Made by a program: the position numbers and the translations under genes
In this document: positions 1 to 64,000 of the stretch, piece after piece
Layout of the letters: each line of letters opens with the position of its first letter
How positions within the stretch are numbered: the first letter of the stretch is position 1
NCBI GenBank assembly: GCA_039698055.1
Contig: JBDKTL010000016.1
Coordinates: 32,001 to 96,000, forward strand
Length of the DNA: 64,000 nt
Origin: Methanoregula sp.
Lineage (GTDB): Archaea > Halobacteriota > Methanomicrobia > Methanomicrobiales > Methanospirillaceae
Direction of reading: 5' to 3'
The notes under the pieces: model-generated
Seen by the model: the letters and a program-made list of their open reading frames with translations, nothing else
Told to the model about the DNA's origin: nothing
Database searches by the model: none

Positions 1-203
1 CCGCCAATACTGGGGAGGGCGATGTTCATGGCAGATGCATCAAACGGTGTGATAAATCCGGTAAGAACTGCGATAAAGAGGACAATAATTTTCCCGGTAC
101 GCGTTACCGGGTTGGGCGGAGTATGGCAGATCTCCGGCGTTTCTGTTTCCGCGCCGGTTTCGGGATGCAGCCGGTCCATCTTTTCTGGAATGGCCGAACT
201 CAT
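1..203 (-). CDS. MFS (DHA2-type) drug transporter, N-terminal part (runs off window start)
   Basis: Manual translation from ATG at 203: MSSAIPEK...IIVLFIAVLTGFITPFDASAMNIALPSIG, typical of DHA2 TM1; overlaps the MarR stop codon (ATGA). Confidence 0.8.
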   Translation of the reverse strand, partial: MSSAIPEKMDRLHPETGAETETPEICHTPPNPVTRTGKIIVLFIAVLTGFITPFDASAMNIALPSIG

Positions 204-706
204 TGTTTGTCCCCGCTGGGCATATGAGCGGCAGCTCGGGAATTTTCTTCGATACTTTTGGTATAGAATAAATCAATAGATGAAAAGACCCGCTCCAGAG
301 TGGCTCTTTCCTCCAAACTGAGAGGACCGATTTGTTTGAAGAGCCCATCACACTTCTCCGCATGGATCTTTTCATGATTATGGTACGCAATGAGTCCTTT
401 GGGAGTCAGTTTCAGGAGAATCTCTTTGTCGTTCCGGACTCCCTTTACCTTCTGTACCAGTCCTCGTTTTGCCAGTTTCGTGATAACTTGCGATGCGGCA
501 GAATGTGTCACTCCCGTAAGATCAGCAATAATCCCAATATTATTATCAGGAGTCATCCCGATTGCCTGAAGGGTATGCATCTCGGCAACATAGAGCGGTT
601 CGGGAAGTCCGAAATCCCAGCGGGTTCTCTCAACGATATTTATCTTGTTCGAGACACGCATCAACATCTGATACAGTTCCGGCAAATCAGCGGGTGTTTG
701 TTTCAT
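200..706 (-). CDS. MarR-family transcriptional regulator
   Basis: wHTH pattern IADLTGVTHSAASQVITKLAKRGLVQK..NDKEILLKLTPKG; start could also be 727. Confidence 0.9.
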   Translation of the reverse strand: MKQTPADLPELYQMLMRVSNKINIVERTRWDFGLPEPLYVAEMHTLQAIGMTPDNNIGIIADLTGVTHSAASQVITKLAKRGLVQKVKGVRNDKEILLKLTPKGLIAYHNHEKIHAEKCDGLFKQIGPLSLEERATLERVFSSIDLFYTKSIEENSRAAAHMPSGDKQ

Positions 707-735
707 AGCTATCAACTGTCTGATCACTGGTTTGT

Positions 736-746
736 TTAGTTACTAA
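736..746. promoter_or_regulatory. possible MarR operator (TTAGT-T-ACTAA palindrome)
   Basis: Perfect short inverted repeat just upstream of marR in AT-rich promoter DNA. Confidence 0.3.
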
Positions 747-1031
747 TAAATATTTTACTGAAGTCTGGGTGATTTTCCTAGGATTTCCGGCATATCTCTT
801 CGTAAGTTATTTGCAGTCTCATGATGATTTGCAGTGACCGTCCAAAATATTTATTAGATCCTAATCAAATTAGAATATACGCAATTGATTGAAATATACA
901 ATCGCTTGTCGGGAGGAACGCTTCTTGAATACCATAAAAGTAATCGGTTTGATTGCCAGTCCTCGCGGAAGGAACCTTTTCGCCTATGAGTACGACTGGT
1001 ATACCCGAAACGGCTGGATGAAACAGGGAGG

Positions 1032-1877
1032 TTGAATGTGATGAAGAGTATCGTTGCAGAAAAACTCAAACTGAAATACGAACCTACGGCAATCCTCTGG
1101 AGCAATACCAAGCCCGAAGGTGCGCTCCAGATAAAACCGCACGCGTATGCCTGCGTTATGATGTTCTTTGCGCAGGTGGCAGTAAAGGGAAAAACCGCGG
1201 TCTTCGACCGGGAAACCTACGGCTGTCCCGGGGCCCGCGCCGGTCTTGGTTTCGGGAACGGTTTTGACGGTGCATTCGGGGGAGAAGGCACGGATTTCGT
1301 GTGTGCGTTCCTGACAAAAGGGGCAGAAAGCAGCAAAAACCCCGAAGCCTATCGTCAGATGGTACAGCATGTCCCCGAACGTGAACGCCCGAAGTTCCTG
1401 TACGGCGAACGGATATACAAGAACACGGAACGCGCAACACGGCATATCGAGAATTTTCCCATCACGAATATTCCCGAGAAATATGTGATTTTCACTCCCT
1501 TAAGCAAGGTAAAGCCCGGTGACCATCCGGTTGCCGTTGTTTTTTTGGCAGACACCCTGCAGGTTACCGGACTTGCTACCCTTGTCGGATCGTTTTACGA
1601 GGGGCTGGATGCCGTTTATCTCCCCCCGGTGAGTGGCTGCGAGCAGATCGGGACCATGGTATACGAGGAAGCGAAACGCGAACATCCGAGAGCGGTGCTC
1701 GGATACACCGATCCCACCGCCCGGGAAAACGTCGGGAAAACAATTCCACGGAATATGTTCACCTTCGCTGTGCCGTACAAACTTTTCGAGAAAATGGAGG
1801 AGGCAGCACATGACGGCCTGTTCGAAAGCCCGACCTGGAAATCGATAACCAAAGACCCGGAAGTACCGGCCGGTTGA
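1032..1877 (+). CDS. DUF169-family protein
   Basis: LKLKYEPTAI, ACVMM, GCPGARAGLG, SGC, LGYTDPTAR motifs. Confidence 0.8.
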   Translation: MNVMKSIVAEKLKLKYEPTAILWSNTKPEGALQIKPHAYACVMMFFAQVAVKGKTAVFDRETYGCPGARAGLGFGNGFDGAFGGEGTDFVCAFLTKGAESSKNPEAYRQMVQHVPERERPKFLYGERIYKNTERATRHIENFPITNIPEKYVIFTPLSKVKPGDHPVAVVFLADTLQVTGLATLVGSFYEGLDAVYLPPVSGCEQIGTMVYEEAKREHPRAVLGYTDPTARENVGKTIPRNMFTFAVPYKLFEKMEEAAHDGLFESPTWKSITKDPEVPAG

Positions 1878-1968
1878 ATACACAGTTGGGGGATTTCCCC
1901 GGGTGCCCCGGAGGGATCCGGCAGGGGAGTTTCTCCAGCGGGAGCCTGATGTAAGGGAGTTGATTTGT

Positions 1969-3468
1969 ATGCAGGAGATTGTAAAAAAGATGATCACCGA
2001 GGCGATGGCTGCCCAGCACGCTGACGTGAACCAGATCAAAAAGAAGCGCGGACAGAATTTTGTCATTGATGACACGAAGGCCTATGTCGATGCTGTCAAA
2101 GGCATGAAACCGGCAGGAGAGCAAAGCAAGGCAGTCTTTGCCCTTCACAAGGATTCGGTCGATGCACACTACACGATCCTCAAAACCCTCACCACGACGA
2201 TCCGACCCGAAGACGACCCGTTTGTCGAACACTACCAGACGCCGGTGATCATGGAGATCCTGTATGACGAGGACCCGGAGTTCAGGAAAAGTGCGGATGT
2301 GTTCATTGAGGCGATCGGGAAAGCCGAGGCCCTGATCGGAAAGGAATCGGCCCGGCGCTACGCAGGATTCTACGGCCCGACCTGTGTCGTGGACTTTGCC
2401 CTGATCCCGGGCAGCAGCAGCAACATCGTCAATCAGATCCTCAAGACAACGAAGATCCCGACCGCCCACAAACAGGCGATCCTCGCAGCAAAATCGTGGG
2501 GCATGAACACCTCGTACGGGATCGGGGATGTCTTTGCCCACTCAGTGGAGAGCGGCGCGACCCTTGCCGATGCAGTCAAAAAAGAGATCGCGATGATCCA
2601 GTCCATCTACGAGACGCCGGTTGCGGCCCAGGCAAAACTCATGGACAGCGTTGGCCAGTCTTCGTTTGACTGCCGGAAGTACATGAAGGATTACCGCACG
2701 AAGATGACAGGAGCGGTAAAGGCCGCGATCGACGATGACGTCCACTACGGGAACATCGTGACCGTGCCGGCCTACTGCGTTGGCGACATCGCCCACCACA
2801 TCGCCCAGTCCACGTACAACATGTGCAAGGACGACGTGATCATGGCGGTCATTGAATCGGTGACCGAGGTGATGGACACGACCCTGCATGCCGCAGCGCC
2901 GAAGATACAAACTCCCAACGAGGTTCTTCCGCTCGCGACCGGGGCATCGGCAAGTGCTGCTGAGTACCTGCTCGAACTCGACGGGTTCAACGCGATCATG
3001 GTCGTGGACATGCTCACCAAGCGTTACCACAACTATGTTCAGCTCTACCCGAAGCGCGGGGCAGCCGTCGAACTGCACAACTGCGATTTCATGGACATGG
3101 TGTACCGGGGCTGGAAGCTCGTGGACAAGGCCCGCCGGATGCAGGCCGGGACGCCCGGGCTTATCACGCCCAAGGTCGGCGGGTTTGACGTGAACCTTGC
3201 ACCGATCTTAAAGAACGATGTGATCGCCAACCCGCAGCGGTACGCTTATCCTGCCTGTGCCATGACCGTGCGGTTCTCGGCGATGATGCGCCTTGCCGAC
3301 TACCCGTGCCTGCTCACGAGCGAACCGGTCACCGCGACGCTGATGACCAATATCATCGCGCTCAACAAGACCGTCGCCGCCGCCCCTGCCCGGATCTGCA
3401 AGGACTGCGCGTCTGCCGCCCTCATGGACTTCCGGCACTGCTCCTGCCAGTGGAAGGATGCAGTCTGA
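1969..3468 (+). CDS. DUF2193-family protein
   Basis: N-terminus MQEIVKKMITEAMAAQHADV, FVEHYQTP, Cys-rich C-terminus CKDC..RHCSCQW; ATG 1969 preferred. Confidence 0.8.
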   Translation: MQEIVKKMITEAMAAQHADVNQIKKKRGQNFVIDDTKAYVDAVKGMKPAGEQSKAVFALHKDSVDAHYTILKTLTTTIRPEDDPFVEHYQTPVIMEILYDEDPEFRKSADVFIEAIGKAEALIGKESARRYAGFYGPTCVVDFALIPGSSSNIVNQILKTTKIPTAHKQAILAAKSWGMNTSYGIGDVFAHSVESGATLADAVKKEIAMIQSIYETPVAAQAKLMDSVGQSSFDCRKYMKDYRTKMTGAVKAAIDDDVHYGNIVTVPAYCVGDIAHHIAQSTYNMCKDDVIMAVIESVTEVMDTTLHAAAPKIQTPNEVLPLATGASASAAEYLLELDGFNAIMVVDMLTKRYHNYVQLYPKRGAAVELHNCDFMDMVYRGWKLVDKARRMQAGTPGLITPKVGGFDVNLAPILKNDVIANPQRYAYPACAMTVRFSAMMRLADYPCLLTSEPVTATLMTNIIALNKTVAAAPARICKDCASAALMDFRHCSCQWKDAV

Positions 3469-3499
3469 TCCCCGCTGGGGAAAACAGGGGGGAAAGACG

Positions 3500-3712
3500 A
3501 TGAAATGTTACGTGTGTGCCCGTGAGGGAAATGACGCGGACGCGGTTGCCGTCTGCACGGTCTGCGGTATGGGAACCTGCATGAAACATACGATCCGAAA
3601 GGAGGTCGATGTCTGGGAGGGCAGCTATCCCCTCCCCTCCCGCAAATTGCCTAAAAAAATGCCGCGGATGCTCTGCCCCGACTGCAGCGAAGCGTACGGG
3701 GAGGGAAAGTAG
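3500..3712 (+). CDS. DUF2180-family small Cys-rich (Zn-binding) protein
   Basis: MKCYVC...AVAVCTVCGMGTCMKH...LCPDC. Confidence 0.8.
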   Translation: MKCYVCAREGNDADAVAVCTVCGMGTCMKHTIRKEVDVWEGSYPLPSRKLPKKMPRMLCPDCSEAYGEGK

Positions 3713-4453
3713 ATGGCATCGCTCTTCTCCCGCAGCCTTGCGGAAGGGGTAGGCACCCTCCTTTTGGTCTATTTTGGGACCGGGGCTGCCGTGATCACCC
3801 TGCTGATCGCAGCAGGAACAAAGCCTGCGACTACATTCAACGTCGGGATCGGACAGTTGGGGGGGCTCGGCGACTGGCTGGCGATCGGCCTTGTCTTCGG
3901 GATCGTGGTCGCCGCTGTGATCTGCGCGCTGGGCCGGGTCTCGGGCGCCCACATCAACCCGGCGGTGACCATCGCACTCTGGGCGACAAAACGGTTTCCC
4001 GCGAACGAGACTGTTGCCTACGTGATCGCCCAGTGTATCGGGGCTGCGGCAGGAAGCCTGATCCTTTTCCTCACGCTCGGGGCTGCTGCGGTAACGACCG
4101 GTGGCCTTGGGGCAACCTCGCCATTCCCGGGGATCGGGTACGGGCAGGCGATGCTTGTCGAAGGGGTCGCCACGTTTGTCCTGATGCTCGTCATTATGGG
4201 GGTCGCGGTAGACCCGCGTGCCACGCCGGGTTTTGCCGGCCTGGTGATCGGCCTTACCGTCGCCGGAATGATCACGATGGCCGGTAACATCTCCGGTGCA
4301 TCGATCAACCCGGCCCGCACGTTCGGGCCGTATCTCATGGAAAACCTTCTGGGTGGTGCAAATCTCTGGCAGTACTTCCCGATCTATGTGATCGGGCCTG
4401 TCGTCGGGGCGGTCACGGCAGCGTTCTTCTACGACAGGATTACGGCGCAATAA
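3713..4453 (+). CDS. aqpM: MIP-family aquaporin (AqpM-like)
   Basis: SGAHINPAVT and INPARTFGP (two NPA motifs), six hydrophobic segments. Confidence 0.92.
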   Translation: MASLFSRSLAEGVGTLLLVYFGTGAAVITLLIAAGTKPATTFNVGIGQLGGLGDWLAIGLVFGIVVAAVICALGRVSGAHINPAVTIALWATKRFPANETVAYVIAQCIGAAAGSLILFLTLGAAAVTTGGLGATSPFPGIGYGQAMLVEGVATFVLMLVIMGVAVDPRATPGFAGLVIGLTVAGMITMAGNISGASINPARTFGPYLMENLLGGANLWQYFPIYVIGPVVGAVTAAFFYDRITAQ

Positions 4454-4582
4454 AGAGAGACTGCACGTCCCCTTAAAGAAACGATGAAGAGTGTAGAATG
4501 GCTCACCGGCCCGAAGCGTCCGGAAAATGTATCCGAGCCAAGAGGCGGATAGGATTCCACAAGCACAAACGAAGGAAGGATA

Positions 4583-4909
4583 GTGATGAGATGCCCGGCA
4601 TGTTTCCCCGATCTCCTGGAACAATTCATGATTGCCTGCAACAACACGGAACACTGGACCACCGTGGAAGAGTTCCGCGAAAAAATGTCCCTTGACACAT
4701 CATCTGCCCTCGCCATTTCGGGATTCCTGCGCAGGCTCTACAATAACCCGACCGTACCCGGCAGGTATACGGTTGTACGGATTGAAAACGTGAAAGTTGA
4801 TCGTCCCTACCACCGGATCATCCGGCGCTACCTTGTCCGGGAAAGAGCAGTACACCGGCAGGTACGTGCCCCGGCGGGAGAAAAATGCCCCGGACAGATC
4901 CGGGAATAG
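4583..4909 (+). CDS. hypothetical protein (possible wHTH)
   Basis: 108-aa ORF preceded by GAAGGA; no family recognised. Confidence 0.55.
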   Translation: MMRCPACFPDLLEQFMIACNNTEHWTTVEEFREKMSLDTSSALAISGFLRRLYNNPTVPGRYTVVRIENVKVDRPYHRIIRRYLVRERAVHRQVRAPAGEKCPGQIRE

Positions 4910-5026
4910 CGGCACAGCCAGGCACCGATGAAAAGTGGTTGGTCAACAGATGGGGAACCGGATATTTTTGCGAAGTTTAGCTGGAATCGGGTAGAATTCA
5001 GAAAGTAAAAGACGGGAAGTGAAATT

Positions 5027-5764
5027 ATGGGACGCATTGAAGGAAGGGTAGCACTTATCAGTGGCGGTGCACGGGGCTTGGGCGCGACCAATGCCCGGGC
5101 CCTGGCGGCAGAAGGAGCGAAGGTCATAATCGGTGACACTCTCGAATCCGAAGGAAAACAGGTTGCAAAAGATCTGGGTCCCCGCGGCTGCTACGTTACG
5201 CTCGATGTTACTGAATCGTCTGACTGGATTGAAGCGGTAGAGATCGCAGAAAATACCTTCGGCCCGGTAAGCATTCTCGTGAATAGCGCAGGGATGGTGA
5301 GCCCTGCACCTTTTGATGAGTGCACAAACCAGCAATTCGGGGAAAGTATCGAATCCAACATTTACGGAACATTCTACGGAATGAAAGCCGTTATTCCCTC
5401 GATGAGAAAGGCTGGGGGTGGATCGATCATCAATATTTCATCCTTTTCCGGGCGGCGCGGGTATCCCATGGCACCGGGCTGCATTGCATCCAAATGGGGC
5501 ATCCGCGGCCTGACGAAATCGGCGGCCCTGGATCTCGCACGGTACCATATCCGGGTAAATTCGATTCACCTTGGACAAATCCTGACATCCGCGACAAGAG
5601 CAAACGATCTGGAGACCGGGCATGTGGCCATGAACCGGGCAGGCATGCCCGAAGAGCTTGCAAATGCCGTGCTCTTTCTTGCAGGCGATGAGTCCAGTTT
5701 CATCACCGGTGCCGAGATAGCAGTTGACGGCGGGGAAAGTGCGGGACTGGCAGACTGGGGATGA
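5027..5764 (+). CDS. short-chain dehydrogenase/reductase, possibly degenerate
   Basis: SGGARGLG Rossmann motif, IRVNSIH, FITGAEIAVDGG; catalytic YxxxK reads CIASK. Confidence 0.85.
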   Translation: MGRIEGRVALISGGARGLGATNARALAAEGAKVIIGDTLESEGKQVAKDLGPRGCYVTLDVTESSDWIEAVEIAENTFGPVSILVNSAGMVSPAPFDECTNQQFGESIESNIYGTFYGMKAVIPSMRKAGGGSIINISSFSGRRGYPMAPGCIASKWGIRGLTKSAALDLARYHIRVNSIHLGQILTSATRANDLETGHVAMNRAGMPEELANAVLFLAGDESSFITGAEIAVDGGESAGLADWG

Positions 5765-5822
5765 GAAAGTCACTCAATTGTGAAATAAAATCATACTCGG
5801 AATAACACGCAAGGACACCTCG

Positions 5823-7361
5823 ATGACAGATGACATAACAGCGTCTATGGCGGCAGTCGAGCGATGGATTGGAAATCCGGTCTCGCGAGCCTGCCTCCGG
5901 TTTGTTGCGACGCATGATGAATGCGGAGACCGGTTGTCGAATGCAATCGATCTCTACCTGGGAAAGGAAAAGCATCTATGTTGGAAATGCAGGCTTGCCG
6001 GAAAGATTGTAGGGTATACCCTGAAGAAAAGCAGCCACCTGTTTGGCGTCAGCGACGCTGACATCAGGAAAGGACTGGCGGAACCGGTCTTCAAACGGGG
6101 GCTCATGAACGTGCTCAATGGCATTGCACAGTACGGGGTCACCCGGCCCCAGATCGTCAATGCACCGTTCCTGGTGGTCTGGGATTTTACCCACCGGTGC
6201 AACCTGCAGTGCAAACACTGCTACCAGGATGCCCAGCGGGCATTGCCGGATGAACTCACCACCGATGAGGCAAAAAAGCTTATCGACCAACTTGCAGACG
6301 TCGGGGTTGTCGTCATAGCATTCTCCGGCGGTGAACCCCTCATGAGAAAGGACTTCTTTGAGATCGCTTCCTACGCCCACGAGCACGATCTCTACGTCGC
6401 CCTTGCCAGCAACGGCACCATGATCACCCCGGAAGTGGCAAAAAGACTGCACGATACCGGCGTGGATTACGTGGAGATCTCCATTGACGGGAAAGATGCC
6501 GCACACCATGATGCCCTGCGGGGAATTGACGGTGCGTTCGAACGAAGCGTTGCCGGGATCCGGAACTGTGTAAAAAACGGGATCTATACCTGCATTGCCA
6601 CGACAGTAACGCAGGATAATTACGACCAGGTACCGGAAATCCACTGTCTCGCGAAAGATCTAGGGGTGACTCGCATGATCTGTTTCAATTTTAGCCCGAC
6701 CGGACGGGGTGTGGAGATGGCTGACAAGGACATAACTCCCTGCCAGCGGGATCATCTCCTCATGTTCATCTTGGTAAAAAACACACGCGGCCAGAAGCCT
6801 GAGGTGCTCTCCACCGCCCCGCAGTTAGCCCGGGTCGCTACCCAGAAAGTGGATTTGGGTATACCGGTGGGGCATTTCTATCTTGGTTCTGAATTGAGCG
6901 GCAGGGCCCGGATGCTTGCGGATTTTATCGGCGGATGCGGTGCCGGCAGGCTTTATTGCAGTGTCGAACCGCAGGGCGATATCCAGCCATGCGTCTTCAT
7001 GCCCATCAAAGTCGGGAATATTCGGAAGACACCGTTCCTTGAGATCTGGCATAATGCCGATGTGCTCAATAAGTTACGGGACCGCGATCTCCTGACCGGT
7101 AACTGCGGATCGTGCACGAACAAGTACATCTGCGGCGGCTGCCGTGCACGGGCGTGGGCGTATTTCCATGACCTGACAAAGCCGGATCCGGGATGCATCA
7201 GGAACACTGCAGTCTGGGATGAAATGATGGGACGGAGCGGGACTGTTACATCTCTGGTTAGTGACGGATTTTTCAATTCGGAGCAATTTGCAAATCAACT
7301 GCAGACGCAACAAAATCGAGCGAGGTATTCCCTAGGTAGGGATGATTACGATGGCCGGTAA
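5823..7361 (+). CDS. radical SAM / SPASM-domain protein
   Basis: CNLQCKHC, FSGGEPL, and SPASM cysteines CGAG..C..PC..CGSC...CGGCRARA..C. Confidence 0.92.
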   Translation: MTDDITASMAAVERWIGNPVSRACLRFVATHDECGDRLSNAIDLYLGKEKHLCWKCRLAGKIVGYTLKKSSHLFGVSDADIRKGLAEPVFKRGLMNVLNGIAQYGVTRPQIVNAPFLVVWDFTHRCNLQCKHCYQDAQRALPDELTTDEAKKLIDQLADVGVVVIAFSGGEPLMRKDFFEIASYAHEHDLYVALASNGTMITPEVAKRLHDTGVDYVEISIDGKDAAHHDALRGIDGAFERSVAGIRNCVKNGIYTCIATTVTQDNYDQVPEIHCLAKDLGVTRMICFNFSPTGRGVEMADKDITPCQRDHLLMFILVKNTRGQKPEVLSTAPQLARVATQKVDLGIPVGHFYLGSELSGRARMLADFIGGCGAGRLYCSVEPQGDIQPCVFMPIKVGNIRKTPFLEIWHNADVLNKLRDRDLLTGNCGSCTNKYICGGCRARAWAYFHDLTKPDPGCIRNTAVWDEMMGRSGTVTSLVSDGFFNSEQFANQLQTQQNRARYSLGRDDYDGR

Positions 7362-7528
7362 CATTGCCGGCGGGGTTGCTCAACCCGGCACGGACGTTCG
7401 GGCCGTACGTGGTGGACGGCCTGCTCGGCGGCGCAGATCTTTGGCAGTACTTCTCAATCTACGTGATCGGGCCGGTTTGCGGAGCGGTTGCTGCCGCGTT
7501 TTTCTACGACGGAATCACGATACAATGA
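7342..7528 (+). pseudogene. frameshifted remnant of an aquaporin 3' end
   Basis: Removing one G near 7375 gives MITMAGNIAGGLLNPARTFGPYVVDGLLGGADLWQYFSIYVIGPVCGAVAAAFFYDGITIQ*, paralogous to 4268-4453. Confidence 0.85.
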
Positions 7529-7656
7529 TGGGGTGCGATTTTTTTTGTATTTCTTACAATAGTAACTTATTTTCACCCCGTTTTTCCCAAACGTTAAAAA
7601 ATCCGTCGTAATACACTGCTTGTGGTTCGTAAAAGAACCAAGGAGCTACCACAACT

Positions 7657-8160
7657 ATGGCAGATTTTGTACAGAGTGCAAACGTGAAGAGCGCGATCCG
7701 CAAGCTTGCGGAACCGATCGCTGATGTTACGGCGTTCAACGCGCTCGTCCAGTCGGTCATCACGTCAAACCCGTTTGCATGTGTCGCATATATGACCGCA
7801 GGGGAGAACAACCCGCCTGTCGAGAAGACCAAGGAAGGGTACACCGCGCGAATCGTCTATCAGGATACTGATGCAAAGACGGTCGGGACCGGTACTCACA
7901 AATTCGACACCCTCGCCGGGTATAACTCCGGGGTGACCGCGCTGCTTGCTGCTGCTGCGGTCAGCACGGCACACGGCGGTTCTGCGGCCCATGACACCGA
8001 CAAGGACACGTTCAGCGCGACCCTCAAGTGTCATGACCCGAACGGCGAACTTTACACGGTGAACTTCTCCCGCGACCAGCTCACCCTTACCTCCTATGAG
8101 GATGATGCAATCCGGACCAAGGTCGAGACCTGGGCGGACTCAGTCCCTGCTCTTGCCTGA
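7657..8160 (+). CDS. hypothetical protein (167 aa, Ala/Thr-rich)
   Basis: Clean ORF with upstream AAGGAG and host-like codon usage, followed by hairpin and T-tract. Confidence 0.8.
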   Translation: MADFVQSANVKSAIRKLAEPIADVTAFNALVQSVITSNPFACVAYMTAGENNPPVEKTKEGYTARIVYQDTDAKTVGTGTHKFDTLAGYNSGVTALLAAAAVSTAHGGSAAHDTDKDTFSATLKCHDPNGELYTVNFSRDQLTLTSYEDDAIRTKVETWADSVPALA

Positions 8161-8179
8161 ACTTTTCTGACGAAACTAC

Positions 8180-8215
8180 CCGGAGGGGAGGCGACCCCCC
8201 GGTCCCTCTCTTTTT
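8180..8215 (+). terminator. GC-rich hairpin plus T-tract after ORF 7657-8160
   Basis: ccggaggggaggcgaccccccgg followed by tccctctcttttt. Confidence 0.4.
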
Positions 8216-8244
8216 GGTTCCCTCGTCGTTAACAGAGGACTCTA

Positions 8245-8409
8245 ATGGATATTGAAACGTTAGGGATTTTGCTGGGAGCCGTGCTTCCGATTTATCCTGT
8301 GTTGTTTACGATCCACCAGAAGATCGGGCAATATGATGAGATCGTCGAGGAGTTCAAGAGACTCCGGACGGAACACGAAAGTTACAAGGAGAAATACCAT
8401 GGAACCTGA
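8245..8409 (+). CDS. small single-pass membrane protein (54 aa), absent from the ORF track
   Basis: MDIETLGILLGAVLPIYPVLFTIHQKIGQYDEIVEEFKRLRTEHESYKEKYHGT; GAGG upstream; overlaps the next start. Confidence 0.6.
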   Translation: MDIETLGILLGAVLPIYPVLFTIHQKIGQYDEIVEEFKRLRTEHESYKEKYHGT

Positions 8410-8881
8410 AAAAGCAGTGCAGCCGGTCGCGACGGTGACCGGCCTGTACCGGGGAAAGTTTGGCGGCCTTGAGCCGCTCACGCCGGATAAGCCGCTGACC
8501 CCGGAAGAAGTGCGTCGCAATCCCATTTTTTACGAGCTTGACCTTCACCCGGAACAGGGTGACGAGAACCTGATTATTGACTTGATTTACGACAACCTCG
8601 CACCCATCCGGTTGCAGGACCTGTACCGGGGAACCGATATTCCGCGGAACATCCGGTTCTGGCCGGACTGGTTCGACATTCCTCCCTACGAGGAGATGCA
8701 CGACATCGACGGCCGCCGGGTTTACCCGCGGGCCCCCGGGATCCACACGGTCCAGATCCGGACCGGTCGCCGGAAGTGGGCACAGATGGGCCGGGTCCGG
8801 GATTTCAGCCCGGAGAATGGCGGGTACACGAGCCCGGTCTTCGAGGTCCTGATCGCCAAAGGCGTGAATGCCAATGATTGA
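8399..8881 (+). CDS. hypothetical protein (160 aa)
   Basis: ATG 8399 preceded by AAGGAG; overlaps both neighbours. Confidence 0.7.
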   Translation: MEPEKAVQPVATVTGLYRGKFGGLEPLTPDKPLTPEEVRRNPIFYELDLHPEQGDENLIIDLIYDNLAPIRLQDLYRGTDIPRNIRFWPDWFDIPPYEEMHDIDGRRVYPRAPGIHTVQIRTGRRKWAQMGRVRDFSPENGGYTSPVFEVLIAKGVNAND

Positions 8882-9326
8882 CGGTTCGGCGGTTCACGCG
8901 TTCTGGTGCGGGATCCTGCACACGATCGGTGCGTTTGACCTGTCCGCGCTCACCGATGCGGAGAAGGTCGATATCGCCGGGCGGAGAACCTGGTTCTGGC
9001 TCGGCGAAGTGAGCGTGGCCGCGGTTCTGGCTGGGTTCATCGCGATCCCTGCGGGGATCTGGTTTGCCGGCCGGACCGAGATCTCCCTTGCATTCATCGC
9101 GGCTGCGGTCCTGTTCCTGCCGCTCTTTGTCTTCCTGCCGAAGCTGATCCAGCGCGGGATGAATGCGGACACCGATGCGGCGATTGACGCGTTCGGGAAG
9201 AATGAGCAGGTGAAGAAAATCTTCTGGGCGCTGTTCGTCGCGATGGCGGGACTGGTGCTGGCCCGGGTACTGGACCCGGCGACAGCTCAGCAGATTATCA
9301 CGCTCGTCACGTCGGCGGTGCCGTGA
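8868..9326 (+). CDS. hypothetical membrane protein (about 3 TM)
   Basis: Hydrophobic segments VSVAAVLAGFIAIPAGIWF, ISLAFIAAAVLFLPLFVFL, IFWALFVAMAGLVLA. Confidence 0.7.
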   Translation: MPMIDGSAVHAFWCGILHTIGAFDLSALTDAEKVDIAGRRTWFWLGEVSVAAVLAGFIAIPAGIWFAGRTEISLAFIAAAVLFLPLFVFLPKLIQRGMNADTDAAIDAFGKNEQVKKIFWALFVAMAGLVLARVLDPATAQQIITLVTSAVP

Positions 9327-9538
9327 GGTTCTGGTTTTTCACCCGGAAAACGATACTGGTTTGGGTTGGGATGGTGATATCGTAGTGTCCCTTCGGGGAT
9401 AACTGGGTAGACGGGTGGGGAGAGATTTCCTCGCCCGGATCTTTTTTGGATTTTTCGGTTTCTCATTTGTGATTGGCATTACCATTTGAAAAGTTGTAAG
9501 TAGATATGAGATAGAATCACATTGAAGGAGGATTCTAT

Positions 9539-11479
9539 TTGGGAAAGCCCTTTCAATCTGAATTGAATAAAATCCCAGATACCATAGTTTGGGCGTTGAA
9601 TGAAAAAATAGAGGAAATTGTTTCGTTTATCGAGTCCTCTTATGATTCACCCCTCTACATAATTGGTTCAGGCGGCTCATTAACCGCTGCTCATTTGGTG
9701 AAATTACTCCACGAAGAGCTTGGAGCTTTTGCGCGAGTAATCACACCATATGAACTGCTGACAATGGACGCATCGTTGCGAAATTCAAGCATCCTGATGA
9801 TAACTGCAGGAGGTCGCAATCCCGATATTCTTTTTTCTTTTAAACATGCTGCAAAATCAGAGCCCAAGAATCTACTGGCCGTTTGTATGCGACCTAATAG
9901 CCCGCTTAAGGAAATAGAGAATACATATAATTTCGCGAAAGTTATTGATTTCCACATCCCTTCTGGAAAAGATGGTTTTTTGGCAACAAATTCGTTGGTT
10001 GCTTTTTGTATGCTCTTTTCTCGTGCTTATAGCGAAGTCTTGCAACAAAATACCACTTTCGATACTGGAATTACCCGTGACATTGAGATCTTCCCAGATA
10101 CCTCTTTTATGAATCAACTAAAAGTTTTATCGACGTTTAGCGTTCTTTATGGAAAGTGGAGTCTTCCAGCTGCTATCGACTTAGAATCAAAATTTACTGA
10201 AGCCGCTCTTGGAAATGTTCAGATTGCGGATTTTAGGAATTTTGCTCACGGACGACATTATTGGTTAGCGGGAAAAGGCGAACAATCTGGAATTGTCGCA
10301 ATTTATACTCTTGATGAAGAAAAAATTGTCAACAAAACATTGGACCTCATTCCAAAAGAAATTCCCGTCTTTAGAATATCTTCAGATTTTTTGGGCTCAA
10401 AGGGTGCGATTCAGTTATTGATTAAAAATTATTATTTTACAAATCTCGTTGCAGCGTATCAGGGAGTTGATCCGGGTTGTCCGACAGTTCCCATGTTCGG
10501 ACGTAAAATATATCGATTAAATGTCAATCCAATAATTCCCAAAGAAAAAATTCCTACGGGGATTAGTCATCAAGAATACGTCTCGATTAAAAGAAAAGTC
10601 GATTATATCACGTTGAAAGATCAGGAAATTCTCTCTATTTGGGTTAAAGCATACCGCGATTTTCTGAAAAAAATTAAATTATGTAAGTTTGGCTCAATCA
10701 TACTCGACTATGATGGTACACTTTCTGCAAAAACCGACAGAGAACTAAACCTTCCCACAGCGATATGCTCTGCTTTAACTCGATTATTGGAAAATGGTGT
10801 GATAATCGGTATTGCTACAGGGAGAGGCAAATCAGTTAGAGAGGAGATGCAAAAAGCAATTCCTCGTGAATTCTGGAATTCTATTGTCATAGGATATTAT
10901 AATGGTGCAGATATTAGTGATCTCTCCGATGAGGCACATCCAGATCTGGGAATTGAAACAGACCCTATTTTACTAAAATTAGAAGCCGTGTTAAATCAGG
11001 ATCCTCTCTTAACAAAATATTCCAAATGGGATCCTCGTCCCCATCAAATCTCAATATTTCTAAGAAAGGCTCATTTCAGGAATACCGTCAAATCCAAACT
11101 GGCTGATATCCTATCCCAGAATGACTTTGTAAGCTTAAAGTTTTTCGAATCTTCACATTCTTTCGATATAGTCACTGATGGTGTATCTAAGAAAAATCTA
11201 TTTTCTTTCGTTGAAAATAAAGCAGAGAGTAAAGGGAGACCTAAGGAAATTCTTTGTATCGGAGATAAAGGCAAGATCCCGGGAAATGACTTCGAGCTTT
11301 TACAGTCACCTCTTGCTCTGAGCGTCGATGAAGTATCTCATTGCTTCGAGAATTGTTGGAATTTAGCCCCTGAAGGATATCGGGGACCTCAGGCAACATT
11401 GGAGTATCTCGAATCAATAAAAACGCACGATAACTATATGAAATTTAATTTTCATATCGAGGGGAATATAAATGAATGA
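9539..11479 (+). CDS. tandem SIS (sugar isomerase) domains fused to a HAD-IIB phosphatase/mutase
   Basis: SIS: IIGSGGSLTAA, TAGGRNPD, GFLATNSL, LESKFTEAA..NFAHGRH; HAD: LDYDGTL, ATGRG, GVSK, IGDKGKIPGND; TTG start after GAAGGAG. Confidence 0.85.
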   Translation: MGKPFQSELNKIPDTIVWALNEKIEEIVSFIESSYDSPLYIIGSGGSLTAAHLVKLLHEELGAFARVITPYELLTMDASLRNSSILMITAGGRNPDILFSFKHAAKSEPKNLLAVCMRPNSPLKEIENTYNFAKVIDFHIPSGKDGFLATNSLVAFCMLFSRAYSEVLQQNTTFDTGITRDIEIFPDTSFMNQLKVLSTFSVLYGKWSLPAAIDLESKFTEAALGNVQIADFRNFAHGRHYWLAGKGEQSGIVAIYTLDEEKIVNKTLDLIPKEIPVFRISSDFLGSKGAIQLLIKNYYFTNLVAAYQGVDPGCPTVPMFGRKIYRLNVNPIIPKEKIPTGISHQEYVSIKRKVDYITLKDQEILSIWVKAYRDFLKKIKLCKFGSIILDYDGTLSAKTDRELNLPTAICSALTRLLENGVIIGIATGRGKSVREEMQKAIPREFWNSIVIGYYNGADISDLSDEAHPDLGIETDPILLKLEAVLNQDPLLTKYSKWDPRPHQISIFLRKAHFRNTVKSKLADILSQNDFVSLKFFESSHSFDIVTDGVSKKNLFSFVENKAESKGRPKEILCIGDKGKIPGNDFELLQSPLALSVDEVSHCFENCWNLAPEGYRGPQATLEYLESIKTHDNYMKFNFHIEGNINE

Positions 11480-12581
11480 GGATCTTGCCAAAAAAATTCT
11501 CAGAACATCTCTTGACTGGACGACAGATGAGATAAGAGATGAGATGTCAACTATTCAATTAATGGCCAGTTATAAGTATGATAATTATCAGCGTTTTTTT
11601 CCCGGTATGCGTTTTATTGAGAGCCTTTCTCAGTGGTTAAATCAATTCAAAACAATTGAGGAAAGGAAAGTAGCATATGAATTCATTAAAAAACGGTTGA
11701 TATTTTTCTCTGAAAGAGAAATCGAGCAACTCGTTTCAATGTCATATCCCGATCTGATAAAACCCATCCTTTATGAAAAAACGGCGTCAAATTTACATTG
11801 CTCTGAATATCAAATAAAGAAAATTTTTGAGAGTACCGAATTCAAAATTCTTCAAAGAAAATCTCTATTTTTAGGTTTAAGTGATGGGGCCCATATGGAT
11901 TTATTCAGGAGAATGAATCGTGAAGTGGGGTTGAAACACGATCAAATTAGTATTGGTTATGACATTAATGACACAAAACGTATTGAGCTTCTCGAAGAAC
12001 TCAAGAACGACCTAGAGAAAATTCCAGGATGTTCCACCTCGCAAGAAAATCTTCTTTTTAAAAATATTTTTTTAATTGATGATTTTTCAGCAAGTGGAAA
12101 AAGTTACTTTCACATTAAGAATGGCGAAATAAAGGGAAAAGTTGCTAAGGTAATGGATCAAATCAATAATCCAGATAGTGAGATCTCAAAAATAATCGAT
12201 AAATCTGATTTATTGGTTTGTGTTATTCTATATATAGCAACTGATACCAGCCTCAACTATCTGAGGCCGTTACTGAATGAAATTGCTGAAGCGAAAAAAT
12301 TTAAAATAAAAATTGTCTGCATTCAGAAACTAGATGATCAAACAAAAATTCAAAATGGCGAGGCTTTTTTGAAATTGATAGAAAACGATGCTTATTATGA
12401 TTCGGATGTGGAATCGAATGCAACTATGGTGGGCGGCACTAAAAGCGTAAAATTGGGCTTTGCCAATTGTGCTTTACCTGTGATATTGTATCACAATACT
12501 CCCAACGATTCTGTCGCAATTCTATGGCTGCATGAATATTTGAAGATAAAGGGGCTTTTTCCAAGAGTCACTCGCCATTAG
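11472..12581 (+). CDS. phosphoribosyltransferase-like protein (PRTase-CE-like conflict effector)
   Basis: PRPP-loop-like IFLIDDFSASGKS, FLGLSDG, C-terminal LGF..CALPVILYHNTPNDSVAILW..LFPR. Confidence 0.75.
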   Translation: MNEDLAKKILRTSLDWTTDEIRDEMSTIQLMASYKYDNYQRFFPGMRFIESLSQWLNQFKTIEERKVAYEFIKKRLIFFSEREIEQLVSMSYPDLIKPILYEKTASNLHCSEYQIKKIFESTEFKILQRKSLFLGLSDGAHMDLFRRMNREVGLKHDQISIGYDINDTKRIELLEELKNDLEKIPGCSTSQENLLFKNIFLIDDFSASGKSYFHIKNGEIKGKVAKVMDQINNPDSEISKIIDKSDLLVCVILYIATDTSLNYLRPLLNEIAEAKKFKIKIVCIQKLDDQTKIQNGEAFLKLIENDAYYDSDVESNATMVGGTKSVKLGFANCALPVILYHNTPNDSVAILWLHEYLKIKGLFPRVTRH

Positions 12582-12589
12582 GATAGATC

Positions 12590-14467
12590 ATGATCGAACC
12601 ACGAAATCCGTTTATGATACAAACTTCGGAACAAATCGATTCCGAAAGAATATTTCTCCGATTATTCTCTCCTGGCGTACTGTCTTTATTAACAAATAAG
12701 GAACTTTGGGACAGAGTCAGTTTAATACTAAGCTCCCCCGGGGGGGGGAAAAGTTCCCTGATACGCCTTTTTACTCCGGGATCTCTTCTTGAACTCCATA
12801 ACCACCGAACTCATGAATTATTTAAAGAACTTTATCAAAGGATGAATCAATTGGGTGTTATTAATGACAATGGGCCTCAGATTTTAGGAATTTCGATATC
12901 CTGCGTCAGAAACTACGATTCTCTCGAAGACTTAAATCTCGAAGACGTTGATAAAAAGAGACTTTTTTTTGCATTACTAGATTCGAGGATTATCATATCG
13001 GCATTACGAGGATTAGTGGAGTTAAATCATTTGAAATTCGATGAAGATTTGAAAGCCATTACTTATATTTTACCTAACGATCTCCCATTGCCGACTGATT
13101 TTCCACAGAGGGGAAATGGACACGATTTATTTACCTGGGCTCAGAAGGCCGAAGAAAATGTGTATTCTATCATTGACAGTTTCGGCCCGATAAAGAAAGA
13201 ATCGTTGAAGGGTCATGATAGATTGATCAGTGCATTTGTTCTCAAACCAGATTATTTCAAATGCAATTCTAATTCTATTCCTCCACGAACTGTCATAATG
13301 TTGGACGATTGTCATAAATTGACCTCCACCCAACGAAAATCACTTTACGAAATTATTGACCAAAGACCTCCGATTGGTATCTGGATTGCGGAAAGATTTG
13401 ATCATTTTTCAATTGATCAATTAATCAATAAAGGGGCCTACCATGGTCGAGAAATTAATTTTATTGAATTGGAGGATTTTTGGAGCCAATCAAGCAAATT
13501 TGAAAAAATAGCGGAGAATATCGCTGATAAAAGAGCCCGATTTGCATCAACTGTAGATATTCAATCATTTGCCTCAAGATTACAATTTGAATGTGGCGAC
13601 TCTGAACAAAAACACCTTGAAGAAATTTGTAAAAAAATCGAAGAAAAAATTTTAAATAAAGGCAAAATTTCAGAAAAGTATATCGAGAGAATTGAATCTT
13701 TGCGAAATTCTCAGGAAAGACCCTTTGAAAGAGCAATATCTTGGAGATCGCTTGAGATCTTGATTGATCGGGATTTGAAGAAAGAACAAAAATTGATCTC
13801 TGATTATTCGGATGATCTCATCATCCCAATCGAAGAAGAATCTTTGGTTGATCGAGAAAATTCCGATGTAAGAAATGCCGCGGAATTATTCCTATCGAAG
13901 GACTATAAACTACCTTACTATTATGGCATGTCTCGTCTCGTCAAGGTGTCATCCTCAAATATATCCCAATTCTTGTGGATTAGTGGGAATATTTTTGAAG
14001 AAATTCTTGCTCAAAATTTAATGGATCCCTCAAAACTTATTGGCCTTAAACCTCAAGAAAAAATTATTAAAAAAATTATTGATGAGCGATGGAATCAACT
14101 TCCATACCGAGTTCAGTATGGTCGGGAGATCCAAAAATTCCTGACCTCGGTTGGAAAATTTTGTGCAAATGAGACCTATAAAGCGAATGCCTGGAATGCG
14201 CCAGGTGTAACAGGTATCGCAATACTAATGTCCGATGTAAAAAGACTGAATGAAGAAAAAAAGTACAAAAAACTGAATACAATCCTGAGAGAATGCATCG
14301 CAAATAAATTGTTAGAGGCGAGTCCTGGGAAAAAATGCAAAAATAAGGAATGGATGGTTCTATATTTCAACCGAATGTATTGCGTTTATTTTAATTTACC
14401 TCTGCAATACAGTGGAAAATTCAAGGAGAAAAAACTGGATGATGTTCTTAGCTGGCTAGAAAATTAA
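12590..14467 (+). CDS. P-loop ATPase (ORC/CDC6- or STAND-like)
   Basis: N-terminal RNPF, Walker A SSPGGGKSS, Walker B VIMLDD, C-terminal YYYG...SSSNISQFL. Confidence 0.75.
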   Translation: MIEPRNPFMIQTSEQIDSERIFLRLFSPGVLSLLTNKELWDRVSLILSSPGGGKSSLIRLFTPGSLLELHNHRTHELFKELYQRMNQLGVINDNGPQILGISISCVRNYDSLEDLNLEDVDKKRLFFALLDSRIIISALRGLVELNHLKFDEDLKAITYILPNDLPLPTDFPQRGNGHDLFTWAQKAEENVYSIIDSFGPIKKESLKGHDRLISAFVLKPDYFKCNSNSIPPRTVIMLDDCHKLTSTQRKSLYEIIDQRPPIGIWIAERFDHFSIDQLINKGAYHGREINFIELEDFWSQSSKFEKIAENIADKRARFASTVDIQSFASRLQFECGDSEQKHLEEICKKIEEKILNKGKISEKYIERIESLRNSQERPFERAISWRSLEILIDRDLKKEQKLISDYSDDLIIPIEEESLVDRENSDVRNAAELFLSKDYKLPYYYGMSRLVKVSSSNISQFLWISGNIFEEILAQNLMDPSKLIGLKPQEKIIKKIIDERWNQLPYRVQYGREIQKFLTSVGKFCANETYKANAWNAPGVTGIAILMSDVKRLNEEKKYKKLNTILRECIANKLLEASPGKKCKNKEWMVLYFNRMYCVYFNLPLQYSGKFKEKKLDDVLSWLEN

Positions 14468-14473
14468 ATTTTA

Positions 14474-15637
14474 ATGGATGGGGAAGAAATGGATGAGATT
14501 ATAAACGAAATGCGATGGGAAAATTATTTTTTACGTCGAGGAATGGATTTTAAAAAGTACTGGAAAGAATTCCTCGCCTCAAAACAAAGAGATGTCTGTT
14601 ATATTCTTGGTCTTGGATTTGATCCCCGTATGTGTTCCGCCATTGATTATATCATAAAGTGCGATGGGGAGGGTATTAGAGATTGTTATCTGATAAAGTT
14701 TAATGAAGGGGAAACATCGCAATCGAAAAATTATGAGCCTGAAATCGCAGAGAATGAAAAAAAATTAACTAAAATAATGTCAGATCGCGGCAGAATAATT
14801 CCTAAAGAAATTGAGATGATATCCTCAGATCGACGGAGAATTGGGGGGAGAGCAATAATTAAATGTTTAAATGATGTTGATTTCTCAAAATATTCTGATA
14901 TTATAGTCGATATTAGTGCCCTACCACGTCCATTATATTTTCCAATTATCAGAAAATTCCTGCACGAATTTGATGAAAAACGGAAAAATGGTCAGCGAAA
15001 ATTCAATCTTCACATAATCATTGTGGAAAATCCCAAGTTGGATTCATTGATTAAAGCATTGGGTGTAGAGGACAAAGCAGATTATATCGTTGGTTTCAGA
15101 GGACGAGTTGAATTGGAATCCACCGGAAATCTACCGACGGTCTGGATTCCGATTTTAGGTGAGGGGAAAGCAATACAATTAGACAGAATATATACACTGG
15201 TTAGACCCCAAGAAATATGTCCGGTTCTACCATTTCCAGCGCTAAATCCCCGAAGGGGAGATGATATCATCATTGAATATAGGGAAATGTTATTCGACAA
15301 CCTGCGAATAGATCCGGTTAATATCCTCTATGCCTCCGAACAAAATCCTTTTGAAGTCTATCGGAAAATCGTTCGGACGGTATCACAATATCATAGAACT
15401 TTAAATGTACTAGGTGGATGCAAAATCGTCGTATCAATATTGTCAAGTAAATTGCTTTCGATGGGAGCCCTTCTTGCAGTTTATGATATATCTGAAGATC
15501 TTCAGCCTAAAATCCCGATCGCGATCGCTCATGTGGAAAGTCAGGGATATGAGCTAGATCCATTCGATAAAGACGAAATTATGAAACATGAAGAGCTATA
15601 TTCTATGTGGCTAGCCGGCGAATGCTATGACGACTGA
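14474..15637 (+). CDS. hypothetical protein, possible tandem CARF-like/Rossmann domains
   Basis: YILGLGFDPR..IIVDISALPR and WIPILGEG..VSILSSKLLSMGALLA suggest two alpha/beta units. Confidence 0.55.
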   Translation: MDGEEMDEIINEMRWENYFLRRGMDFKKYWKEFLASKQRDVCYILGLGFDPRMCSAIDYIIKCDGEGIRDCYLIKFNEGETSQSKNYEPEIAENEKKLTKIMSDRGRIIPKEIEMISSDRRRIGGRAIIKCLNDVDFSKYSDIIVDISALPRPLYFPIIRKFLHEFDEKRKNGQRKFNLHIIIVENPKLDSLIKALGVEDKADYIVGFRGRVELESTGNLPTVWIPILGEGKAIQLDRIYTLVRPQEICPVLPFPALNPRRGDDIIIEYREMLFDNLRIDPVNILYASEQNPFEVYRKIVRTVSQYHRTLNVLGGCKIVVSILSSKLLSMGALLAVYDISEDLQPKIPIAIAHVESQGYELDPFDKDEIMKHEELYSMWLAGECYDD

Positions 15638-16718
15638 CGAATTAAATTTTTTTGAAAATAAGGACCCAAAACCAATAGCTACCGGAACCGGACTCATAGC
15701 ATTGGATGTAATAATTAATGGCCATAATAGAAATGAGCCTTATTACATGACCGGAGGATCATGTGGGAATGTTTTAATAATTCTCTCGTATTTTGGGTGG
15801 CACACATATCCTCTTGGCCGGTTTAAAGAGGATAATTTCTCAAAATTTATTATCGGCGATTTGAAAAAGTGGGGCGTAGATACCTCATATCTTAAATTTG
15901 ACGATAAGGCAAGTACACCTGTTATTATCGAAAAAGTCAGACAAAAGGAAAATGGCGAATCAACCCATGCCTTCAGCTTCTTTTGTCCTGAATGTAATTC
16001 GTTTTTACCGAGATATCGACCCGTCACAATAAAACAAGTCGAGTCTATTCTGGATAATTTACCTACATCCAGTGTTTGCTATATTGATCGAGTATCCGGT
16101 GGGACCCTTGAATATGCAAAATCTTGTAAAAATAAAGGAGCTTTGATCTTCTTTGAACCCACAAAAATTGATGATAATAGCAATTTTCGTAAAATTCTTG
16201 AAATTTGTGATGTTTTAAAATATTCAAATGAAATTTGCATTACCGATCCAAATATTGTGCGCGATAGCTACGTTCCGTTGAAAATCGAAACGCTAGGTTC
16301 ATCCGGATTATTGTTTAGTTTTAACAACGGCCTCTCTAGAAAAAGAAACGAAAAATGGCAAAAAATGAGGGCGTTTCCTATCAAAAACTTCGTTGATGCA
16401 GCGGGTGCAGGTGATTGGTGTAGCGCAGGACTAATTCATTTTTTAAATATGAAAAAAATAACGGACATCAATCAATTAGATGAAAAAACGTTAAAAACCG
16501 CATTAAATTTTGGACAAGCTCTTGCGGCGGCAAATTGCAGATTTTTTGGAGCACGAGGTAGTATGTATGCACTCTCTAAAGATAACTTTCACAAATTCGT
16601 TAATGACATTCTTAAAAAGAAGGATATTTCGACCTCTAATATGCCCCCTTTGCAATTAAAACGACCGAAAAAAAACAAAGGTTGTTGTCCAATTTGCAAT
16701 GAAAAGAACCGTGTGTAA
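15627..16718 (+). CDS. PfkB/ribokinase-family kinase with CxxC motifs
   Basis: GLIALD, GGSCGNV, DAAGAGD anion hole, FGQALAAANC; inserted CPEC and terminal CCPIC. Confidence 0.85.
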   Translation: MTTDELNFFENKDPKPIATGTGLIALDVIINGHNRNEPYYMTGGSCGNVLIILSYFGWHTYPLGRFKEDNFSKFIIGDLKKWGVDTSYLKFDDKASTPVIIEKVRQKENGESTHAFSFFCPECNSFLPRYRPVTIKQVESILDNLPTSSVCYIDRVSGGTLEYAKSCKNKGALIFFEPTKIDDNSNFRKILEICDVLKYSNEICITDPNIVRDSYVPLKIETLGSSGLLFSFNNGLSRKRNEKWQKMRAFPIKNFVDAAGAGDWCSAGLIHFLNMKKITDINQLDEKTLKTALNFGQALAAANCRFFGARGSMYALSKDNFHKFVNDILKKKDISTSNMPPLQLKRPKKNKGCCPICNEKNRV

Positions 16719-17066
16719 TAATTTTGAATCTCTTTTTCTATTCCTATTATTTCGGAATGCATCGGCACTACGGGCGAATGATAAGACCGTGACGGACTTA
16801 GTTAGTGATCACAATTGGATTATGGTGGCTTCGAAGCAGATTATCGTCAGCCAATTTTCATGGGGTCCGGGGTCCCATGTTTCCTGCAGAGCGTGATCAT
16901 GCGGCTGGTCCCGGTCCATCCCTCTCTTCCCAAATCTAATATTCTCCCAGACACTATACTGAATCAGAAATTGAGCTGCATCCGCCCCGGAACTTCCATT
17001 TTGGGAAAGAAACCGGATTTCGGCTCGGTACAAAAACGTGGAAAATCCCTTACATAAGGTTCGGAC

Positions 17067-18530
17067 ATGACAGAACAGATGAATATCCGGGAACTCGTTG
17101 ATACTCTGCGACGTAAGGACACCGAAGAGGAATGGTTTGAGTTCAAAGTCGATTACGCCGAACCTCAAAAGATCGGTGAATATCTGTCGGCGTTGAGCAA
17201 TTCAGCGGCATTGTCCCACGAGGAGTACGGCTATCTTGTCTACGGTCTGGATGATTCGCATCACAGGATCGTCGGCACCGGGTTTCAGCCAAAAAAGGCA
17301 AAAGGAAAAGGGAACGAGGATCTCGAGCCATGGCTGACCCGCCTTCTGGATCCCCGTGTTGATTGTGCGATTTGGGAAGAGGAGATAAATGGGGCCCGGG
17401 TTGTAGTTTTCCGGGTTGCGGCAGCACGGGAACGCCCCGTCAGGTTTTCCGGCGTTGCGCATATCCGTGTCGGTTCCAACAACCATAAACTGGCAGATTA
17501 TCCGGAAAAAGAAAGAAAATTGTGGAGTATTATTCATTCGGTACCGTTTGAGGAGGGTATAGCCCTTACCGGACAGTCAAGCGACGATATCTTACAAAAG
17601 ATCGATTATCCGAAATTCTTCGAGCTCATGAAAATCCCCCTCCCTGATAACCGGGCGGGGATACTCAGCAGGCTTGAGGAAGAGAAAATTATCCAGAAAA
17701 CAAAGGATCATTACTATTCTATAACCAATTTAGGTGCAATTCTCTTCTCAAAAAACTTCGAGGATTTCCCACCACTCACCCGCAAATCCCTGAGAATTGT
17801 TGTGTACGATGGGGACGGCCGCCTGAATGCAAAGAAAGAGCATATCGTCAAGAGCGGTTATGCAACATCGTTCGAATCGACTATCGACTGGATATTTGAT
17901 CAGGTCCCTTCCAATGAGGTAATCAAGGATGCATTGCGCGTCGAGCGAAAGATGTACCCGAAAGTTACGATCCGTGAAGTTGTTGCAAATGCGTTGATCC
18001 ACCAGGATTTTTCCATAACCGGTGCCGGGCCGATGGTTGAGGTGTTTTCGAGAAGGATGGAAATTTCGAATCCCGGCAAACCGTTAATCAGTCCGGACCG
18101 GTTTATTGATCATCCTCCCCGATCGCGGAACGAGAAACTGGCGTCGGTGATGCGCCGCGTAAATATTTGTGAAGAGCGGGGTAGCGGGATTGATCGGGCG
18201 ATCGATTGCATAGAGGTATTTCAGTTACCCGCGCCGGAATTTCTTGACGACAATGATTTCATGCGCATTACGTTGTTCGGACACCAGAATATCGGCGAAA
18301 TGGGAAAAGCAGATAAGATTAGGGCTTGCTACCAGCACTGCTGCCTGAGATGGGTGTGCCGGGACTATATGACAAACGCAACTCTCCGGAAGCGGCTGGG
18401 GATTGACGACCTGAATTATCCCATGGCTTCACGGATTATCAAGGACACCATGGACCAGGGCTTGATCCGGTTGTATGATCCGGAAAACAAATCGAACAGG
18501 ACCCGGAAGTACATCCCGTTCTGGTCATAA
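17067..18530 (+). CDS. AlbA_2/Schlafen-domain protein with HATPase-like and C-terminal wHTH regions
   Basis: EEEWFEFK..YLSALSNS..GYLVYG; IREVVANALIHQD; ISNPG; RNEKLA..CEERGSG; terminal YIPFW. Confidence 0.88.
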   Translation: MTEQMNIRELVDTLRRKDTEEEWFEFKVDYAEPQKIGEYLSALSNSAALSHEEYGYLVYGLDDSHHRIVGTGFQPKKAKGKGNEDLEPWLTRLLDPRVDCAIWEEEINGARVVVFRVAAARERPVRFSGVAHIRVGSNNHKLADYPEKERKLWSIIHSVPFEEGIALTGQSSDDILQKIDYPKFFELMKIPLPDNRAGILSRLEEEKIIQKTKDHYYSITNLGAILFSKNFEDFPPLTRKSLRIVVYDGDGRLNAKKEHIVKSGYATSFESTIDWIFDQVPSNEVIKDALRVERKMYPKVTIREVVANALIHQDFSITGAGPMVEVFSRRMEISNPGKPLISPDRFIDHPPRSRNEKLASVMRRVNICEERGSGIDRAIDCIEVFQLPAPEFLDDNDFMRITLFGHQNIGEMGKADKIRACYQHCCLRWVCRDYMTNATLRKRLGIDDLNYPMASRIIKDTMDQGLIRLYDPENKSNRTRKYIPFWS

Positions 18531-18730
18531 ATTTGGGCGTAGCAAAATATCATCGGCCAATGTAACTGGCATGTGCATATGCACAAAGAAAAAGGGCAGA
18601 TTGAGGGGGTTACCCCGTTTGCTCGTCAATTTGATGTAACAGGTTATGTAACGGGCATGTAACTGAAAGGGATAATCTCCCGGACCGCCCACCCTGGAGT
18701 CCCGCCCACCAACCGAGGGCGGGAACCATT

Positions 18731-19145
18731 GTGTCCGGTTGACACGCAGACGCTCGGTCATGTTCACTCGTCCTCGCTGATGCTCCGGCTCGCTTCACAT
18801 CACCTCGCTGTTTCTTTCGGTTGATTGCTGGGATGAGGACGCCCCTGGCTTGTCGCGCTGCTCCGGCGCCAGCGGCTGCCCCGGCCCGCTCCTCACACCA
18901 TGCTCCGCATCGTGTTCGTCGCTGTTGATGCGAAAACGCAGACGCTCAGTGACTCGCTCGCACGACGCACAGGGGGCTCGGACTCGCCGCTGATGCGGCT
19001 CCTTACCTTCGCGCCCCTGTCGCGGTGCTCGCTCGGGCCGCTGGGCCCCGGACCTTTCTCCCGCTTCGCTCCTCCCTCCCTTGAAAAGGAGGGCAGTCAT
19101 TGCGATAGGAACGGAGGAGGTTTCAGGGCCGGGCGGGAGGACAAA
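18731..19145 (+). repeat. left arm of a ~410-bp imperfect inverted repeat
   Basis: 18881-18929 matches the reverse complement of 21605-21653 at 48/49 nt; similarity continues on both sides. Confidence 0.9.
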
Positions 19146-19428
19146 GCGACGGTTACCGGACGCATCAGCGGACGGTCGCTCGCTTTGTCGGGCGGGTCCA
19201 ACCGAAGCGATCGCGTACCAACAGGAAACTAAAGAGGGCGGGTCATGGCCACACGGCGCGGTTACGGGACGCATCAGCGGCCTGTCGCGCTGTGTGCCTG
19301 GGCGGGCCTTGCGAAAAATAAAAATTTAATTCTGCGCAATTGCCTTATTTCGCAAATCGGACAACGCACCGCTTTTACTTTCACCCTGCGCACGCCGATG
19401 TACTATATGCTCTAACGTCGATAGATGT

Positions 19429-19824
19429 ATGGTGAAAAACACCATGAGGCCAACAACAAAAACAGATGTGAAGTTCGAGCACATAGGGGCAGCCCGCCTC
19501 TATCAGAGCTCGGTCCGTATCGATGTCAAGACAATGCAGGCAGTCATTCCCACCAGTGAAGTACACAAACTTGAACAGCACTGGCCTGCGGCAGTCTATG
19601 ACATATCCGATGTTATGAAGAACGCGGACGCGGCCCCGGTCGGGAAGGCATGGATCACCCGGTCCGGTAAAGCCGTGATGATCTCCATCAACGATGTGCA
19701 GTATGTCTCCCCTCTCGCACAGGTAAAGGGGATGCTCAAGGGCGAGCGGAAATATGCAAACGTCTCAACCATGTGCACCGTGCAGCCCATGACCACAAAC
19801 CAGCCGGCAGGGGCGACAGCATGA
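19429..19824 (+). CDS. hypothetical protein with internal two-fold repeat
   Basis: GAARLYQSSVRIDV..IPTSEV versus GKAWITRSGKAVMISI..SPLAQV; ATGA-coupled to ardC. Confidence 0.7.
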   Translation: MVKNTMRPTTKTDVKFEHIGAARLYQSSVRIDVKTMQAVIPTSEVHKLEQHWPAAVYDISDVMKNADAAPVGKAWITRSGKAVMISINDVQYVSPLAQVKGMLKGERKYANVSTMCTVQPMTTNQPAGATA

Positions 19825-20732
19825 AGGCCGCTGACGTAAAGGCGCAAATAAACGAGAGGATCATAAAATCTCTCGCGGAAGGAAAGATCCCCTGGCTGAA
19901 GCCGTGGACCGAGAACGGGCCGCGCAACCTCTTCAGCGGCAGGGCATATACCGGGCTGAACCGGCTGATCCTCGGGCTCAGTCCCTATCCTCTCCCCTTT
20001 TGGGCAACCTACCGCCAGTATCTCGCAGCAGGGCTACAGGTCCAGTTTGGTGAGCACGGCACCGGGATTATCTACGCAGGCCGGACCGTGAAGACCGACA
20101 CGGAAAGGGACGAGAACGGCGAGGAGACCGAGCGCAGGAAACAGATCCGTTTCCTGAAAGCCTTCGTTGTTTTCAACATCGCCCAAACCGATTACAAGGA
20201 GAAGGGCTACAAGATCCCGGACCAGAAAGAGAACCCGCACCTTCTCGGATGCGATACAATCATTCAGGACTACACGGGCCGGGAGTCGATAAGGATCGCA
20301 GGAGGAAGCCGAGCCGCATACTCCCCGCAGATGGATATTATCACCTGCCCGGAGATCGGCCAGTTCAGGACTTCCGAGCACTATTATGCGACGATGTTTC
20401 ATGAGTGCGTTCACTCCACCGGGCCCCGGCTCGACCGGTTCAAGCGGACCGATCCGGTCTGCTTCGGGTCCGACACCTACGGGCGCGAGGAACTGGTAGC
20501 CGAGATCGGGAGTGCATACCTGGCCGCACTCACCGGGATTGATTCAACGGCGATCATTCAGAATCAGGCCGCCTACCTCCAGAACTGGGCGACGGCGATT
20601 AAGGCCGATGCGGATCTTGTGATGTATGCCGCAGGCAGGGCAGAGAAGGCAGCGGACTTTATGATCGGGGCTTCGGCCCCGGACCCTGCCAGCGCTGCAG
20701 GAACAGAAATGGCGGGAGGGGTGGCAGCATGA
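19821..20732 (+). CDS. ardC: ArdC-like antirestriction protein (ssDNA-binding N-domain plus zincin-like metallopeptidase)
   Basis: IPWLKPW, YTGLN, WATYRQ, VFNIAQ, HECVHSTG (HExxH), YGREELVAEIGS. Confidence 0.9.
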   Translation: MKAADVKAQINERIIKSLAEGKIPWLKPWTENGPRNLFSGRAYTGLNRLILGLSPYPLPFWATYRQYLAAGLQVQFGEHGTGIIYAGRTVKTDTERDENGEETERRKQIRFLKAFVVFNIAQTDYKEKGYKIPDQKENPHLLGCDTIIQDYTGRESIRIAGGSRAAYSPQMDIITCPEIGQFRTSEHYYATMFHECVHSTGPRLDRFKRTDPVCFGSDTYGREELVAEIGSAYLAALTGIDSTAIIQNQAAYLQNWATAIKADADLVMYAAGRAEKAADFMIGASAPDPASAAGTEMAGGVAA

Positions 20733-20995
20733 CCCCGACCATTTACGACGCCATGCCGATCAAAGTGCTTGAAGAACTCGAACGCATCGAGATTGCGATC
20801 CCTGCAATGGAGCGCCGGGCATTCATGCTGCAAGCCGATGCGCAGGACCTCCGCTTGAGACATGATGAGATCATCAAGTCATGGACAGACAAGGCTGCAT
20901 GGGAGGGGCTCGACAACCTGATCGCAGAACGGCACCGGCTTGATATGATCGCGTGGCACTGCGATCCGCTGCCGAGCGGGATCCGGACGGAGTAG
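20729..20995 (+). CDS. hypothetical helical protein (88 aa)
   Basis: ATGA overlap with the ardC stop and upstream GGAGG. Confidence 0.6.
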   Translation: MTPTIYDAMPIKVLEELERIEIAIPAMERRAFMLQADAQDLRLRHDEIIKSWTDKAAWEGLDNLIAERHRLDMIAWHCDPLPSGIRTE

Positions 20996-21384
20996 ATCCT
21001 GTGCTCAGCTTGCGGGAACTCCGGGAGTACCGGAAAAAACGATCAACCATTTTTGGGATGTGGAAAAGTCTGATCTGGTGGCTGCACAGGACAAAGAAAA
21101 GAATTCTTTTGCTCCGGTAAAAACGGTGGCCCGGACAGGGACACCATGAGGCCAATCACGAGCCCTGCCTGGGTTGGTACAATATCGACTCCTGGCATTA
21201 TCTTTCTTGGCAAAGGTTGGCCCACCCCGAAGGCTCACGCGACGGGCCCGCCCGGCGGTCCCGTATCCGGCTCGCCTTCTTCCCGCCCGGACCGCTACCC
21301 GGTGGCTGTCCTGTTGAGATATCCTGATCTTCCTGGGCCCGCCCGATGCTCACGCGACACGGCGATGGTCGCCGTGTTCCGGCT

Positions 21385-21802
21385 CGCATCCTCCCACCCC
21401 CACCCGGAAACCTTATCCCGTGGTTATCCTAATGACTGCCCGTCCCTTTCAAGGGCGGGAGGAGCGAAGCGGGAGGCGGGTCGTGGCCGCAGTGGCCCGA
21501 ACGAGCACCGCTTCAGGGTGCGAAGGTAACGAGACGCATCAGTGTCGAGTCCGAGCCCCTGATGCGTCGTGCGAGTGAGTCACTGAACGAGCGGCGTGAG
21601 TACGATCAACAGCGACGAACACGATGCGAAGCATGGTGTGAGGAGCGGGCCGGAACAGCAAGCCCCGCCGCGAGCCTGCGAGCAAGGGGGTGCGTCTTCG
21701 TCTGCCCAATCAACCGAAGAAAAGCAGCGAAGTGATGTGAGCGTAACGGGCGTGAGCCCGTGGAGACGAACATGACTGAGCGTCTGCATATCACGCGAAC
21801 AC
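21385..21802 (-). repeat. right arm of a ~410-bp imperfect inverted repeat
   Basis: Reverse complement aligns by eye with 18731-19145. Confidence 0.9.
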
Positions 21803-22633
21803 TGAGGGAGGAACGCCGCCCCGCTCCGCACGCTTCGTGCACCTTCGGCGCACTCGCACATGCTCCGCGGACCGGCTTTTTGTGCGCGATTTGAAATTTT
21901 GATCATTTTTTTGATGAGCGAAGTTCAGGAAAATATTTATTTATGCTGCGTGCCAAATAATTTCAAATCAGATTTCATTTGAAAATTGGACAAAAATTAG
22001 AGTGTTTGCGCATTGAACTTGCGGTCAGGAATCCTGCTTCTCGCACTCTCTTCTTGTCTGCATTCCCCGGCATGTGAACGTGATCAGTTGGATTCGATTA
22101 TCCCGATAATCTTTGAATCCGGTTGAGAGGACAATGTTTAAAAAAAAAATTTTACAACCAGAATAAACACTTCGTTTTTTGGGCCATCTTGTGCTCTCTT
22201 TATTGAAAATCACCATGTCTATCCACCATCATATCACCCGGTTTTCATCGGTTACTGCTCTGGAACTGCCATTTTTTTACGATTCAAGCATAAAACCTGC
22301 GATCATATGCGGTTACACGAAAAAGAAGAGAACAAGAATAGGAAAATGCACGTCTCTTTTCAGGATCAAAACCAGCAAATCCGGATTTTCCCTCCTGTTG
22401 AACGCAATATTCTCACCTCAATAACTATGCATATCCTGTTTATGCCGTACATTTCCTGATCCAGGAATCCTGTCGTTCGCAGAAAATTATGTGGAGATCC
22501 GTGAGCCATAAAGACCTCTTGCATATTTTTAAAAATCACTGTTTTTACAGGATCCATCGTGACGGGGGATAATTATTTTATTGAGGATAAAAAAAATTAT
22601 TTACGCATGTGTAAAAAAGCAGGAGTGGTTTGA

Positions 22634-22945
22634 CTGACCGATAAAACCACTCAGGGACCATCAGGCAGCGATGAGATCGTCCGGGTAAAATTACCCCAGA
22701 AACGCTACCGTGAGCAGTTCGGATGCGCCGAATTAATGATGGGTGCCAATCATATTCGCATCCGGTGTTTCGATGGTGTTACCCGGATGGGAAGGATCAA
22801 AGGAAAGATCAAGAAGAAAGTCTGGATCCGCGAAGGGGATCTTCTCATTGTCATCCCATGGAATTTCCAGGATGAAAAATGCGATATCATGTACCGATAT
22901 ACCGGGCCACAGGTGGAATGGTTGCGCCGGAACAAATACCTTTAA
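22634..22945 (+). CDS. eif1A: translation initiation factor aIF-1A, probable CTG start
   Basis: IVRVKLP..EQFG..MMGANHIRIRCFDGVTRMGRIKGKIKKKVWIREGD..YRYT; the conserved N-terminal part lies upstream of the first ATG. Confidence 0.92.
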   Translation: MTDKTTQGPSGSDEIVRVKLPQKRYREQFGCAELMMGANHIRIRCFDGVTRMGRIKGKIKKKVWIREGDLLIVIPWNFQDEKCDIMYRYTGPQVEWLRRNKYL

Positions 22946-23060
22946 AGTACGGCACGGGCTTGCTGGCTCTTTTTATATCCCGATGTAACCGTTACCCTTT
23001 TTTATAAATGGAGGGCCAGGGTATATTTATCCCCGTCTCAATGAAGCGCTCAGAAAAAAA

Positions 23061-23876
23061 TTACAGGGATTTGATTTCAATCTCATATTGTTTAACGACA
23101 AGCAGGGCGGGCTCGCTCGTATCGGTAGGGACCAGGTACTTCCCCGGGCTTCCGCCGACCTCGGACATCTTCAGCGTATTTTTGAAGTAATTGCTCCATG
23201 CGATGGAATAATCAACGTCTGCATTGGGGGTGTACTGCACATAGATATGATCCCCGGCAGGTATACTGTACTCCGTATAATTGCCTGCCCCAAACGCCAT
23301 CTGTGCCGTCCCCACGCCGGAACGTGCGAACATATCTGTGGAATTAAAAGAAATTAAATAGATCACCGCGGTGTTTGTTTTATCGTCGACAAACCAGCGG
23401 GGTTCTGCAAGCATGACCGATCCTTGCAGGGCCACTTTACGGAGCACCACCGCACCGTTCTCTAAGGAGATCATGGTCTCGGCAGCGGTTGAATGGTACC
23501 GGAGATCGCCGGTATGGACGGTCAGGGGCAGGGGCGGGCCGGTTGTAACGGCACCCCCGTCATCAGAGATGGTAAACGACGAGGTGGTTGCATCATCATA
23601 GCTCGTATTGTAGATGGTCAGCGCACCTCCGCCCACTTTCATCGACGTCTCCTTGTACGGTACCGTTTTGTAGGCCAGGCTCTTGACATCGTTCTGCAGC
23701 ACGATCATATTCTTTTCCATTATCTGTTCGTCGGCGCTGGTCTGTTGCTTCAACAGCATCGGGTACCCGTACAGGGTCACCAGGCCAATCCCTGCAATAA
23801 TGATCGAAAAAATCAACAGAAATCCAATCGATTCTGAAACTCCCGACTCTTTGGCCCGTTCCTTACTCCCGCTCAT
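23061..23876 (-). CDS. archaeal type IV pilin-like protein
   Basis: Class III signal ESG|VSESIGFLLIFSII. Confidence 0.75.
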   Translation of the reverse strand: MSGSKERAKESGVSESIGFLLIFSIIIAGIGLVTLYGYPMLLKQQTSADEQIMEKNMIVLQNDVKSLAYKTVPYKETSMKVGGGALTIYNTSYDDATTSSFTISDDGGAVTTGPPLPLTVHTGDLRYHSTAAETMISLENGAVVLRKVALQGSVMLAEPRWFVDDKTNTAVIYLISFNSTDMFARSGVGTAQMAFGAGNYTEYSIPAGDHIYVQYTPNADVDYSIAWSNYFKNTLKMSEVGGSPGKYLVPTDTSEPALLVVKQYEIEIKSL

Positions 23877-24334
23877 TAAAATCCTCCCGAATCGTACACG
23901 ATCTTGTTCATTCCAATGCCCGTCGTGTTCCCTGTCACACCTCTTGTCGCCCCGATACCGGCAAGGCTCACGTTGCTGGCGATAGTATCACGGGAGACCC
24001 GCACATTCTGGTCAACGGGATTATCCCCCGGCCCGATCTCGACGAAATATCCTCTTCCGCCAACATCGTCCGGGATATCAAAAGACGTGTTGATTGTTCC
24101 ATTCTGTGGCGCGATCTCGTACACATCGACAATCCGGGTGGACACGCCGTTCCCGATATCGGAAAATGCGGTGTAGGCAAGCGTGTTTGCCGGACCTTCC
24201 ATAACATTTGCATTTACCAACAGCATCATCACTACCAGCAGGAACATCAGAATCCCGCTCACCATCACGTACTCGATCATCGTCGCCACACCGGATTCAT
24301 TATCATGTTCAGAGCGATGCCCACATTTCATCAT
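23876..24334 (-). CDS. archaeal type IV pilin-like protein
   Basis: Class III signal ESG|VATMIEYVMVSG. Confidence 0.72.
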   Translation of the reverse strand: MMKCGHRSEHDNESGVATMIEYVMVSGILMFLLVVMMLLVNANVMEGPANTLAYTAFSDIGNGVSTRIVDVYEIAPQNGTINTSFDIPDDVGGRGYFVEIGPGDNPVDQNVRVSRDTIASNVSLAGIGATRGVTGNTTGIGMNKIVYDSGGF

Positions 24335-24674
24335 ACAAGGTCACCCCGTTGTTGTAATGGATATCGATGTACGTGTGGGTATCAGCCGGTGGATTGGGCA
24401 GGATCACCGAATAATTCACCACTGCACTTTTTCGGCTTAGCGCAATAGACTGGAGATCGGTCCGGAAATCCGCATCGGTGGGCACAGATGAAGACTGGAT
24501 GATTACTGCTCTTACATCACGGATATCATTTTTTGGGAAATCCAGAACACCTTCAGCAGTTGTCTGGCCGACAACCGTCGCCTGGTTGAGGATCATCGCA
24601 AGGAAGAAGAAACTGAAACTTACGATAAATCCCATGAGCACGATCCACTGTGCATCATCGTTCATCCTCGCCAT
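24309..24674 (-). CDS. pilin-like protein
   Basis: DDA|QWIVLMGFIVSF class III-like signal. Confidence 0.7.
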   Translation of the reverse strand: MARMNDDAQWIVLMGFIVSFSFFFLAMILNQATVVGQTTAEGVLDFPKNDIRDVRAVIIQSSSVPTDADFRTDLQSIALSRKSAVVNYSVILPNPPADTHTYIDIHYNNGVTLYDEMWASL

Positions 24675-25165
24675 AGCATTACCTCCACCAGTGCCGCACG
24701 GTTTTTCTGGACATTACTCCCCCCAAGTTTTTTATTCACAATTACCCATTCCGTCACTTTGACTGCATGCTCTCCTCCCGTGAGGCTACGACTGGCGTAA
24801 AGTGGGTATGAGTCGATTGTGTTGTTGTAAATGTCCCGGTAGGTTACCGAAGCGCTGAACTGAAGGTCTTCTGACCGGGACCAGGTTTCATTATTACAAT
24901 AATTCAGGAACGTCGTGTTAAATCCTGCACCGTCATCTGTTTCGATCATCGACTGGAGCGGACTCTTTGCGATCGTTCCATTCAATGGTGTATTCATCAT
25001 ACGGAGCGCATCGTTCCCGAGCTGTTCCAGCTGCATGTCGCTGATATGCGTATCCCCGGGGGTATAGATGGATGTCGAACCAAGTACGATGTATGCTGTA
25101 AGGAGCATGATCACTCCTGCCGATACCCCTTCGATTGTATAGAGCTGCCCGTCGCTGTTTACCAT
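24662..25165 (-). CDS. pilin-like protein
   Basis: SDG|QLYTIEGV signal; C-terminal VEVMLW. Confidence 0.7.
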   Translation of the reverse strand: MVNSDGQLYTIEGVSAGVIMLLTAYIVLGSTSIYTPGDTHISDMQLEQLGNDALRMMNTPLNGTIAKSPLQSMIETDDGAGFNTTFLNYCNNETWSRSEDLQFSASVTYRDIYNNTIDSYPLYASRSLTGGEHAVKVTEWVIVNKKLGGSNVQKNRAALVEVMLWRG

Positions 25166-26214
25166 ACTGCAACCTCCACGATACCGTCATATAACTGGGG
25201 CTGGGTGACATTTTCTGAATAATAGTTATAGTCAAACGGCCCGCTTACCGAGCTGTTGAGGTACCAGCTCGGCGTGTCGTGTTCGAACGTGTAGTTGATG
25301 TACAGCTGGGTATTGTGTGAAGCCATATCATAGAAAAATCCCCCCGGGAATATGAGCGAAACACTGTTGTTGACGTAGTGAGGAAGTGACAGGACTGCCG
25401 TCGAATTATCATCAATATAGGGAGTATCGTATGTCCGGACTTCCGCTAATGGCGGGAACGGATCAAATGGTGTGGGTTCCGAACGGTAGATGATGATGCT
25501 TGACAGGTTGGTGATCGGCATCGGGATAGGTGGGGGATTAACCGTTGTGCTGAGATCGGTAAGGTTGATGACGATCTGCTCCCGGCGCGGATCGATCTGG
25601 TATGCAGGATTTGTTACCTGCTCCAGCAGTTTTGTGCAGTTGATGTGGACTGAAAATATATCCGTGGTCACATTATCTTTTGACTGGTAGTTATGCGCTG
25701 TGATCTGGGTGGTGCCAATCGTGGCGTTACTCGTCCCCTTGATCTTTACAACACGGCGGATATACCCATACCCGTCAGGAATGAGATCCCCAATTGAGCG
25801 GGTGACTTCTGAACCTGTTTCCTGAACAGAAATATTGAAGTGGTACGGGTAGTCCCCGAAGATCACCCGCTGGTGGTAATCATCCGGGTAAGAAAATGCT
25901 GTACTGCAGAAAAACCGGTCGACCTTTGCACTGGACAGGATATTGGGGGTGTCTTTTGACAGGGAGAGTCCAAACCGCACTACCAGATCCTTTTCAAGAT
26001 CGGTCCGGGTTTCCCATGGTGGATTAACGGGCATTCCCGGGTCTTCCACGAGAATTACACCGGTCCGGTACGCCACTGCATCGTAATCGATGGTATTGCT
26101 CTGGAGCCCAATCAGAAGCGACGGGATCATCGTTGCAACATAAATGAATGCAACCATGAAGATGGCAAACCCTGCCAGAAAATCAATGGAAAGGTTGCCC
26201 GCGTCATCAGTCAT
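25159..26214 (-). CDS. pilin-like protein (large)
   Basis: DDAG|NLSIDFLAG signal; C-terminal VEVAVW. Confidence 0.7.
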   Translation of the reverse strand: MTDDAGNLSIDFLAGFAIFMVAFIYVATMIPSLLIGLQSNTIDYDAVAYRTGVILVEDPGMPVNPPWETRTDLEKDLVVRFGLSLSKDTPNILSSAKVDRFFCSTAFSYPDDYHQRVIFGDYPYHFNISVQETGSEVTRSIGDLIPDGYGYIRRVVKIKGTSNATIGTTQITAHNYQSKDNVTTDIFSVHINCTKLLEQVTNPAYQIDPRREQIVINLTDLSTTVNPPPIPMPITNLSSIIIYRSEPTPFDPFPPLAEVRTYDTPYIDDNSTAVLSLPHYVNNSVSLIFPGGFFYDMASHNTQLYINYTFEHDTPSWYLNSSVSGPFDYNYYSENVTQPQLYDGIVEVAVW

Positions 26215-26809
26215 AGACAGAAACCAACGCTCCTGTGGTTGCATTGAACGTGAGAATCTGCGGCGAACTCCCCTGCGGACGGGTGATGATATAGTTCCCG
26301 TCCATAAGTTCGAGTACTACGCCGGTTTGCACCAATGATGAATTTATTGAGGGTATCTGGAGCCGGTCTGAAGTGATCAACTCACCGGGGGTTAGTACTG
26401 TAGAAAAATCGATATCCTGTAGGGGAAGTCCTGCATCCCAGGGAATTATTGCCACGCCGTTACGGTCATATATGTAGATCGTGGTCACATTATTATTGCG
26501 CACTCCAAAAATCCAGCTGGTTGCTGCCCCGGCATCGTTCAGGTTCTTTGCCCCGATATAGTGGATTGTCTCGTTCATCCTGTTCATCGCCGGGTCAGGC
26601 TGGTATCTTTTTATCTCATTGAGTGCGAACTGCATCTCGATTGGCTGGATCAATGCCAGGGGCTGAATCGCCGTGATGCCGACATTCCCGGGTGTAATAT
26701 GTGCCGGTGCTGACGATTTCGGCTGCAGGGCAGGCAGGACAAAGGTGGCACCGATGCAGAACGCACATACCAGGATAATTGCAAGAAAAAGAATGCTAAT
26801 CCGGCGCAT
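26207..26809 (-). CDS. secreted or membrane-anchored hypothetical protein
   Basis: N-terminal signal/TM MRRISILFLAIILVCAF. Confidence 0.7.
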   Translation of the reverse strand: MRRISILFLAIILVCAFCIGATFVLPALQPKSSAPAHITPGNVGITAIQPLALIQPIEMQFALNEIKRYQPDPAMNRMNETIHYIGAKNLNDAGAATSWIFGVRNNNVTTIYIYDRNGVAIIPWDAGLPLQDIDFSTVLTPGELITSDRLQIPSINSSLVQTGVVLELMDGNYIITRPQGSSPQILTFNATTGALVSVYD

Positions 26810-26922
26810 ATGGTCTCCTAATGGGGTATGGATAGGGTAAGAGATATAAATATTGGTTTTTTATTCCGGTGCCCGGTTCAGGGCGCGGCATACAAAAAAA
26901 AGTCCCGTTTTAAAAAAAGGGG

Positions 26923-27795
26923 TTAGGAAACGATCTTTGAGATCGGGATCTCAAGGATATCTTCTGCACCACAGCTCTTGAGTTTCGGAATCAGCCCGTT
27001 GACCGCATTTTTTGGTACCACGGTCTGGATGCTGTAGTAATCGATCCCGTGGAGCTGGCTCACGGTCGGTTTTTTCATTGCGGGAAGAGCAGCGACAATC
27101 TTTTCCAGGGACGCTCCCGGCACATTCATGGTCAGCAGCACTTTGTGCCGTGCCGCGATCACGCCAAAGAGAAGGGTCGTTATCTCTTCGATCTCTTTTC
27201 TCTTCTCCGGGTCTGCCCAGCTCTGTTTATTGGCGATGATGACCGTGTGCGACTCCATGATCTGCCCGATGATCTTGAGACCATTCTTGCGCAGTGTCGT
27301 TCCTGTCTCGGTGAGATCGACAACTACATCCATAAGATCCGGTACCTTTGCTTCCGAAGCACCAAACGAGTGGAATAACTGCACCGGGACACCCAGGGAC
27401 TCAAAATATTTTTTTGTGAGCTCGGGGTATTCCGTGGTCACGCGGCTGTCCGGCCGAATCTGGTGTGCGTTCTCTATGGGCTCGTCGCGGTGAACCGCAA
27501 TGACGATTTTCACATTTCCTTCACCGGTTTTACTGTAGGACAGGTCGGCGACTTCCACGACATCAGAACCTGTCTCCCTGACCCAGTCAAGACCGGAGAT
27601 CCCGAGATCGAAATAACCTTTATCCACATAGGTAGGGATCTCCTGCGGGCGCAGGATCTTGATTTTGCCGATACGGGGGTCATCGATGCGGGGATTGTAA
27701 TCGCGATCCGTGCGCTTGACCTCAAGATCAGCCTCTTTGAAGAGCTGGAGCGTCTGTGCTTCGAGGCTGCCTTTCGGGAGTGCGAGGGTAAACAT
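26923..27795 (-). CDS. hisG: ATP phosphoribosyltransferase (long form)
   Basis: LALPKGSL, RPQEIP, DLGISGLD, VVDLTETGTTLRKNGL, GAEDILEIPI. Confidence 0.95.
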   Translation of the reverse strand: MFTLALPKGSLEAQTLQLFKEADLEVKRTDRDYNPRIDDPRIGKIKILRPQEIPTYVDKGYFDLGISGLDWVRETGSDVVEVADLSYSKTGEGNVKIVIAVHRDEPIENAHQIRPDSRVTTEYPELTKKYFESLGVPVQLFHSFGASEAKVPDLMDVVVDLTETGTTLRKNGLKIIGQIMESHTVIIANKQSWADPEKRKEIEEITTLLFGVIAARHKVLLTMNVPGASLEKIVAALPAMKKPTVSQLHGIDYYSIQTVVPKNAVNGLIPKLKSCGAEDILEIPISKIVS

Positions 27796-27850
27796 ACCGT
27801 AGACAATTGGCGGGAAAAAAGATAAAGATAAATGGTGCGGCCCTTGCCGG

Positions 27851-29116
27851 TCAATCGAACGTATGAATGACCAGCCCGCTCAGCAGCTTGGGTTCAAACC
27901 AGGTTGATTTCGGGGGCATCACGTTGTTGGCATCGGCAACATCAAGGACGGTTTCAACCCGGACCGGCTGCATGGCAAACGCGACCGTGAATTTTCCTTC
28001 ATCGATAAGTCTTTCGAGATCGGCCACCGGCCGTGCGCCTCCAAGGTACTGGAGTCGGGCATCGCCCCGGGGATCCGTGATATTGAGCATACCTTCGAGC
28101 ACGAACTTCTGGAGCACTGCGACATCAAGGGTCTCGAGTGGTGCCGCTCTGGTATCGATCGGGCGGGTGCACTCGTACCAGGTTCCGCCAAGATACATGT
28201 GGATGATATGGTATTTTTCCGGGCTGGCAACCTTTGGCGCAATATTATACCCGGTGTTGTCCACGGTACCGCAGGCCCTCACCTCGAAAAATTTCCCAAT
28301 GTGCGTCATAAATGATTCGGGGGTAAACGAACCAATATCCGTGAGCAGACGGCTATATCCGTGAATCCTGACCCGGTCATGGGCAAACAATACACCCATA
28401 AACCGGCTGACATCTCCCTCAACGGGCAATCCGGCCGCTCTTCTCCGGTCAGCCACGTTTACTGCTGCTTTTGCCCGGTGGTGGCCATCTGCAATATACA
28501 GGCTTGGCACCGATGAGAAAAGGTCTTCAAGCCGGGTCAGGTCTTGTGGGTCGGTGATACAGAAGATCTGGTGTATTCCCCCTTCCGTGGTGGCCACTTC
28601 TGCATCCGGTTTTTTTGTTGGGGGAACCAGCGATTCAACGAATGAAAAAAGGGAGTCGGCGTCCCGGTACAGCAACACAACAGGGCCGTTATGGGCTTTT
28701 ACCGCTTCGATATGCCGGGTCCGGTCCTCTTCCTTATCGTACCGGGTATGCTCGTGGCGCCGGATCCGGTTTGTGCGGTAGTCTTCCACGTCTAGCCCAC
28801 AACAGAGCCCGACAAATGTCTCGCCGTTCTGGCGCACCCGGTACACGTAGAACGAAGATGCAGCATCCCTCCGCAGGCGCCCGCATGAGATCAACGCGGC
28901 AAAATTATCATGCGCCCGCTGGTAGACGCGATCATCGTGCGGGGGGATATCGGGGAGTTCTGCGTCAGACCGGCTCACTCGCAAAAAACTATCGGGATTC
29001 TGCCGGATGATCTCACGTGCCTCTTCTGCTGTCACCACGTCATATGGTACTGCCGCGATGGCCGCAGCTTCAAGGGGAGCGGGGCGGACCCCTGCAAAAG
29101 GAAATATCTTCACCAT
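27851..29116 (-). CDS. DUF1015-family protein
   Basis: AVPYDVV, IRRHEHT, YIADGHHR, MPPKSTWFEPKLLSGL. Confidence 0.9.
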   Translation of the reverse strand: MVKIFPFAGVRPAPLEAAAIAAVPYDVVTAEEAREIIRQNPDSFLRVSRSDAELPDIPPHDDRVYQRAHDNFAALISCGRLRRDAASSFYVYRVRQNGETFVGLCCGLDVEDYRTNRIRRHEHTRYDKEEDRTRHIEAVKAHNGPVVLLYRDADSLFSFVESLVPPTKKPDAEVATTEGGIHQIFCITDPQDLTRLEDLFSSVPSLYIADGHHRAKAAVNVADRRRAAGLPVEGDVSRFMGVLFAHDRVRIHGYSRLLTDIGSFTPESFMTHIGKFFEVRACGTVDNTGYNIAPKVASPEKYHIIHMYLGGTWYECTRPIDTRAAPLETLDVAVLQKFVLEGMLNITDPRGDARLQYLGGARPVADLERLIDEGKFTVAFAMQPVRVETVLDVADANNVMPPKSTWFEPKLLSGLVIHTFD

Positions 29117-29305
29117 GAAAAACTACCAGAACCCTGTATGTTTTTATGAGCGTTCTTTTTCTCATAATTGGGTGCGGACACATATATAATCAAAGACTGG
29201 CCGCACACCTGTATCGTTCCCTTGACGACAAGCGGGCGATCTGCGTAATCCTTATGGCTTTATGGATACAGAAAATGATACTGCATTTCCCCGTGGTGCC
29301 TGACT

Positions 29306-29791
29306 ATGATTCGTTCCCATGATATCATTCCCCCTGCTCTTCCCTTCATACGGCGGGTCACCCTTGCAGATATCCCTGCCATCGTTGCGATCGAAAATGA
29401 GGCGTTTGCTGACCCGTGGGACCATGCAATTTTCACCGAGGCTTTGAGCTATTACCCGACAACGTACTTTGTTGCTGTCCGCGATGGGAACATTGCCGGG
29501 TTTGTTGTCGGTGCCATAGAAGATACCGGGGAAAATATCTATGGGCATATCTGCAACTTTGCTGTCCACCCACAGTACCGCAAGCAGAAGATCGGATCAT
29601 CCCTGCTCCACCGCCTCGAGCAGCAGTTCATGATCGAACGCGCTACCGGCTCTCAGCTGGAAGTGCGTGAATCCAATCTTGCCGCCCAGCGGTTCTATAG
29701 GTGCAAGGGCTACCAGAATGTCTTCCAGGTAGGGGGCTACTACGCAAATGGCGAAGATGCCCTTGTCATGATGAAGTGGTTCCGGTTTTAA
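29306..29791 (+). CDS. rimI: RimI/Ard1-like N-acetyltransferase (GNAT)
   Basis: AVHPQYRKQKIG, LEVRESN, YYANGEDALVM. Confidence 0.9.
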   Translation: MIRSHDIIPPALPFIRRVTLADIPAIVAIENEAFADPWDHAIFTEALSYYPTTYFVAVRDGNIAGFVVGAIEDTGENIYGHICNFAVHPQYRKQKIGSSLLHRLEQQFMIERATGSQLEVRESNLAAQRFYRCKGYQNVFQVGGYYANGEDALVMMKWFRF

Positions 29792-30024
29792 GAACCGGTA
29801 TCCCCTTTCATGGACCCGGAAAAGAAAAGATTTAATGAACACTTCCCTGCCACGTGGGTGAGCCTGCAGGCAACAAGAAATATTCCCGCTTTTACCCGTT
29901 TCGAATTTTTTTCGGGCACAAATTGTACGAAAAGAGCGCCAGTGTCTTAAAAAGTGTTCAACAGGGATTACGTTGCCGGGGCGTCCTGTTACCAAGTGTA
30001 CGATGCCCCCTATTTAAAAAGAAA

Positions 30025-31302
30025 TTATCCCCTCCCGAGCTGCTGGTGGGCGCGGGCAAGGTGCTGGGCGGCAAGTGCGCCAAGAAGAGATAATTCACCT
30101 GCGAGCACTGCTGAAGCAATAATCTCAGCAAGTTTTTTGGCGTTCGTGCCTGCGGGATTTCCTCCACCGGCAACCCCGAGGATTTTCAGGCAATCCTGCT
30201 GGGTTCCGATACCTGTGCCGCCGCCAACGGTTCCAACGGGCAGCGAAGGCAGGGTGATGGAGACGTATACTCCGGTATCCGTGGGATCGACTGTCGTGAT
30301 ACAGGTGGCGCCATCAATTGCATGGGCCGGGTCCTGCCCGCAGGCGATGAACATCGCCGCAACGACATTTGCTGCATGGGCATTGAACCCCATAGAACCG
30401 GCACGGGCGGAACCGATGAGGTTCTTGCGGGTGTTGACTTCGCAGAGCGTCGCGGCGTCGGTCTTTAAGATTTTTTCAATCAGTTCGTGGGAGAGCGCGA
30501 CGCCGGCTACCGCGCTGCGCCCCCTCCCCATAATCCCATTAATGGCAGCGGGTTTCTTGTCGGTGCACATATTGCCTGAGAGTGCAATGAGCCGCGCCCG
30601 GGTCTGGTGCGCGATCTCATCTGCGACTTTGGCGCTTGCGATAGTGACCATGTTCATGCCCATCGCGTCTTTTGTGTCAAATTCGAGCCTGACAAAAACG
30701 CTCGTGCCGGTGATGAAAGTGACAATGTCGGTGAGTTTTCCATGTGAAGTGGTAGCCTGTGCGATGCCGGTAAGTTCTGCCCGGTGTGCCTGTACCCAGT
30801 CCACGATCTCTTTTGCATGGATGACATTCTCTGCTGCAAAGACCGGGGCCCGGGTCATGCCATCATGGAGGATGCGGACCTGTGCGCCACCGGCTTTGGT
30901 GATGGCACTGCACCCCCGGTTTACGGAAGCAATCAGCGCGCCTTCAGTGGTAGCAAGCGGCAGCCAGAACGAGCCGTTTGCATATTCGCCGGTGATTGCG
31001 ATGGGCCCGGCAACGCCCAACGGTACCTGAATGGTGCCGATCATGTTCTCGCAGTTCCGCACAACAACCCGGTCAATGTCGATAGAGAAAATTCCGATAT
31101 TTTCAAGCGCGGTCCCGGTTTCCTGTTCGATAAAACGGCGCCGTACCCGGACGGCGTCCAGAGGTGCGAGTTCCTTGTCGAGCTCGTAGAGTTTTATCGA
31201 GCCGTTTTTGAGTTTTTCGCACATCTGCTCTTCGTGTTCCCTGCCGGCGCCTGATTCTGCACAGCAGTCGCGCCCCTTGCGGTGCTCACCATCATCAGCC
31301 AT
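30025..31302 (-). CDS. hmgA: HMG-CoA reductase (NADPH)
   Basis: CENMIG, PLATTEGAL, DAMGMNM, SGNMCTDKK, GTVGGGT. Confidence 0.97.
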   Translation of the reverse strand: MADDGEHRKGRDCCAESGAGREHEEQMCEKLKNGSIKLYELDKELAPLDAVRVRRRFIEQETGTALENIGIFSIDIDRVVVRNCENMIGTIQVPLGVAGPIAITGEYANGSFWLPLATTEGALIASVNRGCSAITKAGGAQVRILHDGMTRAPVFAAENVIHAKEIVDWVQAHRAELTGIAQATTSHGKLTDIVTFITGTSVFVRLEFDTKDAMGMNMVTIASAKVADEIAHQTRARLIALSGNMCTDKKPAAINGIMGRGRSAVAGVALSHELIEKILKTDAATLCEVNTRKNLIGSARAGSMGFNAHAANVVAAMFIACGQDPAHAIDGATCITTVDPTDTGVYVSITLPSLPVGTVGGGTGIGTQQDCLKILGVAGGGNPAGTNAKKLAEIIASAVLAGELSLLGALAAQHLARAHQQLGRG

Positions 31303-31348
31303 GAATAATGGTAGCACGTATAAATTTATGATACCGGTGGTTTCGAAG

Positions 31349-32266
31349 ATGACGGTTGAACAGTGGGGCATACGGGTACCGCTTGGAGAGGGAGAACCTG
31401 TACGGCAGGCGCTTATTCGTGAAGGGGCGCTTGACCCGGCTCTCAAACCCTGTAAGGATGGCGGTGCGCTCCTGTTGCCCGTGCTTGCGTGGCGGGAGGG
31501 GGCCATAATGTGCGGGTTCGAACCCTTGCCTGACCGGCCGGAGCTCCCGCGCCACGAATTGGTGGGGGGCATTGCGATCATGCAGGACTGCGATGTGGCC
31601 GGTGCGGCACAGGTGCTTGCGTCACGCCCGTCGCTTCATACCGTTCTGTATGCGACAAGTGAAGTATCGGGCGAGTACCGGACCCGGGACTACAAGGTTC
31701 TCGCCGGCACGCTTACCACGCGGACGCAGGTTACTGAGCACGGGCACCGGTTCACAGTCGATCTTGCCGGTGCGTATTTCTCCGCCCGTCTCTCCACCGA
31801 GCGCAACCGGATCCTTCAGCAAATGGGTAAAAACGAACTCGTGCTGGATATGTTTGCTGGTGTGGGGCCGTTTGCCATCTCCCTTGCAGCGCGTGCGGCG
31901 CTCGTTGTGGCATCCGATATCAACCCGCTGGCGATAGAACTGATGATGGAAAACTGCGTGCAGAACCGGTCAAAAAATGTGCTGCCCGTTCTTGCAGATG
32001 TCCGAAATCTTATTGGGATCCTGCCGTGGAAATTTGACCGGATTGTGATGAACCTCCCGCTTGCTGGCACGGAATTTCTGCCGGAAGCGTTCCAGCTCTG
32101 CCGACACGGTGGGACGATCCATTTCTATGCTCTTGTTTCACAGGAAGGAGAACATCTTGCCCGAATCCGGGAACTGGGCGCGGAACATATCACCGAGCGC
32201 ATGGTGCGGTCATACTCGCCCGGGCAGTGGCATGCGGTGTACGATATTGAAGTGAAATCTGATTAA
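31349..32266 (+). CDS. Trm5/Met-10+ family tRNA methyltransferase
   Basis: AYFSARLSTER, LDMFAGVGPF, DRIVMNLP. Confidence 0.88.
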   Translation: MTVEQWGIRVPLGEGEPVRQALIREGALDPALKPCKDGGALLLPVLAWREGAIMCGFEPLPDRPELPRHELVGGIAIMQDCDVAGAAQVLASRPSLHTVLYATSEVSGEYRTRDYKVLAGTLTTRTQVTEHGHRFTVDLAGAYFSARLSTERNRILQQMGKNELVLDMFAGVGPFAISLAARAALVVASDINPLAIELMMENCVQNRSKNVLPVLADVRNLIGILPWKFDRIVMNLPLAGTEFLPEAFQLCRHGGTIHFYALVSQEGEHLARIRELGAEHITERMVRSYSPGQWHAVYDIEVKSD

Positions 32267-32352
32267 TATCCCGGCAACCTGCTATTATCTGTCCAATTAG
32301 CGGATGGGAAACCACCTCCCTGCCAGGACCGGAAACACCCGATGAAAAAAAA

Positions 32353-32745
32353 TTATTCCACCGGCACAAACTTCGTGCCGTAGTGGATGATGCCGCTCTC
32401 GCCATCGGTAGCGATCTTGCGGAACACACTTTTTACCTTCATGCCGATCTTCGCAGATTTCGGGTCACAGATGATTTGGGTGGTCATCTGGGGGCCTTCA
32501 TCAAGTTTGATGATGGCAAGGACATATGGCCCGGGAGAGGTGAACTGGTCCGGGGCGGTCTGGATGATCGTATAGGTGACCACGGTTCCCGTGCCGGAGA
32601 ACTTGTGGTCAACGATTTTTCCGGTCCTGCGGCAGTCCGGGCAGAATGTCCGCGGGGGGAAGAAGTGCCGGCCGCAGGTCTCGCACTTCGTGCCGACAAG
32701 GTTGTAGCGCTGGGGGATCTTTCTCCAGAATCGTGCGACGGTCAT
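32353..32745 (-). CDS. DUF35 Zn-ribbon/OB-fold scaffold of the thiolase-HMGCS complex
   Basis: CETCG..FPPR..CPDC, YGTKF; position in the thiolase/HMGCS operon. Confidence 0.92.
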   Translation of the reverse strand: MTVARFWRKIPQRYNLVGTKCETCGRHFFPPRTFCPDCRRTGKIVDHKFSGTGTVVTYTIIQTAPDQFTSPGPYVLAIIKLDEGPQMTTQIICDPKSAKIGMKVKSVFRKIATDGESGIIHYGTKFVPVE

Positions 32746-32746
32746 G

Positions 32747-33913
32747 TTACACCCTCCCGAGGATGTGGACAGCGACCGTTGCACCGGTACCGCCAACGTT
32801 ATGGGTCATACCTATCTTCGCGCCATCGATCTGGCGTTTGCCGGCATCGCCGCGAAGCTGCTGGACGATCTCGTAGACCTGCTTGATGCCGGTCGCTCCG
32901 ACCGGGTGGCCGCAGGCTTTGAGGCCGCCGCTTGTATTGACGGGGATTTTTCCGCCAAGTGCGGTCTCGCCATCGGCCGTGAACTTCCCGGCCTCTCCCT
33001 TTTTGCAGAACCCGAGATCTTCGATTGCGCAGATCTCGGCGATCGAGAAACAGTCGTGCACTTCCACCATGTCGATATCCTTGTGTGACAGTTTTGCCAT
33101 CCTGAACGCACGCTGCCCTGCTTCGATAGTTGCGTCAAGTGTCGAGATGTCCCGCCGGTCATGGAGCGCGATGGTGTCGCTTGCCTGGGCAGTTGCCAGC
33201 ACTTTGATCGGGGTGTCCGTGAATTCGCGGGCACGATCGAGCGGTGCGACGATGACGGCTGCCGCCCCGTCCGTGATAGGCGAACAGTCAAAGAGACGGA
33301 GGGGCTCTGCCACCATCGTGGATCTCATGACGGTCTCAAGTGTAATTTCCTGCTGGAACTGGGCGATGGGGTTTCTCGCGCCGTTGTAATGGTTCTTCAC
33401 CGCAACCTGTGCCAGCTGCTCGCGGGTCATGGAGTACTTGTGCATGTAGTCGTTTGCGATCATCGCGTACAGGCCGGGGAATGTCGCACCGACAAATCCT
33501 TCCCACTCACGATCCGCTGCGCCGGTAAGGGCATCCGTGCTCGCACCGGGTTCGACATCGGTCATCTTCTCGACGCCGGCTGCGACTACGATATCTTCCA
33601 TGCCGCTTGCGACCGCGATGACAGCCTGCCGGAATGCAAGACCGCCGGAAGCACAGGCCGCCTCAACACGCGTGGAGGGGATATGACGTGTTGCCATACC
33701 TGCGTAGTCCGCGATGAGAGCGCCGATGTGCTCCTGTTCGATGAACCGGCCGGCGCTCATGTTGCCGACATACATGGCATCGATATTTTCTCCTGAAAGC
33801 TGGGCATCCTCAAGAGCGAGGGTACCTGCCTCCACAAAGAGATCACGGAACGAACTTTCCCACTTCTCCCCGAATTTGGTACAGCCCACACCAATCACTG
33901 CAACGTCTCTCAT
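32747..33913 (-). CDS. acetoacetyl-CoA thiolase (archaeal)
   Basis: [23 protein letters not shown]. Confidence 0.95.
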
Positions 33914-34959
33914 ACCTGCATCACCAGTTTTCCCTTGTGTTTTGCATACAATGCATAGTCCAGGTAGATTGGATTTTCCAAAAGTTTCTCAACACCCGGA
34001 GCCGCGTCGCGGTTGATTTTGTCTTTAATCGCGTCGGTTACCGTGAGGTCGAACGCGTCGCTGCCGGCACCGGACCCGAACGAACAGACAAAGATCGTGT
34101 CGCCCGGTTTTGCGATGTCCAGTGTTGCCGCAAGACCGATGGGTGATGCACCTGAGTAGGTGTTGCCAAGGCGCGGGACAACAAGGCCCGGTTTGATCTG
34201 CTCGGGCTTGAACCCAAGATCTTTTGCGACCTTCTGCGGGAATTTCGCGTTTGGCTGGTGGAAGACCGCGTAGGTAAAGTCCTTGGGGCTTTTTCTGGTC
34301 TGCTCAAACAGAAGTGTGCTCGCACCCTTCACGTGTTTGAAGTAACCGGGGTCTCCGGTGAACCGTCCGCCGTGGCGGGGGTAGTCCTGGCCTTCCCGTC
34401 GCCAGAAGTCGGGAGTGTCGGTCGTGAACGAACAGGTATGGTTGATCGTTGCAATCGGGTCATCGTTTCCGATTACGTATGCTGCGCCGCCAGCTGCTGC
34501 CGTGTATTCGAGAGCGTCACTTGGGGCACCCTGCGAAACATCGGAGCCGATTGCAACCCCGTACTTGATCATGTTGCTTTTTACAAGGCCCATACAGGTC
34601 TGGATTGCAGCCGTTCCTGCCTTGCAGGCAAACTCGTAATCTGCTGCGGTCATATTCGGCGTGGCACCAATTGCCTCGCCCACGGTACATGCGGTTGGTT
34701 TAACAGCGTATGGGTGGGACTCGCTGCCCACGTACACGGCGCCGATCTCGGCCGGGTCCACGTGCCTGCGGAGCAGGGCATTCCTTGCCGCTTCAACAGC
34801 AATTGTTGCCGCGTCCTCGTCCATGTCCGGCACGGACTTTTCAAATACGCCAAGACCGCCGGTAATGTCGGACGCGTTGGCGCCCCACACCCGGGCAATC
34901 TCCTCAACCTTGATCCGGTATCTCGGTATATACACACCGTAGGTAATGATGCCTACCAT
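33910..34959 (-). CDS. hmgB: HMG-CoA synthase
   Basis: [35 protein letters not shown]. Confidence 0.95.
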
Positions 34960-35675
34960 TGTTTTTCCCTCAATGTACTCACAATTTTGTCGATTTCCAT
35001 ACTCGTGCACAGCACCGTAATGTGATCGCGGTTCGCCATCTTTTCCACGATCGGGTGGACGTCGGCCGCTTCGATTCCCTGAAGCACAACGCACCGGGGT
35101 TTAAACGGGGTGACCCGGATCGCCACCATTGGCGACTTGCCGGTCGACACGTTGGTAAAGATCAGGGCACGTTCCGTGCTCCACCCGTAAATGCGGTTGA
35201 ATTCGTTGCTTGACAACTGCATGATCGCATTCAGGCTGTTTACGACTGTGTAACCGAAGATGGTCTTGTCCATCGATCCGCAGAGAAGCGTGCATCCAAT
35301 CGCATCGGTAAGATCTTTGAGGGCGACAGGATTGTCATACTCGTGGAGATCGTAGATCACATCATCGACAACATTCGAAAAGAGCATGGTTGAAAATTTT
35401 TCAATTTGTTTGCCGCCTTTCTCCTCGTCAATAGCGAGAAGCGCATCGACAATTTTGCCGACAACAGCGGTCCCGGGACTTTTTCTCCGCCCGCTTTCGT
35501 AGTCACTGATCACGGACGGGGAAATGCTGAGGCGATCCGACAGGACGCCGGGCGCAATCTCAAAGTTCTGGCGCCATTTTTTCAGCGCAAGTCCCGGTGA
35601 GTCCGACAGGGTAATCTCACCCGCCATCTTTTCGGCGAGCTGGTTACGCACTCCGGAATTCATACTCATGATCAA
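34953..35675 (-). CDS. XRE-type HTH transcriptional regulator upstream of the mevalonate genes
   Basis: [37 protein letters not shown]. Confidence 0.85.
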
Positions 35676-35787
35676 GAACCCGTGGCGTTATATAATTAAC
35701 GAACATGTGTTCGACATCAAACGAATGCCGACGAAGGGGCAGTGCAAAGGCAATCCATAAATAATAAGCATCCCAATTTTGATAAGC

Positions 35788-36456
35788 ATGGTGCTGGCTG
35801 AGGAACTGGAATGTCTCAAGGCAATCGCCCTCATGGGTGGCTGTCGGGGTTCTGTCATGGTTTCTTCCCAGGTGATCGGCGAAGCTCTTACGGCAAGCCC
35901 GCAGACTGCGTCACGGCGGATCCGGGCGCTCGAAAGCCAGGCGCTGATCACCCGGACGATGAGACCGGATGGCCAGCATATTACCGTCACGAAGGCTGGT
36001 GAGGATGCCCTCCGGCGCGAGTACGCGGATTACTGCCGGCTGTTTGCGCACGATGGCGCTCATTACGTGCTTACCGGGATCGTGATCAACGGTCTTGGCG
36101 AAGGGCGGTATTACATGAGCCTTGAGCCGTACAAAAAACAGTTTCTCCGACTACTCGGGTTTGAGCCTTTTCCCGGCACGCTCAACTTGCGCCTCTCGGG
36201 CCAGAGCATCCCGACCCGAAAAAAGATGGAATCCCTGAACTGGATCGCGATACGCGGGTTTTCTGATCAGGGCCGCACTTTTGGGGATGTCCGCTGCCTG
36301 CCCTGCCGGATCAACGATATTCCCTGCGGAATTGTCGTGCCCGGGAGGACCCATTACCCGGAGGATATTGTTGAAGTGATCGCAGGAGTGGGCCTGCGCG
36401 ACGCGCTGGGAATAAAAGAGAATGATCAGGTGAACGTGGAGGTTGCACATGATTGA
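35788..36456 (+). CDS. ribK: CTP-dependent riboflavin kinase with N-terminal HTH (RbkR-like)
   Basis: SPQTASRR HTH; GLGEGRYYM, PFPGTLN, PGRTHY. Confidence 0.93.
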   Translation: MVLAEELECLKAIALMGGCRGSVMVSSQVIGEALTASPQTASRRIRALESQALITRTMRPDGQHITVTKAGEDALRREYADYCRLFAHDGAHYVLTGIVINGLGEGRYYMSLEPYKKQFLRLLGFEPFPGTLNLRLSGQSIPTRKKMESLNWIAIRGFSDQGRTFGDVRCLPCRINDIPCGIVVPGRTHYPEDIVEVIAGVGLRDALGIKENDQVNVEVAHD

Positions 36457-37126
36457 CGAAGCACTAACGGCATTACGGGACGGCAGGTTTGTCCTGCTGT
36501 ATGATTTTGACGACAGGGAAGGCGAAACGGATTTTGCAATACGGTCGGATGCCGTGACCCCCCGGCATATCCTGCAGATGCGAAAGGACGGCGGGGGCCT
36601 GATCTGTACGGCGGTTCACCCGGTTGCGGCGCAGCGTCTGGGTCTCCCGTTTGCCAGCGATGTCCTCCAGGGCACCCATATTGCCGAGCAGACCGGTGAA
36701 ATTCCTTACGACCGCAAGAACCATTCCTCGTTCTCGCTCTGGGTGAACCACCGCAACACCTTCACGGGCATTACTGACCGTGACCGCGCACTCACGATTA
36801 CGGCAGTTGCAGAGCAGGTAAAAAAGTCCATGAATGGCGGCGGTGCGAATTTCAACGCCCAGTTCCGGACACCGGGCCATTGTGCACTCCTCCGGGCAGC
36901 AGACCATCTGCTTGACCAGCGCAAAGGCCAGACCGAACTGTCTGTAGCCCTTGCAGACATGGCCGGGATCACCCCATCGATCACGATCTGCGAGATGCTG
37001 GATGATGAGTCCGGCTATGCACTTTCAAAGAAAGACGCACAGGCTTACGCAAAGAAGCACCGGCTGGTCTTTGTGGAAGGCAGTGAAGTGCTCGAGCGGT
37101 GGGAAACCGGCAAAGGTTCTCACTAG
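36449..37126 (+). CDS. ribB: 3,4-dihydroxy-2-butanone-4-phosphate synthase
   Basis: DDREGETD, GGLIC, TGITDRDRA, RTPGH, CEMLD. Confidence 0.95.
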   Translation: MIDEALTALRDGRFVLLYDFDDREGETDFAIRSDAVTPRHILQMRKDGGGLICTAVHPVAAQRLGLPFASDVLQGTHIAEQTGEIPYDRKNHSSFSLWVNHRNTFTGITDRDRALTITAVAEQVKKSMNGGGANFNAQFRTPGHCALLRAADHLLDQRKGQTELSVALADMAGITPSITICEMLDDESGYALSKKDAQAYAKKHRLVFVEGSEVLERWETGKGSH

Positions 37127-37233
37127 GCCCCACTATTTTTTATCCGTTTTATCAATTCTTTTTCCTGTTCGCGAACATTCATGGTGTTTTTTTGAGTATC
37201 GATAAATAGCATTATCTGCCAATTTTAAAGGAC

Positions 37234-38418
37234 ATGAAAGTTCCCGCTTCCGAACTTAATGACCGCATGAACCGTTTCCGGGCACGGATGGATCTAACCA
37301 GCCCCGACTGGAAGGTCGCGGTGATACTGGAACGCATCCACCTCTACTATTTTACCGGCACGCTGCAGGACGGCATGCTCGTCATTACCCGGGATCATGA
37401 GCCGGTATTCTGGGTGCGGCGGAGTTACGAACGGGCGGTGGCCGAATCCCTGTTCCCGTGTATCCGGAAGATGAGGAGTTACCGTGACGCCGCCGCTGCA
37501 ATGGGGCCCCTGCCAAAAACGGTATACATGGAAACCAACCTTGTTACCCTTGCGCAACTCCAGCGGCTGCAAAAATATTTCCCCTTTACCGATATCCGGC
37601 CGGTTGACGAACAGGTAGCGGCGGTCCGGTCCGTGAAGAGCGCTTATGAACTGTCCCTTATGGAACATGCCGGGGAGATCCACCGGCATGTTCTTGAGGA
37701 TTGCGTACCGGCGCTTCTTTTGGAAGGGATGAACGAGGTGGAACTCTCAAGCGATCTCTACTCGCTTATGGTGCGGGAAGGTCACCAGGGCATTATCCGG
37801 TTTGGGATGTTCAACGAGATGGTGCTTGGCCAGATCGGGTTTGGGACCAGTTCAATCTCTCCAACCTGCGTGAATACCCCGGGGGGAATTTATGGCCTGC
37901 ACCCGTCAGTCCCGCTGATGGGGTGCCGTGAGCGGGACCTAAAAAAAGGAGATCTTGTCCTTGTTGATATCGGGTGCGGGTACAAAGGATACCAGACCGA
38001 TAAAACCCAGACGTATATGTTTGGGAAACCGATTCCTGAAGATGCCATTCGGATCCATTACCAGTGCGTGGATATCCAGGACCAGATCGCGGCATACCTG
38101 AAACCAGGAGCGATCCCATCAGAGATCTATACGAACGTCATGGAAAGTCTCGCGCCTGAATTTTTAAAAAATTTCATGGGATACGGGGATAACACGGTCA
38201 ACTTTCTTGGCCATGGTATCGGGCTGTGGATCGATGAAACCCCCGTAATCGCACAGGGATTTGATGAACCGCTGCAGGAGGGAATGGTGTTTGCGATTGA
38301 ACCAAAGAAAGGAATCCGGGATGTCGGACTTGTAGGCATCGAGAACACGTTTGTCGTAACCCCGCAGGGAGGCCGGAGCATTACCGGAAAGAACCGGGGA
38401 CTGATACCAGTATACTGA
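37234..38418 (+). CDS. M24-family (Xaa-Pro) aminopeptidase
   Basis: GYQTDKT, GHGIGL..DETP, FAIEP, GIENT. Confidence 0.9.
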   Translation: MKVPASELNDRMNRFRARMDLTSPDWKVAVILERIHLYYFTGTLQDGMLVITRDHEPVFWVRRSYERAVAESLFPCIRKMRSYRDAAAAMGPLPKTVYMETNLVTLAQLQRLQKYFPFTDIRPVDEQVAAVRSVKSAYELSLMEHAGEIHRHVLEDCVPALLLEGMNEVELSSDLYSLMVREGHQGIIRFGMFNEMVLGQIGFGTSSISPTCVNTPGGIYGLHPSVPLMGCRERDLKKGDLVLVDIGCGYKGYQTDKTQTYMFGKPIPEDAIRIHYQCVDIQDQIAAYLKPGAIPSEIYTNVMESLAPEFLKNFMGYGDNTVNFLGHGIGLWIDETPVIAQGFDEPLQEGMVFAIEPKKGIRDVGLVGIENTFVVTPQGGRSITGKNRGLIPVY

Positions 38419-38535
38419 TCAGGTCAAGACACCATGAGGAGGTTCCGGATTTCCCCGGGGTATTAGCAACCCGGAAACCGCCCACCGGCATGTTCATTGC
38501 CGGCCAGATTGGTGAAGGTTATCATTTAAAAAAAG

Positions 38536-39138
38536 TTACATCTTGATCTGCGCAAGCACGTCGTATGCCATTTTCTTAAAGACGGCCGGATCAATAGTGG
38601 GATACTGCTCTTTTGCCATCACCACATCCTTACCCTCGCCCTTTGCGAACGCTTCGACCCGGTCGAGTGTCCGGGCAGCGGTATCGAGCACCCAGAGATC
38701 CCGGGTTTCCTTGTCCACAACGTTGATCGATTCGATCCGGACGGATACCAGCGGTGCACTCGCCGGATCTTTCTGGTAGATGGAAGGCTTCCCGACAACC
38801 GCGACAAATGCAGGTGTTTCGATCTTTGCCAGCTGCTGCATCGCCTCGGGCTGGTAACTTCCCGCCATGATAAAGAATGTGCCGGTCGGATCGACAACCC
38901 GTCCCCGGTAGAACACATTCTGGTCGCCCTGCCGCTGCTTTTCAGTGAGCGTACCGATCAGGAAAATCCGGTTGGAACGCTCCCCTGTCGGGAGCAGGAC
39001 AAACGTCGGGCTCTTCTCGTCCTCGCCATCCTTAAACGAGTACCGGCATTCGCGCAGCTCGGCAGCAAAAACTCTCCGGGCCGGCTCGCGTTCAAATGCA
39101 ACATCTTTCCTTCCCATGTCCCGTGCGTTCATGCTCAT
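38536..39138 (-). CDS. RPA-associated OB-fold protein
   Basis: REPARRVFAAE, LLPTGERSNR, DPTGTF. Confidence 0.85.
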   Translation of the reverse strand: MSMNARDMGRKDVAFEREPARRVFAAELRECRYSFKDGEDEKSPTFVLLPTGERSNRIFLIGTLTEKQRQGDQNVFYRGRVVDPTGTFFIMAGSYQPEAMQQLAKIETPAFVAVVGKPSIYQKDPASAPLVSVRIESINVVDKETRDLWVLDTAARTLDRVEAFAKGEGKDVVMAKEQYPTIDPAVFKKMAYDVLAQIKM

Positions 39139-40385
39139 GGCGCACCTCCGGCGCGGTTCAAGAGCGCTGAATGTTCCCCGCTTTCGAATTTCGCCGGCTC
39201 GCAGGTATTGACCAGCAGCCGGTTCTCGATCTCACGACCGGTGCAGATCACGTACCGGCCAAGTATCGCATCCCGCATCCGGAGGAACACCTCGTCCATC
39301 CCGAGAGGGTTATTCTCCGCGATCTCTTTTGCCGTATCGAGCGTGATTTTTGTCAGTGACTCGACAACCTCGCGCTGCATCAGGATATTGTGCGTCTTCT
39401 CCCCATCGTCCAGCCACCCCTTGATCCGCAGATCATAGACAAAATTGGGCTGGATCTCGTGCACCGGACAGTAATTCTGGCGCGAGAGCGCGCGGTTGCA
39501 TCCCTCCAACGGGCAGCGCTTGATAATCCCGGAACCGGGTGCGATGTGAACCATCGCGCCGCGTACCGTCACTTCACCCCCGCTCAGTGTGGCAATATCG
39601 CCATCCTCCTGCATGATTGTCGCGGTGGTCAGGTTCAGCGAGAGCCTGCCGTTGAACTCGTCAACCTGGCAATAGAAAATGGAATAGACCGAACCCATGG
39701 CAAGCCGCTCTTTACCGGGTTCTTTCCAGATCACGAACTTAATCGTGCCTGTCTCATCGCCCAAAAGCCCTGACTGGAGCATCCGTTCGTGCGTGGATTC
39801 CCATTCCTGCACCACCTTTGCACGGACACTTGCCACACCGGTGCGGAGAGAATTAATCGGTACGGGTGTGGGAATGAGCGGATCGGTTGTCCCGAGCTCC
39901 TTAACTGTGGTGCCGGAATGAATCTTGAGGCTGGGGATTCCCTTGTATTCGTCGACAACTGCGGATTCAATACGATACCACCCACCCTCAGTCATGAGCG
40001 GGGCATTTGACTTTGCCCAGGCCACAAACCGGATTCCCCCGGACTCATCAGCGATGATGCCGCTTTGGGCAATCACCGGTGAGGCGGGCGATGCAAGTGA
40101 CACCACTTTTCCTTCGATGGTCACCCAATCGCCCGGCACAGAGTCCGCGATCTTCTTCTGTTCTGTCGCGCCACCCGGACTTGTCCCGCCACTGCCCGGA
40201 CTCGTAACCGGGATATTGAACTCTTTGTAGAGTTCGTTTGTCACGCTACGCTCTGCTTCTGATGGCTGGACGCCGAACTCTTCAATGAGCCGGCGTAGTT
40301 TGCCTTCGATCTTCTGGCGATCAACCGTTTGTCCTTTCTGTGAAAACTTACGGGAGATTCTTTCTGCTGTTTCGGAAAAATCCAT
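39135..40385 (-). CDS. rpa: replication protein A (OB folds plus Zn finger)
   Basis: GIIADESG, GLLGDETG, CPLEGCNR..CPVH, YDLRIK..LDDG. Confidence 0.92.
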   Translation of the reverse strand: MDFSETAERISRKFSQKGQTVDRQKIEGKLRRLIEEFGVQPSEAERSVTNELYKEFNIPVTSPGSGGTSPGGATEQKKIADSVPGDWVTIEGKVVSLASPASPVIAQSGIIADESGGIRFVAWAKSNAPLMTEGGWYRIESAVVDEYKGIPSLKIHSGTTVKELGTTDPLIPTPVPINSLRTGVASVRAKVVQEWESTHERMLQSGLLGDETGTIKFVIWKEPGKERLAMGSVYSIFYCQVDEFNGRLSLNLTTATIMQEDGDIATLSGGEVTVRGAMVHIAPGSGIIKRCPLEGCNRALSRQNYCPVHEIQPNFVYDLRIKGWLDDGEKTHNILMQREVVESLTKITLDTAKEIAENNPLGMDEVFLRMRDAILGRYVICTGREIENRLLVNTCEPAKFESGEHSALLNRAGGAP

Positions 40386-40507
40386 GTTCATACATCTCCA
40401 GATAACTATCGGTTCTTCCAAGGGGTATATATTGCGAAGTATGCGCAGTGAAAGTGAAACTGACGCGATGGTGAGATTTATGAGCCGGCAGGGGAATTTA
40501 GTATGAT

Positions 40508-40702
40508 ATGGCTGAATTAACTGCTGATTCCACGATCTACGATCTCCTGCAGGCAAAACCAGAATCGACTGAAGCCCTCTTCAAGTTCGGCATGGGCTGT
40601 GTCGGGTGTGCAATTGCCCGTGGCGAAACCATCCGCCAGGCTGCCGAAGCACATGGCATTCCCCTTCCCGAGCTCTTAAAGGCACTCGGAATCAAGGAAT
40701 AA
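40508..40702 (+). CDS. DUF1858-domain small protein
   Basis: FGMGCVGC...ETIRQAAEAHG. Confidence 0.88.
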   Translation: MAELTADSTIYDLLQAKPESTEALFKFGMGCVGCAIARGETIRQAAEAHGIPLPELLKALGIKE

Positions 40703-40706
40703 ATTC

Positions 40707-41576
40707 CTATTTTCTCTCTTTCAGGTGCCTCAGTTCTTCAAGCGATGCACCCGGATATTTTTTCAGGTAATCTGCAACCTCCGGCTCGTGCACCAGCGTG
40801 CACCGGGCGCAGTTCCAGACCTGCCCGTGGTTTGAACTCGTTGTCCAGTCCCCGAGACGTTCGTCCCCGCACGGGTAGAACGGGCAGTAGCAGAAGTCAC
40901 ACCGCTGCCCCTCAAAATGGCAGGGATAATAGGGACAGTTCTCCGGTGTCCACTCAACCCAGTGCTCACCATTGAACCGGCTGTAGATGAAAAACGCCGG
41001 CCGTGTAACCCCTCCGGGATTTTTCGAGCGGGAAAGCGCTTCCGGCACACCTTTCTGCACCGTGAAAAACACCCTCTCGCGGATGCCGGCGATCCGTTCC
41101 GCCGACATCTGGTGAACCTCCCCTTCGCATGCAGTGATGATGGCATTTGTAGTCGGGCCGGGGATATCGTGTCCCGATGCAAGCAGCGCCCGGGTTTTCG
41201 CCTCCGTGGCGACCATGATCATTTCGAGCAGGGTCGAATCTGCCATGCCCTCGCTACTGTACACGATAATGTTTACCATCCCGGTATCCGGTACCGTTTC
41301 GGTTCCAGCCGTCACAAACACCGTAATAAAGTCATACTGAAGCACACAGAGGCTTGTGATCGGGACGGCGGTCAGTACTCCGAAAAATTCCCTGCTGATC
41401 CCGGATCCTGCGGCAACCCGCTCCAGCTCTTTTACCGGATCGCTCCAACTTGTATTTGTTTTCACCATATGGTTCAGGAGAGTTGAGACACTCATGATCC
41501 CCCCGCCGCTACCTGTACTGGCGGCGCGGAACGCCCCGTGGATGAAAAGAGTCGTGGCATCGAGATAGTAGCGCAT
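40707..41576 (-). CDS. CbiZ-like adenosylcobinamide amidohydrolase domain plus cysteine-rich domain
   Basis: GVLTAV, VFVTAG, VNIIV..ATEAK; C-terminal CPYYPCH..CDFCYCPFYPC..WNCARC. Confidence 0.75.
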   Translation of the reverse strand: MRYYLDATTLFIHGAFRAASTGSGGGIMSVSTLLNHMVKTNTSWSDPVKELERVAAGSGISREFFGVLTAVPITSLCVLQYDFITVFVTAGTETVPDTGMVNIIVYSSEGMADSTLLEMIMVATEAKTRALLASGHDIPGPTTNAIITACEGEVHQMSAERIAGIRERVFFTVQKGVPEALSRSKNPGGVTRPAFFIYSRFNGEHWVEWTPENCPYYPCHFEGQRCDFCYCPFYPCGDERLGDWTTSSNHGQVWNCARCTLVHEPEVADYLKKYPGASLEELRHLKERK

Positions 41577-41752
41577 ACGGCAATCGACCTGATACTTGTG
41601 ATATTTGCGCACATCCGATAGTAAGATTTTGATACCTATGCCCGTAACAGGGACGAGCCTTAGATATGACACTACCCCGGGGCCACGCAAAGAAATGGTA
41701 CGGTGCCCGAGAGACGCGAATCGTGGCGACGAAAAAAAATGATAAAATGATA

Positions 41753-42115
41753 TTATGCAACCGAGTATCGCCTGCGGTCTTTTAATTCCTGCTGTTTGCC
41801 GGCATTCCAGCCGGAAACATCCTGCAGGTAACCGGTAACCCTGCTGATTTGGACGACGTCGTGCGAACCGCATTCAGGGCAGACTGGTTTGCCGCAGAGG
41901 GGACAGTACTCGATTCCCGAGGTCATTTCATGGGTGCAGTGACAGCTGTCGAGCGGGCACATGATCTCCAGATGAGTCTCGCCACAGTTGGGGCATGGGT
42001 CTTCATCAACGATAAGGTGACAGGTATGGCACTTGTATTGTCGTTCGTTTTTGGGGATATCTTCAAGTTTTTTGTATTTTTTGGCTATTTCCGCTTGTTC
42101 GTTGCTCCAATCCAT
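41753..42115 (-). CDS. small NrdD C-terminal-like protein (Zn ribbons plus glycyl-radical motif)
   Basis: Multiple CxxC; ISRVTGYL..WNAGKQQELKDR. Confidence 0.85.
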   Translation of the reverse strand: MDWSNEQAEIAKKYKKLEDIPKNERQYKCHTCHLIVDEDPCPNCGETHLEIMCPLDSCHCTHEMTSGIEYCPLCGKPVCPECGSHDVVQISRVTGYLQDVSGWNAGKQQELKDRRRYSVA

Positions 42116-42230
42116 ACAACTACATCGCAACACTCCTTAATAAATATTTAGACGATGCAGGTTGGGGGGTCTGGCAATTCGTGGATATCCTGCCGTGCAT
42201 CGCGGTATCGGATAATAAAATGAAGCGGGT

Positions 42231-42881
42231 TTAATACGCGGGATGAATTTTCCTGACGTGGGCATACGCTTGTGCCGCCTTGGCCGGATCTGCGGCATCA
42301 TAGATGGAGCGCCCGACAATTATGCCGTCCACCAGCGAGGCAACCGCGTCCGCATCCCCGCCCTGCGCTCCGATTCCCGGCGAAAGGATCTTATGACGCC
42401 CGACAAAACCCCGCAGGACTTTTACCCGGTCCGGGCGGGTGGCGGGGGCAATAATCCCGTCGGCACCCGCAATCATCGCATCGGATGCGATCTGTTCTGC
42501 CACACCCCCGGAAAAGAACTCTTTTCCCCCGGGGTGGCTCATCTCCGCGACTACGTAGCAGGCGCCTTTATGCTGTTGGGCAATTTCAACGCATGCTTTC
42601 ATGGAGTCCATGCCGACAAAACCGTGGCAGATAACCGCAGCGCATCCCGCGTCAAACACCCGTTCACAGATCAGCTCGTTGGTATTTGGGATATCGGCGA
42701 CTTTGAAATCGGCGATGATCGGGAGTTTTTCTTCTGCGAGATCCTGTACGATGGATAACCCACAGGAAAGGACAAGCGGGTAGCCGATCTTTATCACATC
42801 GATGTAGGGAGCGCACGCATGCGCGATCCCGCGTGCCTTTTTCCTGTCGGAAACGTCCAGTGCGAGAATCAGGTCAGCCAT
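42231..42881 (-). CDS. pyrF: orotidine-5'-phosphate decarboxylase
   Basis: LALD, DFKVADIPNT, MSHPG, SPGIGAQGG, VGRSIY. Confidence 0.96.
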   Translation of the reverse strand: MADLILALDVSDRKKARGIAHACAPYIDVIKIGYPLVLSCGLSIVQDLAEEKLPIIADFKVADIPNTNELICERVFDAGCAAVICHGFVGMDSMKACVEIAQQHKGACYVVAEMSHPGGKEFFSGGVAEQIASDAMIAGADGIIAPATRPDRVKVLRGFVGRHKILSPGIGAQGGDADAVASLVDGIIVGRSIYDAADPAKAAQAYAHVRKIHPAY

Positions 42882-43812
42882 GGTGTAACCGCTCCATCAC
42901 CGCGGCGACCAGAACCGGCAGGGTAATGGTCGCGTCACCGTACACGGTCACGGCCTGCGCCTCCTCCGTAATCTTTCCCCACGAGCGGGCTTCATCAAGT
43001 GTCGCACCCGAGAGGCCGCCGAGGTCCGGCCGGTCTCCTGTCAGCTGGACCGCATAATCAAAACCGTTGGGGGTCATGAGCATACTCTGGAGGATGAAGT
43101 TTTTCGGGACTCCCCCTCCGACAAGCATAGCCCCGGCTTTCTTTGTCGAGAAACAGGTGTCCATGAGTGCCGGCATGTCCGCAAACGCGTCCACCGTCAC
43201 CTTATTGGTCTGGGAAAAGAGCCAGTACTGGAGCCCGACCATGGAGTCCTGCACTGCGGGGCAGTAGATGGGGACCTCGTTTTTTGCCGCGGCATGAAGT
43301 ATGCCGGATTTGAGGTTTGAGCCGATATGGCGGAGGAGCCCGGAGATGGAGATTTTGCTTTCAGGTTCGAGTTTCCCGTATACGTCCTGCATGAACTCCT
43401 CGAAATGCTCGAACGCTTCGTTGGGAAGATAAACATCGTAAATCCGGTTGATCTCATCGTGCCGGAGCTCGATATCGTTGCAGAACGCGGTGCCGTGGAA
43501 GTGCCGGCACCCGATCGCTTCAATGATATCGTGCGTAAGGTTTGCACCGGTTGAAACGAGGATGTCGATATGGCCTTGCCTGATCAGGTCAGAAACAATC
43601 CCGCCCATGCCGGCCGGCACCATAGCGCCGGCAAGACCGAAGAATTTTGTTGCCTTTTCGTCCCGCAGCATATGCTCGTAAATATTTGCTGCATGATACA
43701 GTGAGCCCCCGTTGTATGCCCCGGCTTTTCCCATCGCGTTGACCAGTTCGTTGACCGTCATGCCCGGTTGTATGTGCATCTGGGTGACCGGTTCATCGCA
43801 TTGTTTTGCCAA
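42874..43812 (-). CDS. dys: deoxyhypusine synthase
   Basis: STGANLTHD, GGGVPKN, GGLSGATLDEARSWGK, GDATI; TTG start after GGGAGG. Confidence 0.95.
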   Translation of the reverse strand: MAKQCDEPVTQMHIQPGMTVNELVNAMGKAGAYNGGSLYHAANIYEHMLRDEKATKFFGLAGAMVPAGMGGIVSDLIRQGHIDILVSTGANLTHDIIEAIGCRHFHGTAFCNDIELRHDEINRIYDVYLPNEAFEHFEEFMQDVYGKLEPESKISISGLLRHIGSNLKSGILHAAAKNEVPIYCPAVQDSMVGLQYWLFSQTNKVTVDAFADMPALMDTCFSTKKAGAMLVGGGVPKNFILQSMLMTPNGFDYAVQLTGDRPDLGGLSGATLDEARSWGKITEEAQAVTVYGDATITLPVLVAAVMERLHHG

Positions 43813-43989
43813 AAGACTCCCTCCCGGTTTGTTGTAAGACATTTGTTTTTTGGGCTGATAACTGTGCGTCAGGCAGGCTGTCCTGGTATCTTCGTGCCGG
43901 TTTCCCAATCAACCGGACTGCAATAACCGTTCGGGGAAGCATTCATATAAACACACACATACATTCCCCTCTAACGGGAACTGGTACAT

Positions 43990-45438
43990 ATGAGTGAAAT
44001 GTCTGCACCTCAGAAAATGTCGCCAAAAGATCTGATGATCGTCATCGTTGTCGCGCTGGGATCGTTCATGGCCGGCCTTGATGCGACGATTGTGAATATT
44101 GCCCTTCCCGCGATTGCAAAATCCTTTGATGTATCCACCGTTGCCGTCTCCTGGGTGCTCAACGCGTACCTGATTGTCCTTGTCAGTCTCCTGCTCGCGG
44201 CATCGCGTCTTGGGGACATGAAAGGGTACCGGAACGTGTTCCTCGGCGGCTTTGCACTTTTTACCACGGGCTCCCTGCTCTGCGGGCTCTCGCCAACCCT
44301 TGATATTCTCATTTTATCCCGGATGGTGCAGGCTGTGGGTGGTGCCGTCATCTCCGCGTTAGGGGCCGTCATGGTCACCTCGTACCTTTCTGCATCCCTG
44401 CGGGGACAGGCGCTGGGTATCGTCGCTATGTTCACGATGCTCGGGGCAGCACTAGGTCCGGTTGTCGGCGGGTTTTTGACCAGTGTATTTTCCTGGCAGT
44501 ACATTTTCTTTGTGAACATTCCGGTTGGGATCATTGCGATCTTCCTTGGCATGCACATTATCCCGCGCCTTGCCCCGGTCTCACCTTCGGCAAAGATGGA
44601 TCATGGTGGAATTGTTCTGGTATTCGTGGCTCTTGGCACCCTGATCTTCGGCCTGACGACACTTCAGGGAACACAGCCGGTGATGGGAATCGCTGCTCTT
44701 GTGATCTCTACGATCTTCTGGATCCTGTTCTACGTGCAGGAACGGCGTAACGGGGAACCGCTTGTCAATATCTCCCTGTTTTCCAACCGGGCATATTCTC
44801 TTCAGAACGTGTGTGTCCTGCTCATCCAGATGGCGATGAGCGGCGTCATGGTTATCATGCCGTTCTATCTCGAAATTGTCAAAAAGATCCCGATTGACAA
44901 CGCGGGCACGATCCTGCTGGCGCTTCCCGTTGGTATGATTGTCACCGCCCCCATTGCCGGGAAAATCTCGGACGTGATCGGGACAAAGAAACCCATCATC
45001 ACCGGTTTTGTACTATGTGCAGTTGCGCTGTTCTTTTTCTCGACGATTTCTGCTGATACGAGCATCGGACATGTCTGTATCTACCTTCTCCTGCTCGGGG
45101 CAGGCACCGGTATTGCATTCTCGCCCCTGAACAGTGCCGTGATGGGCGAATGCCCGGCAAAAGATCGTGGGTCGACAAGCGGGCTTGTGAAGGTGATGAC
45201 AAATCTCGGGTCATCGCTTGGTGTCGCAACCGTCATGCTCGTTGCCATGATAGCAGCCGGGCCAAAACTTGCCGAGTATTCCGCCCATTCGATTGCTTCA
45301 GCAGAACTCGCGGGTGCGTTTGATGCGACGTTCCTGTTCTGCATGGTGCTTGAGATTATCGGGATCGTGCTGATGCTTGTGGTGAAAGAAAAAGAGCCAT
45401 CGGACGAGTGTGGCGGCGAAGTGGGGATTGGGTTTTAG
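43990..45438 (+). CDS. MFS DHA2 (EmrB/QacA-like) transporter
   Basis: LDATIVNIALP, WQYIFFVNIPVG, about 14 hydrophobic segments. Confidence 0.92.
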   Translation: MSEMSAPQKMSPKDLMIVIVVALGSFMAGLDATIVNIALPAIAKSFDVSTVAVSWVLNAYLIVLVSLLLAASRLGDMKGYRNVFLGGFALFTTGSLLCGLSPTLDILILSRMVQAVGGAVISALGAVMVTSYLSASLRGQALGIVAMFTMLGAALGPVVGGFLTSVFSWQYIFFVNIPVGIIAIFLGMHIIPRLAPVSPSAKMDHGGIVLVFVALGTLIFGLTTLQGTQPVMGIAALVISTIFWILFYVQERRNGEPLVNISLFSNRAYSLQNVCVLLIQMAMSGVMVIMPFYLEIVKKIPIDNAGTILLALPVGMIVTAPIAGKISDVIGTKKPIITGFVLCAVALFFFSTISADTSIGHVCIYLLLLGAGTGIAFSPLNSAVMGECPAKDRGSTSGLVKVMTNLGSSLGVATVMLVAMIAAGPKLAEYSAHSIASAELAGAFDATFLFCMVLEIIGIVLMLVVKEKEPSDECGGEVGIGF

Positions 45439-45558
45439 TACACCGCAAAACGGCAACTCCTTCTTTTTGCCATTTGTAAAGGAACAGGCTTTAAAAAAAA
45501 ATCGAAAGATAGATGGTGGAACGCCCGCGTATCTATCATACAAGAGGCATCTTTTGTC

Positions 45559-48500
45559 ATGCCGGCACCGCAACCGATTATCGATCTTATCCAACGCTAC
45601 GAGTTCAATCGCCCGGTCTATCACAAGGGGCAGAAGAACGAGACAGAACTGCGGCGGGAATTTCTTGATCCGTTCTTCCGTGCGCTTGGGTGGGACGTGG
45701 ATAATAACAAGGGCTGGTCGGAGGCGTACAAGGAAGTCGCCCACGAAGACCCGATCCGTATCCGGGGCCAGACAAAATTCATTGATTACTCATTTCGGGT
45801 GGGCGGGGCCCGCAAGTTCATCTGCGAGGCCAAGAAACCGGCTGTTGCCCTCAAAGACGATCTGGATGCAGCGCTCCAGTTGCGCAGGTACGCATGGAAT
45901 GCCGGCTTAAAACTTTCAATCCTGACAAACTTCGAGGAGTTCGCGGTCTACGACTGCAATGTTCCCCTTCGTAGCGACGATACGGCGGCAACAGCACGGA
46001 TTGCCTATTTTCCCTATACCGAATATGAAAACCGGTGGGACCGGATCGCTTCGGTCTTTTCCCCGGAGGGCATCCAGAAAGGCTCGTACGACAAGTACGT
46101 AGCAACAAACGGCGAGAAGCACGGGACCGCCGGTGTCGATGAGAAATTTCTGGAGGATATCGAGAACTGGCGGCTGCTGCTTGCCCGCAATATCGCGCTG
46201 CGGAATATCGGGCTCTCACAGGAAGAGGTGAACACAGCAGTCCAGCTGATCATCGACCGGATTATTTTCCTGCGAATCTGCGAGGACCGGGGGATTGAGC
46301 ACTACGAGACCCTGCATGCCCTGTCTCATGATCCGGGTGTCTATGCCCACCTCTGTGACCTGTTTTGTCTTGCGGATGACAAGTACAACTCCGGGCTTTT
46401 CCATTTCGCGGATGAAGTCGGGCTCGACGAGATGCCGGATACGCTTACGCCAAAACTCGTTATTGACGATGCGGTCTTAAAGACGATCATTAACCGGCTC
46501 TACTACCCGGAGAGCCCGTACGAGTTCTCGGTGATCCCCGCTGAGATCCTCGGGCAGGTGTATGAGCAATTCCTCGGGAAAGTGATCAGGCTCACCGCAG
46601 CGCACCGGGCTGATGTGGAGGACAAGCCGGAGGTACGCAAGGCCGGGGGGGTCTTTTACACGCCCGCGTATATCGTGGACTATATCGTGAAAAAGACCGT
46701 GGGCGAACTGGTGAAGGGAAAAACTCCCCGCGAGGTGGCAAAACTCACCGTTGTCGATCCCGCGTGCGGCTCTGGTTCGTTCCTGCTCGGGACGTACCAG
46801 TTCCTGCTTGACTGGCACCGAGACTGGTACATCGGGCATCTTGTGCCGGTAATTGCAGACCATCCGGTAACCTCTCCGGAAGTCCGGGCGCTCCTGCCGG
46901 ACCCTGTTGTTCCGGGGAAGGCGGCAAAGAAAGAAGGTGCGTACGAACTGCCGATCTACAAGGCCGGGACCGATCACTCCTCAAAGATGCGGAGCGACTG
47001 GCGGCTGACGACCGCGGAGCGCAAACGCATCCTCTTAAACAATATCTACGGTGTGGACATCGACACGCAGGCTGTTGAGGTGACGAAACTCTCGCTTCTC
47101 TTGAAAGTTCTTGAAGAGGAGAGCGAGGAGAATGTCTCAAAGCAGCTGAAACTTTTTGCTGAACGGGCGTTGCCCTCCCTGCATCACAATATCCGGTGCG
47201 GGAACTCGCTCGTTGCTCCGGATTACTTCGATCTCAAACAGGCGCACCCGTTCAACATGGAGGAGCAAAAGCGGATCAATGCGTTTGACTGGCAGGTCGG
47301 GTTCCCGCAGGTGATGAAGGCGGGCGGATTCGATGCGGTGATCGGCAACCCCCCATACGTCCGGCAGGAATCGCTCAAAGACCAGAAGGAGTATTACCAG
47401 TCCCGCTACGCAGTCTACCAGGGCACAGCCGATCTGTACGCGTACTTCATCGAGAAAGGAATTTCGCTTTTGTGCCCCGGGGGAATCTTCTCGTACATCG
47501 TGGCGAATAAATGGATGCGGGCGAACTATGGCAAGCCGCTCCGCAAGTTCCTCCTGACAAAACAGATCGAGGAGATCGTGGACTTCGGCGATCTGCCGGT
47601 CTTTAAAACCGCGACCACGTACCCGTGTATCATCCGGGTCAGGAATGCAAAACCGGCAAAGGAGATCTGCATCTCAAAGGTGGAGACGCTCGACTTCCCA
47701 AACCTTGCGGATTACGTGCAGCAGCACCGGCACCCGATTGAGCAGGCTACGCTCACGGACGGCGGCTGGACGCTTGGCGACAAACGGACGGAACTGCTGC
47801 TGAAGAAGTTGCAGAGTGTGGGGACGCCACTGGAAGAGTACGTGATGGGTGCGGTATACCGGGGGATTGTCACAGGGTTCAATGACGCTTTTGTGATTGA
47901 TGAAAAAATCAAACAAAAATTAATACAAGAAGATCCGAAAAGTGCAGAGGTCATTAAATCTTACATTGTAGGAAAAGATGTTCATAGATACGAACCCCAA
48001 AAACAAGGAAAATACATTATTTACATTCCTTGGCATTTTCCGTTACATATGGATCCAACTATTACTGGAGCCTCTAAAAAATCTGAATTTGAGTTTAAAA
48101 AGCAATATCCAGCAATTTATAACCATCTTCTTCAATACAAATCTCAATTAGAGAAACGTAATGCAACTGAAACGGGGATTCGATATGAATGGTATGCACT
48201 TCAACGATATGGATCTAAATACTTCACAGAATTTAACAAACCAAAAATTGTGTATTTAGTTTTTCAAGTCAAACCAGCCTTTACATTCGATGCTGAGGGA
48301 GCATTTTATTTGAATAATGCGGTTTGGATGATCCCTAAACCTGATCTTTTTTTATTAGGAATACTAAATTCCAAACTTGGTTGGCTTTTGATCTCAAATT
48401 ATTGTACACAAATCCAAAATGGTTTTCAATTAATTTTCGACTATCTCGGTAAAATTCCCATCTACGTCCCCGACTTCGACAAGCTCGCAGACAAGACCCG

Positions 48501-48699
48501 GCACGACAAGATGGTTGCGCTCGTCACCCAGATATTGGAACTGAACCGCTACCTCCCGCAGGCAAAGACTGACCAGGAGCGGCGGTTGGTACAGCAGGAC
48601 ATCGATGCGACAGATGTCCGGATCGATGCGTTGGTGTATGATCTGTATGGACTGACGAATGAGGAGATAGCGCTAGTGGAAGGGGGCATAGTGAAATAA
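45559..48699 (+). CDS. type IIG restriction-modification enzyme (Eco57I/TaqI-like fused REase-MTase-TRD)
   Basis: IDY..CEAKK nuclease, GVFYTP, DPACGSGSFL, IGNPPY (m6A MTase), C-terminal KPKIV and VYDLYGLT.EEI. Confidence 0.93.
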   Translation: MPAPQPIIDLIQRYEFNRPVYHKGQKNETELRREFLDPFFRALGWDVDNNKGWSEAYKEVAHEDPIRIRGQTKFIDYSFRVGGARKFICEAKKPAVALKDDLDAALQLRRYAWNAGLKLSILTNFEEFAVYDCNVPLRSDDTAATARIAYFPYTEYENRWDRIASVFSPEGIQKGSYDKYVATNGEKHGTAGVDEKFLEDIENWRLLLARNIALRNIGLSQEEVNTAVQLIIDRIIFLRICEDRGIEHYETLHALSHDPGVYAHLCDLFCLADDKYNSGLFHFADEVGLDEMPDTLTPKLVIDDAVLKTIINRLYYPESPYEFSVIPAEILGQVYEQFLGKVIRLTAAHRADVEDKPEVRKAGGVFYTPAYIVDYIVKKTVGELVKGKTPREVAKLTVVDPACGSGSFLLGTYQFLLDWHRDWYIGHLVPVIADHPVTSPEVRALLPDPVVPGKAAKKEGAYELPIYKAGTDHSSKMRSDWRLTTAERKRILLNNIYGVDIDTQAVEVTKLSLLLKVLEEESEENVSKQLKLFAERALPSLHHNIRCGNSLVAPDYFDLKQAHPFNMEEQKRINAFDWQVGFPQVMKAGGFDAVIGNPPYVRQESLKDQKEYYQSRYAVYQGTADLYAYFIEKGISLLCPGGIFSYIVANKWMRANYGKPLRKFLLTKQIEEIVDFGDLPVFKTATTYPCIIRVRNAKPAKEICISKVETLDFPNLADYVQQHRHPIEQATLTDGGWTLGDKRTELLLKKLQSVGTPLEEYVMGAVYRGIVTGFNDAFVIDEKIKQKLIQEDPKSAEVIKSYIVGKDVHRYEPQKQGKYIIYIPWHFPLHMDPTITGASKKSEFEFKKQYPAIYNHLLQYKSQLEKRNATETGIRYEWYALQRYGSKYFTEFNKPKIVYLVFQVKPAFTFDAEGAFYLNNAVWMIPKPDLFLLGILNSKLGWLLISNYCTQIQNGFQLIFDYLGKIPIYVPDFDKLADKTRHDKMVALVTQILELNRYLPQAKTDQERRLVQQDIDATDVRIDALVYDLYGLTNEEIALVEGGIVK
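48490..48680 (+). repeat. direct repeat copy 1 (3' end of the type IIG gene)
   Basis: Highly similar to 50218-50410. Confidence 0.9.
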
Positions 48700-48753
48700 C
48701 ACATTCACACCACACGCCACTTTTTTATAATTATCAGAATACGATCGCTCTTT

Positions 48754-48894
48754 ATGCCATACACTTGTGGCGAAAAGCCAGGAAAAGGAACGTATCGCTG
48801 TCGAAAAGATGGGGAAATTATCAGGTTGGATCAGGACTCTGATGTTTTACCGCCTTGTCCCAGATGTGCAGCATGCAGCTGGGATAAAATATAA
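48754..48894 (+). CDS. 46-aa zinc-ribbon-like protein, absent from the ORF track
   Basis: MPYTCGEKPGKGTYRCRKDGEIIRLDQDSDVLPPCPRCAACSWDKI. Confidence 0.7.
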   Translation: MPYTCGEKPGKGTYRCRKDGEIIRLDQDSDVLPPCPRCAACSWDKI

Positions 48895-48992
48895 CTTTTT
48901 AAGAGGATTGTTCATCATTCCTTATGAGATTAAATAACGAATTATACTTCACAATCTTTAATTCATCGCAAACAAAGCATCAACATAAGGCC

Positions 48993-49439
48993 ATGGTAGA
49001 TATTGAAATTCCCTAGGATGAGGCAGACGCACTCATACAAATGCAAAAGTACCGGATAAATGACGATACTTGGCATTTTCCTGGCAGGGGGCGCTCCATT
49101 AACGTCCCATTACAATCGGAAGACAAGCGAAATAATTTCATATTGGATCTCTGGCGGAGCAGGCTGGAACTGAATAAAGTTACGTACCAGAACCGGGCAC
49201 ACCAAATGATAATTCTGGTCAGACTGGACTTAACCGGCAAACCGCACAAAAATCCTGACGATGAAATACTTACCGGGCCGCACATTCATCTATATCAAGA
49301 AGGATATGCTGACAAATGGGCATATTCTGTCCCATCCGATTCGTTTTCGGATCTTTCCGATCAATGGCAGACATTGAAAGACTTCATGACGTATTGTAAT
49401 ATTGTAAAAGGGCCAAACATAATTGCGGGAATTGAGTAA
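48993..49439 (+). CDS. DUF6978-like protein with in-frame TAG at codon 8 (or short form from 49041)
   Basis: [18 protein letters not shown]...LVRLD..HKNPD...PHIHLY.EGY.DKWA. Confidence 0.7.
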
Positions 49440-50203
49440 TGATCAGCGACATCCAGCGATTGGTTAACGGATATCTTCAATGGCTTAACGAATCGATCAG
49501 CCTGCGCCAGGTTGATGAATGGGTCGAAATTACTACACCATTCCTGGACCGGCATAACGATTATCTTCAGATCTATGTCAGGAAGGAAAATGGCGGGTAT
49601 GTTCTGACAGATGATGGATATATTCTGGAAGATCTGAAAATGTCAGGATGCAAAATTGATACAGACAAGAGGCAGGCGCTCTTGTTAACGACACTCAAGG
49701 GTTTTGGTGTGCAGAATGATCGGGGTGTCCTGACAATAAAAACAACAGAAAAATCATTCCCCCAGAAAAAACACAACATCTTACAGGCAATGCTTGCGGT
49801 CAATGATCTGTTCTATCTTTCTGAACCAATTATTGCAAGTTTATTCTATGAAGATGTAGTTGCATGGTTAGATGAAACCGAGATCCGGTATTCTCCCAAG
49901 GTAAAATTCACCGGCAAATCTGGTTATGATCACCTTTTTGATTTTGTTATTCCGAAATCCAGACAGGAACCCGAAAGAATTCTACAGACAATAAATAATC
50001 CGAACAGGGCGCAGGCAGAAATGCTATCTTTCTCATGGATTGATACAAAAGATGTCCGTGCTCCTGATTCCAAAGCATATGCAATCCTCAATGATAAGGA
50101 ACGTCGCATTCCGGAAGAAGTTCCAACAGCTCTGGAAAATTACGGAGTCCTCCCTCTCAAATGGAGCAAGCGCGAACAGTATATTCCTGAATTAATCGCG
50201 TAA
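49439..50203 (+). CDS. DUF1828/DUF1829-family protein
   Basis: [32 protein letters not shown]. Confidence 0.85.
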
Positions 50204-50217
50204 ATACGACTAAATCT

Positions 50218-50425
50218 GACAAAGACCCGGCACGACAAGATGGTTGCACTGGTCACCCACATTTTGGAACTGAACCACTACCTCCCGCAGGCAAAGACCG
50301 ATCAGGAGCGGCGGTTGGTACAGCAGGACATCGATGCGACGGATGTCCGGATCGATGCGCTGGTGTATGATCTCTACGGTCTGACCGCGGAAGAGATCGA
50401 GCTCGTTGAATCGGCTACACGCTGA
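50218..50425 (+). pseudogene. orphan duplicate of the type IIG gene 3' end (direct repeat copy 2)
   Basis: KTRHDKMVALVTHILELNHYLPQAKTDQERRLVQQDIDATDVRIDALVYDLYGLTAEEI. Confidence 0.88.
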
Positions 50426-50645
50426 ACGGCAGAATAGTATAACCAGATCCGCCACGTGCCCGATGAGCATTCCCCCTTTCATAACTGTGTTTCCAATCCA
50501 GAATTTTTCCATTTTAAAAATTTACCAAAAATTTATCTTTCCAAAAATTCTATTGATTTACCTGGATATGAGCGGGTGGTAGCACATGAGATCGAAAAAG
50601 AACCTGTCCGGGAAATCCACGCAGAACTCTGGCGTCAATGAACCC

Positions 50646-50888
50646 ATGGCGGATTACCATTCAGGCACCGGACCCATCATCGCGGTGGACCCAACCGGCA
50701 GGATGGTACTTCCCAAAAAAATCCGGGATCACTTTGCGGTAAACAAGTTTGAGGTCCGGGCGACAAAAGGGCATATCGAGTTGATCCCGGTCAAGCCGCT
50801 TCGTTCACTGCTGGGGGCGCTTCCCGATCTTGATCTGGAGAATATGTATCGGGAGCATGACCGGGAAGTCGATGAGGAGGATGCATAA
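50646..50888 (+). CDS. AbrB/MazE-type antitoxin
   Basis: VDPTGRMVLPKKIRD; immediately upstream of a PIN gene. Confidence 0.85.
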   Translation: MADYHSGTGPIIAVDPTGRMVLPKKIRDHFAVNKFEVRATKGHIELIPVKPLRSLLGALPDLDLENMYREHDREVDEEDA

Positions 50889-51284
50889 GTGACCGGCACC
50901 GGCCTCCTTGTAGACACGTTCACGTGGATTGAAATTTTCAAAGACACAGCTTGGGGAAACCATGCGATGAAATACATAGAAAAACACTCCCCGGTTTTTA
51001 TTTCCGTACTGACGCTGTATGAGTTACAATGCCGTCTTCTGGAAATGTACGGCGATGAAAAAACTTCCTCGCTCCTTGAAACGATTCTCGTGCATACGGA
51101 CGCGATACCGGTTGACAACCTGATCGCAGTTCGTGCCGGATCAATAAATGCTGAACAAAAACGAGCGAACAGCAAAATGGGCGCAGTCGATTGCATGATC
51201 CTTGCAACTGCACAGATCCACCACCTGGGCCTCCTCGCCGGCGACAAGCATTTTTATGGACTTGAAGAATCCGTCATTATCTGA
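50889..51284 (+). CDS. vapC: VapC PIN-domain toxin
   Basis: LVDTFTWI, TLYE, DCMILATA, GDKHF. Confidence 0.9.
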   Translation: MTGTGLLVDTFTWIEIFKDTAWGNHAMKYIEKHSPVFISVLTLYELQCRLLEMYGDEKTSSLLETILVHTDAIPVDNLIAVRAGSINAEQKRANSKMGAVDCMILATAQIHHLGLLAGDKHFYGLEESVII

Positions 51285-51707
51285 CGGCCACCGTCGGAGA
51301 AAAAAATTCGCCCCACATTGGGCACCGGACGGCCGATCTCTTGTTTTTCCTCCTCTAGTCTGCCTTAAAAAAAGGGGGCGCTGGAAGCCCGCTAAATTGG
51401 CCGGTTTTTTCCTGATTAAAACCGTTATTTTCAGGAAATACCGATTTTAAAGAGAATTTTTGTCGGGCGTCAACACCATTTCCACTGGAGATTTTCCCAA
51501 TGCGGTCAGCCGTACAGGTCTTACGTCGGAGAATACATCATGGGAATGATGGCGTCCATAGTGTGAGTGTAACTGGTTATATGGGATACAGTAAGGATGA
51601 TGTCGATGTCACGATCGAGACCGGAGTCATACTCCCCGGGCTCCTTGCAAACAAAATATCGGGCAGGGATACCGTGGAGTTGACGTGCCAGAATGATACC
51701 GGTTTCC

Positions 51708-54440
51708 TTATGTGATCCGGTACTTTCCCTTCGGCACCAGGATCTCGAACCGGGCGCCTTTGCCCGGCTCACCGGTTTCCCTGATGGCGATGCCTGTCAG
51801 GGCAAGAATTTCCTGGATAAGGAACAGCCCAAGGCCAGTGTTTTTCCCAAAGCCCCGTTCAAAGATCCGCTTTTTTTCATCGGCTGCGATGCCCGTCCCA
51901 TTGTCTTCCCACACAAGGACCAATACTTCCCCTTCCTTATGGGACGATACCCGGATTTCAGTCACCCGCTCACCGTGCCGGACCGAGTTGTCAAGGAGGT
52001 TGCATAAGACGTTTTCCAGCATCGGGTCGGTAAATACTGACACGCCCTGTACATCCATTTTCAGGACAATTGTTGCCGGAACCTGTGAACAGGGCAGGAT
52101 CGTGTCCACATCGATCCACTGCGGCTCATGGGTGCCAAGTCTCTGGTAGAGCCGGGTAAATTCAATGTGCGACCGGATTGCCGTTGTGGCAGATTTAATT
52201 TTTCTTAAATATTCGCCCAGCGCGGGATCGTTCCAATTCAATTCTGCGATCTTAAGATACCCGAGGATAACCGTAATCTTGTTGAGGATGTCGTGCCTGG
52301 TTATGCTGCCGAGCAGGTTGAGCTGGCGGTTCGCAAGCCGGAGTTTCTCTTCGGCTTTCTTGCGCTCTGTAATGTCTATTATCACTCCCCGGAACCCACG
52401 TATTTTCCCGTCTGGCCCGATTACCGGTGAGGCGCGAACCTCAATGACCAGATCGTGCCCGTCGCGGTGGCGGGCGGCAACTTCAAACGGCAGGTATGGC
52501 CCCTGGGATGAAACAAGTCGCGAGAGTTCCTGCAGGGCAAAAGCCGTCCTCTCATGGGGGGTCAGATCCAATATTGTTTTTCCAACCAGTTCGTCCGGTG
52601 TATAGCCCATGATCGATTCGGAGGAAGGACTGATGTATTGGAATTTCCCCCGCACGTCGATCTCCCAGATCATGCCCGGGGAGGTCTCCACAAGATTCCG
52701 GTATTTCTCCTCGCTTTCCATGAGCGCCTGTTCCGCTTTCCTGCGTTCGGTGATCTCCCTGATGATCGCAACACAGAGCGAATTACCATTATAGTATTGC
52801 AGGCTCACTTCTACGGGGATAATCCGCCCGTCTTTTGTCCGTTCCTCGCCTTCGAACGTGACATGGGAGGCAGTACGGAGGGACGTCCCGATCCACTCCA
52901 TTTCCTTTTCAGATTGGGGCATCGTGATATCGGGCATGGAGAGGGTGAGCAGTTCGGCTTTTGTATACCCGAGTGCCTCGATAACACGATCGTTCGCATC
53001 AAGAATCCGCCCGGGACGATTTGCCGGGGTGATTTCATGGCTGATGATCTGGTCGTTTGCATGATTGAATAGATCCCGGTATTTCTCTTCGCTTTCCCTG
53101 AGTACCTCCCCGGCTCTCTTACGTTCAGTGATGTCCTCGATGACACCGATAACCTTGGCCGGCTGCCCATTCATTTCCTTTTCGAGCCGGGCAATGGAGT
53201 GTATATCTCTCGGCGATGAGCCGTCTGCGGGGTTGATGATGTAATCAAGGTTGTACTCCTGCTCTGTTGTGATCAGATCAATGAGTGCCTGGTGAATCCG
53301 CTCCCGCTCCGGTATGCAGGCTTCGATGTCCGCTATTGGGAAGTCACCTGCGACAGCAGGATACCCGAAGATACAAAGCGCATTTGCCGATCCCCAGATT
53401 TTGTCGGTCGCAAGATCATACTCCCAGCTGCCGGAATGGCCGACAGCTTGTGCCATCGCCAGCCGCTCTTCGTTAATCCGGATCGTGCGTTCGCTCTCTG
53501 CAAGTTGATCGAAATGCCTGAGGAGTTCCTGTTTGGCAGCCGTGAGATGTTCGTTTGCCGTCTGCAGTTCATCGTAGTGCGACCGCAGCTCTTCTTCCGT
53601 TGCGGTTACCTGTTCATACGCCGCCCGGAGTTCCAGTTCGATCTTCTTTAATTCCGTGATGTCCCGGATCGATTCTATCGCCCCGGTGATCTCTCCTTCC
53701 GGGTTATAGAGCGGACCTGCCTTGAGGAGCGCGAAGATCCGGTGCCCTTTGGGATGGGGGAGCTCAGTCTCGACCGTGAGTGAATTGCCGGTTCTGCGGA
53801 CATTCGAATAGAATTGCAGAATTTTTTCATCCGGCTCATCGATGAGGTCGATGAGACCCGGACGTCGGGAGCCATAGAACCGGATGGTATATTCATAATC
53901 TCCCTTTCCCAGCATATCGCCGGCAGGAATCCCGGTCATCTCTTCAATGGCACGATTCCACGTAATTACGTGCCCGGACCGGTCGATGGCAAACGTGGCA
54001 TCGGGAAGAAAATCGATGATATCAGCGAGACGCCGTTCCGAGTCGTGGAGCAAACGCTCTGCCCGTTTTCTTCTCACTGCCTGACGAATCTTGTGCGCCA
54101 GCTCGGCAAACTGCGCGGCCGGGTCGCCGCCCTTCTGGATGTAGAAGTCTGCACCGTTGTTGATCGCATCGATCACGACCTCCTCGCGGCCCCGTCCGGT
54201 GAAGAGAATAAACGGGATGTCACCAAACCGCTCCCGGACCTCCTTTAAAAAAGCGATCCCGTCCATCCCCGGCATCTGGTAGTCGGAGACGATGGCATCG
54301 CAGGACAAGAGGGAAGGGGAGTTCAGTGCATCCTGTGCCGAAGTCGAGGTCACGACGCGGAACTCCCCCGATTTCTCAAGGAAGAGCTGTGCTATTTCAA
54401 GAAGGTCCTTCTCATCATCAACATAGTGAACAGAGATCAT
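51708..54440 (-). CDS. hybrid REC-multiPAS-histidine kinase
   Basis: VDDE..SDYQMPGMDG REC domain; several PAS/PAC; RHDILN H-box; NLLDNS, DNGTG, GLGL. Confidence 0.93.
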   Translation of the reverse strand: MISVHYVDDEKDLLEIAQLFLEKSGEFRVVTSTSAQDALNSPSLLSCDAIVSDYQMPGMDGIAFLKEVRERFGDIPFILFTGRGREEVVIDAINNGADFYIQKGGDPAAQFAELAHKIRQAVRRKRAERLLHDSERRLADIIDFLPDATFAIDRSGHVITWNRAIEEMTGIPAGDMLGKGDYEYTIRFYGSRRPGLIDLIDEPDEKILQFYSNVRRTGNSLTVETELPHPKGHRIFALLKAGPLYNPEGEITGAIESIRDITELKKIELELRAAYEQVTATEEELRSHYDELQTANEHLTAAKQELLRHFDQLAESERTIRINEERLAMAQAVGHSGSWEYDLATDKIWGSANALCIFGYPAVAGDFPIADIEACIPERERIHQALIDLITTEQEYNLDYIINPADGSSPRDIHSIARLEKEMNGQPAKVIGVIEDITERKRAGEVLRESEEKYRDLFNHANDQIISHEITPANRPGRILDANDRVIEALGYTKAELLTLSMPDITMPQSEKEMEWIGTSLRTASHVTFEGEERTKDGRIIPVEVSLQYYNGNSLCVAIIREITERRKAEQALMESEEKYRNLVETSPGMIWEIDVRGKFQYISPSSESIMGYTPDELVGKTILDLTPHERTAFALQELSRLVSSQGPYLPFEVAARHRDGHDLVIEVRASPVIGPDGKIRGFRGVIIDITERKKAEEKLRLANRQLNLLGSITRHDILNKITVILGYLKIAELNWNDPALGEYLRKIKSATTAIRSHIEFTRLYQRLGTHEPQWIDVDTILPCSQVPATIVLKMDVQGVSVFTDPMLENVLCNLLDNSVRHGERVTEIRVSSHKEGEVLVLVWEDNGTGIAADEKKRIFERGFGKNTGLGLFLIQEILALTGIAIRETGEPGKGARFEILVPKGKYRIT

Positions 54441-54603
54441 CGCGTTGAGCCGGACTATATTTGATCTAAAAAAGTGTACGATGATACAAATAGGTTCTCG
54501 TAATACATATCCCCCACCGGCTTTCAGGCAATCCTCGCAGGAGTCCCTCAGGTGTTACATGGGTACACGGGCAACAATTCCCGGACCCCCCCAGATGAGG
54601 ATG

Positions 54604-55827
54604 TTAAAACGCCGGGTCTCCCCGGCACAATGGTTTTGCCAGGTGTCTTCGTGCTGTTGGCGGCACTTCGTACCATCCGGTTTTGAGTGTGCGGGAAATT
54701 TCCGTGACCTCCGGCTCTGTCGCCCGTGTCCCGCATTTTTTGCACTTCCAGCCCTTGCCTTTCCCGTTGCTGGTCATCCGCTTGTTGCATGCAGTACATA
54801 TCGGCGGGCGCGTGGTCGTGGCTTGTCCAAGGGATATCACGTTCATCTTTTCTATGTTGATGCTCTCTTTCTTGTAACTCCCGCAAACGATTACGTCATC
54901 GCCCGGCACCAGATCGCGAACGATCTGCCGGAAATTTTTCGTGGGTTCGTATGCCATGCACCTGACAGTGTGATTGCCATCCCGGACCATAAAGGACACG
55001 TGCCCCCCGGTCCTGGTCGCGGGGTAACCATCAACAATTCCTCTCACGTAATACGACAGTCCTTCGCGCAGCTCCCCTGGTTTTCCTTCAAGCAGGTGGG
55101 CGTCGGTTCCCTGATTTGTCACCCAGATCTGTTCGAGCCCGGGTTTCTCGGATTCGATCATCGACCGGGCCATCATCACCCATGCCGGGCTTTCGCCCCG
55201 GATACCAAACAGCACCGGGTCCGGCGTATGCGGGACGCAGACCACGGCATCATTTGCAAAATCCACGGTGTCCCACGTGTGCGGGAACGTCACTTCCTCA
55301 GCCGCGAACAGGCTCGCCCGGTCCACGTCGCGTCGTGTGCCCCACCGCTCCTTCCCCCGGTACACAAGAATTTCCGATGTGTAATCGGCCAGCTCGCTTG
55401 AAACCGCAGCAGTCGCACCGATCAGCCCGCGACCGTTCTTGTATCCTTTGTAGCGGGCGCCGGCCGTTTCAAGTACCTCCACAGCCTCATCGATCTCGCA
55501 GAAATCCGTGACCGCCCGCTGGTAAAATGCCGGGTCCAGCCGGTCATCCACAACCACGACACCGGGATTGGTATTATCGCAGGAAAAATCAGCCAATTCC
55601 TCCACGGTTTCGCACGCGATCGCGAACGCTCGTTCCGGATCTCCTTCAACATCAAGAGCAATTGCCGCATTCCCCCGGGTCTTGAAGGTCACGTTCGGGT
55701 TAAGCCGGACGAGCCGGGCTTCGCGTACCTGCATATGTTCCCGGATCAGCCTGCGGGCGAGTACCGCCCCGAGGTAGGTTGTGCACATCCCCTGTGGCGA
55801 ATCCGTGTCATCGATGCCGATCAGCAT
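54604..55827 (-). CDS. tiaS: tRNA(Ile2) agmatinylcytidine synthetase
   Basis: IGIDDTDS..GMCTTY, RLNPN..KTRGN, TNQGTD, RRHLAKP. Confidence 0.96.
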   Translation of the reverse strand: MLIGIDDTDSPQGMCTTYLGAVLARRLIREHMQVREARLVRLNPNVTFKTRGNAAIALDVEGDPERAFAIACETVEELADFSCDNTNPGVVVVDDRLDPAFYQRAVTDFCEIDEAVEVLETAGARYKGYKNGRGLIGATAAVSSELADYTSEILVYRGKERWGTRRDVDRASLFAAEEVTFPHTWDTVDFANDAVVCVPHTPDPVLFGIRGESPAWVMMARSMIESEKPGLEQIWVTNQGTDAHLLEGKPGELREGLSYYVRGIVDGYPATRTGGHVSFMVRDGNHTVRCMAYEPTKNFRQIVRDLVPGDDVIVCGSYKKESINIEKMNVISLGQATTTRPPICTACNKRMTSNGKGKGWKCKKCGTRATEPEVTEISRTLKTGWYEVPPTARRHLAKPLCRGDPAF

Positions 55828-55870
55828 GTCTATATTAATATATGGGCACGCTCTATCCATTTGTATCTAC

Positions 55871-56797
55871 ATGTCCCAGGACCGGCAGCTCCAGATGGTC
55901 ATCAGTGTCATGATCACCGCAGGCTTTGAGGTTTCCGAGCGTTTTAGCATACGCCCGCGAAGTTTCGACCTCATTGCACGGGACAACGGGACACTTCTTG
56001 TCATCAAAGTCGTGGCCCATATCGATTCCGTAAGCGAGGATGCGGCATTCGACCTTGACGTGATCGCGCGTCACTTGGGCGGGGTGCCGCTGATTGTTGG
56101 CGAACGCGCCCGTGATGCGGAGCTTGAGCGGGGGGCAGTTTATATCCGGTATGGTATCTACGCGATCAGCCCCTCGACACTCTATGATTATTTCGTGGAG
56201 AAGGTACCGCCCCTTGTCTATGCATCGCCCGGCGGGCTCTATGTCAATATCAATGGCGATGTCCTCCGGGAACTTCGTGAAGGGCGTAACCTCTCGCTTG
56301 GCGATCTCGGGCAGGTGCTGGGGGTTTCGCGGCGCACGATCAGTAAGTACGAAGGCGGGATGGGAACAACGCTCGACGTGGCGATAAAAATTGAGGAATA
56401 TTTCGACACCGGTGTTGTTGAGTCTATTGACCTGATACGACATGATCGCCCGGATGAAACCCGGCCCGAGGGGTCAAAAGACCGTAATGTGCTGAACGTA
56501 CCCATAGAGTTTTTAGAGCAGATTGGCATGCGGCTGCACACGCTCCGCGGTGCCCCGTTCCAGGCACTTCTCACGTTTGATACGCACACGATTCTGACCG
56601 GCTATGGCCCGGCGCAAAAAGTTGTGAAGCGTGCTGCACTGATCGGCAATCTATCCCAGATTGCAAAAAAGCATGCGATGTGCATCATCACGGATTACCA
56701 TAAAGAGAAAAAGATTGGCAAAACGCTGGTGATTGGCGAGGATCGCCTCCACCGGATCGAGACCGGTTTTGAACTTCTCGATATGATCGGCGAGTGA
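55871..56797 (+). CDS. conserved archaeal HTH transcriptional regulator
   Basis: SFDLIAR, PGGLYVNI, LGVSRRTISKYEGG. Confidence 0.88.
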   Translation: MSQDRQLQMVISVMITAGFEVSERFSIRPRSFDLIARDNGTLLVIKVVAHIDSVSEDAAFDLDVIARHLGGVPLIVGERARDAELERGAVYIRYGIYAISPSTLYDYFVEKVPPLVYASPGGLYVNINGDVLRELREGRNLSLGDLGQVLGVSRRTISKYEGGMGTTLDVAIKIEEYFDTGVVESIDLIRHDRPDETRPEGSKDRNVLNVPIEFLEQIGMRLHTLRGAPFQALLTFDTHTILTGYGPAQKVVKRAALIGNLSQIAKKHAMCIITDYHKEKKIGKTLVIGEDRLHRIETGFELLDMIGE

Positions 56798-56861
56798 ACC
56801 TTTTTCAATAATCTATATATAGAACCACAAACCAATTTTAGTGCTAAAAGTGGTGAAATTT

Positions 56862-58523
56862 ATGTCACAACAACTTGGAGGACAACAGATCCTTATTCTC
56901 AAAGAAGGCAGCACCCGTACTCGCGGCCGTGACGCCCAGGGTATGAACATTACCGCCGCAATGGCAGTCGCAGCTGCAGTCAGGACCACGCTTGGTCCCA
57001 AGGGAATGGACAAGATGCTCGTTGACACCATTGGTGATGTCGTCATCACCAACGATGGTGTGACTATCCTAAAAGAGATGGACATCGAGCACCCGGCCGC
57101 AAAGATGATGGTCGAAGTCGCAAAGACCCAGGACGATCAGGTTGGCGACGGGACCACCACCGCAGTCATCATTGGCGGGGAACTCTTAAAGAAGGCAGAA
57201 GGGCTCCTCGAACAGGATGTCCACCCGACCATTATCGCCGCTGGCTACCGCCAGGCCGCAGAGAAGGCCCAGGAGTTCTTAAAGGACATTGCCATCGATG
57301 TCAAGGCAACGGACAAGGTCATGCTCAAGAAGATTGCAGAGACAGCGATGACCGGCAAGAGCGCCGAGGCATCCAAGGACAAGCTCTGTGACCTCGTCGT
57401 TAAGGCCGTAACCATGGTTGCCGATGCAGATGGCACCGTTGATATCGACAACATCAAGGTCGAGAAGAAGACCGGCGGATCTATCGATGATTCCGAGATT
57501 GTTGAAGGCGTACTCATCGACAAGGAACGCGTTCACCCGGCAATGCCAAAGAAGGTCGTCAACGCAAAGATCCTTCTCTTAAACGCAGCAGTCGAGTTCA
57601 AGAAGACCGAAGTCGACGCCGAGATCAACATCACCCACCCTGACCAGCTCCAGGCATTCCTCGACGAAGAGGAACGCATGGTCCGCGGTATTGTTGACAA
57701 GATTGTCAAGAGCGGTGCCAATGTCCTCTTCTGCCAGAAAGGTATCGACGACATTGCACAGCACTACCTGTCAAAAGCCGGTATCTTTGCAACCCGCCGT
57801 GTCAAGAAGAGCGACATGGAGAAACTTGCCCGCGCAACCGGTGCGAGCCTCGTTTCCTCCATTGACGCAATCAACAAGGATGAACTCGGCAAGGCAGGAC
57901 TTGTCGAAGAGCGCAAGGTCTCTGGCGAAGATATGACCTTTGTCGAGCAGTGCAAGAACCCCAAGTCAGTCTCAATTATCATCCGTGGCGGCACAGAGCA
58001 TGTCATTGACGAGCTTGACCGTGCAATCAACGATGCACTCCGCGTTGTCGGTGTCGTTGTGGAGGACAAGAAAGTCGTAGCTGGTGGCGGTGCACCCGAG
58101 ACCGAGCTCTCCCTGCGTCTCCGCGAATACGCAGCAAGCGTTGGTGGCAGGGCACAGCTCGCTATCGAAGCATTTGCAAGCGCACTTGAGATCATCCCGC
58201 GAACCCTTGCAGAGAATGCAGGACTTGACCCCATCGACATGCTTGTCGAGATCCGTGCAGCACACGAGAAGGGCAAGAAGACCTATGGTCTTGATGTGTA
58301 CGAAGGCAAGGCAGCTGACATGAAAGCAGCCGGCGTATTTGAGCCGCTCCGCGTGAAGACGCAGGCAATCTCTTCTGCCGCTGAAGCCGCCATCATGATC
58401 CTCCGCATTGACGATGTCATCGCATCCTCAAAGAGCGCCGCACCCGAAGGCGGCGGCATGCCCCCCGGCGGAATGGGTGGCATGGGTGGAATGGGCGGTA
58501 TGCCCGGCATGGGCGACTACTAA
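56862..58523 (+). CDS. ths: thermosome (group II chaperonin) subunit
   Basis: [23 protein letters not shown]-rich tail. Confidence 0.97.
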
Positions 58524-58822
58524 ACCCTTTAATTTTTCAATATTTTTTCCTTTTTTGTCATTATTCCAGCAGGATGCACGTGTATCCATATGCATTGATT
58601 AAATATCCACATCCTTGCACAATTTTCCGGTTGTATTACCAGGATCCATGAAGATCTGCTATAAAACCAGAAGACCCCTCAACGACAGCCCGGCATTCAT
58701 GAAAAAGAATGTATGGATATGGGAAATGCATAACGTCCTGTCTGCAAACTTCGATGATCCGGTAATCCCCCAGAAGATGTTGATCGCAAAAAAAAAGAAA
58801 AATTCAGGTCGTGGTTAACCGT

Positions 58823-59353
58823 TTAATGTACCCCGGCTTTGACAATGATGGTGCCTGTTATTGTCGAATTATCTGACAGGGCATATGTATAGGTTCCTAC
58901 ATTTTCACTAAATGTGTAGGCAAATTGTGCTTTGGGGATGATCTCTCCTGAGTTGAACATGCCCGTATGATTTCCAATTGTTTTAATGGAATGGGAAACT
59001 GTGTCGTCATTGACCCAGCTGATGCCGGTTCCGGGAAGAACGGTATCGATCTGCGGGTTGAACCCGGCACTCGTGATATGGATGGTTGTGACACCGGTCT
59101 TGGTAATCGGAGTAGGAGTCACAACCGGTACTTCAGTGGTCTGATTCGGAGTGACAACTGTCGTTTCCAGTGTTGTGACGGGTTCGGACACAACGGTTGT
59201 TACCATCGTCGCGACTGCAGTCTCCTGCACGGTTGTTGGTGCTGTGGTAATTTCTGTGGGGGTCACCGTCGTTGTGGGTTGGGCCTGCTGCGTGCAACCG
59301 CTGATTGCAACAAGCGCTACCAGCAGTACGACAAATCCAAAAAGTAATTTCAT
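58823..59353 (-). CDS. lipoprotein with Thr-rich linker and cupredoxin-like domain
   Basis: Lipobox ISGC; FNP..V..GT.ISWVNDD..HSI, FNSG. Confidence 0.75.
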   Translation of the reverse strand: MKLLFGFVVLLVALVAISGCTQQAQPTTTVTPTEITTAPTTVQETAVATMVTTVVSEPVTTLETTVVTPNQTTEVPVVTPTPITKTGVTTIHITSAGFNPQIDTVLPGTGISWVNDDTVSHSIKTIGNHTGMFNSGEIIPKAQFAYTFSENVGTYTYALSDNSTITGTIIVKAGVH

Positions 59354-59755
59354 ATACTATTCATGGGGAATCCCGCGTAATTAAATTTATTTAACCGATT
59401 GTCTCCATTTACGAAGCACGAATCAGGAAAGGTGGGATTCTAATGCAGATATATAAGAATTATCTGGATTTCCGGTTGTGGAGCATGTCTTTTTTACATG
59501 ACGATCCTCGCGAGAAGATTTTTGGGGTATACTGGAACTTGGGGATTTGTGGGAACTCTCTGTGTCCTGGTTGTCATTTGGGGTGAACTCGTGTGATTGG
59601 CCGTCCTTATGGTATGCCCATATATCCCCAGACGCCGGTACTTCACCTGCATGATTCGTGCAACTGTTCAGGCAGTCGCCATGGTGGACGGGCTACCGCG
59701 TTTTGCTCTTTTGTCTCCCACAGGTTAATGAACCCCAACGTTATCAGTATCTTCT

Positions 59756-60124
59756 ATGAGCGACCGGTTCATCTTTACCAGGTACCGTACCGATTGTTAT
59801 CACTGCAAACAGGTGGCTGACCAGATTATCAAAGCGGTGCCCTACAAGGCAGAGGTTGCGTGCGAAAATTGTGGCGCCACCCGGGTCTTTGTCCCACGCA
59901 TTGAGGATGTGACCCAGCCCGGGACGTTTACCCGGATCGGGTGCTACGATCTCTGGAAACTTGTCGAATCTGCGGAATGCAGGAATTGCCATGTGACCGG
60001 CCCTCACGATCTGACAATCGGCTGCCGGCATTTTACGGTCCGGTGCCGGAACTGCGGGTTTACTCATTTCTACCGGTTCGATCTTGAATATATGGCAAAA
60101 GACCAGCTCCCCGGTAAGGAATAA
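59756..60124 (+). CDS. small multi-CxxC (Zn-ribbon) protein
   Basis: CYHC, CENC, CRNC, CRNC. Confidence 0.75.
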   Translation: MSDRFIFTRYRTDCYHCKQVADQIIKAVPYKAEVACENCGATRVFVPRIEDVTQPGTFTRIGCYDLWKLVESAECRNCHVTGPHDLTIGCRHFTVRCRNCGFTHFYRFDLEYMAKDQLPGKE

Positions 60125-60336
60125 CCGGTATTTATCTCCGGGTGCCCGTGAGATTATGAAACAAAGCGCACGTACGATCCGTTAGTCTCACCTCAGTACA
60201 ATGAAATGTACTCCGCCGCCACACTTCCTGCCGGGCCGGCTATAGTCCGGAGGAAGTTTTTTTCAGCCTATTCATCAGGATGCACTTTTTCCCGGGAAAA
60301 AGTGTTCGCAGGATAGGAGAAAAAACCCGGCCGCTG

Positions 60337-61059
60337 TTAGGCACACACGGCTGATTCAAGCGTCGGGTAGCTGTTTGCGTAGTTTTCAATGTTCTGTTCG
60401 AGAGATATCCTGAGCTTTTCATTTTTTGTGCTCAGGAAAAAAGCAATCTCTGTATCCATGATTATCACTGGGTTTACCCCGGTAAGCTTAGTCAGCTGCT
60501 CGCAGCGCCGTTTGATATATCCGGCCCGGGTCGCCCGGGGAAAATGCTGGTAGATCATGATTATCGATCCGGTATCCATCCGCTTATAGATCTTTTTTAA
60601 TTCATCCAGCAACAGGTGTTTTTGTGTGGGTGAGGACTCTTCAAGCCCGGTATCCGGGTCAAGGAAGATCAGCGAGCGCGCCGGGAATTCGTCAAAGAGA
60701 TGCTGGAAATAATGCTCCCGTTTTTCATGGGTGAACCGTGGGCGTTCCATGATATCTACGAGGATCTTTTCTTTCTGGAAATATTCCCGAACCCCGTTAA
60801 AATATTCAAGATCATCTTCGATCTCCTGGAGCCGCTCCATGCTCCCGACCAGTTCCTTGTTCTGGCTTCCTGCTTTTCCTGTTTTCCAAGCCCTTTTCAG
60901 ATCTTTTGCCGGACTTTTCTTTTTGCGTATTCTCTCTTTTGTTTCTGTCAGCATAGGTACGAAGGCAAATCTGGCAAGTTCCGGCATTGATTTCATGAGA
61001 TGCCTGATGAGATCGAACTTGAAAAGATCACGCGTGTCGCCGAAATATACCCGGTTCAT
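60337..61059 (-). CDS. conserved hypothetical protein
   Basis: YFGD.RD.FKFDL, LIFLDPDTG, KH, IYQH motifs. Confidence 0.75.
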   Translation of the reverse strand: MNRVYFGDTRDLFKFDLIRHLMKSMPELARFAFVPMLTETKERIRKKKSPAKDLKRAWKTGKAGSQNKELVGSMERLQEIEDDLEYFNGVREYFQKEKILVDIMERPRFTHEKREHYFQHLFDEFPARSLIFLDPDTGLEESSPTQKHLLLDELKKIYKRMDTGSIIMIYQHFPRATRAGYIKRRCEQLTKLTGVNPVIIMDTEIAFFLSTKNEKLRISLEQNIENYANSYPTLESAVCA

Positions 61060-61382
61060 GTTCCCACCTTACTGCGTCATATTCAGGTATGGGTTTAAAA
61101 ACATTGCGGAGTATGTTTTCATGTTCTTTGATTCTGGTTCCGCTCCTGTTATTCATTCATGCCTCCTGCATTCAGATAATCTGCCCGGGAGATTATTGGC
61201 AAGAATTGTGAATGGTTAATCGCAACGTTCCTATTTTTAGGAATGCACACGGCCCGGAAAAATATTCCCCTTGGCGGAGATTAACGAGAAGAATTTATGA
61301 GTGACAGGGATATCGGGATCATGGACGTTTAGATATGCCGCAGGGAAAAAATGAAAAAGATCTGTTTAAAAAATCAAACCCG

Positions 61383-61643
61383 TTACTTTTCTTCCCGGAC
61401 CATGTCGATTGCTTTTTTCGGGCATTCGTTTGCACAGATGCCGCAGCCTTTACAGTAATTAAGATCGATCATAAGTTTGTCATCGATTGCACCGTCCGGG
61501 CAGTACATTGCGCAGAGCCCGCATTCGTTGCATTTTTCCTTGTCCACCACCGGTTTGAATACCCGCCATGACCCGGTCTGGCCGGCCGCACCTTCTTTTG
61601 GTTTACTGATCGCGAGGCGCTCGCGAGGCTGCGTGCTGGTCAT
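61383..61643 (-). CDS. porD: 2-oxoacid:ferredoxin oxidoreductase delta subunit
   Basis: TGSWR..P; CNECGLC..CP; CKGCGICANECP. Confidence 0.9.
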   Translation of the reverse strand: MTSTQPRERLAISKPKEGAAGQTGSWRVFKPVVDKEKCNECGLCAMYCPDGAIDDKLMIDLNYCKGCGICANECPKKAIDMVREEK

Positions 61644-62167
61644 GCGCTCATCTCCCGGTATGCAGCATCTGCTGCCTTGACATTGCGTTCATCGGTAAAC
61701 ATTTCGCTGATTGCCTTTTTCGCGGATTCCGATGAGATAATCCCCATCTTTGCCAGCGCTCCAAGGACAGGAGTGTTCAAAATCGGGCTTCCTGCTACCA
61801 CGAGTTTTTCCTTTAACGCTATTCCCGTCAGATCGACATTGAACGTGGTGAACCCGGGAAACTCCGGCTTGTGGGCGCTGTTGATAAGCACTCTGCCGCC
61901 TTTCTTGAGCCCGTTTAACACATCGACGACATCCATCACGCTTGCGTCCAGCACGATAACCAGATCCGGGTCCCGGATCTGGCTGTACACTTTGATCGGG
62001 TGATCATCGATCCGGACAAACGAAACGACGGGAGCACCCCGGCGTTCTGCACCATAGAACGGGCATGCGGTCGCATATTTTCCATCATGGAGTGCCGCCA
62101 TGGCAAGGAGACGGGCAGCAGTCACGCCACCCTGACCGCCCCGGGAGTGAATGCGGATTTCAAACAT
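61640..62167 (-). CDS. porC: 2-oxoacid:ferredoxin oxidoreductase gamma subunit
   Basis: EIRIHSRGGQG, YGAERRGAP. Confidence 0.9.
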   Translation of the reverse strand: MFEIRIHSRGGQGGVTAARLLAMAALHDGKYATACPFYGAERRGAPVVSFVRIDDHPIKVYSQIRDPDLVIVLDASVMDVVDVLNGLKKGGRVLINSAHKPEFPGFTTFNVDLTGIALKEKLVVAGSPILNTPVLGALAKMGIISSESAKKAISEMFTDERNVKAADAAYREMSA

Positions 62168-63272
62168 TGCCGGTCACCCCAAACCAGAACTCTTCTCCGA
62201 TGCGACGTTTCCGGATGAATTCTGCGATATCATCGTAGGTGACTTCCTGGCCGCCGATACCGGCAATTACACTGAAGACCTCGATGTGTTCCTTTGCCAT
62301 GATCTCATGGGCGACGATGCCGCCATACCCGAATGAGTAATCCCGGTCGATGACGACAACTTCTTTTCCGGCAAGGTTAAGTTTCGGGAACGGCCTGAAC
62401 CAGCGGAGACGCATGGAACCTGCTTTAACCCCCTCTTTGCGGAGGATATCGATGGCGACTTCTGCTTCTTTCCCGAATGTGCCCATCGCGATGATGATAA
62501 CATCCGCATCATCGCACCGGTAGTCTTCGGTCGGCCCGTAGGACCGCCCGAACTTTTTGGCGAAATCTTTCTCGGTTTCTTCAATGACACGAACCGAGTC
62601 CCGCATCGAGCGCTCGATATCCCAGCGGAAACGGAAATGATCGTTTGGCCCGGTAAGTCCCCCGTAGCCGGTCGGGTTTTTGGGATCAATGGCATGGGGC
62701 AGGTGGCATGGCGGGATAAATGTGCCCGGCTCAACGGTGTCAAGAGGCTGCATGATGTGGCTTAAGGAAAAACCGTCAAGGTTTACCATCACCGGCAGCA
62801 GTACGTCGTTGTGCTCGGCGATCCGGAATGCCATGAGTGTGGTATCGTAGGCCTCCTGAACGGTCGATACATATACCTGAAGCCAGCCGGTGTCCCGCTC
62901 CTGCAGGGCATCCGTGTGTTCCGCCCAGATATTCCAGCCCGGGCCGATCGCCCGGTTCACGTTTGCCATAACGATGGGGAGCCGTGCGCCCGCCGCCCAG
63001 TTGGTCATCTCGTGCATGTACAGCAGGCCGTGGGAACTGGTTGCCGTGAACGTCCGAACTCCGGTGATGGATGCTCCGATACAGGCAGCCATCGCAGAAT
63101 GCTCACTTTCGACCGGGATGTACCGGCTTTTCAGCTGCCCGCTTGTCACAAAATCCGCAATTGTCTCAACGATTTCAGTCTGCGGCGTGATTGGGTATGC
63201 AGCGACGACTTCGGGTTTTGCCTGTCTGACTGCTTCAGCCACAGCTTTGTTGCCCGTTGCGATCTTCTTCAT
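62160..63272 (-). CDS. porA: 2-oxoacid:ferredoxin oxidoreductase alpha subunit
   Basis: AYPITPQT, ESEHSA, TATSSHG. Confidence 0.9.
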   Translation of the reverse strand: MKKIATGNKAVAEAVRQAKPEVVAAYPITPQTEIVETIADFVTSGQLKSRYIPVESEHSAMAACIGASITGVRTFTATSSHGLLYMHEMTNWAAGARLPIVMANVNRAIGPGWNIWAEHTDALQERDTGWLQVYVSTVQEAYDTTLMAFRIAEHNDVLLPVMVNLDGFSLSHIMQPLDTVEPGTFIPPCHLPHAIDPKNPTGYGGLTGPNDHFRFRWDIERSMRDSVRVIEETEKDFAKKFGRSYGPTEDYRCDDADVIIIAMGTFGKEAEVAIDILRKEGVKAGSMRLRWFRPFPKLNLAGKEVVVIDRDYSFGYGGIVAHEIMAKEHIEVFSVIAGIGGQEVTYDDIAEFIRKRRIGEEFWFGVTGNV

Positions 63273-64000
63273 GGTGCGGCCTCCTCGGTGGCAAGCCGCT
63301 GCAGGTTCTTTGCCAGCTTCTGCTTGAGGATATCAATCGTTTTTAAATCGATACCCTTGAATCGTCCCTGCGGAACAAGGTATTCTTCGAGCGGGATCGG
63401 TTTCTTGATTGCGGCTTTTGACGGTCCGCTGATCGTGAGTTTCCCGTGCTCGCGCTCGTAGAGTACCCATGAGCCGGATTTGACAGCAAGTTTACCCATT
63501 TCTATGGTTTTCTCTGTTGGATATCTCCAACCGGGTGGGCAGGGAGCGAGTATATGGATAAATGTCGGCCCCCTGAACGTGAGTGCCTTTGCAACTTTCT
63601 TGAAGATGTCCTGCGGGTATGCACTGCAGGAGGTTGCCATGTAGGGCGGATCGTGGGCGGCGACAATTGCGTCGATATCTTTTTTTGCATCGGTCTTCCC
63701 GGTAGGAGTGGTGGTGGTGCGGGCGCCAAGGGGAGTGCCGCTTGAGCGCTGCATGCCGGTGTTGCCGTACGCCTCGTTGTCGTAACAGATATAGAGGAAA
63801 TCCGTGCCGCGTTCGAACGCACCGGACAGTGACTGGATGCCAATGTCAAGCGTCCCGCCGTCACCAGCGTATACGATCACGTTGGTTTTCTTCCCGGTTT
63901 CACGGAACGCGTTGCTCATACCCGATGCGCAGGCAGCCGCAGCCGCAAACGCAACGTTATAGACCGGTACGTTCATCGCGGTGTTCGGGTAGATGCCCTG
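63269..64000 (-). CDS. porB: 2-oxoacid:ferredoxin oxidoreductase beta subunit, 5'-truncated by window end
   Basis: TPP motif GDGG..DIG..YDNEAYGNTG.Q.S; PCPPGW. Confidence 0.9.
   Translation of the reverse strand, partial: QGIYPNTAMNVPVYNVAFAAAAACASGMSNAFRETGKKTNVIVYAGDGGTLDIGIQSLSGAFERGTDFLYICYDNEAYGNTGMQRSSGTPLGARTTTTPTGKTDAKKDIDAIVAAHDPPYMATSCSAYPQDIFKKVAKALTFRGPTFIHILAPCPPGWRYPTEKTIEMGKLAVKSGSWVLYEREHGKLTISGPSKAAIKKPIPLEEYLVPQGRFKGIDLKTIDILKQKLAKNLQRLATEEAAP

Follow-up and report, generated by a model that had tools for sequence, protein, structure and literature searches.

A five-gene cassette in the window, by which we mean the whole 64,000-nucleotide stretch of Methanoregula sp. DNA analysed here, is best explained as a defence system of a modular family built on an ATPase and a CARF-like protein. 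It would probably be antiviral, of the abortive-infection type, with an effector that depletes PRPP or nucleotides; we assign this reading a probability of roughly 0.55. In the ORF listing of the window, five intact ORFs, all on the plus strand, span positions 9539-16718.

Table 1. Coordinates and assignments of the cassette genes and of the edges of the unit.
Feature	Position	Strand	Assignment	Basis or remark
Leader	9443..9538	+	low-GC leader of the cassette	GGAGG 8 nt before TTG start; left edge approximate
g1	9539-11479	+	646 aa, TTG start, SIS+HAD-IIB fusion	Pfam, NCBIfam, PDB-sequence profiles
g2	11472-12581	+	369 aa, PRTase-CE phosphoribosyltransferase-like, presumed effector	PF24390
g3	12590-14467	+	625 aa, ORC-CDC6-like AAA+ ATPase, presumed switch	PF24389
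g4	14474-15637	+	387 aa, CARF-like, presumed sensor and ATPase partner	PADLOC CARF6, hhalign
g5	15627-16718	+	363 aa, PfkB-family kinase	PF00294
Right edge	16719..16731	+	right edge of the mobile unit	approximate; end of match to run X4 contig

The first-pass annotation had described five co-oriented, tightly packed ORFs, AT-richer than the host, with intact motifs and with AlbA_2 and ArdC genes as neighbours, and this description held in every part. All junctions are overlaps or gaps of 6-8 nt: g1 and g2 overlap by 8 nt and g4 and g5 by 11 nt, and gaps of 8 nt and 6 nt separate g2 from g3 and g3 from g4. In 1-kb windows, GC is 0.348-0.391 over 10001-17000 versus 0.535-0.582 at 5001-9000 and 0.547-0.590 at 18001-22000, that is, 35-39% in the cassette against about 55% in the flanks. 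An AlbA_2+HATPase_c_4 gene lies at 17067-18530 and ArdC at 19773-20732. Upstream, a terminator-like hairpin at 9412-9437 closes the segment before the leader, and the match of a multi-copy element to other genomes stops at about 9442. A 7789-nt contig of run X4 is about 92-94% identical to the window over 9209-11980 and 12052-16731, and its 254 nt past the position equal to 16731 are unlike the window. An RNA library of the probable source study contained 100%-identical contigs within g3, g4 and g5, two of them spanning the g3/g4 and g4/g5 junctions, which is a weak sign of expression and may reflect DNA carry-over.

The first protein, g1, combines a double-SIS phosphosugar-isomerase-like region (about residues 1-335) with a HAD-IIB phosphatase (about 385-600), and its N-terminus MGKPF agrees with the orthologue consensus. 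Pfam Hydrolase_3 (E 4.2e-8) and S6PP as well as NCBIfam HAD-SF-IIB (43.5 bits, cut-off 41.8) match, and the SIS match stays under its Pfam cut-off (14.2 versus 25 bits). Among PDB sequences, the g1 profile found the double-SIS isomerases 2aml (5.6e-5), 8eol and 3hba and the HAD-IIB phosphatases 3niw and 1ymq. HAD motifs I-IV, including D390-x-D392-G-T and then G575-D576...N583-D584, and the SIS element G43-x-G45-G46-S47 are invariant in 21 sequences. The kinase g5 matches PF00294 (E 8.6e-17, 61.8 bits, cut-off 25.8), and by profile it lies closest, among solved proteins, to ketohexokinase (2hlz, 3.7e-12) and to fructokinases. It carries the motif D257-A-A-G260-A-G262-D263; D27, G43-G44, N48, D257, G260 and G262 are invariant in 26 sequences, at least 90% of which have D263, and most non-Bacteroidota copies have a CxxC...CxxC pair. 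All matches to characterised enzymes were far under the equivalog cut-offs.

The presumed effector g2 matches its Pfam family with E 4.1e-22 (79.7 bits, cut-off 27) and the PADLOC PRTase_III-A retron effector models with E 1.7e-15. Its motif D203-D204-F-S-A-S208-G209 is invariant as D203-D204-F205-x-x-S208-G209 in 23 sequences, as is H341-N342-x-P344-N345, with N346 in at least 90%. This P-N-N element corresponds to the motif Gx14PNNxP that the available part of PMC12746101 gives for retron PRTases. The same excerpt makes Retron-Eco11 an experimentally supported role model, with PRPP lowered by about 50% on activation and abortive infection as the outcome. The type III-A retron effectors have in common with g2 the PRTase-CE family, the acidic pair of the PRPP loop and the P-N-N element; in contrast, the cassette is without a reverse transcriptase (0/5 ORFs), msDNA and the C-terminal wHTH lobe, and its control would come from the ATPase and the CARF-like protein instead.

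The ATPase g3 matches PF24389 with E 1.3e-19 (70.8 bits, cut-off 27) over profile positions 1-566 of 571, and its Walker A (G51-x-G53-K54) and Walker B (D239-D240) residues do not vary among 21 sequences; a search of PDB sequences up to E 1 gave no relative. Its neighbour g4 consists of two Rossmann-like halves without a fused effector domain, and D146-x-S148-x-x-P151-R152 and E289-QNPFEVY-296 are invariant across its orthologues. No Pfam family, and none of the Pfam CARF models, matched g4 at E up to 1. Its CARF-like fold is a profile-based assignment. The link to Card1 goes through the third gene of sister systems: g4 aligns with that family in hhalign at 98% (E 2.4e-13), and the family's C-terminal half reaches 93.8% (E 1.7e-7) against the CARF domain of Card1. 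When the g4 family was compared directly with Card1 CARF domains, the result was not significant (probability 0.85%). A fold model of g3 with g4 scored 0.65 versus 0.00 for the best of three controls. Of 80 solved complexes, 58 attain this mark, as do 2 of the 110 mismatched pairs; these counts apply only approximately, because own alignments were used for the model. At least 72% of contacts were common to the runs, with a partner pLDDT of at least 84, and neither chain has a solved sequence relative. The modelling supports binding of the g3 ATPase to the CARF-like protein.

A CARF-like sensor raises the question of an accessory module of type III CRISPR-Cas, in which g4 would sense cyclic oligoadenylate from Cas10. 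The PADLOC CARF6 models derive from a CRISPR-linked CARF census, and g4 matches model PDLC01910 with E 1.8e-121; CARF-fused HAD phosphatases are reported type III effectors, as cited in the accessible part of 10.64898/2026.01.15.699771. The cassette shares with cOA-CARF signalling (Csm6/Csx1, Card1/Can2, CARF-HAD) a CARF-like Rossmann sensor, linked indirectly by profile to Card1, and a non-specific output, metabolic or nucleolytic, to which it is coupled. However, its CARF-like protein has no fused effector, and its own genome, 93% complete, is without a Cas10 cyclase (no Csm1 or Cmr2 match); no Cas10 scored over the cut-off in five other carriers, two of which gave weak sub-threshold matches. 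Type III cas genes are likewise missing from the top families of 103 flank ORFs, where a single Cas4-like match was found. We regard a CRISPR role as very improbable.

The proposed defence cassette behaves as a unit. As had been predicted from the single locus, its gene order is conserved in bacteria and archaea: the full set recurs in this order in 19 of 31 genome loci and, among the metagenome loci that allow the test, in 33 of 35. The 19 genome loci have all five genes collinear and full-length, six others are cut by contig ends and six are degraded; order and strand of whichever genes are present are held in 31/31. The metagenome test was run on loci that extend 7 kb or more upstream from the g5 relative (n=35), and g4 lies directly upstream of that relative in 57 of the 58 metagenome loci with at least 1250 nt there. 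Because the same order recurs in dozens of unrelated genomes, the cassette is more than a chance arrangement. Pairwise identities of the five proteins correlate (Pearson 0.93-0.99, 17 loci), and all five genes have a dN/dS of 0.08-0.22 in the two unsaturated pairs. The five genes are under purifying selection; they travel, diverge and are selected together.

This unit is also a self-contained, horizontally mobile operon of about 7.3 kb, as low GC, variable flanks and patchy occurrence indicate. The cassette was found in 2/400 other genomes of its own phylum and in 1/400 other Bacteroidota genomes, that is, in 0.25-0.5% of the genomes sampled. A genome of the same genus carries a copy 37-44% identical at a different locus, low in GC too, and in the tree the two copies are not sisters. 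No cassette copy was found in viral contigs, which we regard as neutral. The 103 flank ORFs are heterogeneous, with integrases, transposases and a relaxase, and their PADLOC families (type IIG RM, AbiEi, SoFic, DrmMI/DrmD, PDC-M45, mads) are scattered over one or two ORFs each. PADLOC returned no system-level match, as anticipated, and within the cassette only g2 (retron-type PRTase_III-A) and g4 (CARF6) matched. The system may be undescribed as a whole, but its core, PRTase-CE with the ORC-CDC6-like ATPase, already has curated Pfam families.

An ordinary sugar or nucleoside salvage operon, gained by transfer and without a conflict role, would account for the three proteins of the five that come from common metabolic enzyme families. 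The flanks, however, hold no recurrent transporter, catabolic partner or sixth gene (ABC_tran in 1/103 ORFs), and the cassette is rare, patchily distributed and the product of independent acquisitions. Another argument against this reading is that the linkage to a PRTase of effector type, an ORC-CDC6-like ATPase and a CARF-like protein, relatives of which carry TIR or SIR2, is strict. That the cassette is not a sugar-catabolic operon was supported, and we consider the salvage reading the least credible of all.

Sister archaeal loci of the same phylum carry PRTase-CE, HD-CE (PF24391) or Metallophos upstream of a PF24389 ATPase and a g4 homologue downstream of it, and three of them have TIR_2, SIR2_2 or Pkinase as an N-terminal fusion to the ATPase. 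Across these systems the ATPase and CARF-like genes form the constant pair, and the gene or domain that precedes the ATPase fills an exchangeable slot for effectors, which takes PRTase-CE, HD-CE, calcineurin-like, TIR, SIR2 or protein kinase. The "CE" effector names reportedly go back to Nicastro, Burroughs, Iyer and Aravind, NAR 2023. The cassette resembles such trios in the Pfam families of g2-g3-g4 (PF24389 with PF24390 or PF24391), in the order effector, ATPase, CARF-like protein, and in the homology of g4 to the third gene. The conflict-system interpretation put forward initially gains strong comparative support, as the PRTase position holds TIR, SIR2, HD-CE or calcineurin-like proteins in sister loci.

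The trios differ from the cassette in what surrounds them. DNA methyltransferases (C5, Dam-like or N6/N4) adjoin the trio in 6/8 sister loci, and in two of these an HhH-GPD glycosylase takes the fifth-gene position; SIS-HAD and PfkB occupy those places in the cassette and occur only with the PRTase version, the g5-type kinase being found only alongside it. The parallel of MTase-PRTase-ATPase-CARF-glycosylase with SIS-HAD-PRTase-ATPase-CARF-PfkB brings up a modification-dependent, restriction-modification-like system, in which SIS-HAD and PfkB, perhaps helped by the PRTase, would mark host DNA or the nucleotide pool and the ATPase/CARF-like pair would fire if the mark is absent or altered. Given the methyltransferase link, the pair may read DNA modification and not a free ligand. 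However, the cassette neither contains nor adjoins a glycosyltransferase, a DNA-binding modification enzyme or a methyltransferase (MmeI_Mtase in 1/103 flank ORFs), and we know of no way in which sugar-phosphate enzymes alone mark DNA. PUA-Calcineurin-CE-HAD, as far as described in the seen part of 10.64898/2026.01.15.699771, likewise joins a nucleotide-targeting effector to a HAD phosphatase and is triggered by a modified nucleotide from the host methylome, a point in favour of the marking reading, but it has another sensor (PUA) and another effector (calcineurin-CE) and is without ATPase, kinase and SIS. A marking role is doubtful on balance.

The same enzymes might instead form a biosynthetic cassette, with PfkB, SIS, PRTase and HAD as a short pathway that turns a sugar phosphate into an unusual nucleoside or nucleotide. 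Either an antimetabolite or a signal could result, and the ATPase and CARF-like protein could regulate the pathway or sense what it makes. Catalytic motifs are intact in all four enzyme families, the SIS part of g1 is nearest to GlmS/NagB-II-like double-SIS isomerases, and g5 is nearest to ketohexo- and fructokinases. Sugar-phosphate routes with SIS, PfkB and HAD enzymes include FrlB/FrlD and the ADP-heptose route (GmhA, HldA, GmhB), and angustmycin synthesis uses a PRTase homologue together with a HAD phosphatase; the latter two precedents were counted in favour. The Ter module, whose PRTases and HAD enzymes share superfamilies with the cassette, is a proposed maker of a nucleoside-like signal in the accessible portion of PMC7824862. 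Such likenesses suggest that a sugar phosphate or nucleoside is phosphorylated, isomerised and dephosphorylated, but the context of the cassette is mobile and conflict-like, not biosynthetic. Purely degradative or NAD-consuming effectors (HD-CE, calcineurin-like, TIR, SIR2) hold the PRTase position in sister loci, sister PRTase-CE loci are without the sugar enzymes, g2 has the P-N-N motif of retron-effector type, and the five ORFs include no pyrophosphokinase or nucleotidyltransferase to activate the sugar. The PRTase-CE might be biosynthetic here and not degradative; the biosynthetic cassette as a whole we judge unlikely.

In the defence system that we favour, the CARF-like protein would bind a small nucleotide- or phosphosugar-like ligand, and the signal would pass to the ATPase, which would switch on PRTase-CE; the effector would then use up PRPP or nucleotides and starve the invader, as with the PRTase effector of Retron-Eco11. 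Sister PRTase-CE systems do without SIS-HAD and PfkB. More tentatively, along the lines of the initial proposal of a modified nucleotide or sugar phosphate that is made, sensed and reset, these two may be an auxiliary small-molecule module, in which the kinase makes or converts the ligand and the phosphatase/isomerase removes it. Alternatively, they may draw the PRTase reaction onward by destroying the sugar phosphate that it yields. On the sequence comparisons made here, the cassette is a variant, strictly conserved, within a modular family whose members are likely antiviral systems.

The five genes exist as the first-pass annotation had described them (table below); they lie on the + strand and are tightly spaced, with two junctions overlapping by 8 and 11 nt and two showing gaps of 8 and 6 nt. 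The AT-richness ascribed to them was also found, 1-kb windows between 10001 and 17000 having a GC content of 0.35-0.39 versus 0.53-0.59 on both sides, and the cassette is adjoined, again as described, by an AlbA_2+HATPase_c_4 gene and by an ArdC gene. On either side of it lies a segment present in multiple copies in the genus, one upstream of g1 (7570-9442) and one carrying ArdC (18731-21407), and the stretch between them, 9443-18730, was not covered by same-genus DNA among the matches listed from 20 genomes, all of them stronger than a further 240. A contig from a sequencing run of another study (X4) matches 9209-16731 at about 92-94% identity, beyond which the two sequences differ; this places the right edge about 13 nt past the g5 stop codon; the runs X3 and X5-X18 contain just small portions of the stretch. 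No direct or inverted repeats flanking the cassette stood out, no tRNA genes were detected in the window, the small ORFs around the cassette gave no PHROGs match, and scans for sigma-70 promoters and terminators stayed at chance level, with a hairpin ahead of g1 as the sole exception.

Coordinates of the cassette genes and of the features around them (window positions)
Feature	Position	Strand	Assignment or property
Short-chain dehydrogenase and radical SAM/SPASM enzyme	5027-7361		
89-aa ORF	7342-7611		
Upstream multi-copy segment	7570-9442		
ORFs of the upstream segment	7657-8160, 8333-8881, 8868-9326		no Pfam or PHROG match
Hairpin	9412-9437		
g1	9539-11479	+	HAD; putative SIS
g2	11472-12581	+	PRTase-CE PF24390
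g3	12590-14467	+	ORC-CDC6-like PF24389
g4	14474-15637	+	no Pfam match; PADLOC CARF6
g5	15627-16718	+	PfkB
AlbA_2+HATPase_c_4	17067-18530		
ArdC segment	18731-21802		
Inverted repeats of the ArdC segment	18731-19141, 21389-21802		about 410 nt, 78% identity
ArdC	19773-20732		
Low-GC stretch	22001-23000		GC 0.43 vs about 0.55
Low-GC stretch	48001-50000		GC 0.40-0.42 vs about 0.55

The upstream segment holds three ORFs, stops at a terminator-like hairpin immediately ahead of the cassette, and occurs in many copies, at 70-84% identity, in nearly all of the 20 same-genus genomes and on other contigs of the genome from which the window derives; it may represent a mobile or repeated gene family. The ArdC segment is flanked by inverted repeats and is multi-copy in the genus, at identities of up to 87%, which suggests a transposable or integrative element. 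Two other low-GC stretches of the window may be further acquired segments. The radical SAM/SPASM region and the 89-aa ORF that follows it may form a peptide-maturation pair, which would be unrelated to the cassette.

A genome scan using one genome per species and g4 as anchor yielded 31 loci. Their archaeal hosts belong to the Bathyarchaeota, Methanotrichaceae, and Methanoperedens, and their bacterial hosts to the Chloroflexota, Planctomycetota, Verrucomicrobiota, Bacteroidota, Acidobacteriota, Nitrospira, Krumholzibacteriia, and Binatia. The conserved five-gene order for which the first-pass annotation had proposed to look was recovered: 19 of the 31 loci carry all five genes at full length in the order of the window (tblastn), six are cut by contig ends (L003, L006, L012, L013, L025, L031), six look degraded (L004, L017, L026, L028, L029, L032), and in all 31 the genes that remain keep order and strand. 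In an independent metagenome scan with g5 as anchor, the best 80 of 487 relatives were retained; being the closest relatives, these loci skew the counts in favour of the core family. Where 7 kb or more of upstream sequence is available (35 loci), all five genes stand in order in 33, and the other two are L139, in which g2 is split, and the remnant L151. Where the upstream sequence reaches 1250 nt or more (58 loci), g4 lies directly upstream of g5 in 57. Queries for HD-CE, calcineurin-like, TIR-ATPase, and SIR2-ATPase proteins had no matches in these best 80 loci. Start and stop codons overlap at most junctions in most loci. Over 17 loci, the pairwise identities of the five proteins correlate with Pearson coefficients of 0.93-0.99 and Spearman coefficients of 0.67-0.93, values that are inflated by relatedness and that fit a co-inheritance of the five genes, and dN/dS is 0.08-0.22 in every gene for the two pairs with unsaturated dS. 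In two metagenome copies, L090 (3936-4653) and L091 (3554-4272), g1 and g2 stand about 700 nt apart, unlike in the other copies, where these genes overlap or almost touch; the spacer may represent a small gene that was inserted.

Among 400 other genomes sampled from its own phylum, 2 carry the cassette, as does 1 of 400 other Bacteroidota. One of the two same-phylum carriers belongs to the same genus, and its copy is just 37-44% identical, lies at another locus, and has a GC content of 0.32-0.36 versus 0.49-0.63 in the flanks. In a quick maximum-likelihood tree of g2, g3, and g4, this copy and that of the window are not sisters. The four archaeal copies form separate deep branches among those of Chloroflexota, Verrucomicrobiota, Planctomycetota, and Acidobacteriota, and the Bacteroidota copies form one clade with a support of 100. 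Carriers include the cultured Tautonia sociabilis and Ginsengibacter hankyongi, and no relative was found on the viral contigs scanned with the g4 profile. Taking the three nearest ORFs per side by a simple longest-ORF rule, with a minimum of 100 aa, gave 103 flank ORFs in 27 loci, among which no sixth gene is common to the flanks. Their commonest Pfam families are Glycos_transf_2 (3), DUF488 (3), Phage_integrase (2), and rve (2), with one match each to IstB, a relaxase, HipA, and an MmeI-type methylase, and PADLOC models match them only in scattered fashion.

The core of the cassette consists of a presumed effector and an ATPase. The g2 protein matches PRTase-CE (PF24390) at 79.7 bits, versus a cut-off of 27, over profile positions 2-253 of 253. 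Its PRTase motif D-D-F-x-x-S-G, which had looked intact in the window, has D203, D204, S208, and G209 invariant across 23 sequences. A second motif, H-N-x-P-N, is invariant in the same set, including P344 and N345, and N346 is kept in at least 90% of it. According to PMC12746101, P-N-N is a motif of retron-PRTases, and the triggered PRTase effector of retron-Eco11 causes a PRPP depletion of about 50% together with abortive infection. The g2 protein also matches the PADLOC PRTase_III-A models, which are retron effector models according to the retron literature. An assignment of the cassette to retron type III-A was rejected since it has no reverse transcriptase gene: none is present among the five ORFs, and such families are absent from the 25 commonest families of the 103 flank ORFs. 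In the X4 variant (about 93% identical), g2 has a diverged 71-nt stretch of equal length at 11980-12052 and a 12-nt insertion at 12362, both in an indel-rich linker of the protein that looks like a locally fast-evolving patch. The g3 protein matches the ORC-CDC6-like family (PF24389) at 70.8 bits, versus a cut-off of 27, over profile positions 1-566 of 571, and its Walker A and B motifs are intact, as had been thought, with G51, G53, K54, D239, and D240 invariant in 21 sequences. Sequence searches of the PDB with the g2 and g3 profiles found no relative.

Of 401 genomes of the phylum, 19 have a PF24389 match that exceeds the cut-off, and we examined eight archaeal loci that combine this ATPase with a CARF-like protein but are not copies of the cassette (sister loci L063-L070). 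In all eight, the ATPase gene is followed by a homologue of g4. The ATPase is preceded by a separate gene for PRTase-CE in L063 and L064, for HD-CE (PF24391) in L067, and for a calcineurin-like phosphoesterase in L065, and by a Mutator transposase in L068, and its N-terminus is fused to TIR in L066, to SIR2 in L069, and to a protein kinase in L070. TIR and SIR2 count among the classical effector domains of immune systems, and because effector domains are fused to the ATPase, it can be argued that the effector works with it. A DNA methyltransferase is adjacent in six of the eight loci, and an HhH-GPD glycosylase follows the CARF-like gene in L063 and L064; the PRTase sister loci therefore have the order MTase-PRTase-ATPase-CARF-glycosylase. 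These neighbours lend themselves to a rival explanation in which the cassette would follow a modification-dependent, RM-like logic. The cassette of the window reads SIS/HAD-PRTase-ATPase-CARF-PfkB, with sugar-phosphate enzymes sitting where the PRTase sister loci have DNA-modification enzymes.

The g4 protein matches the PADLOC CARF6 model (E 1.8e-121) and no Pfam family, CARF included, at E up to 1. Its family aligns by hhalign with the third gene of the sister systems at 98% probability, and the C-terminal half of that sister family aligns with the CARF domains of Card1 at 93.8% (E 1.7e-7); the direct comparison of the g4 family with the Card1 CARF domains was not significant. The link from g4 to CARF is indirect, running through the CARF6 model and through the sister family to Card1. 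The family comprises about 855 clusters among 1.84 billion representatives, 396 of them at E up to 1e-30, and the best 150 of these roughly 855 are mostly stand-alone proteins of about 360-390 aa, with some shorter fragments and one of 559 aa. D146-x-S148-x-x-P151-R152 and E-Q-N-P-F-E-V-Y are invariant motifs. PDB sequence searches with the profiles of g4 and of the sister CARF-like family yielded nothing, and an ESM Atlas search with g4 returned only unnamed 'hypothetical' clusters. A tandem duplication within g4 was rejected, as the comparison of N-half with C-half was not significant for its family; the same comparison in the sister CARF-like family was weak (19.5%, E 1.2e-3).

The rival explanation that the cassette is an accessory of a type III CRISPR system is largely excluded, as Csm1/Cmr2 (Cas10) had no match in its own genome, which is 93% complete, and exceeded the cut-off in none of five other carriers, two of which gave weak matches. 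Type III cas families were likewise not recurrent among the top families of the 103 flank ORFs. No named defence system was matched either, since g1 and g3 matched none of the PADLOC models at E up to 1 and g5 had only a chance-level match to Cas8b (E 0.0098). Real matches are confined to g2 and g4, in line with the lack of a full match that had been anticipated.

The outer genes encode sugar-phosphate enzymes. In Pfam, g1 matches HAD families (Hydrolase_3, S6PP), and SIS scores 14.2 bits, under its cut-off of 25. The g1 family profile matches in the PDB both double-SIS isomerases of the GlmS/NagB-II type (2aml, 8eol, 3hba; 5.6e-5 to 1e-4) and HAD-IIB sugar-phosphate phosphatases (3niw, 1ymq), and TIGR01484 (HAD-SF-IIB) scores 43.5 bits, just over its cut-off of 41.8. 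HAD motifs I-IV are intact, in keeping with the first reading of the window (D390, D392, T394, S432, K551, D576, and D584 invariant), and so is the phosphate-binding G-x-G-G-S loop of the putative SIS part (G43, G45, G46, and S47 invariant). The g5 protein matches PfkB at 61.8 bits versus 25.8, with the supposed PfkB motifs, an N-terminal GG and DxxGAGD, in place (G43-G44, D257, G260, and G262 invariant, D263 in at least 90%). Its nearest relatives are ketohexokinases and fructokinases, and no substrate was assigned because all NCBIfam equivalogs fall far under their cut-offs. Two Cys pairs of g5, a CxxC near residue 119 and one near the C-terminus, occur in most non-Bacteroidota copies and are replaced in the Bacteroidota clade (g5-family alignment A6); they may form a dispensable zinc ribbon. 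Enzymes of these classes could also belong to plain metabolism, an unlikely explanation of the cassette, or to a nucleoside-analogue biosynthetic pathway, which is kept as a rival.

A complex of g3 (residues 1-625) with g4 (residues 13-387) was modelled in three runs alongside three controls. The model scored 0.65 (runs 0.65, 0.69, and 0.61) and the best control 0.00; of 80 solved complexes, 58 attain this score mark, as do 2 of 110 mismatched pairs, a calibration that is only rough for g3-g4 because custom alignments were used. Contact agreement was at least 72% and partner pLDDT at least 84, and the model supports binding of g4 by g3, with a predicted interface between the N-terminal half of g4 (residues 117-133 and 195-219) and the g3 region that separates Walker A from Walker B (residues 103-116, 132-140, and 181-200). 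In an RNA library of the probable source study, five contigs fall within g3-g5 at 100% identity, and two of the five span gene junctions; these contigs could stem from DNA carry-over.

On the best-supported reading, the cassette is a mobile operon for defence or conflict, in which the ATPase and the CARF-like protein would act as a sensor or switch controlling the PRTase-CE effector, which would deplete PRPP or nucleotides. For SIS-HAD and PfkB, we favour a module that would write and erase a ligand or, alternatively, remove a product. A further proposal, which we advance tentatively and consider rather unlikely, is a cyclase-free CARF pathway. Here, the messenger would be a phosphorylated sugar or nucleoside, possibly arising from infection-specific metabolites, which the PfkB kinase and SIS-HAD would produce and remove. 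It would be read by a tandem CARF-like sensor bound to the ORC/CDC6-like ATPase, and the ATPase would in turn set off the depletion of PRPP or nucleotides.

The system had been put forward as a candidate undescribed one, which may hold at most in part. Its core is of a computationally predicted, known kind, given that curated Pfam families exist, and no description of the five-gene composition was found: the combination of SIS/HAD, PRTase, ORC/CDC6, CARF, and PfkB did not appear in the literature searched, the coverage of which was partial and without supplements. There is a real chance that the arrangement has already been catalogued as a prediction, and no experimentally tested member is apparent in the accessible literature. 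Two candidate reports were set aside, as the passages on Cdc6 found in PMC10853773 refer to other systems and 'SIS' in PMC6546367 stands for Sulfolobus islandicus.

Since the catalytic residues are all mapped, these hypotheses are directly testable, and the sister family L063-L070, with its modular effector, ATPase, and CARF-like protein, merits separate study. The cyclase-free pathway, if true, would mean that prokaryotic immunity, in archaea as well as bacteria, includes a second messenger written by a kinase and a phosphatase, and would suggest that the same sensor reads methylome-derived nucleotides in the sister systems. If the cassette serves defence, CARF-like sensors would act beyond CRISPR and CBASS and would need no oligonucleotide cyclase, and one ATPase-sensor chassis would be wired to at least six effector chemistries, its input being supplied or edited by sugar-phosphate enzymes, or by DNA methyltransferases in the sister systems. 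It would also offer an uncommon example of a single defence cassette that moves among methanogen-related archaea, Bathyarchaeota, and no fewer than seven bacterial phyla.
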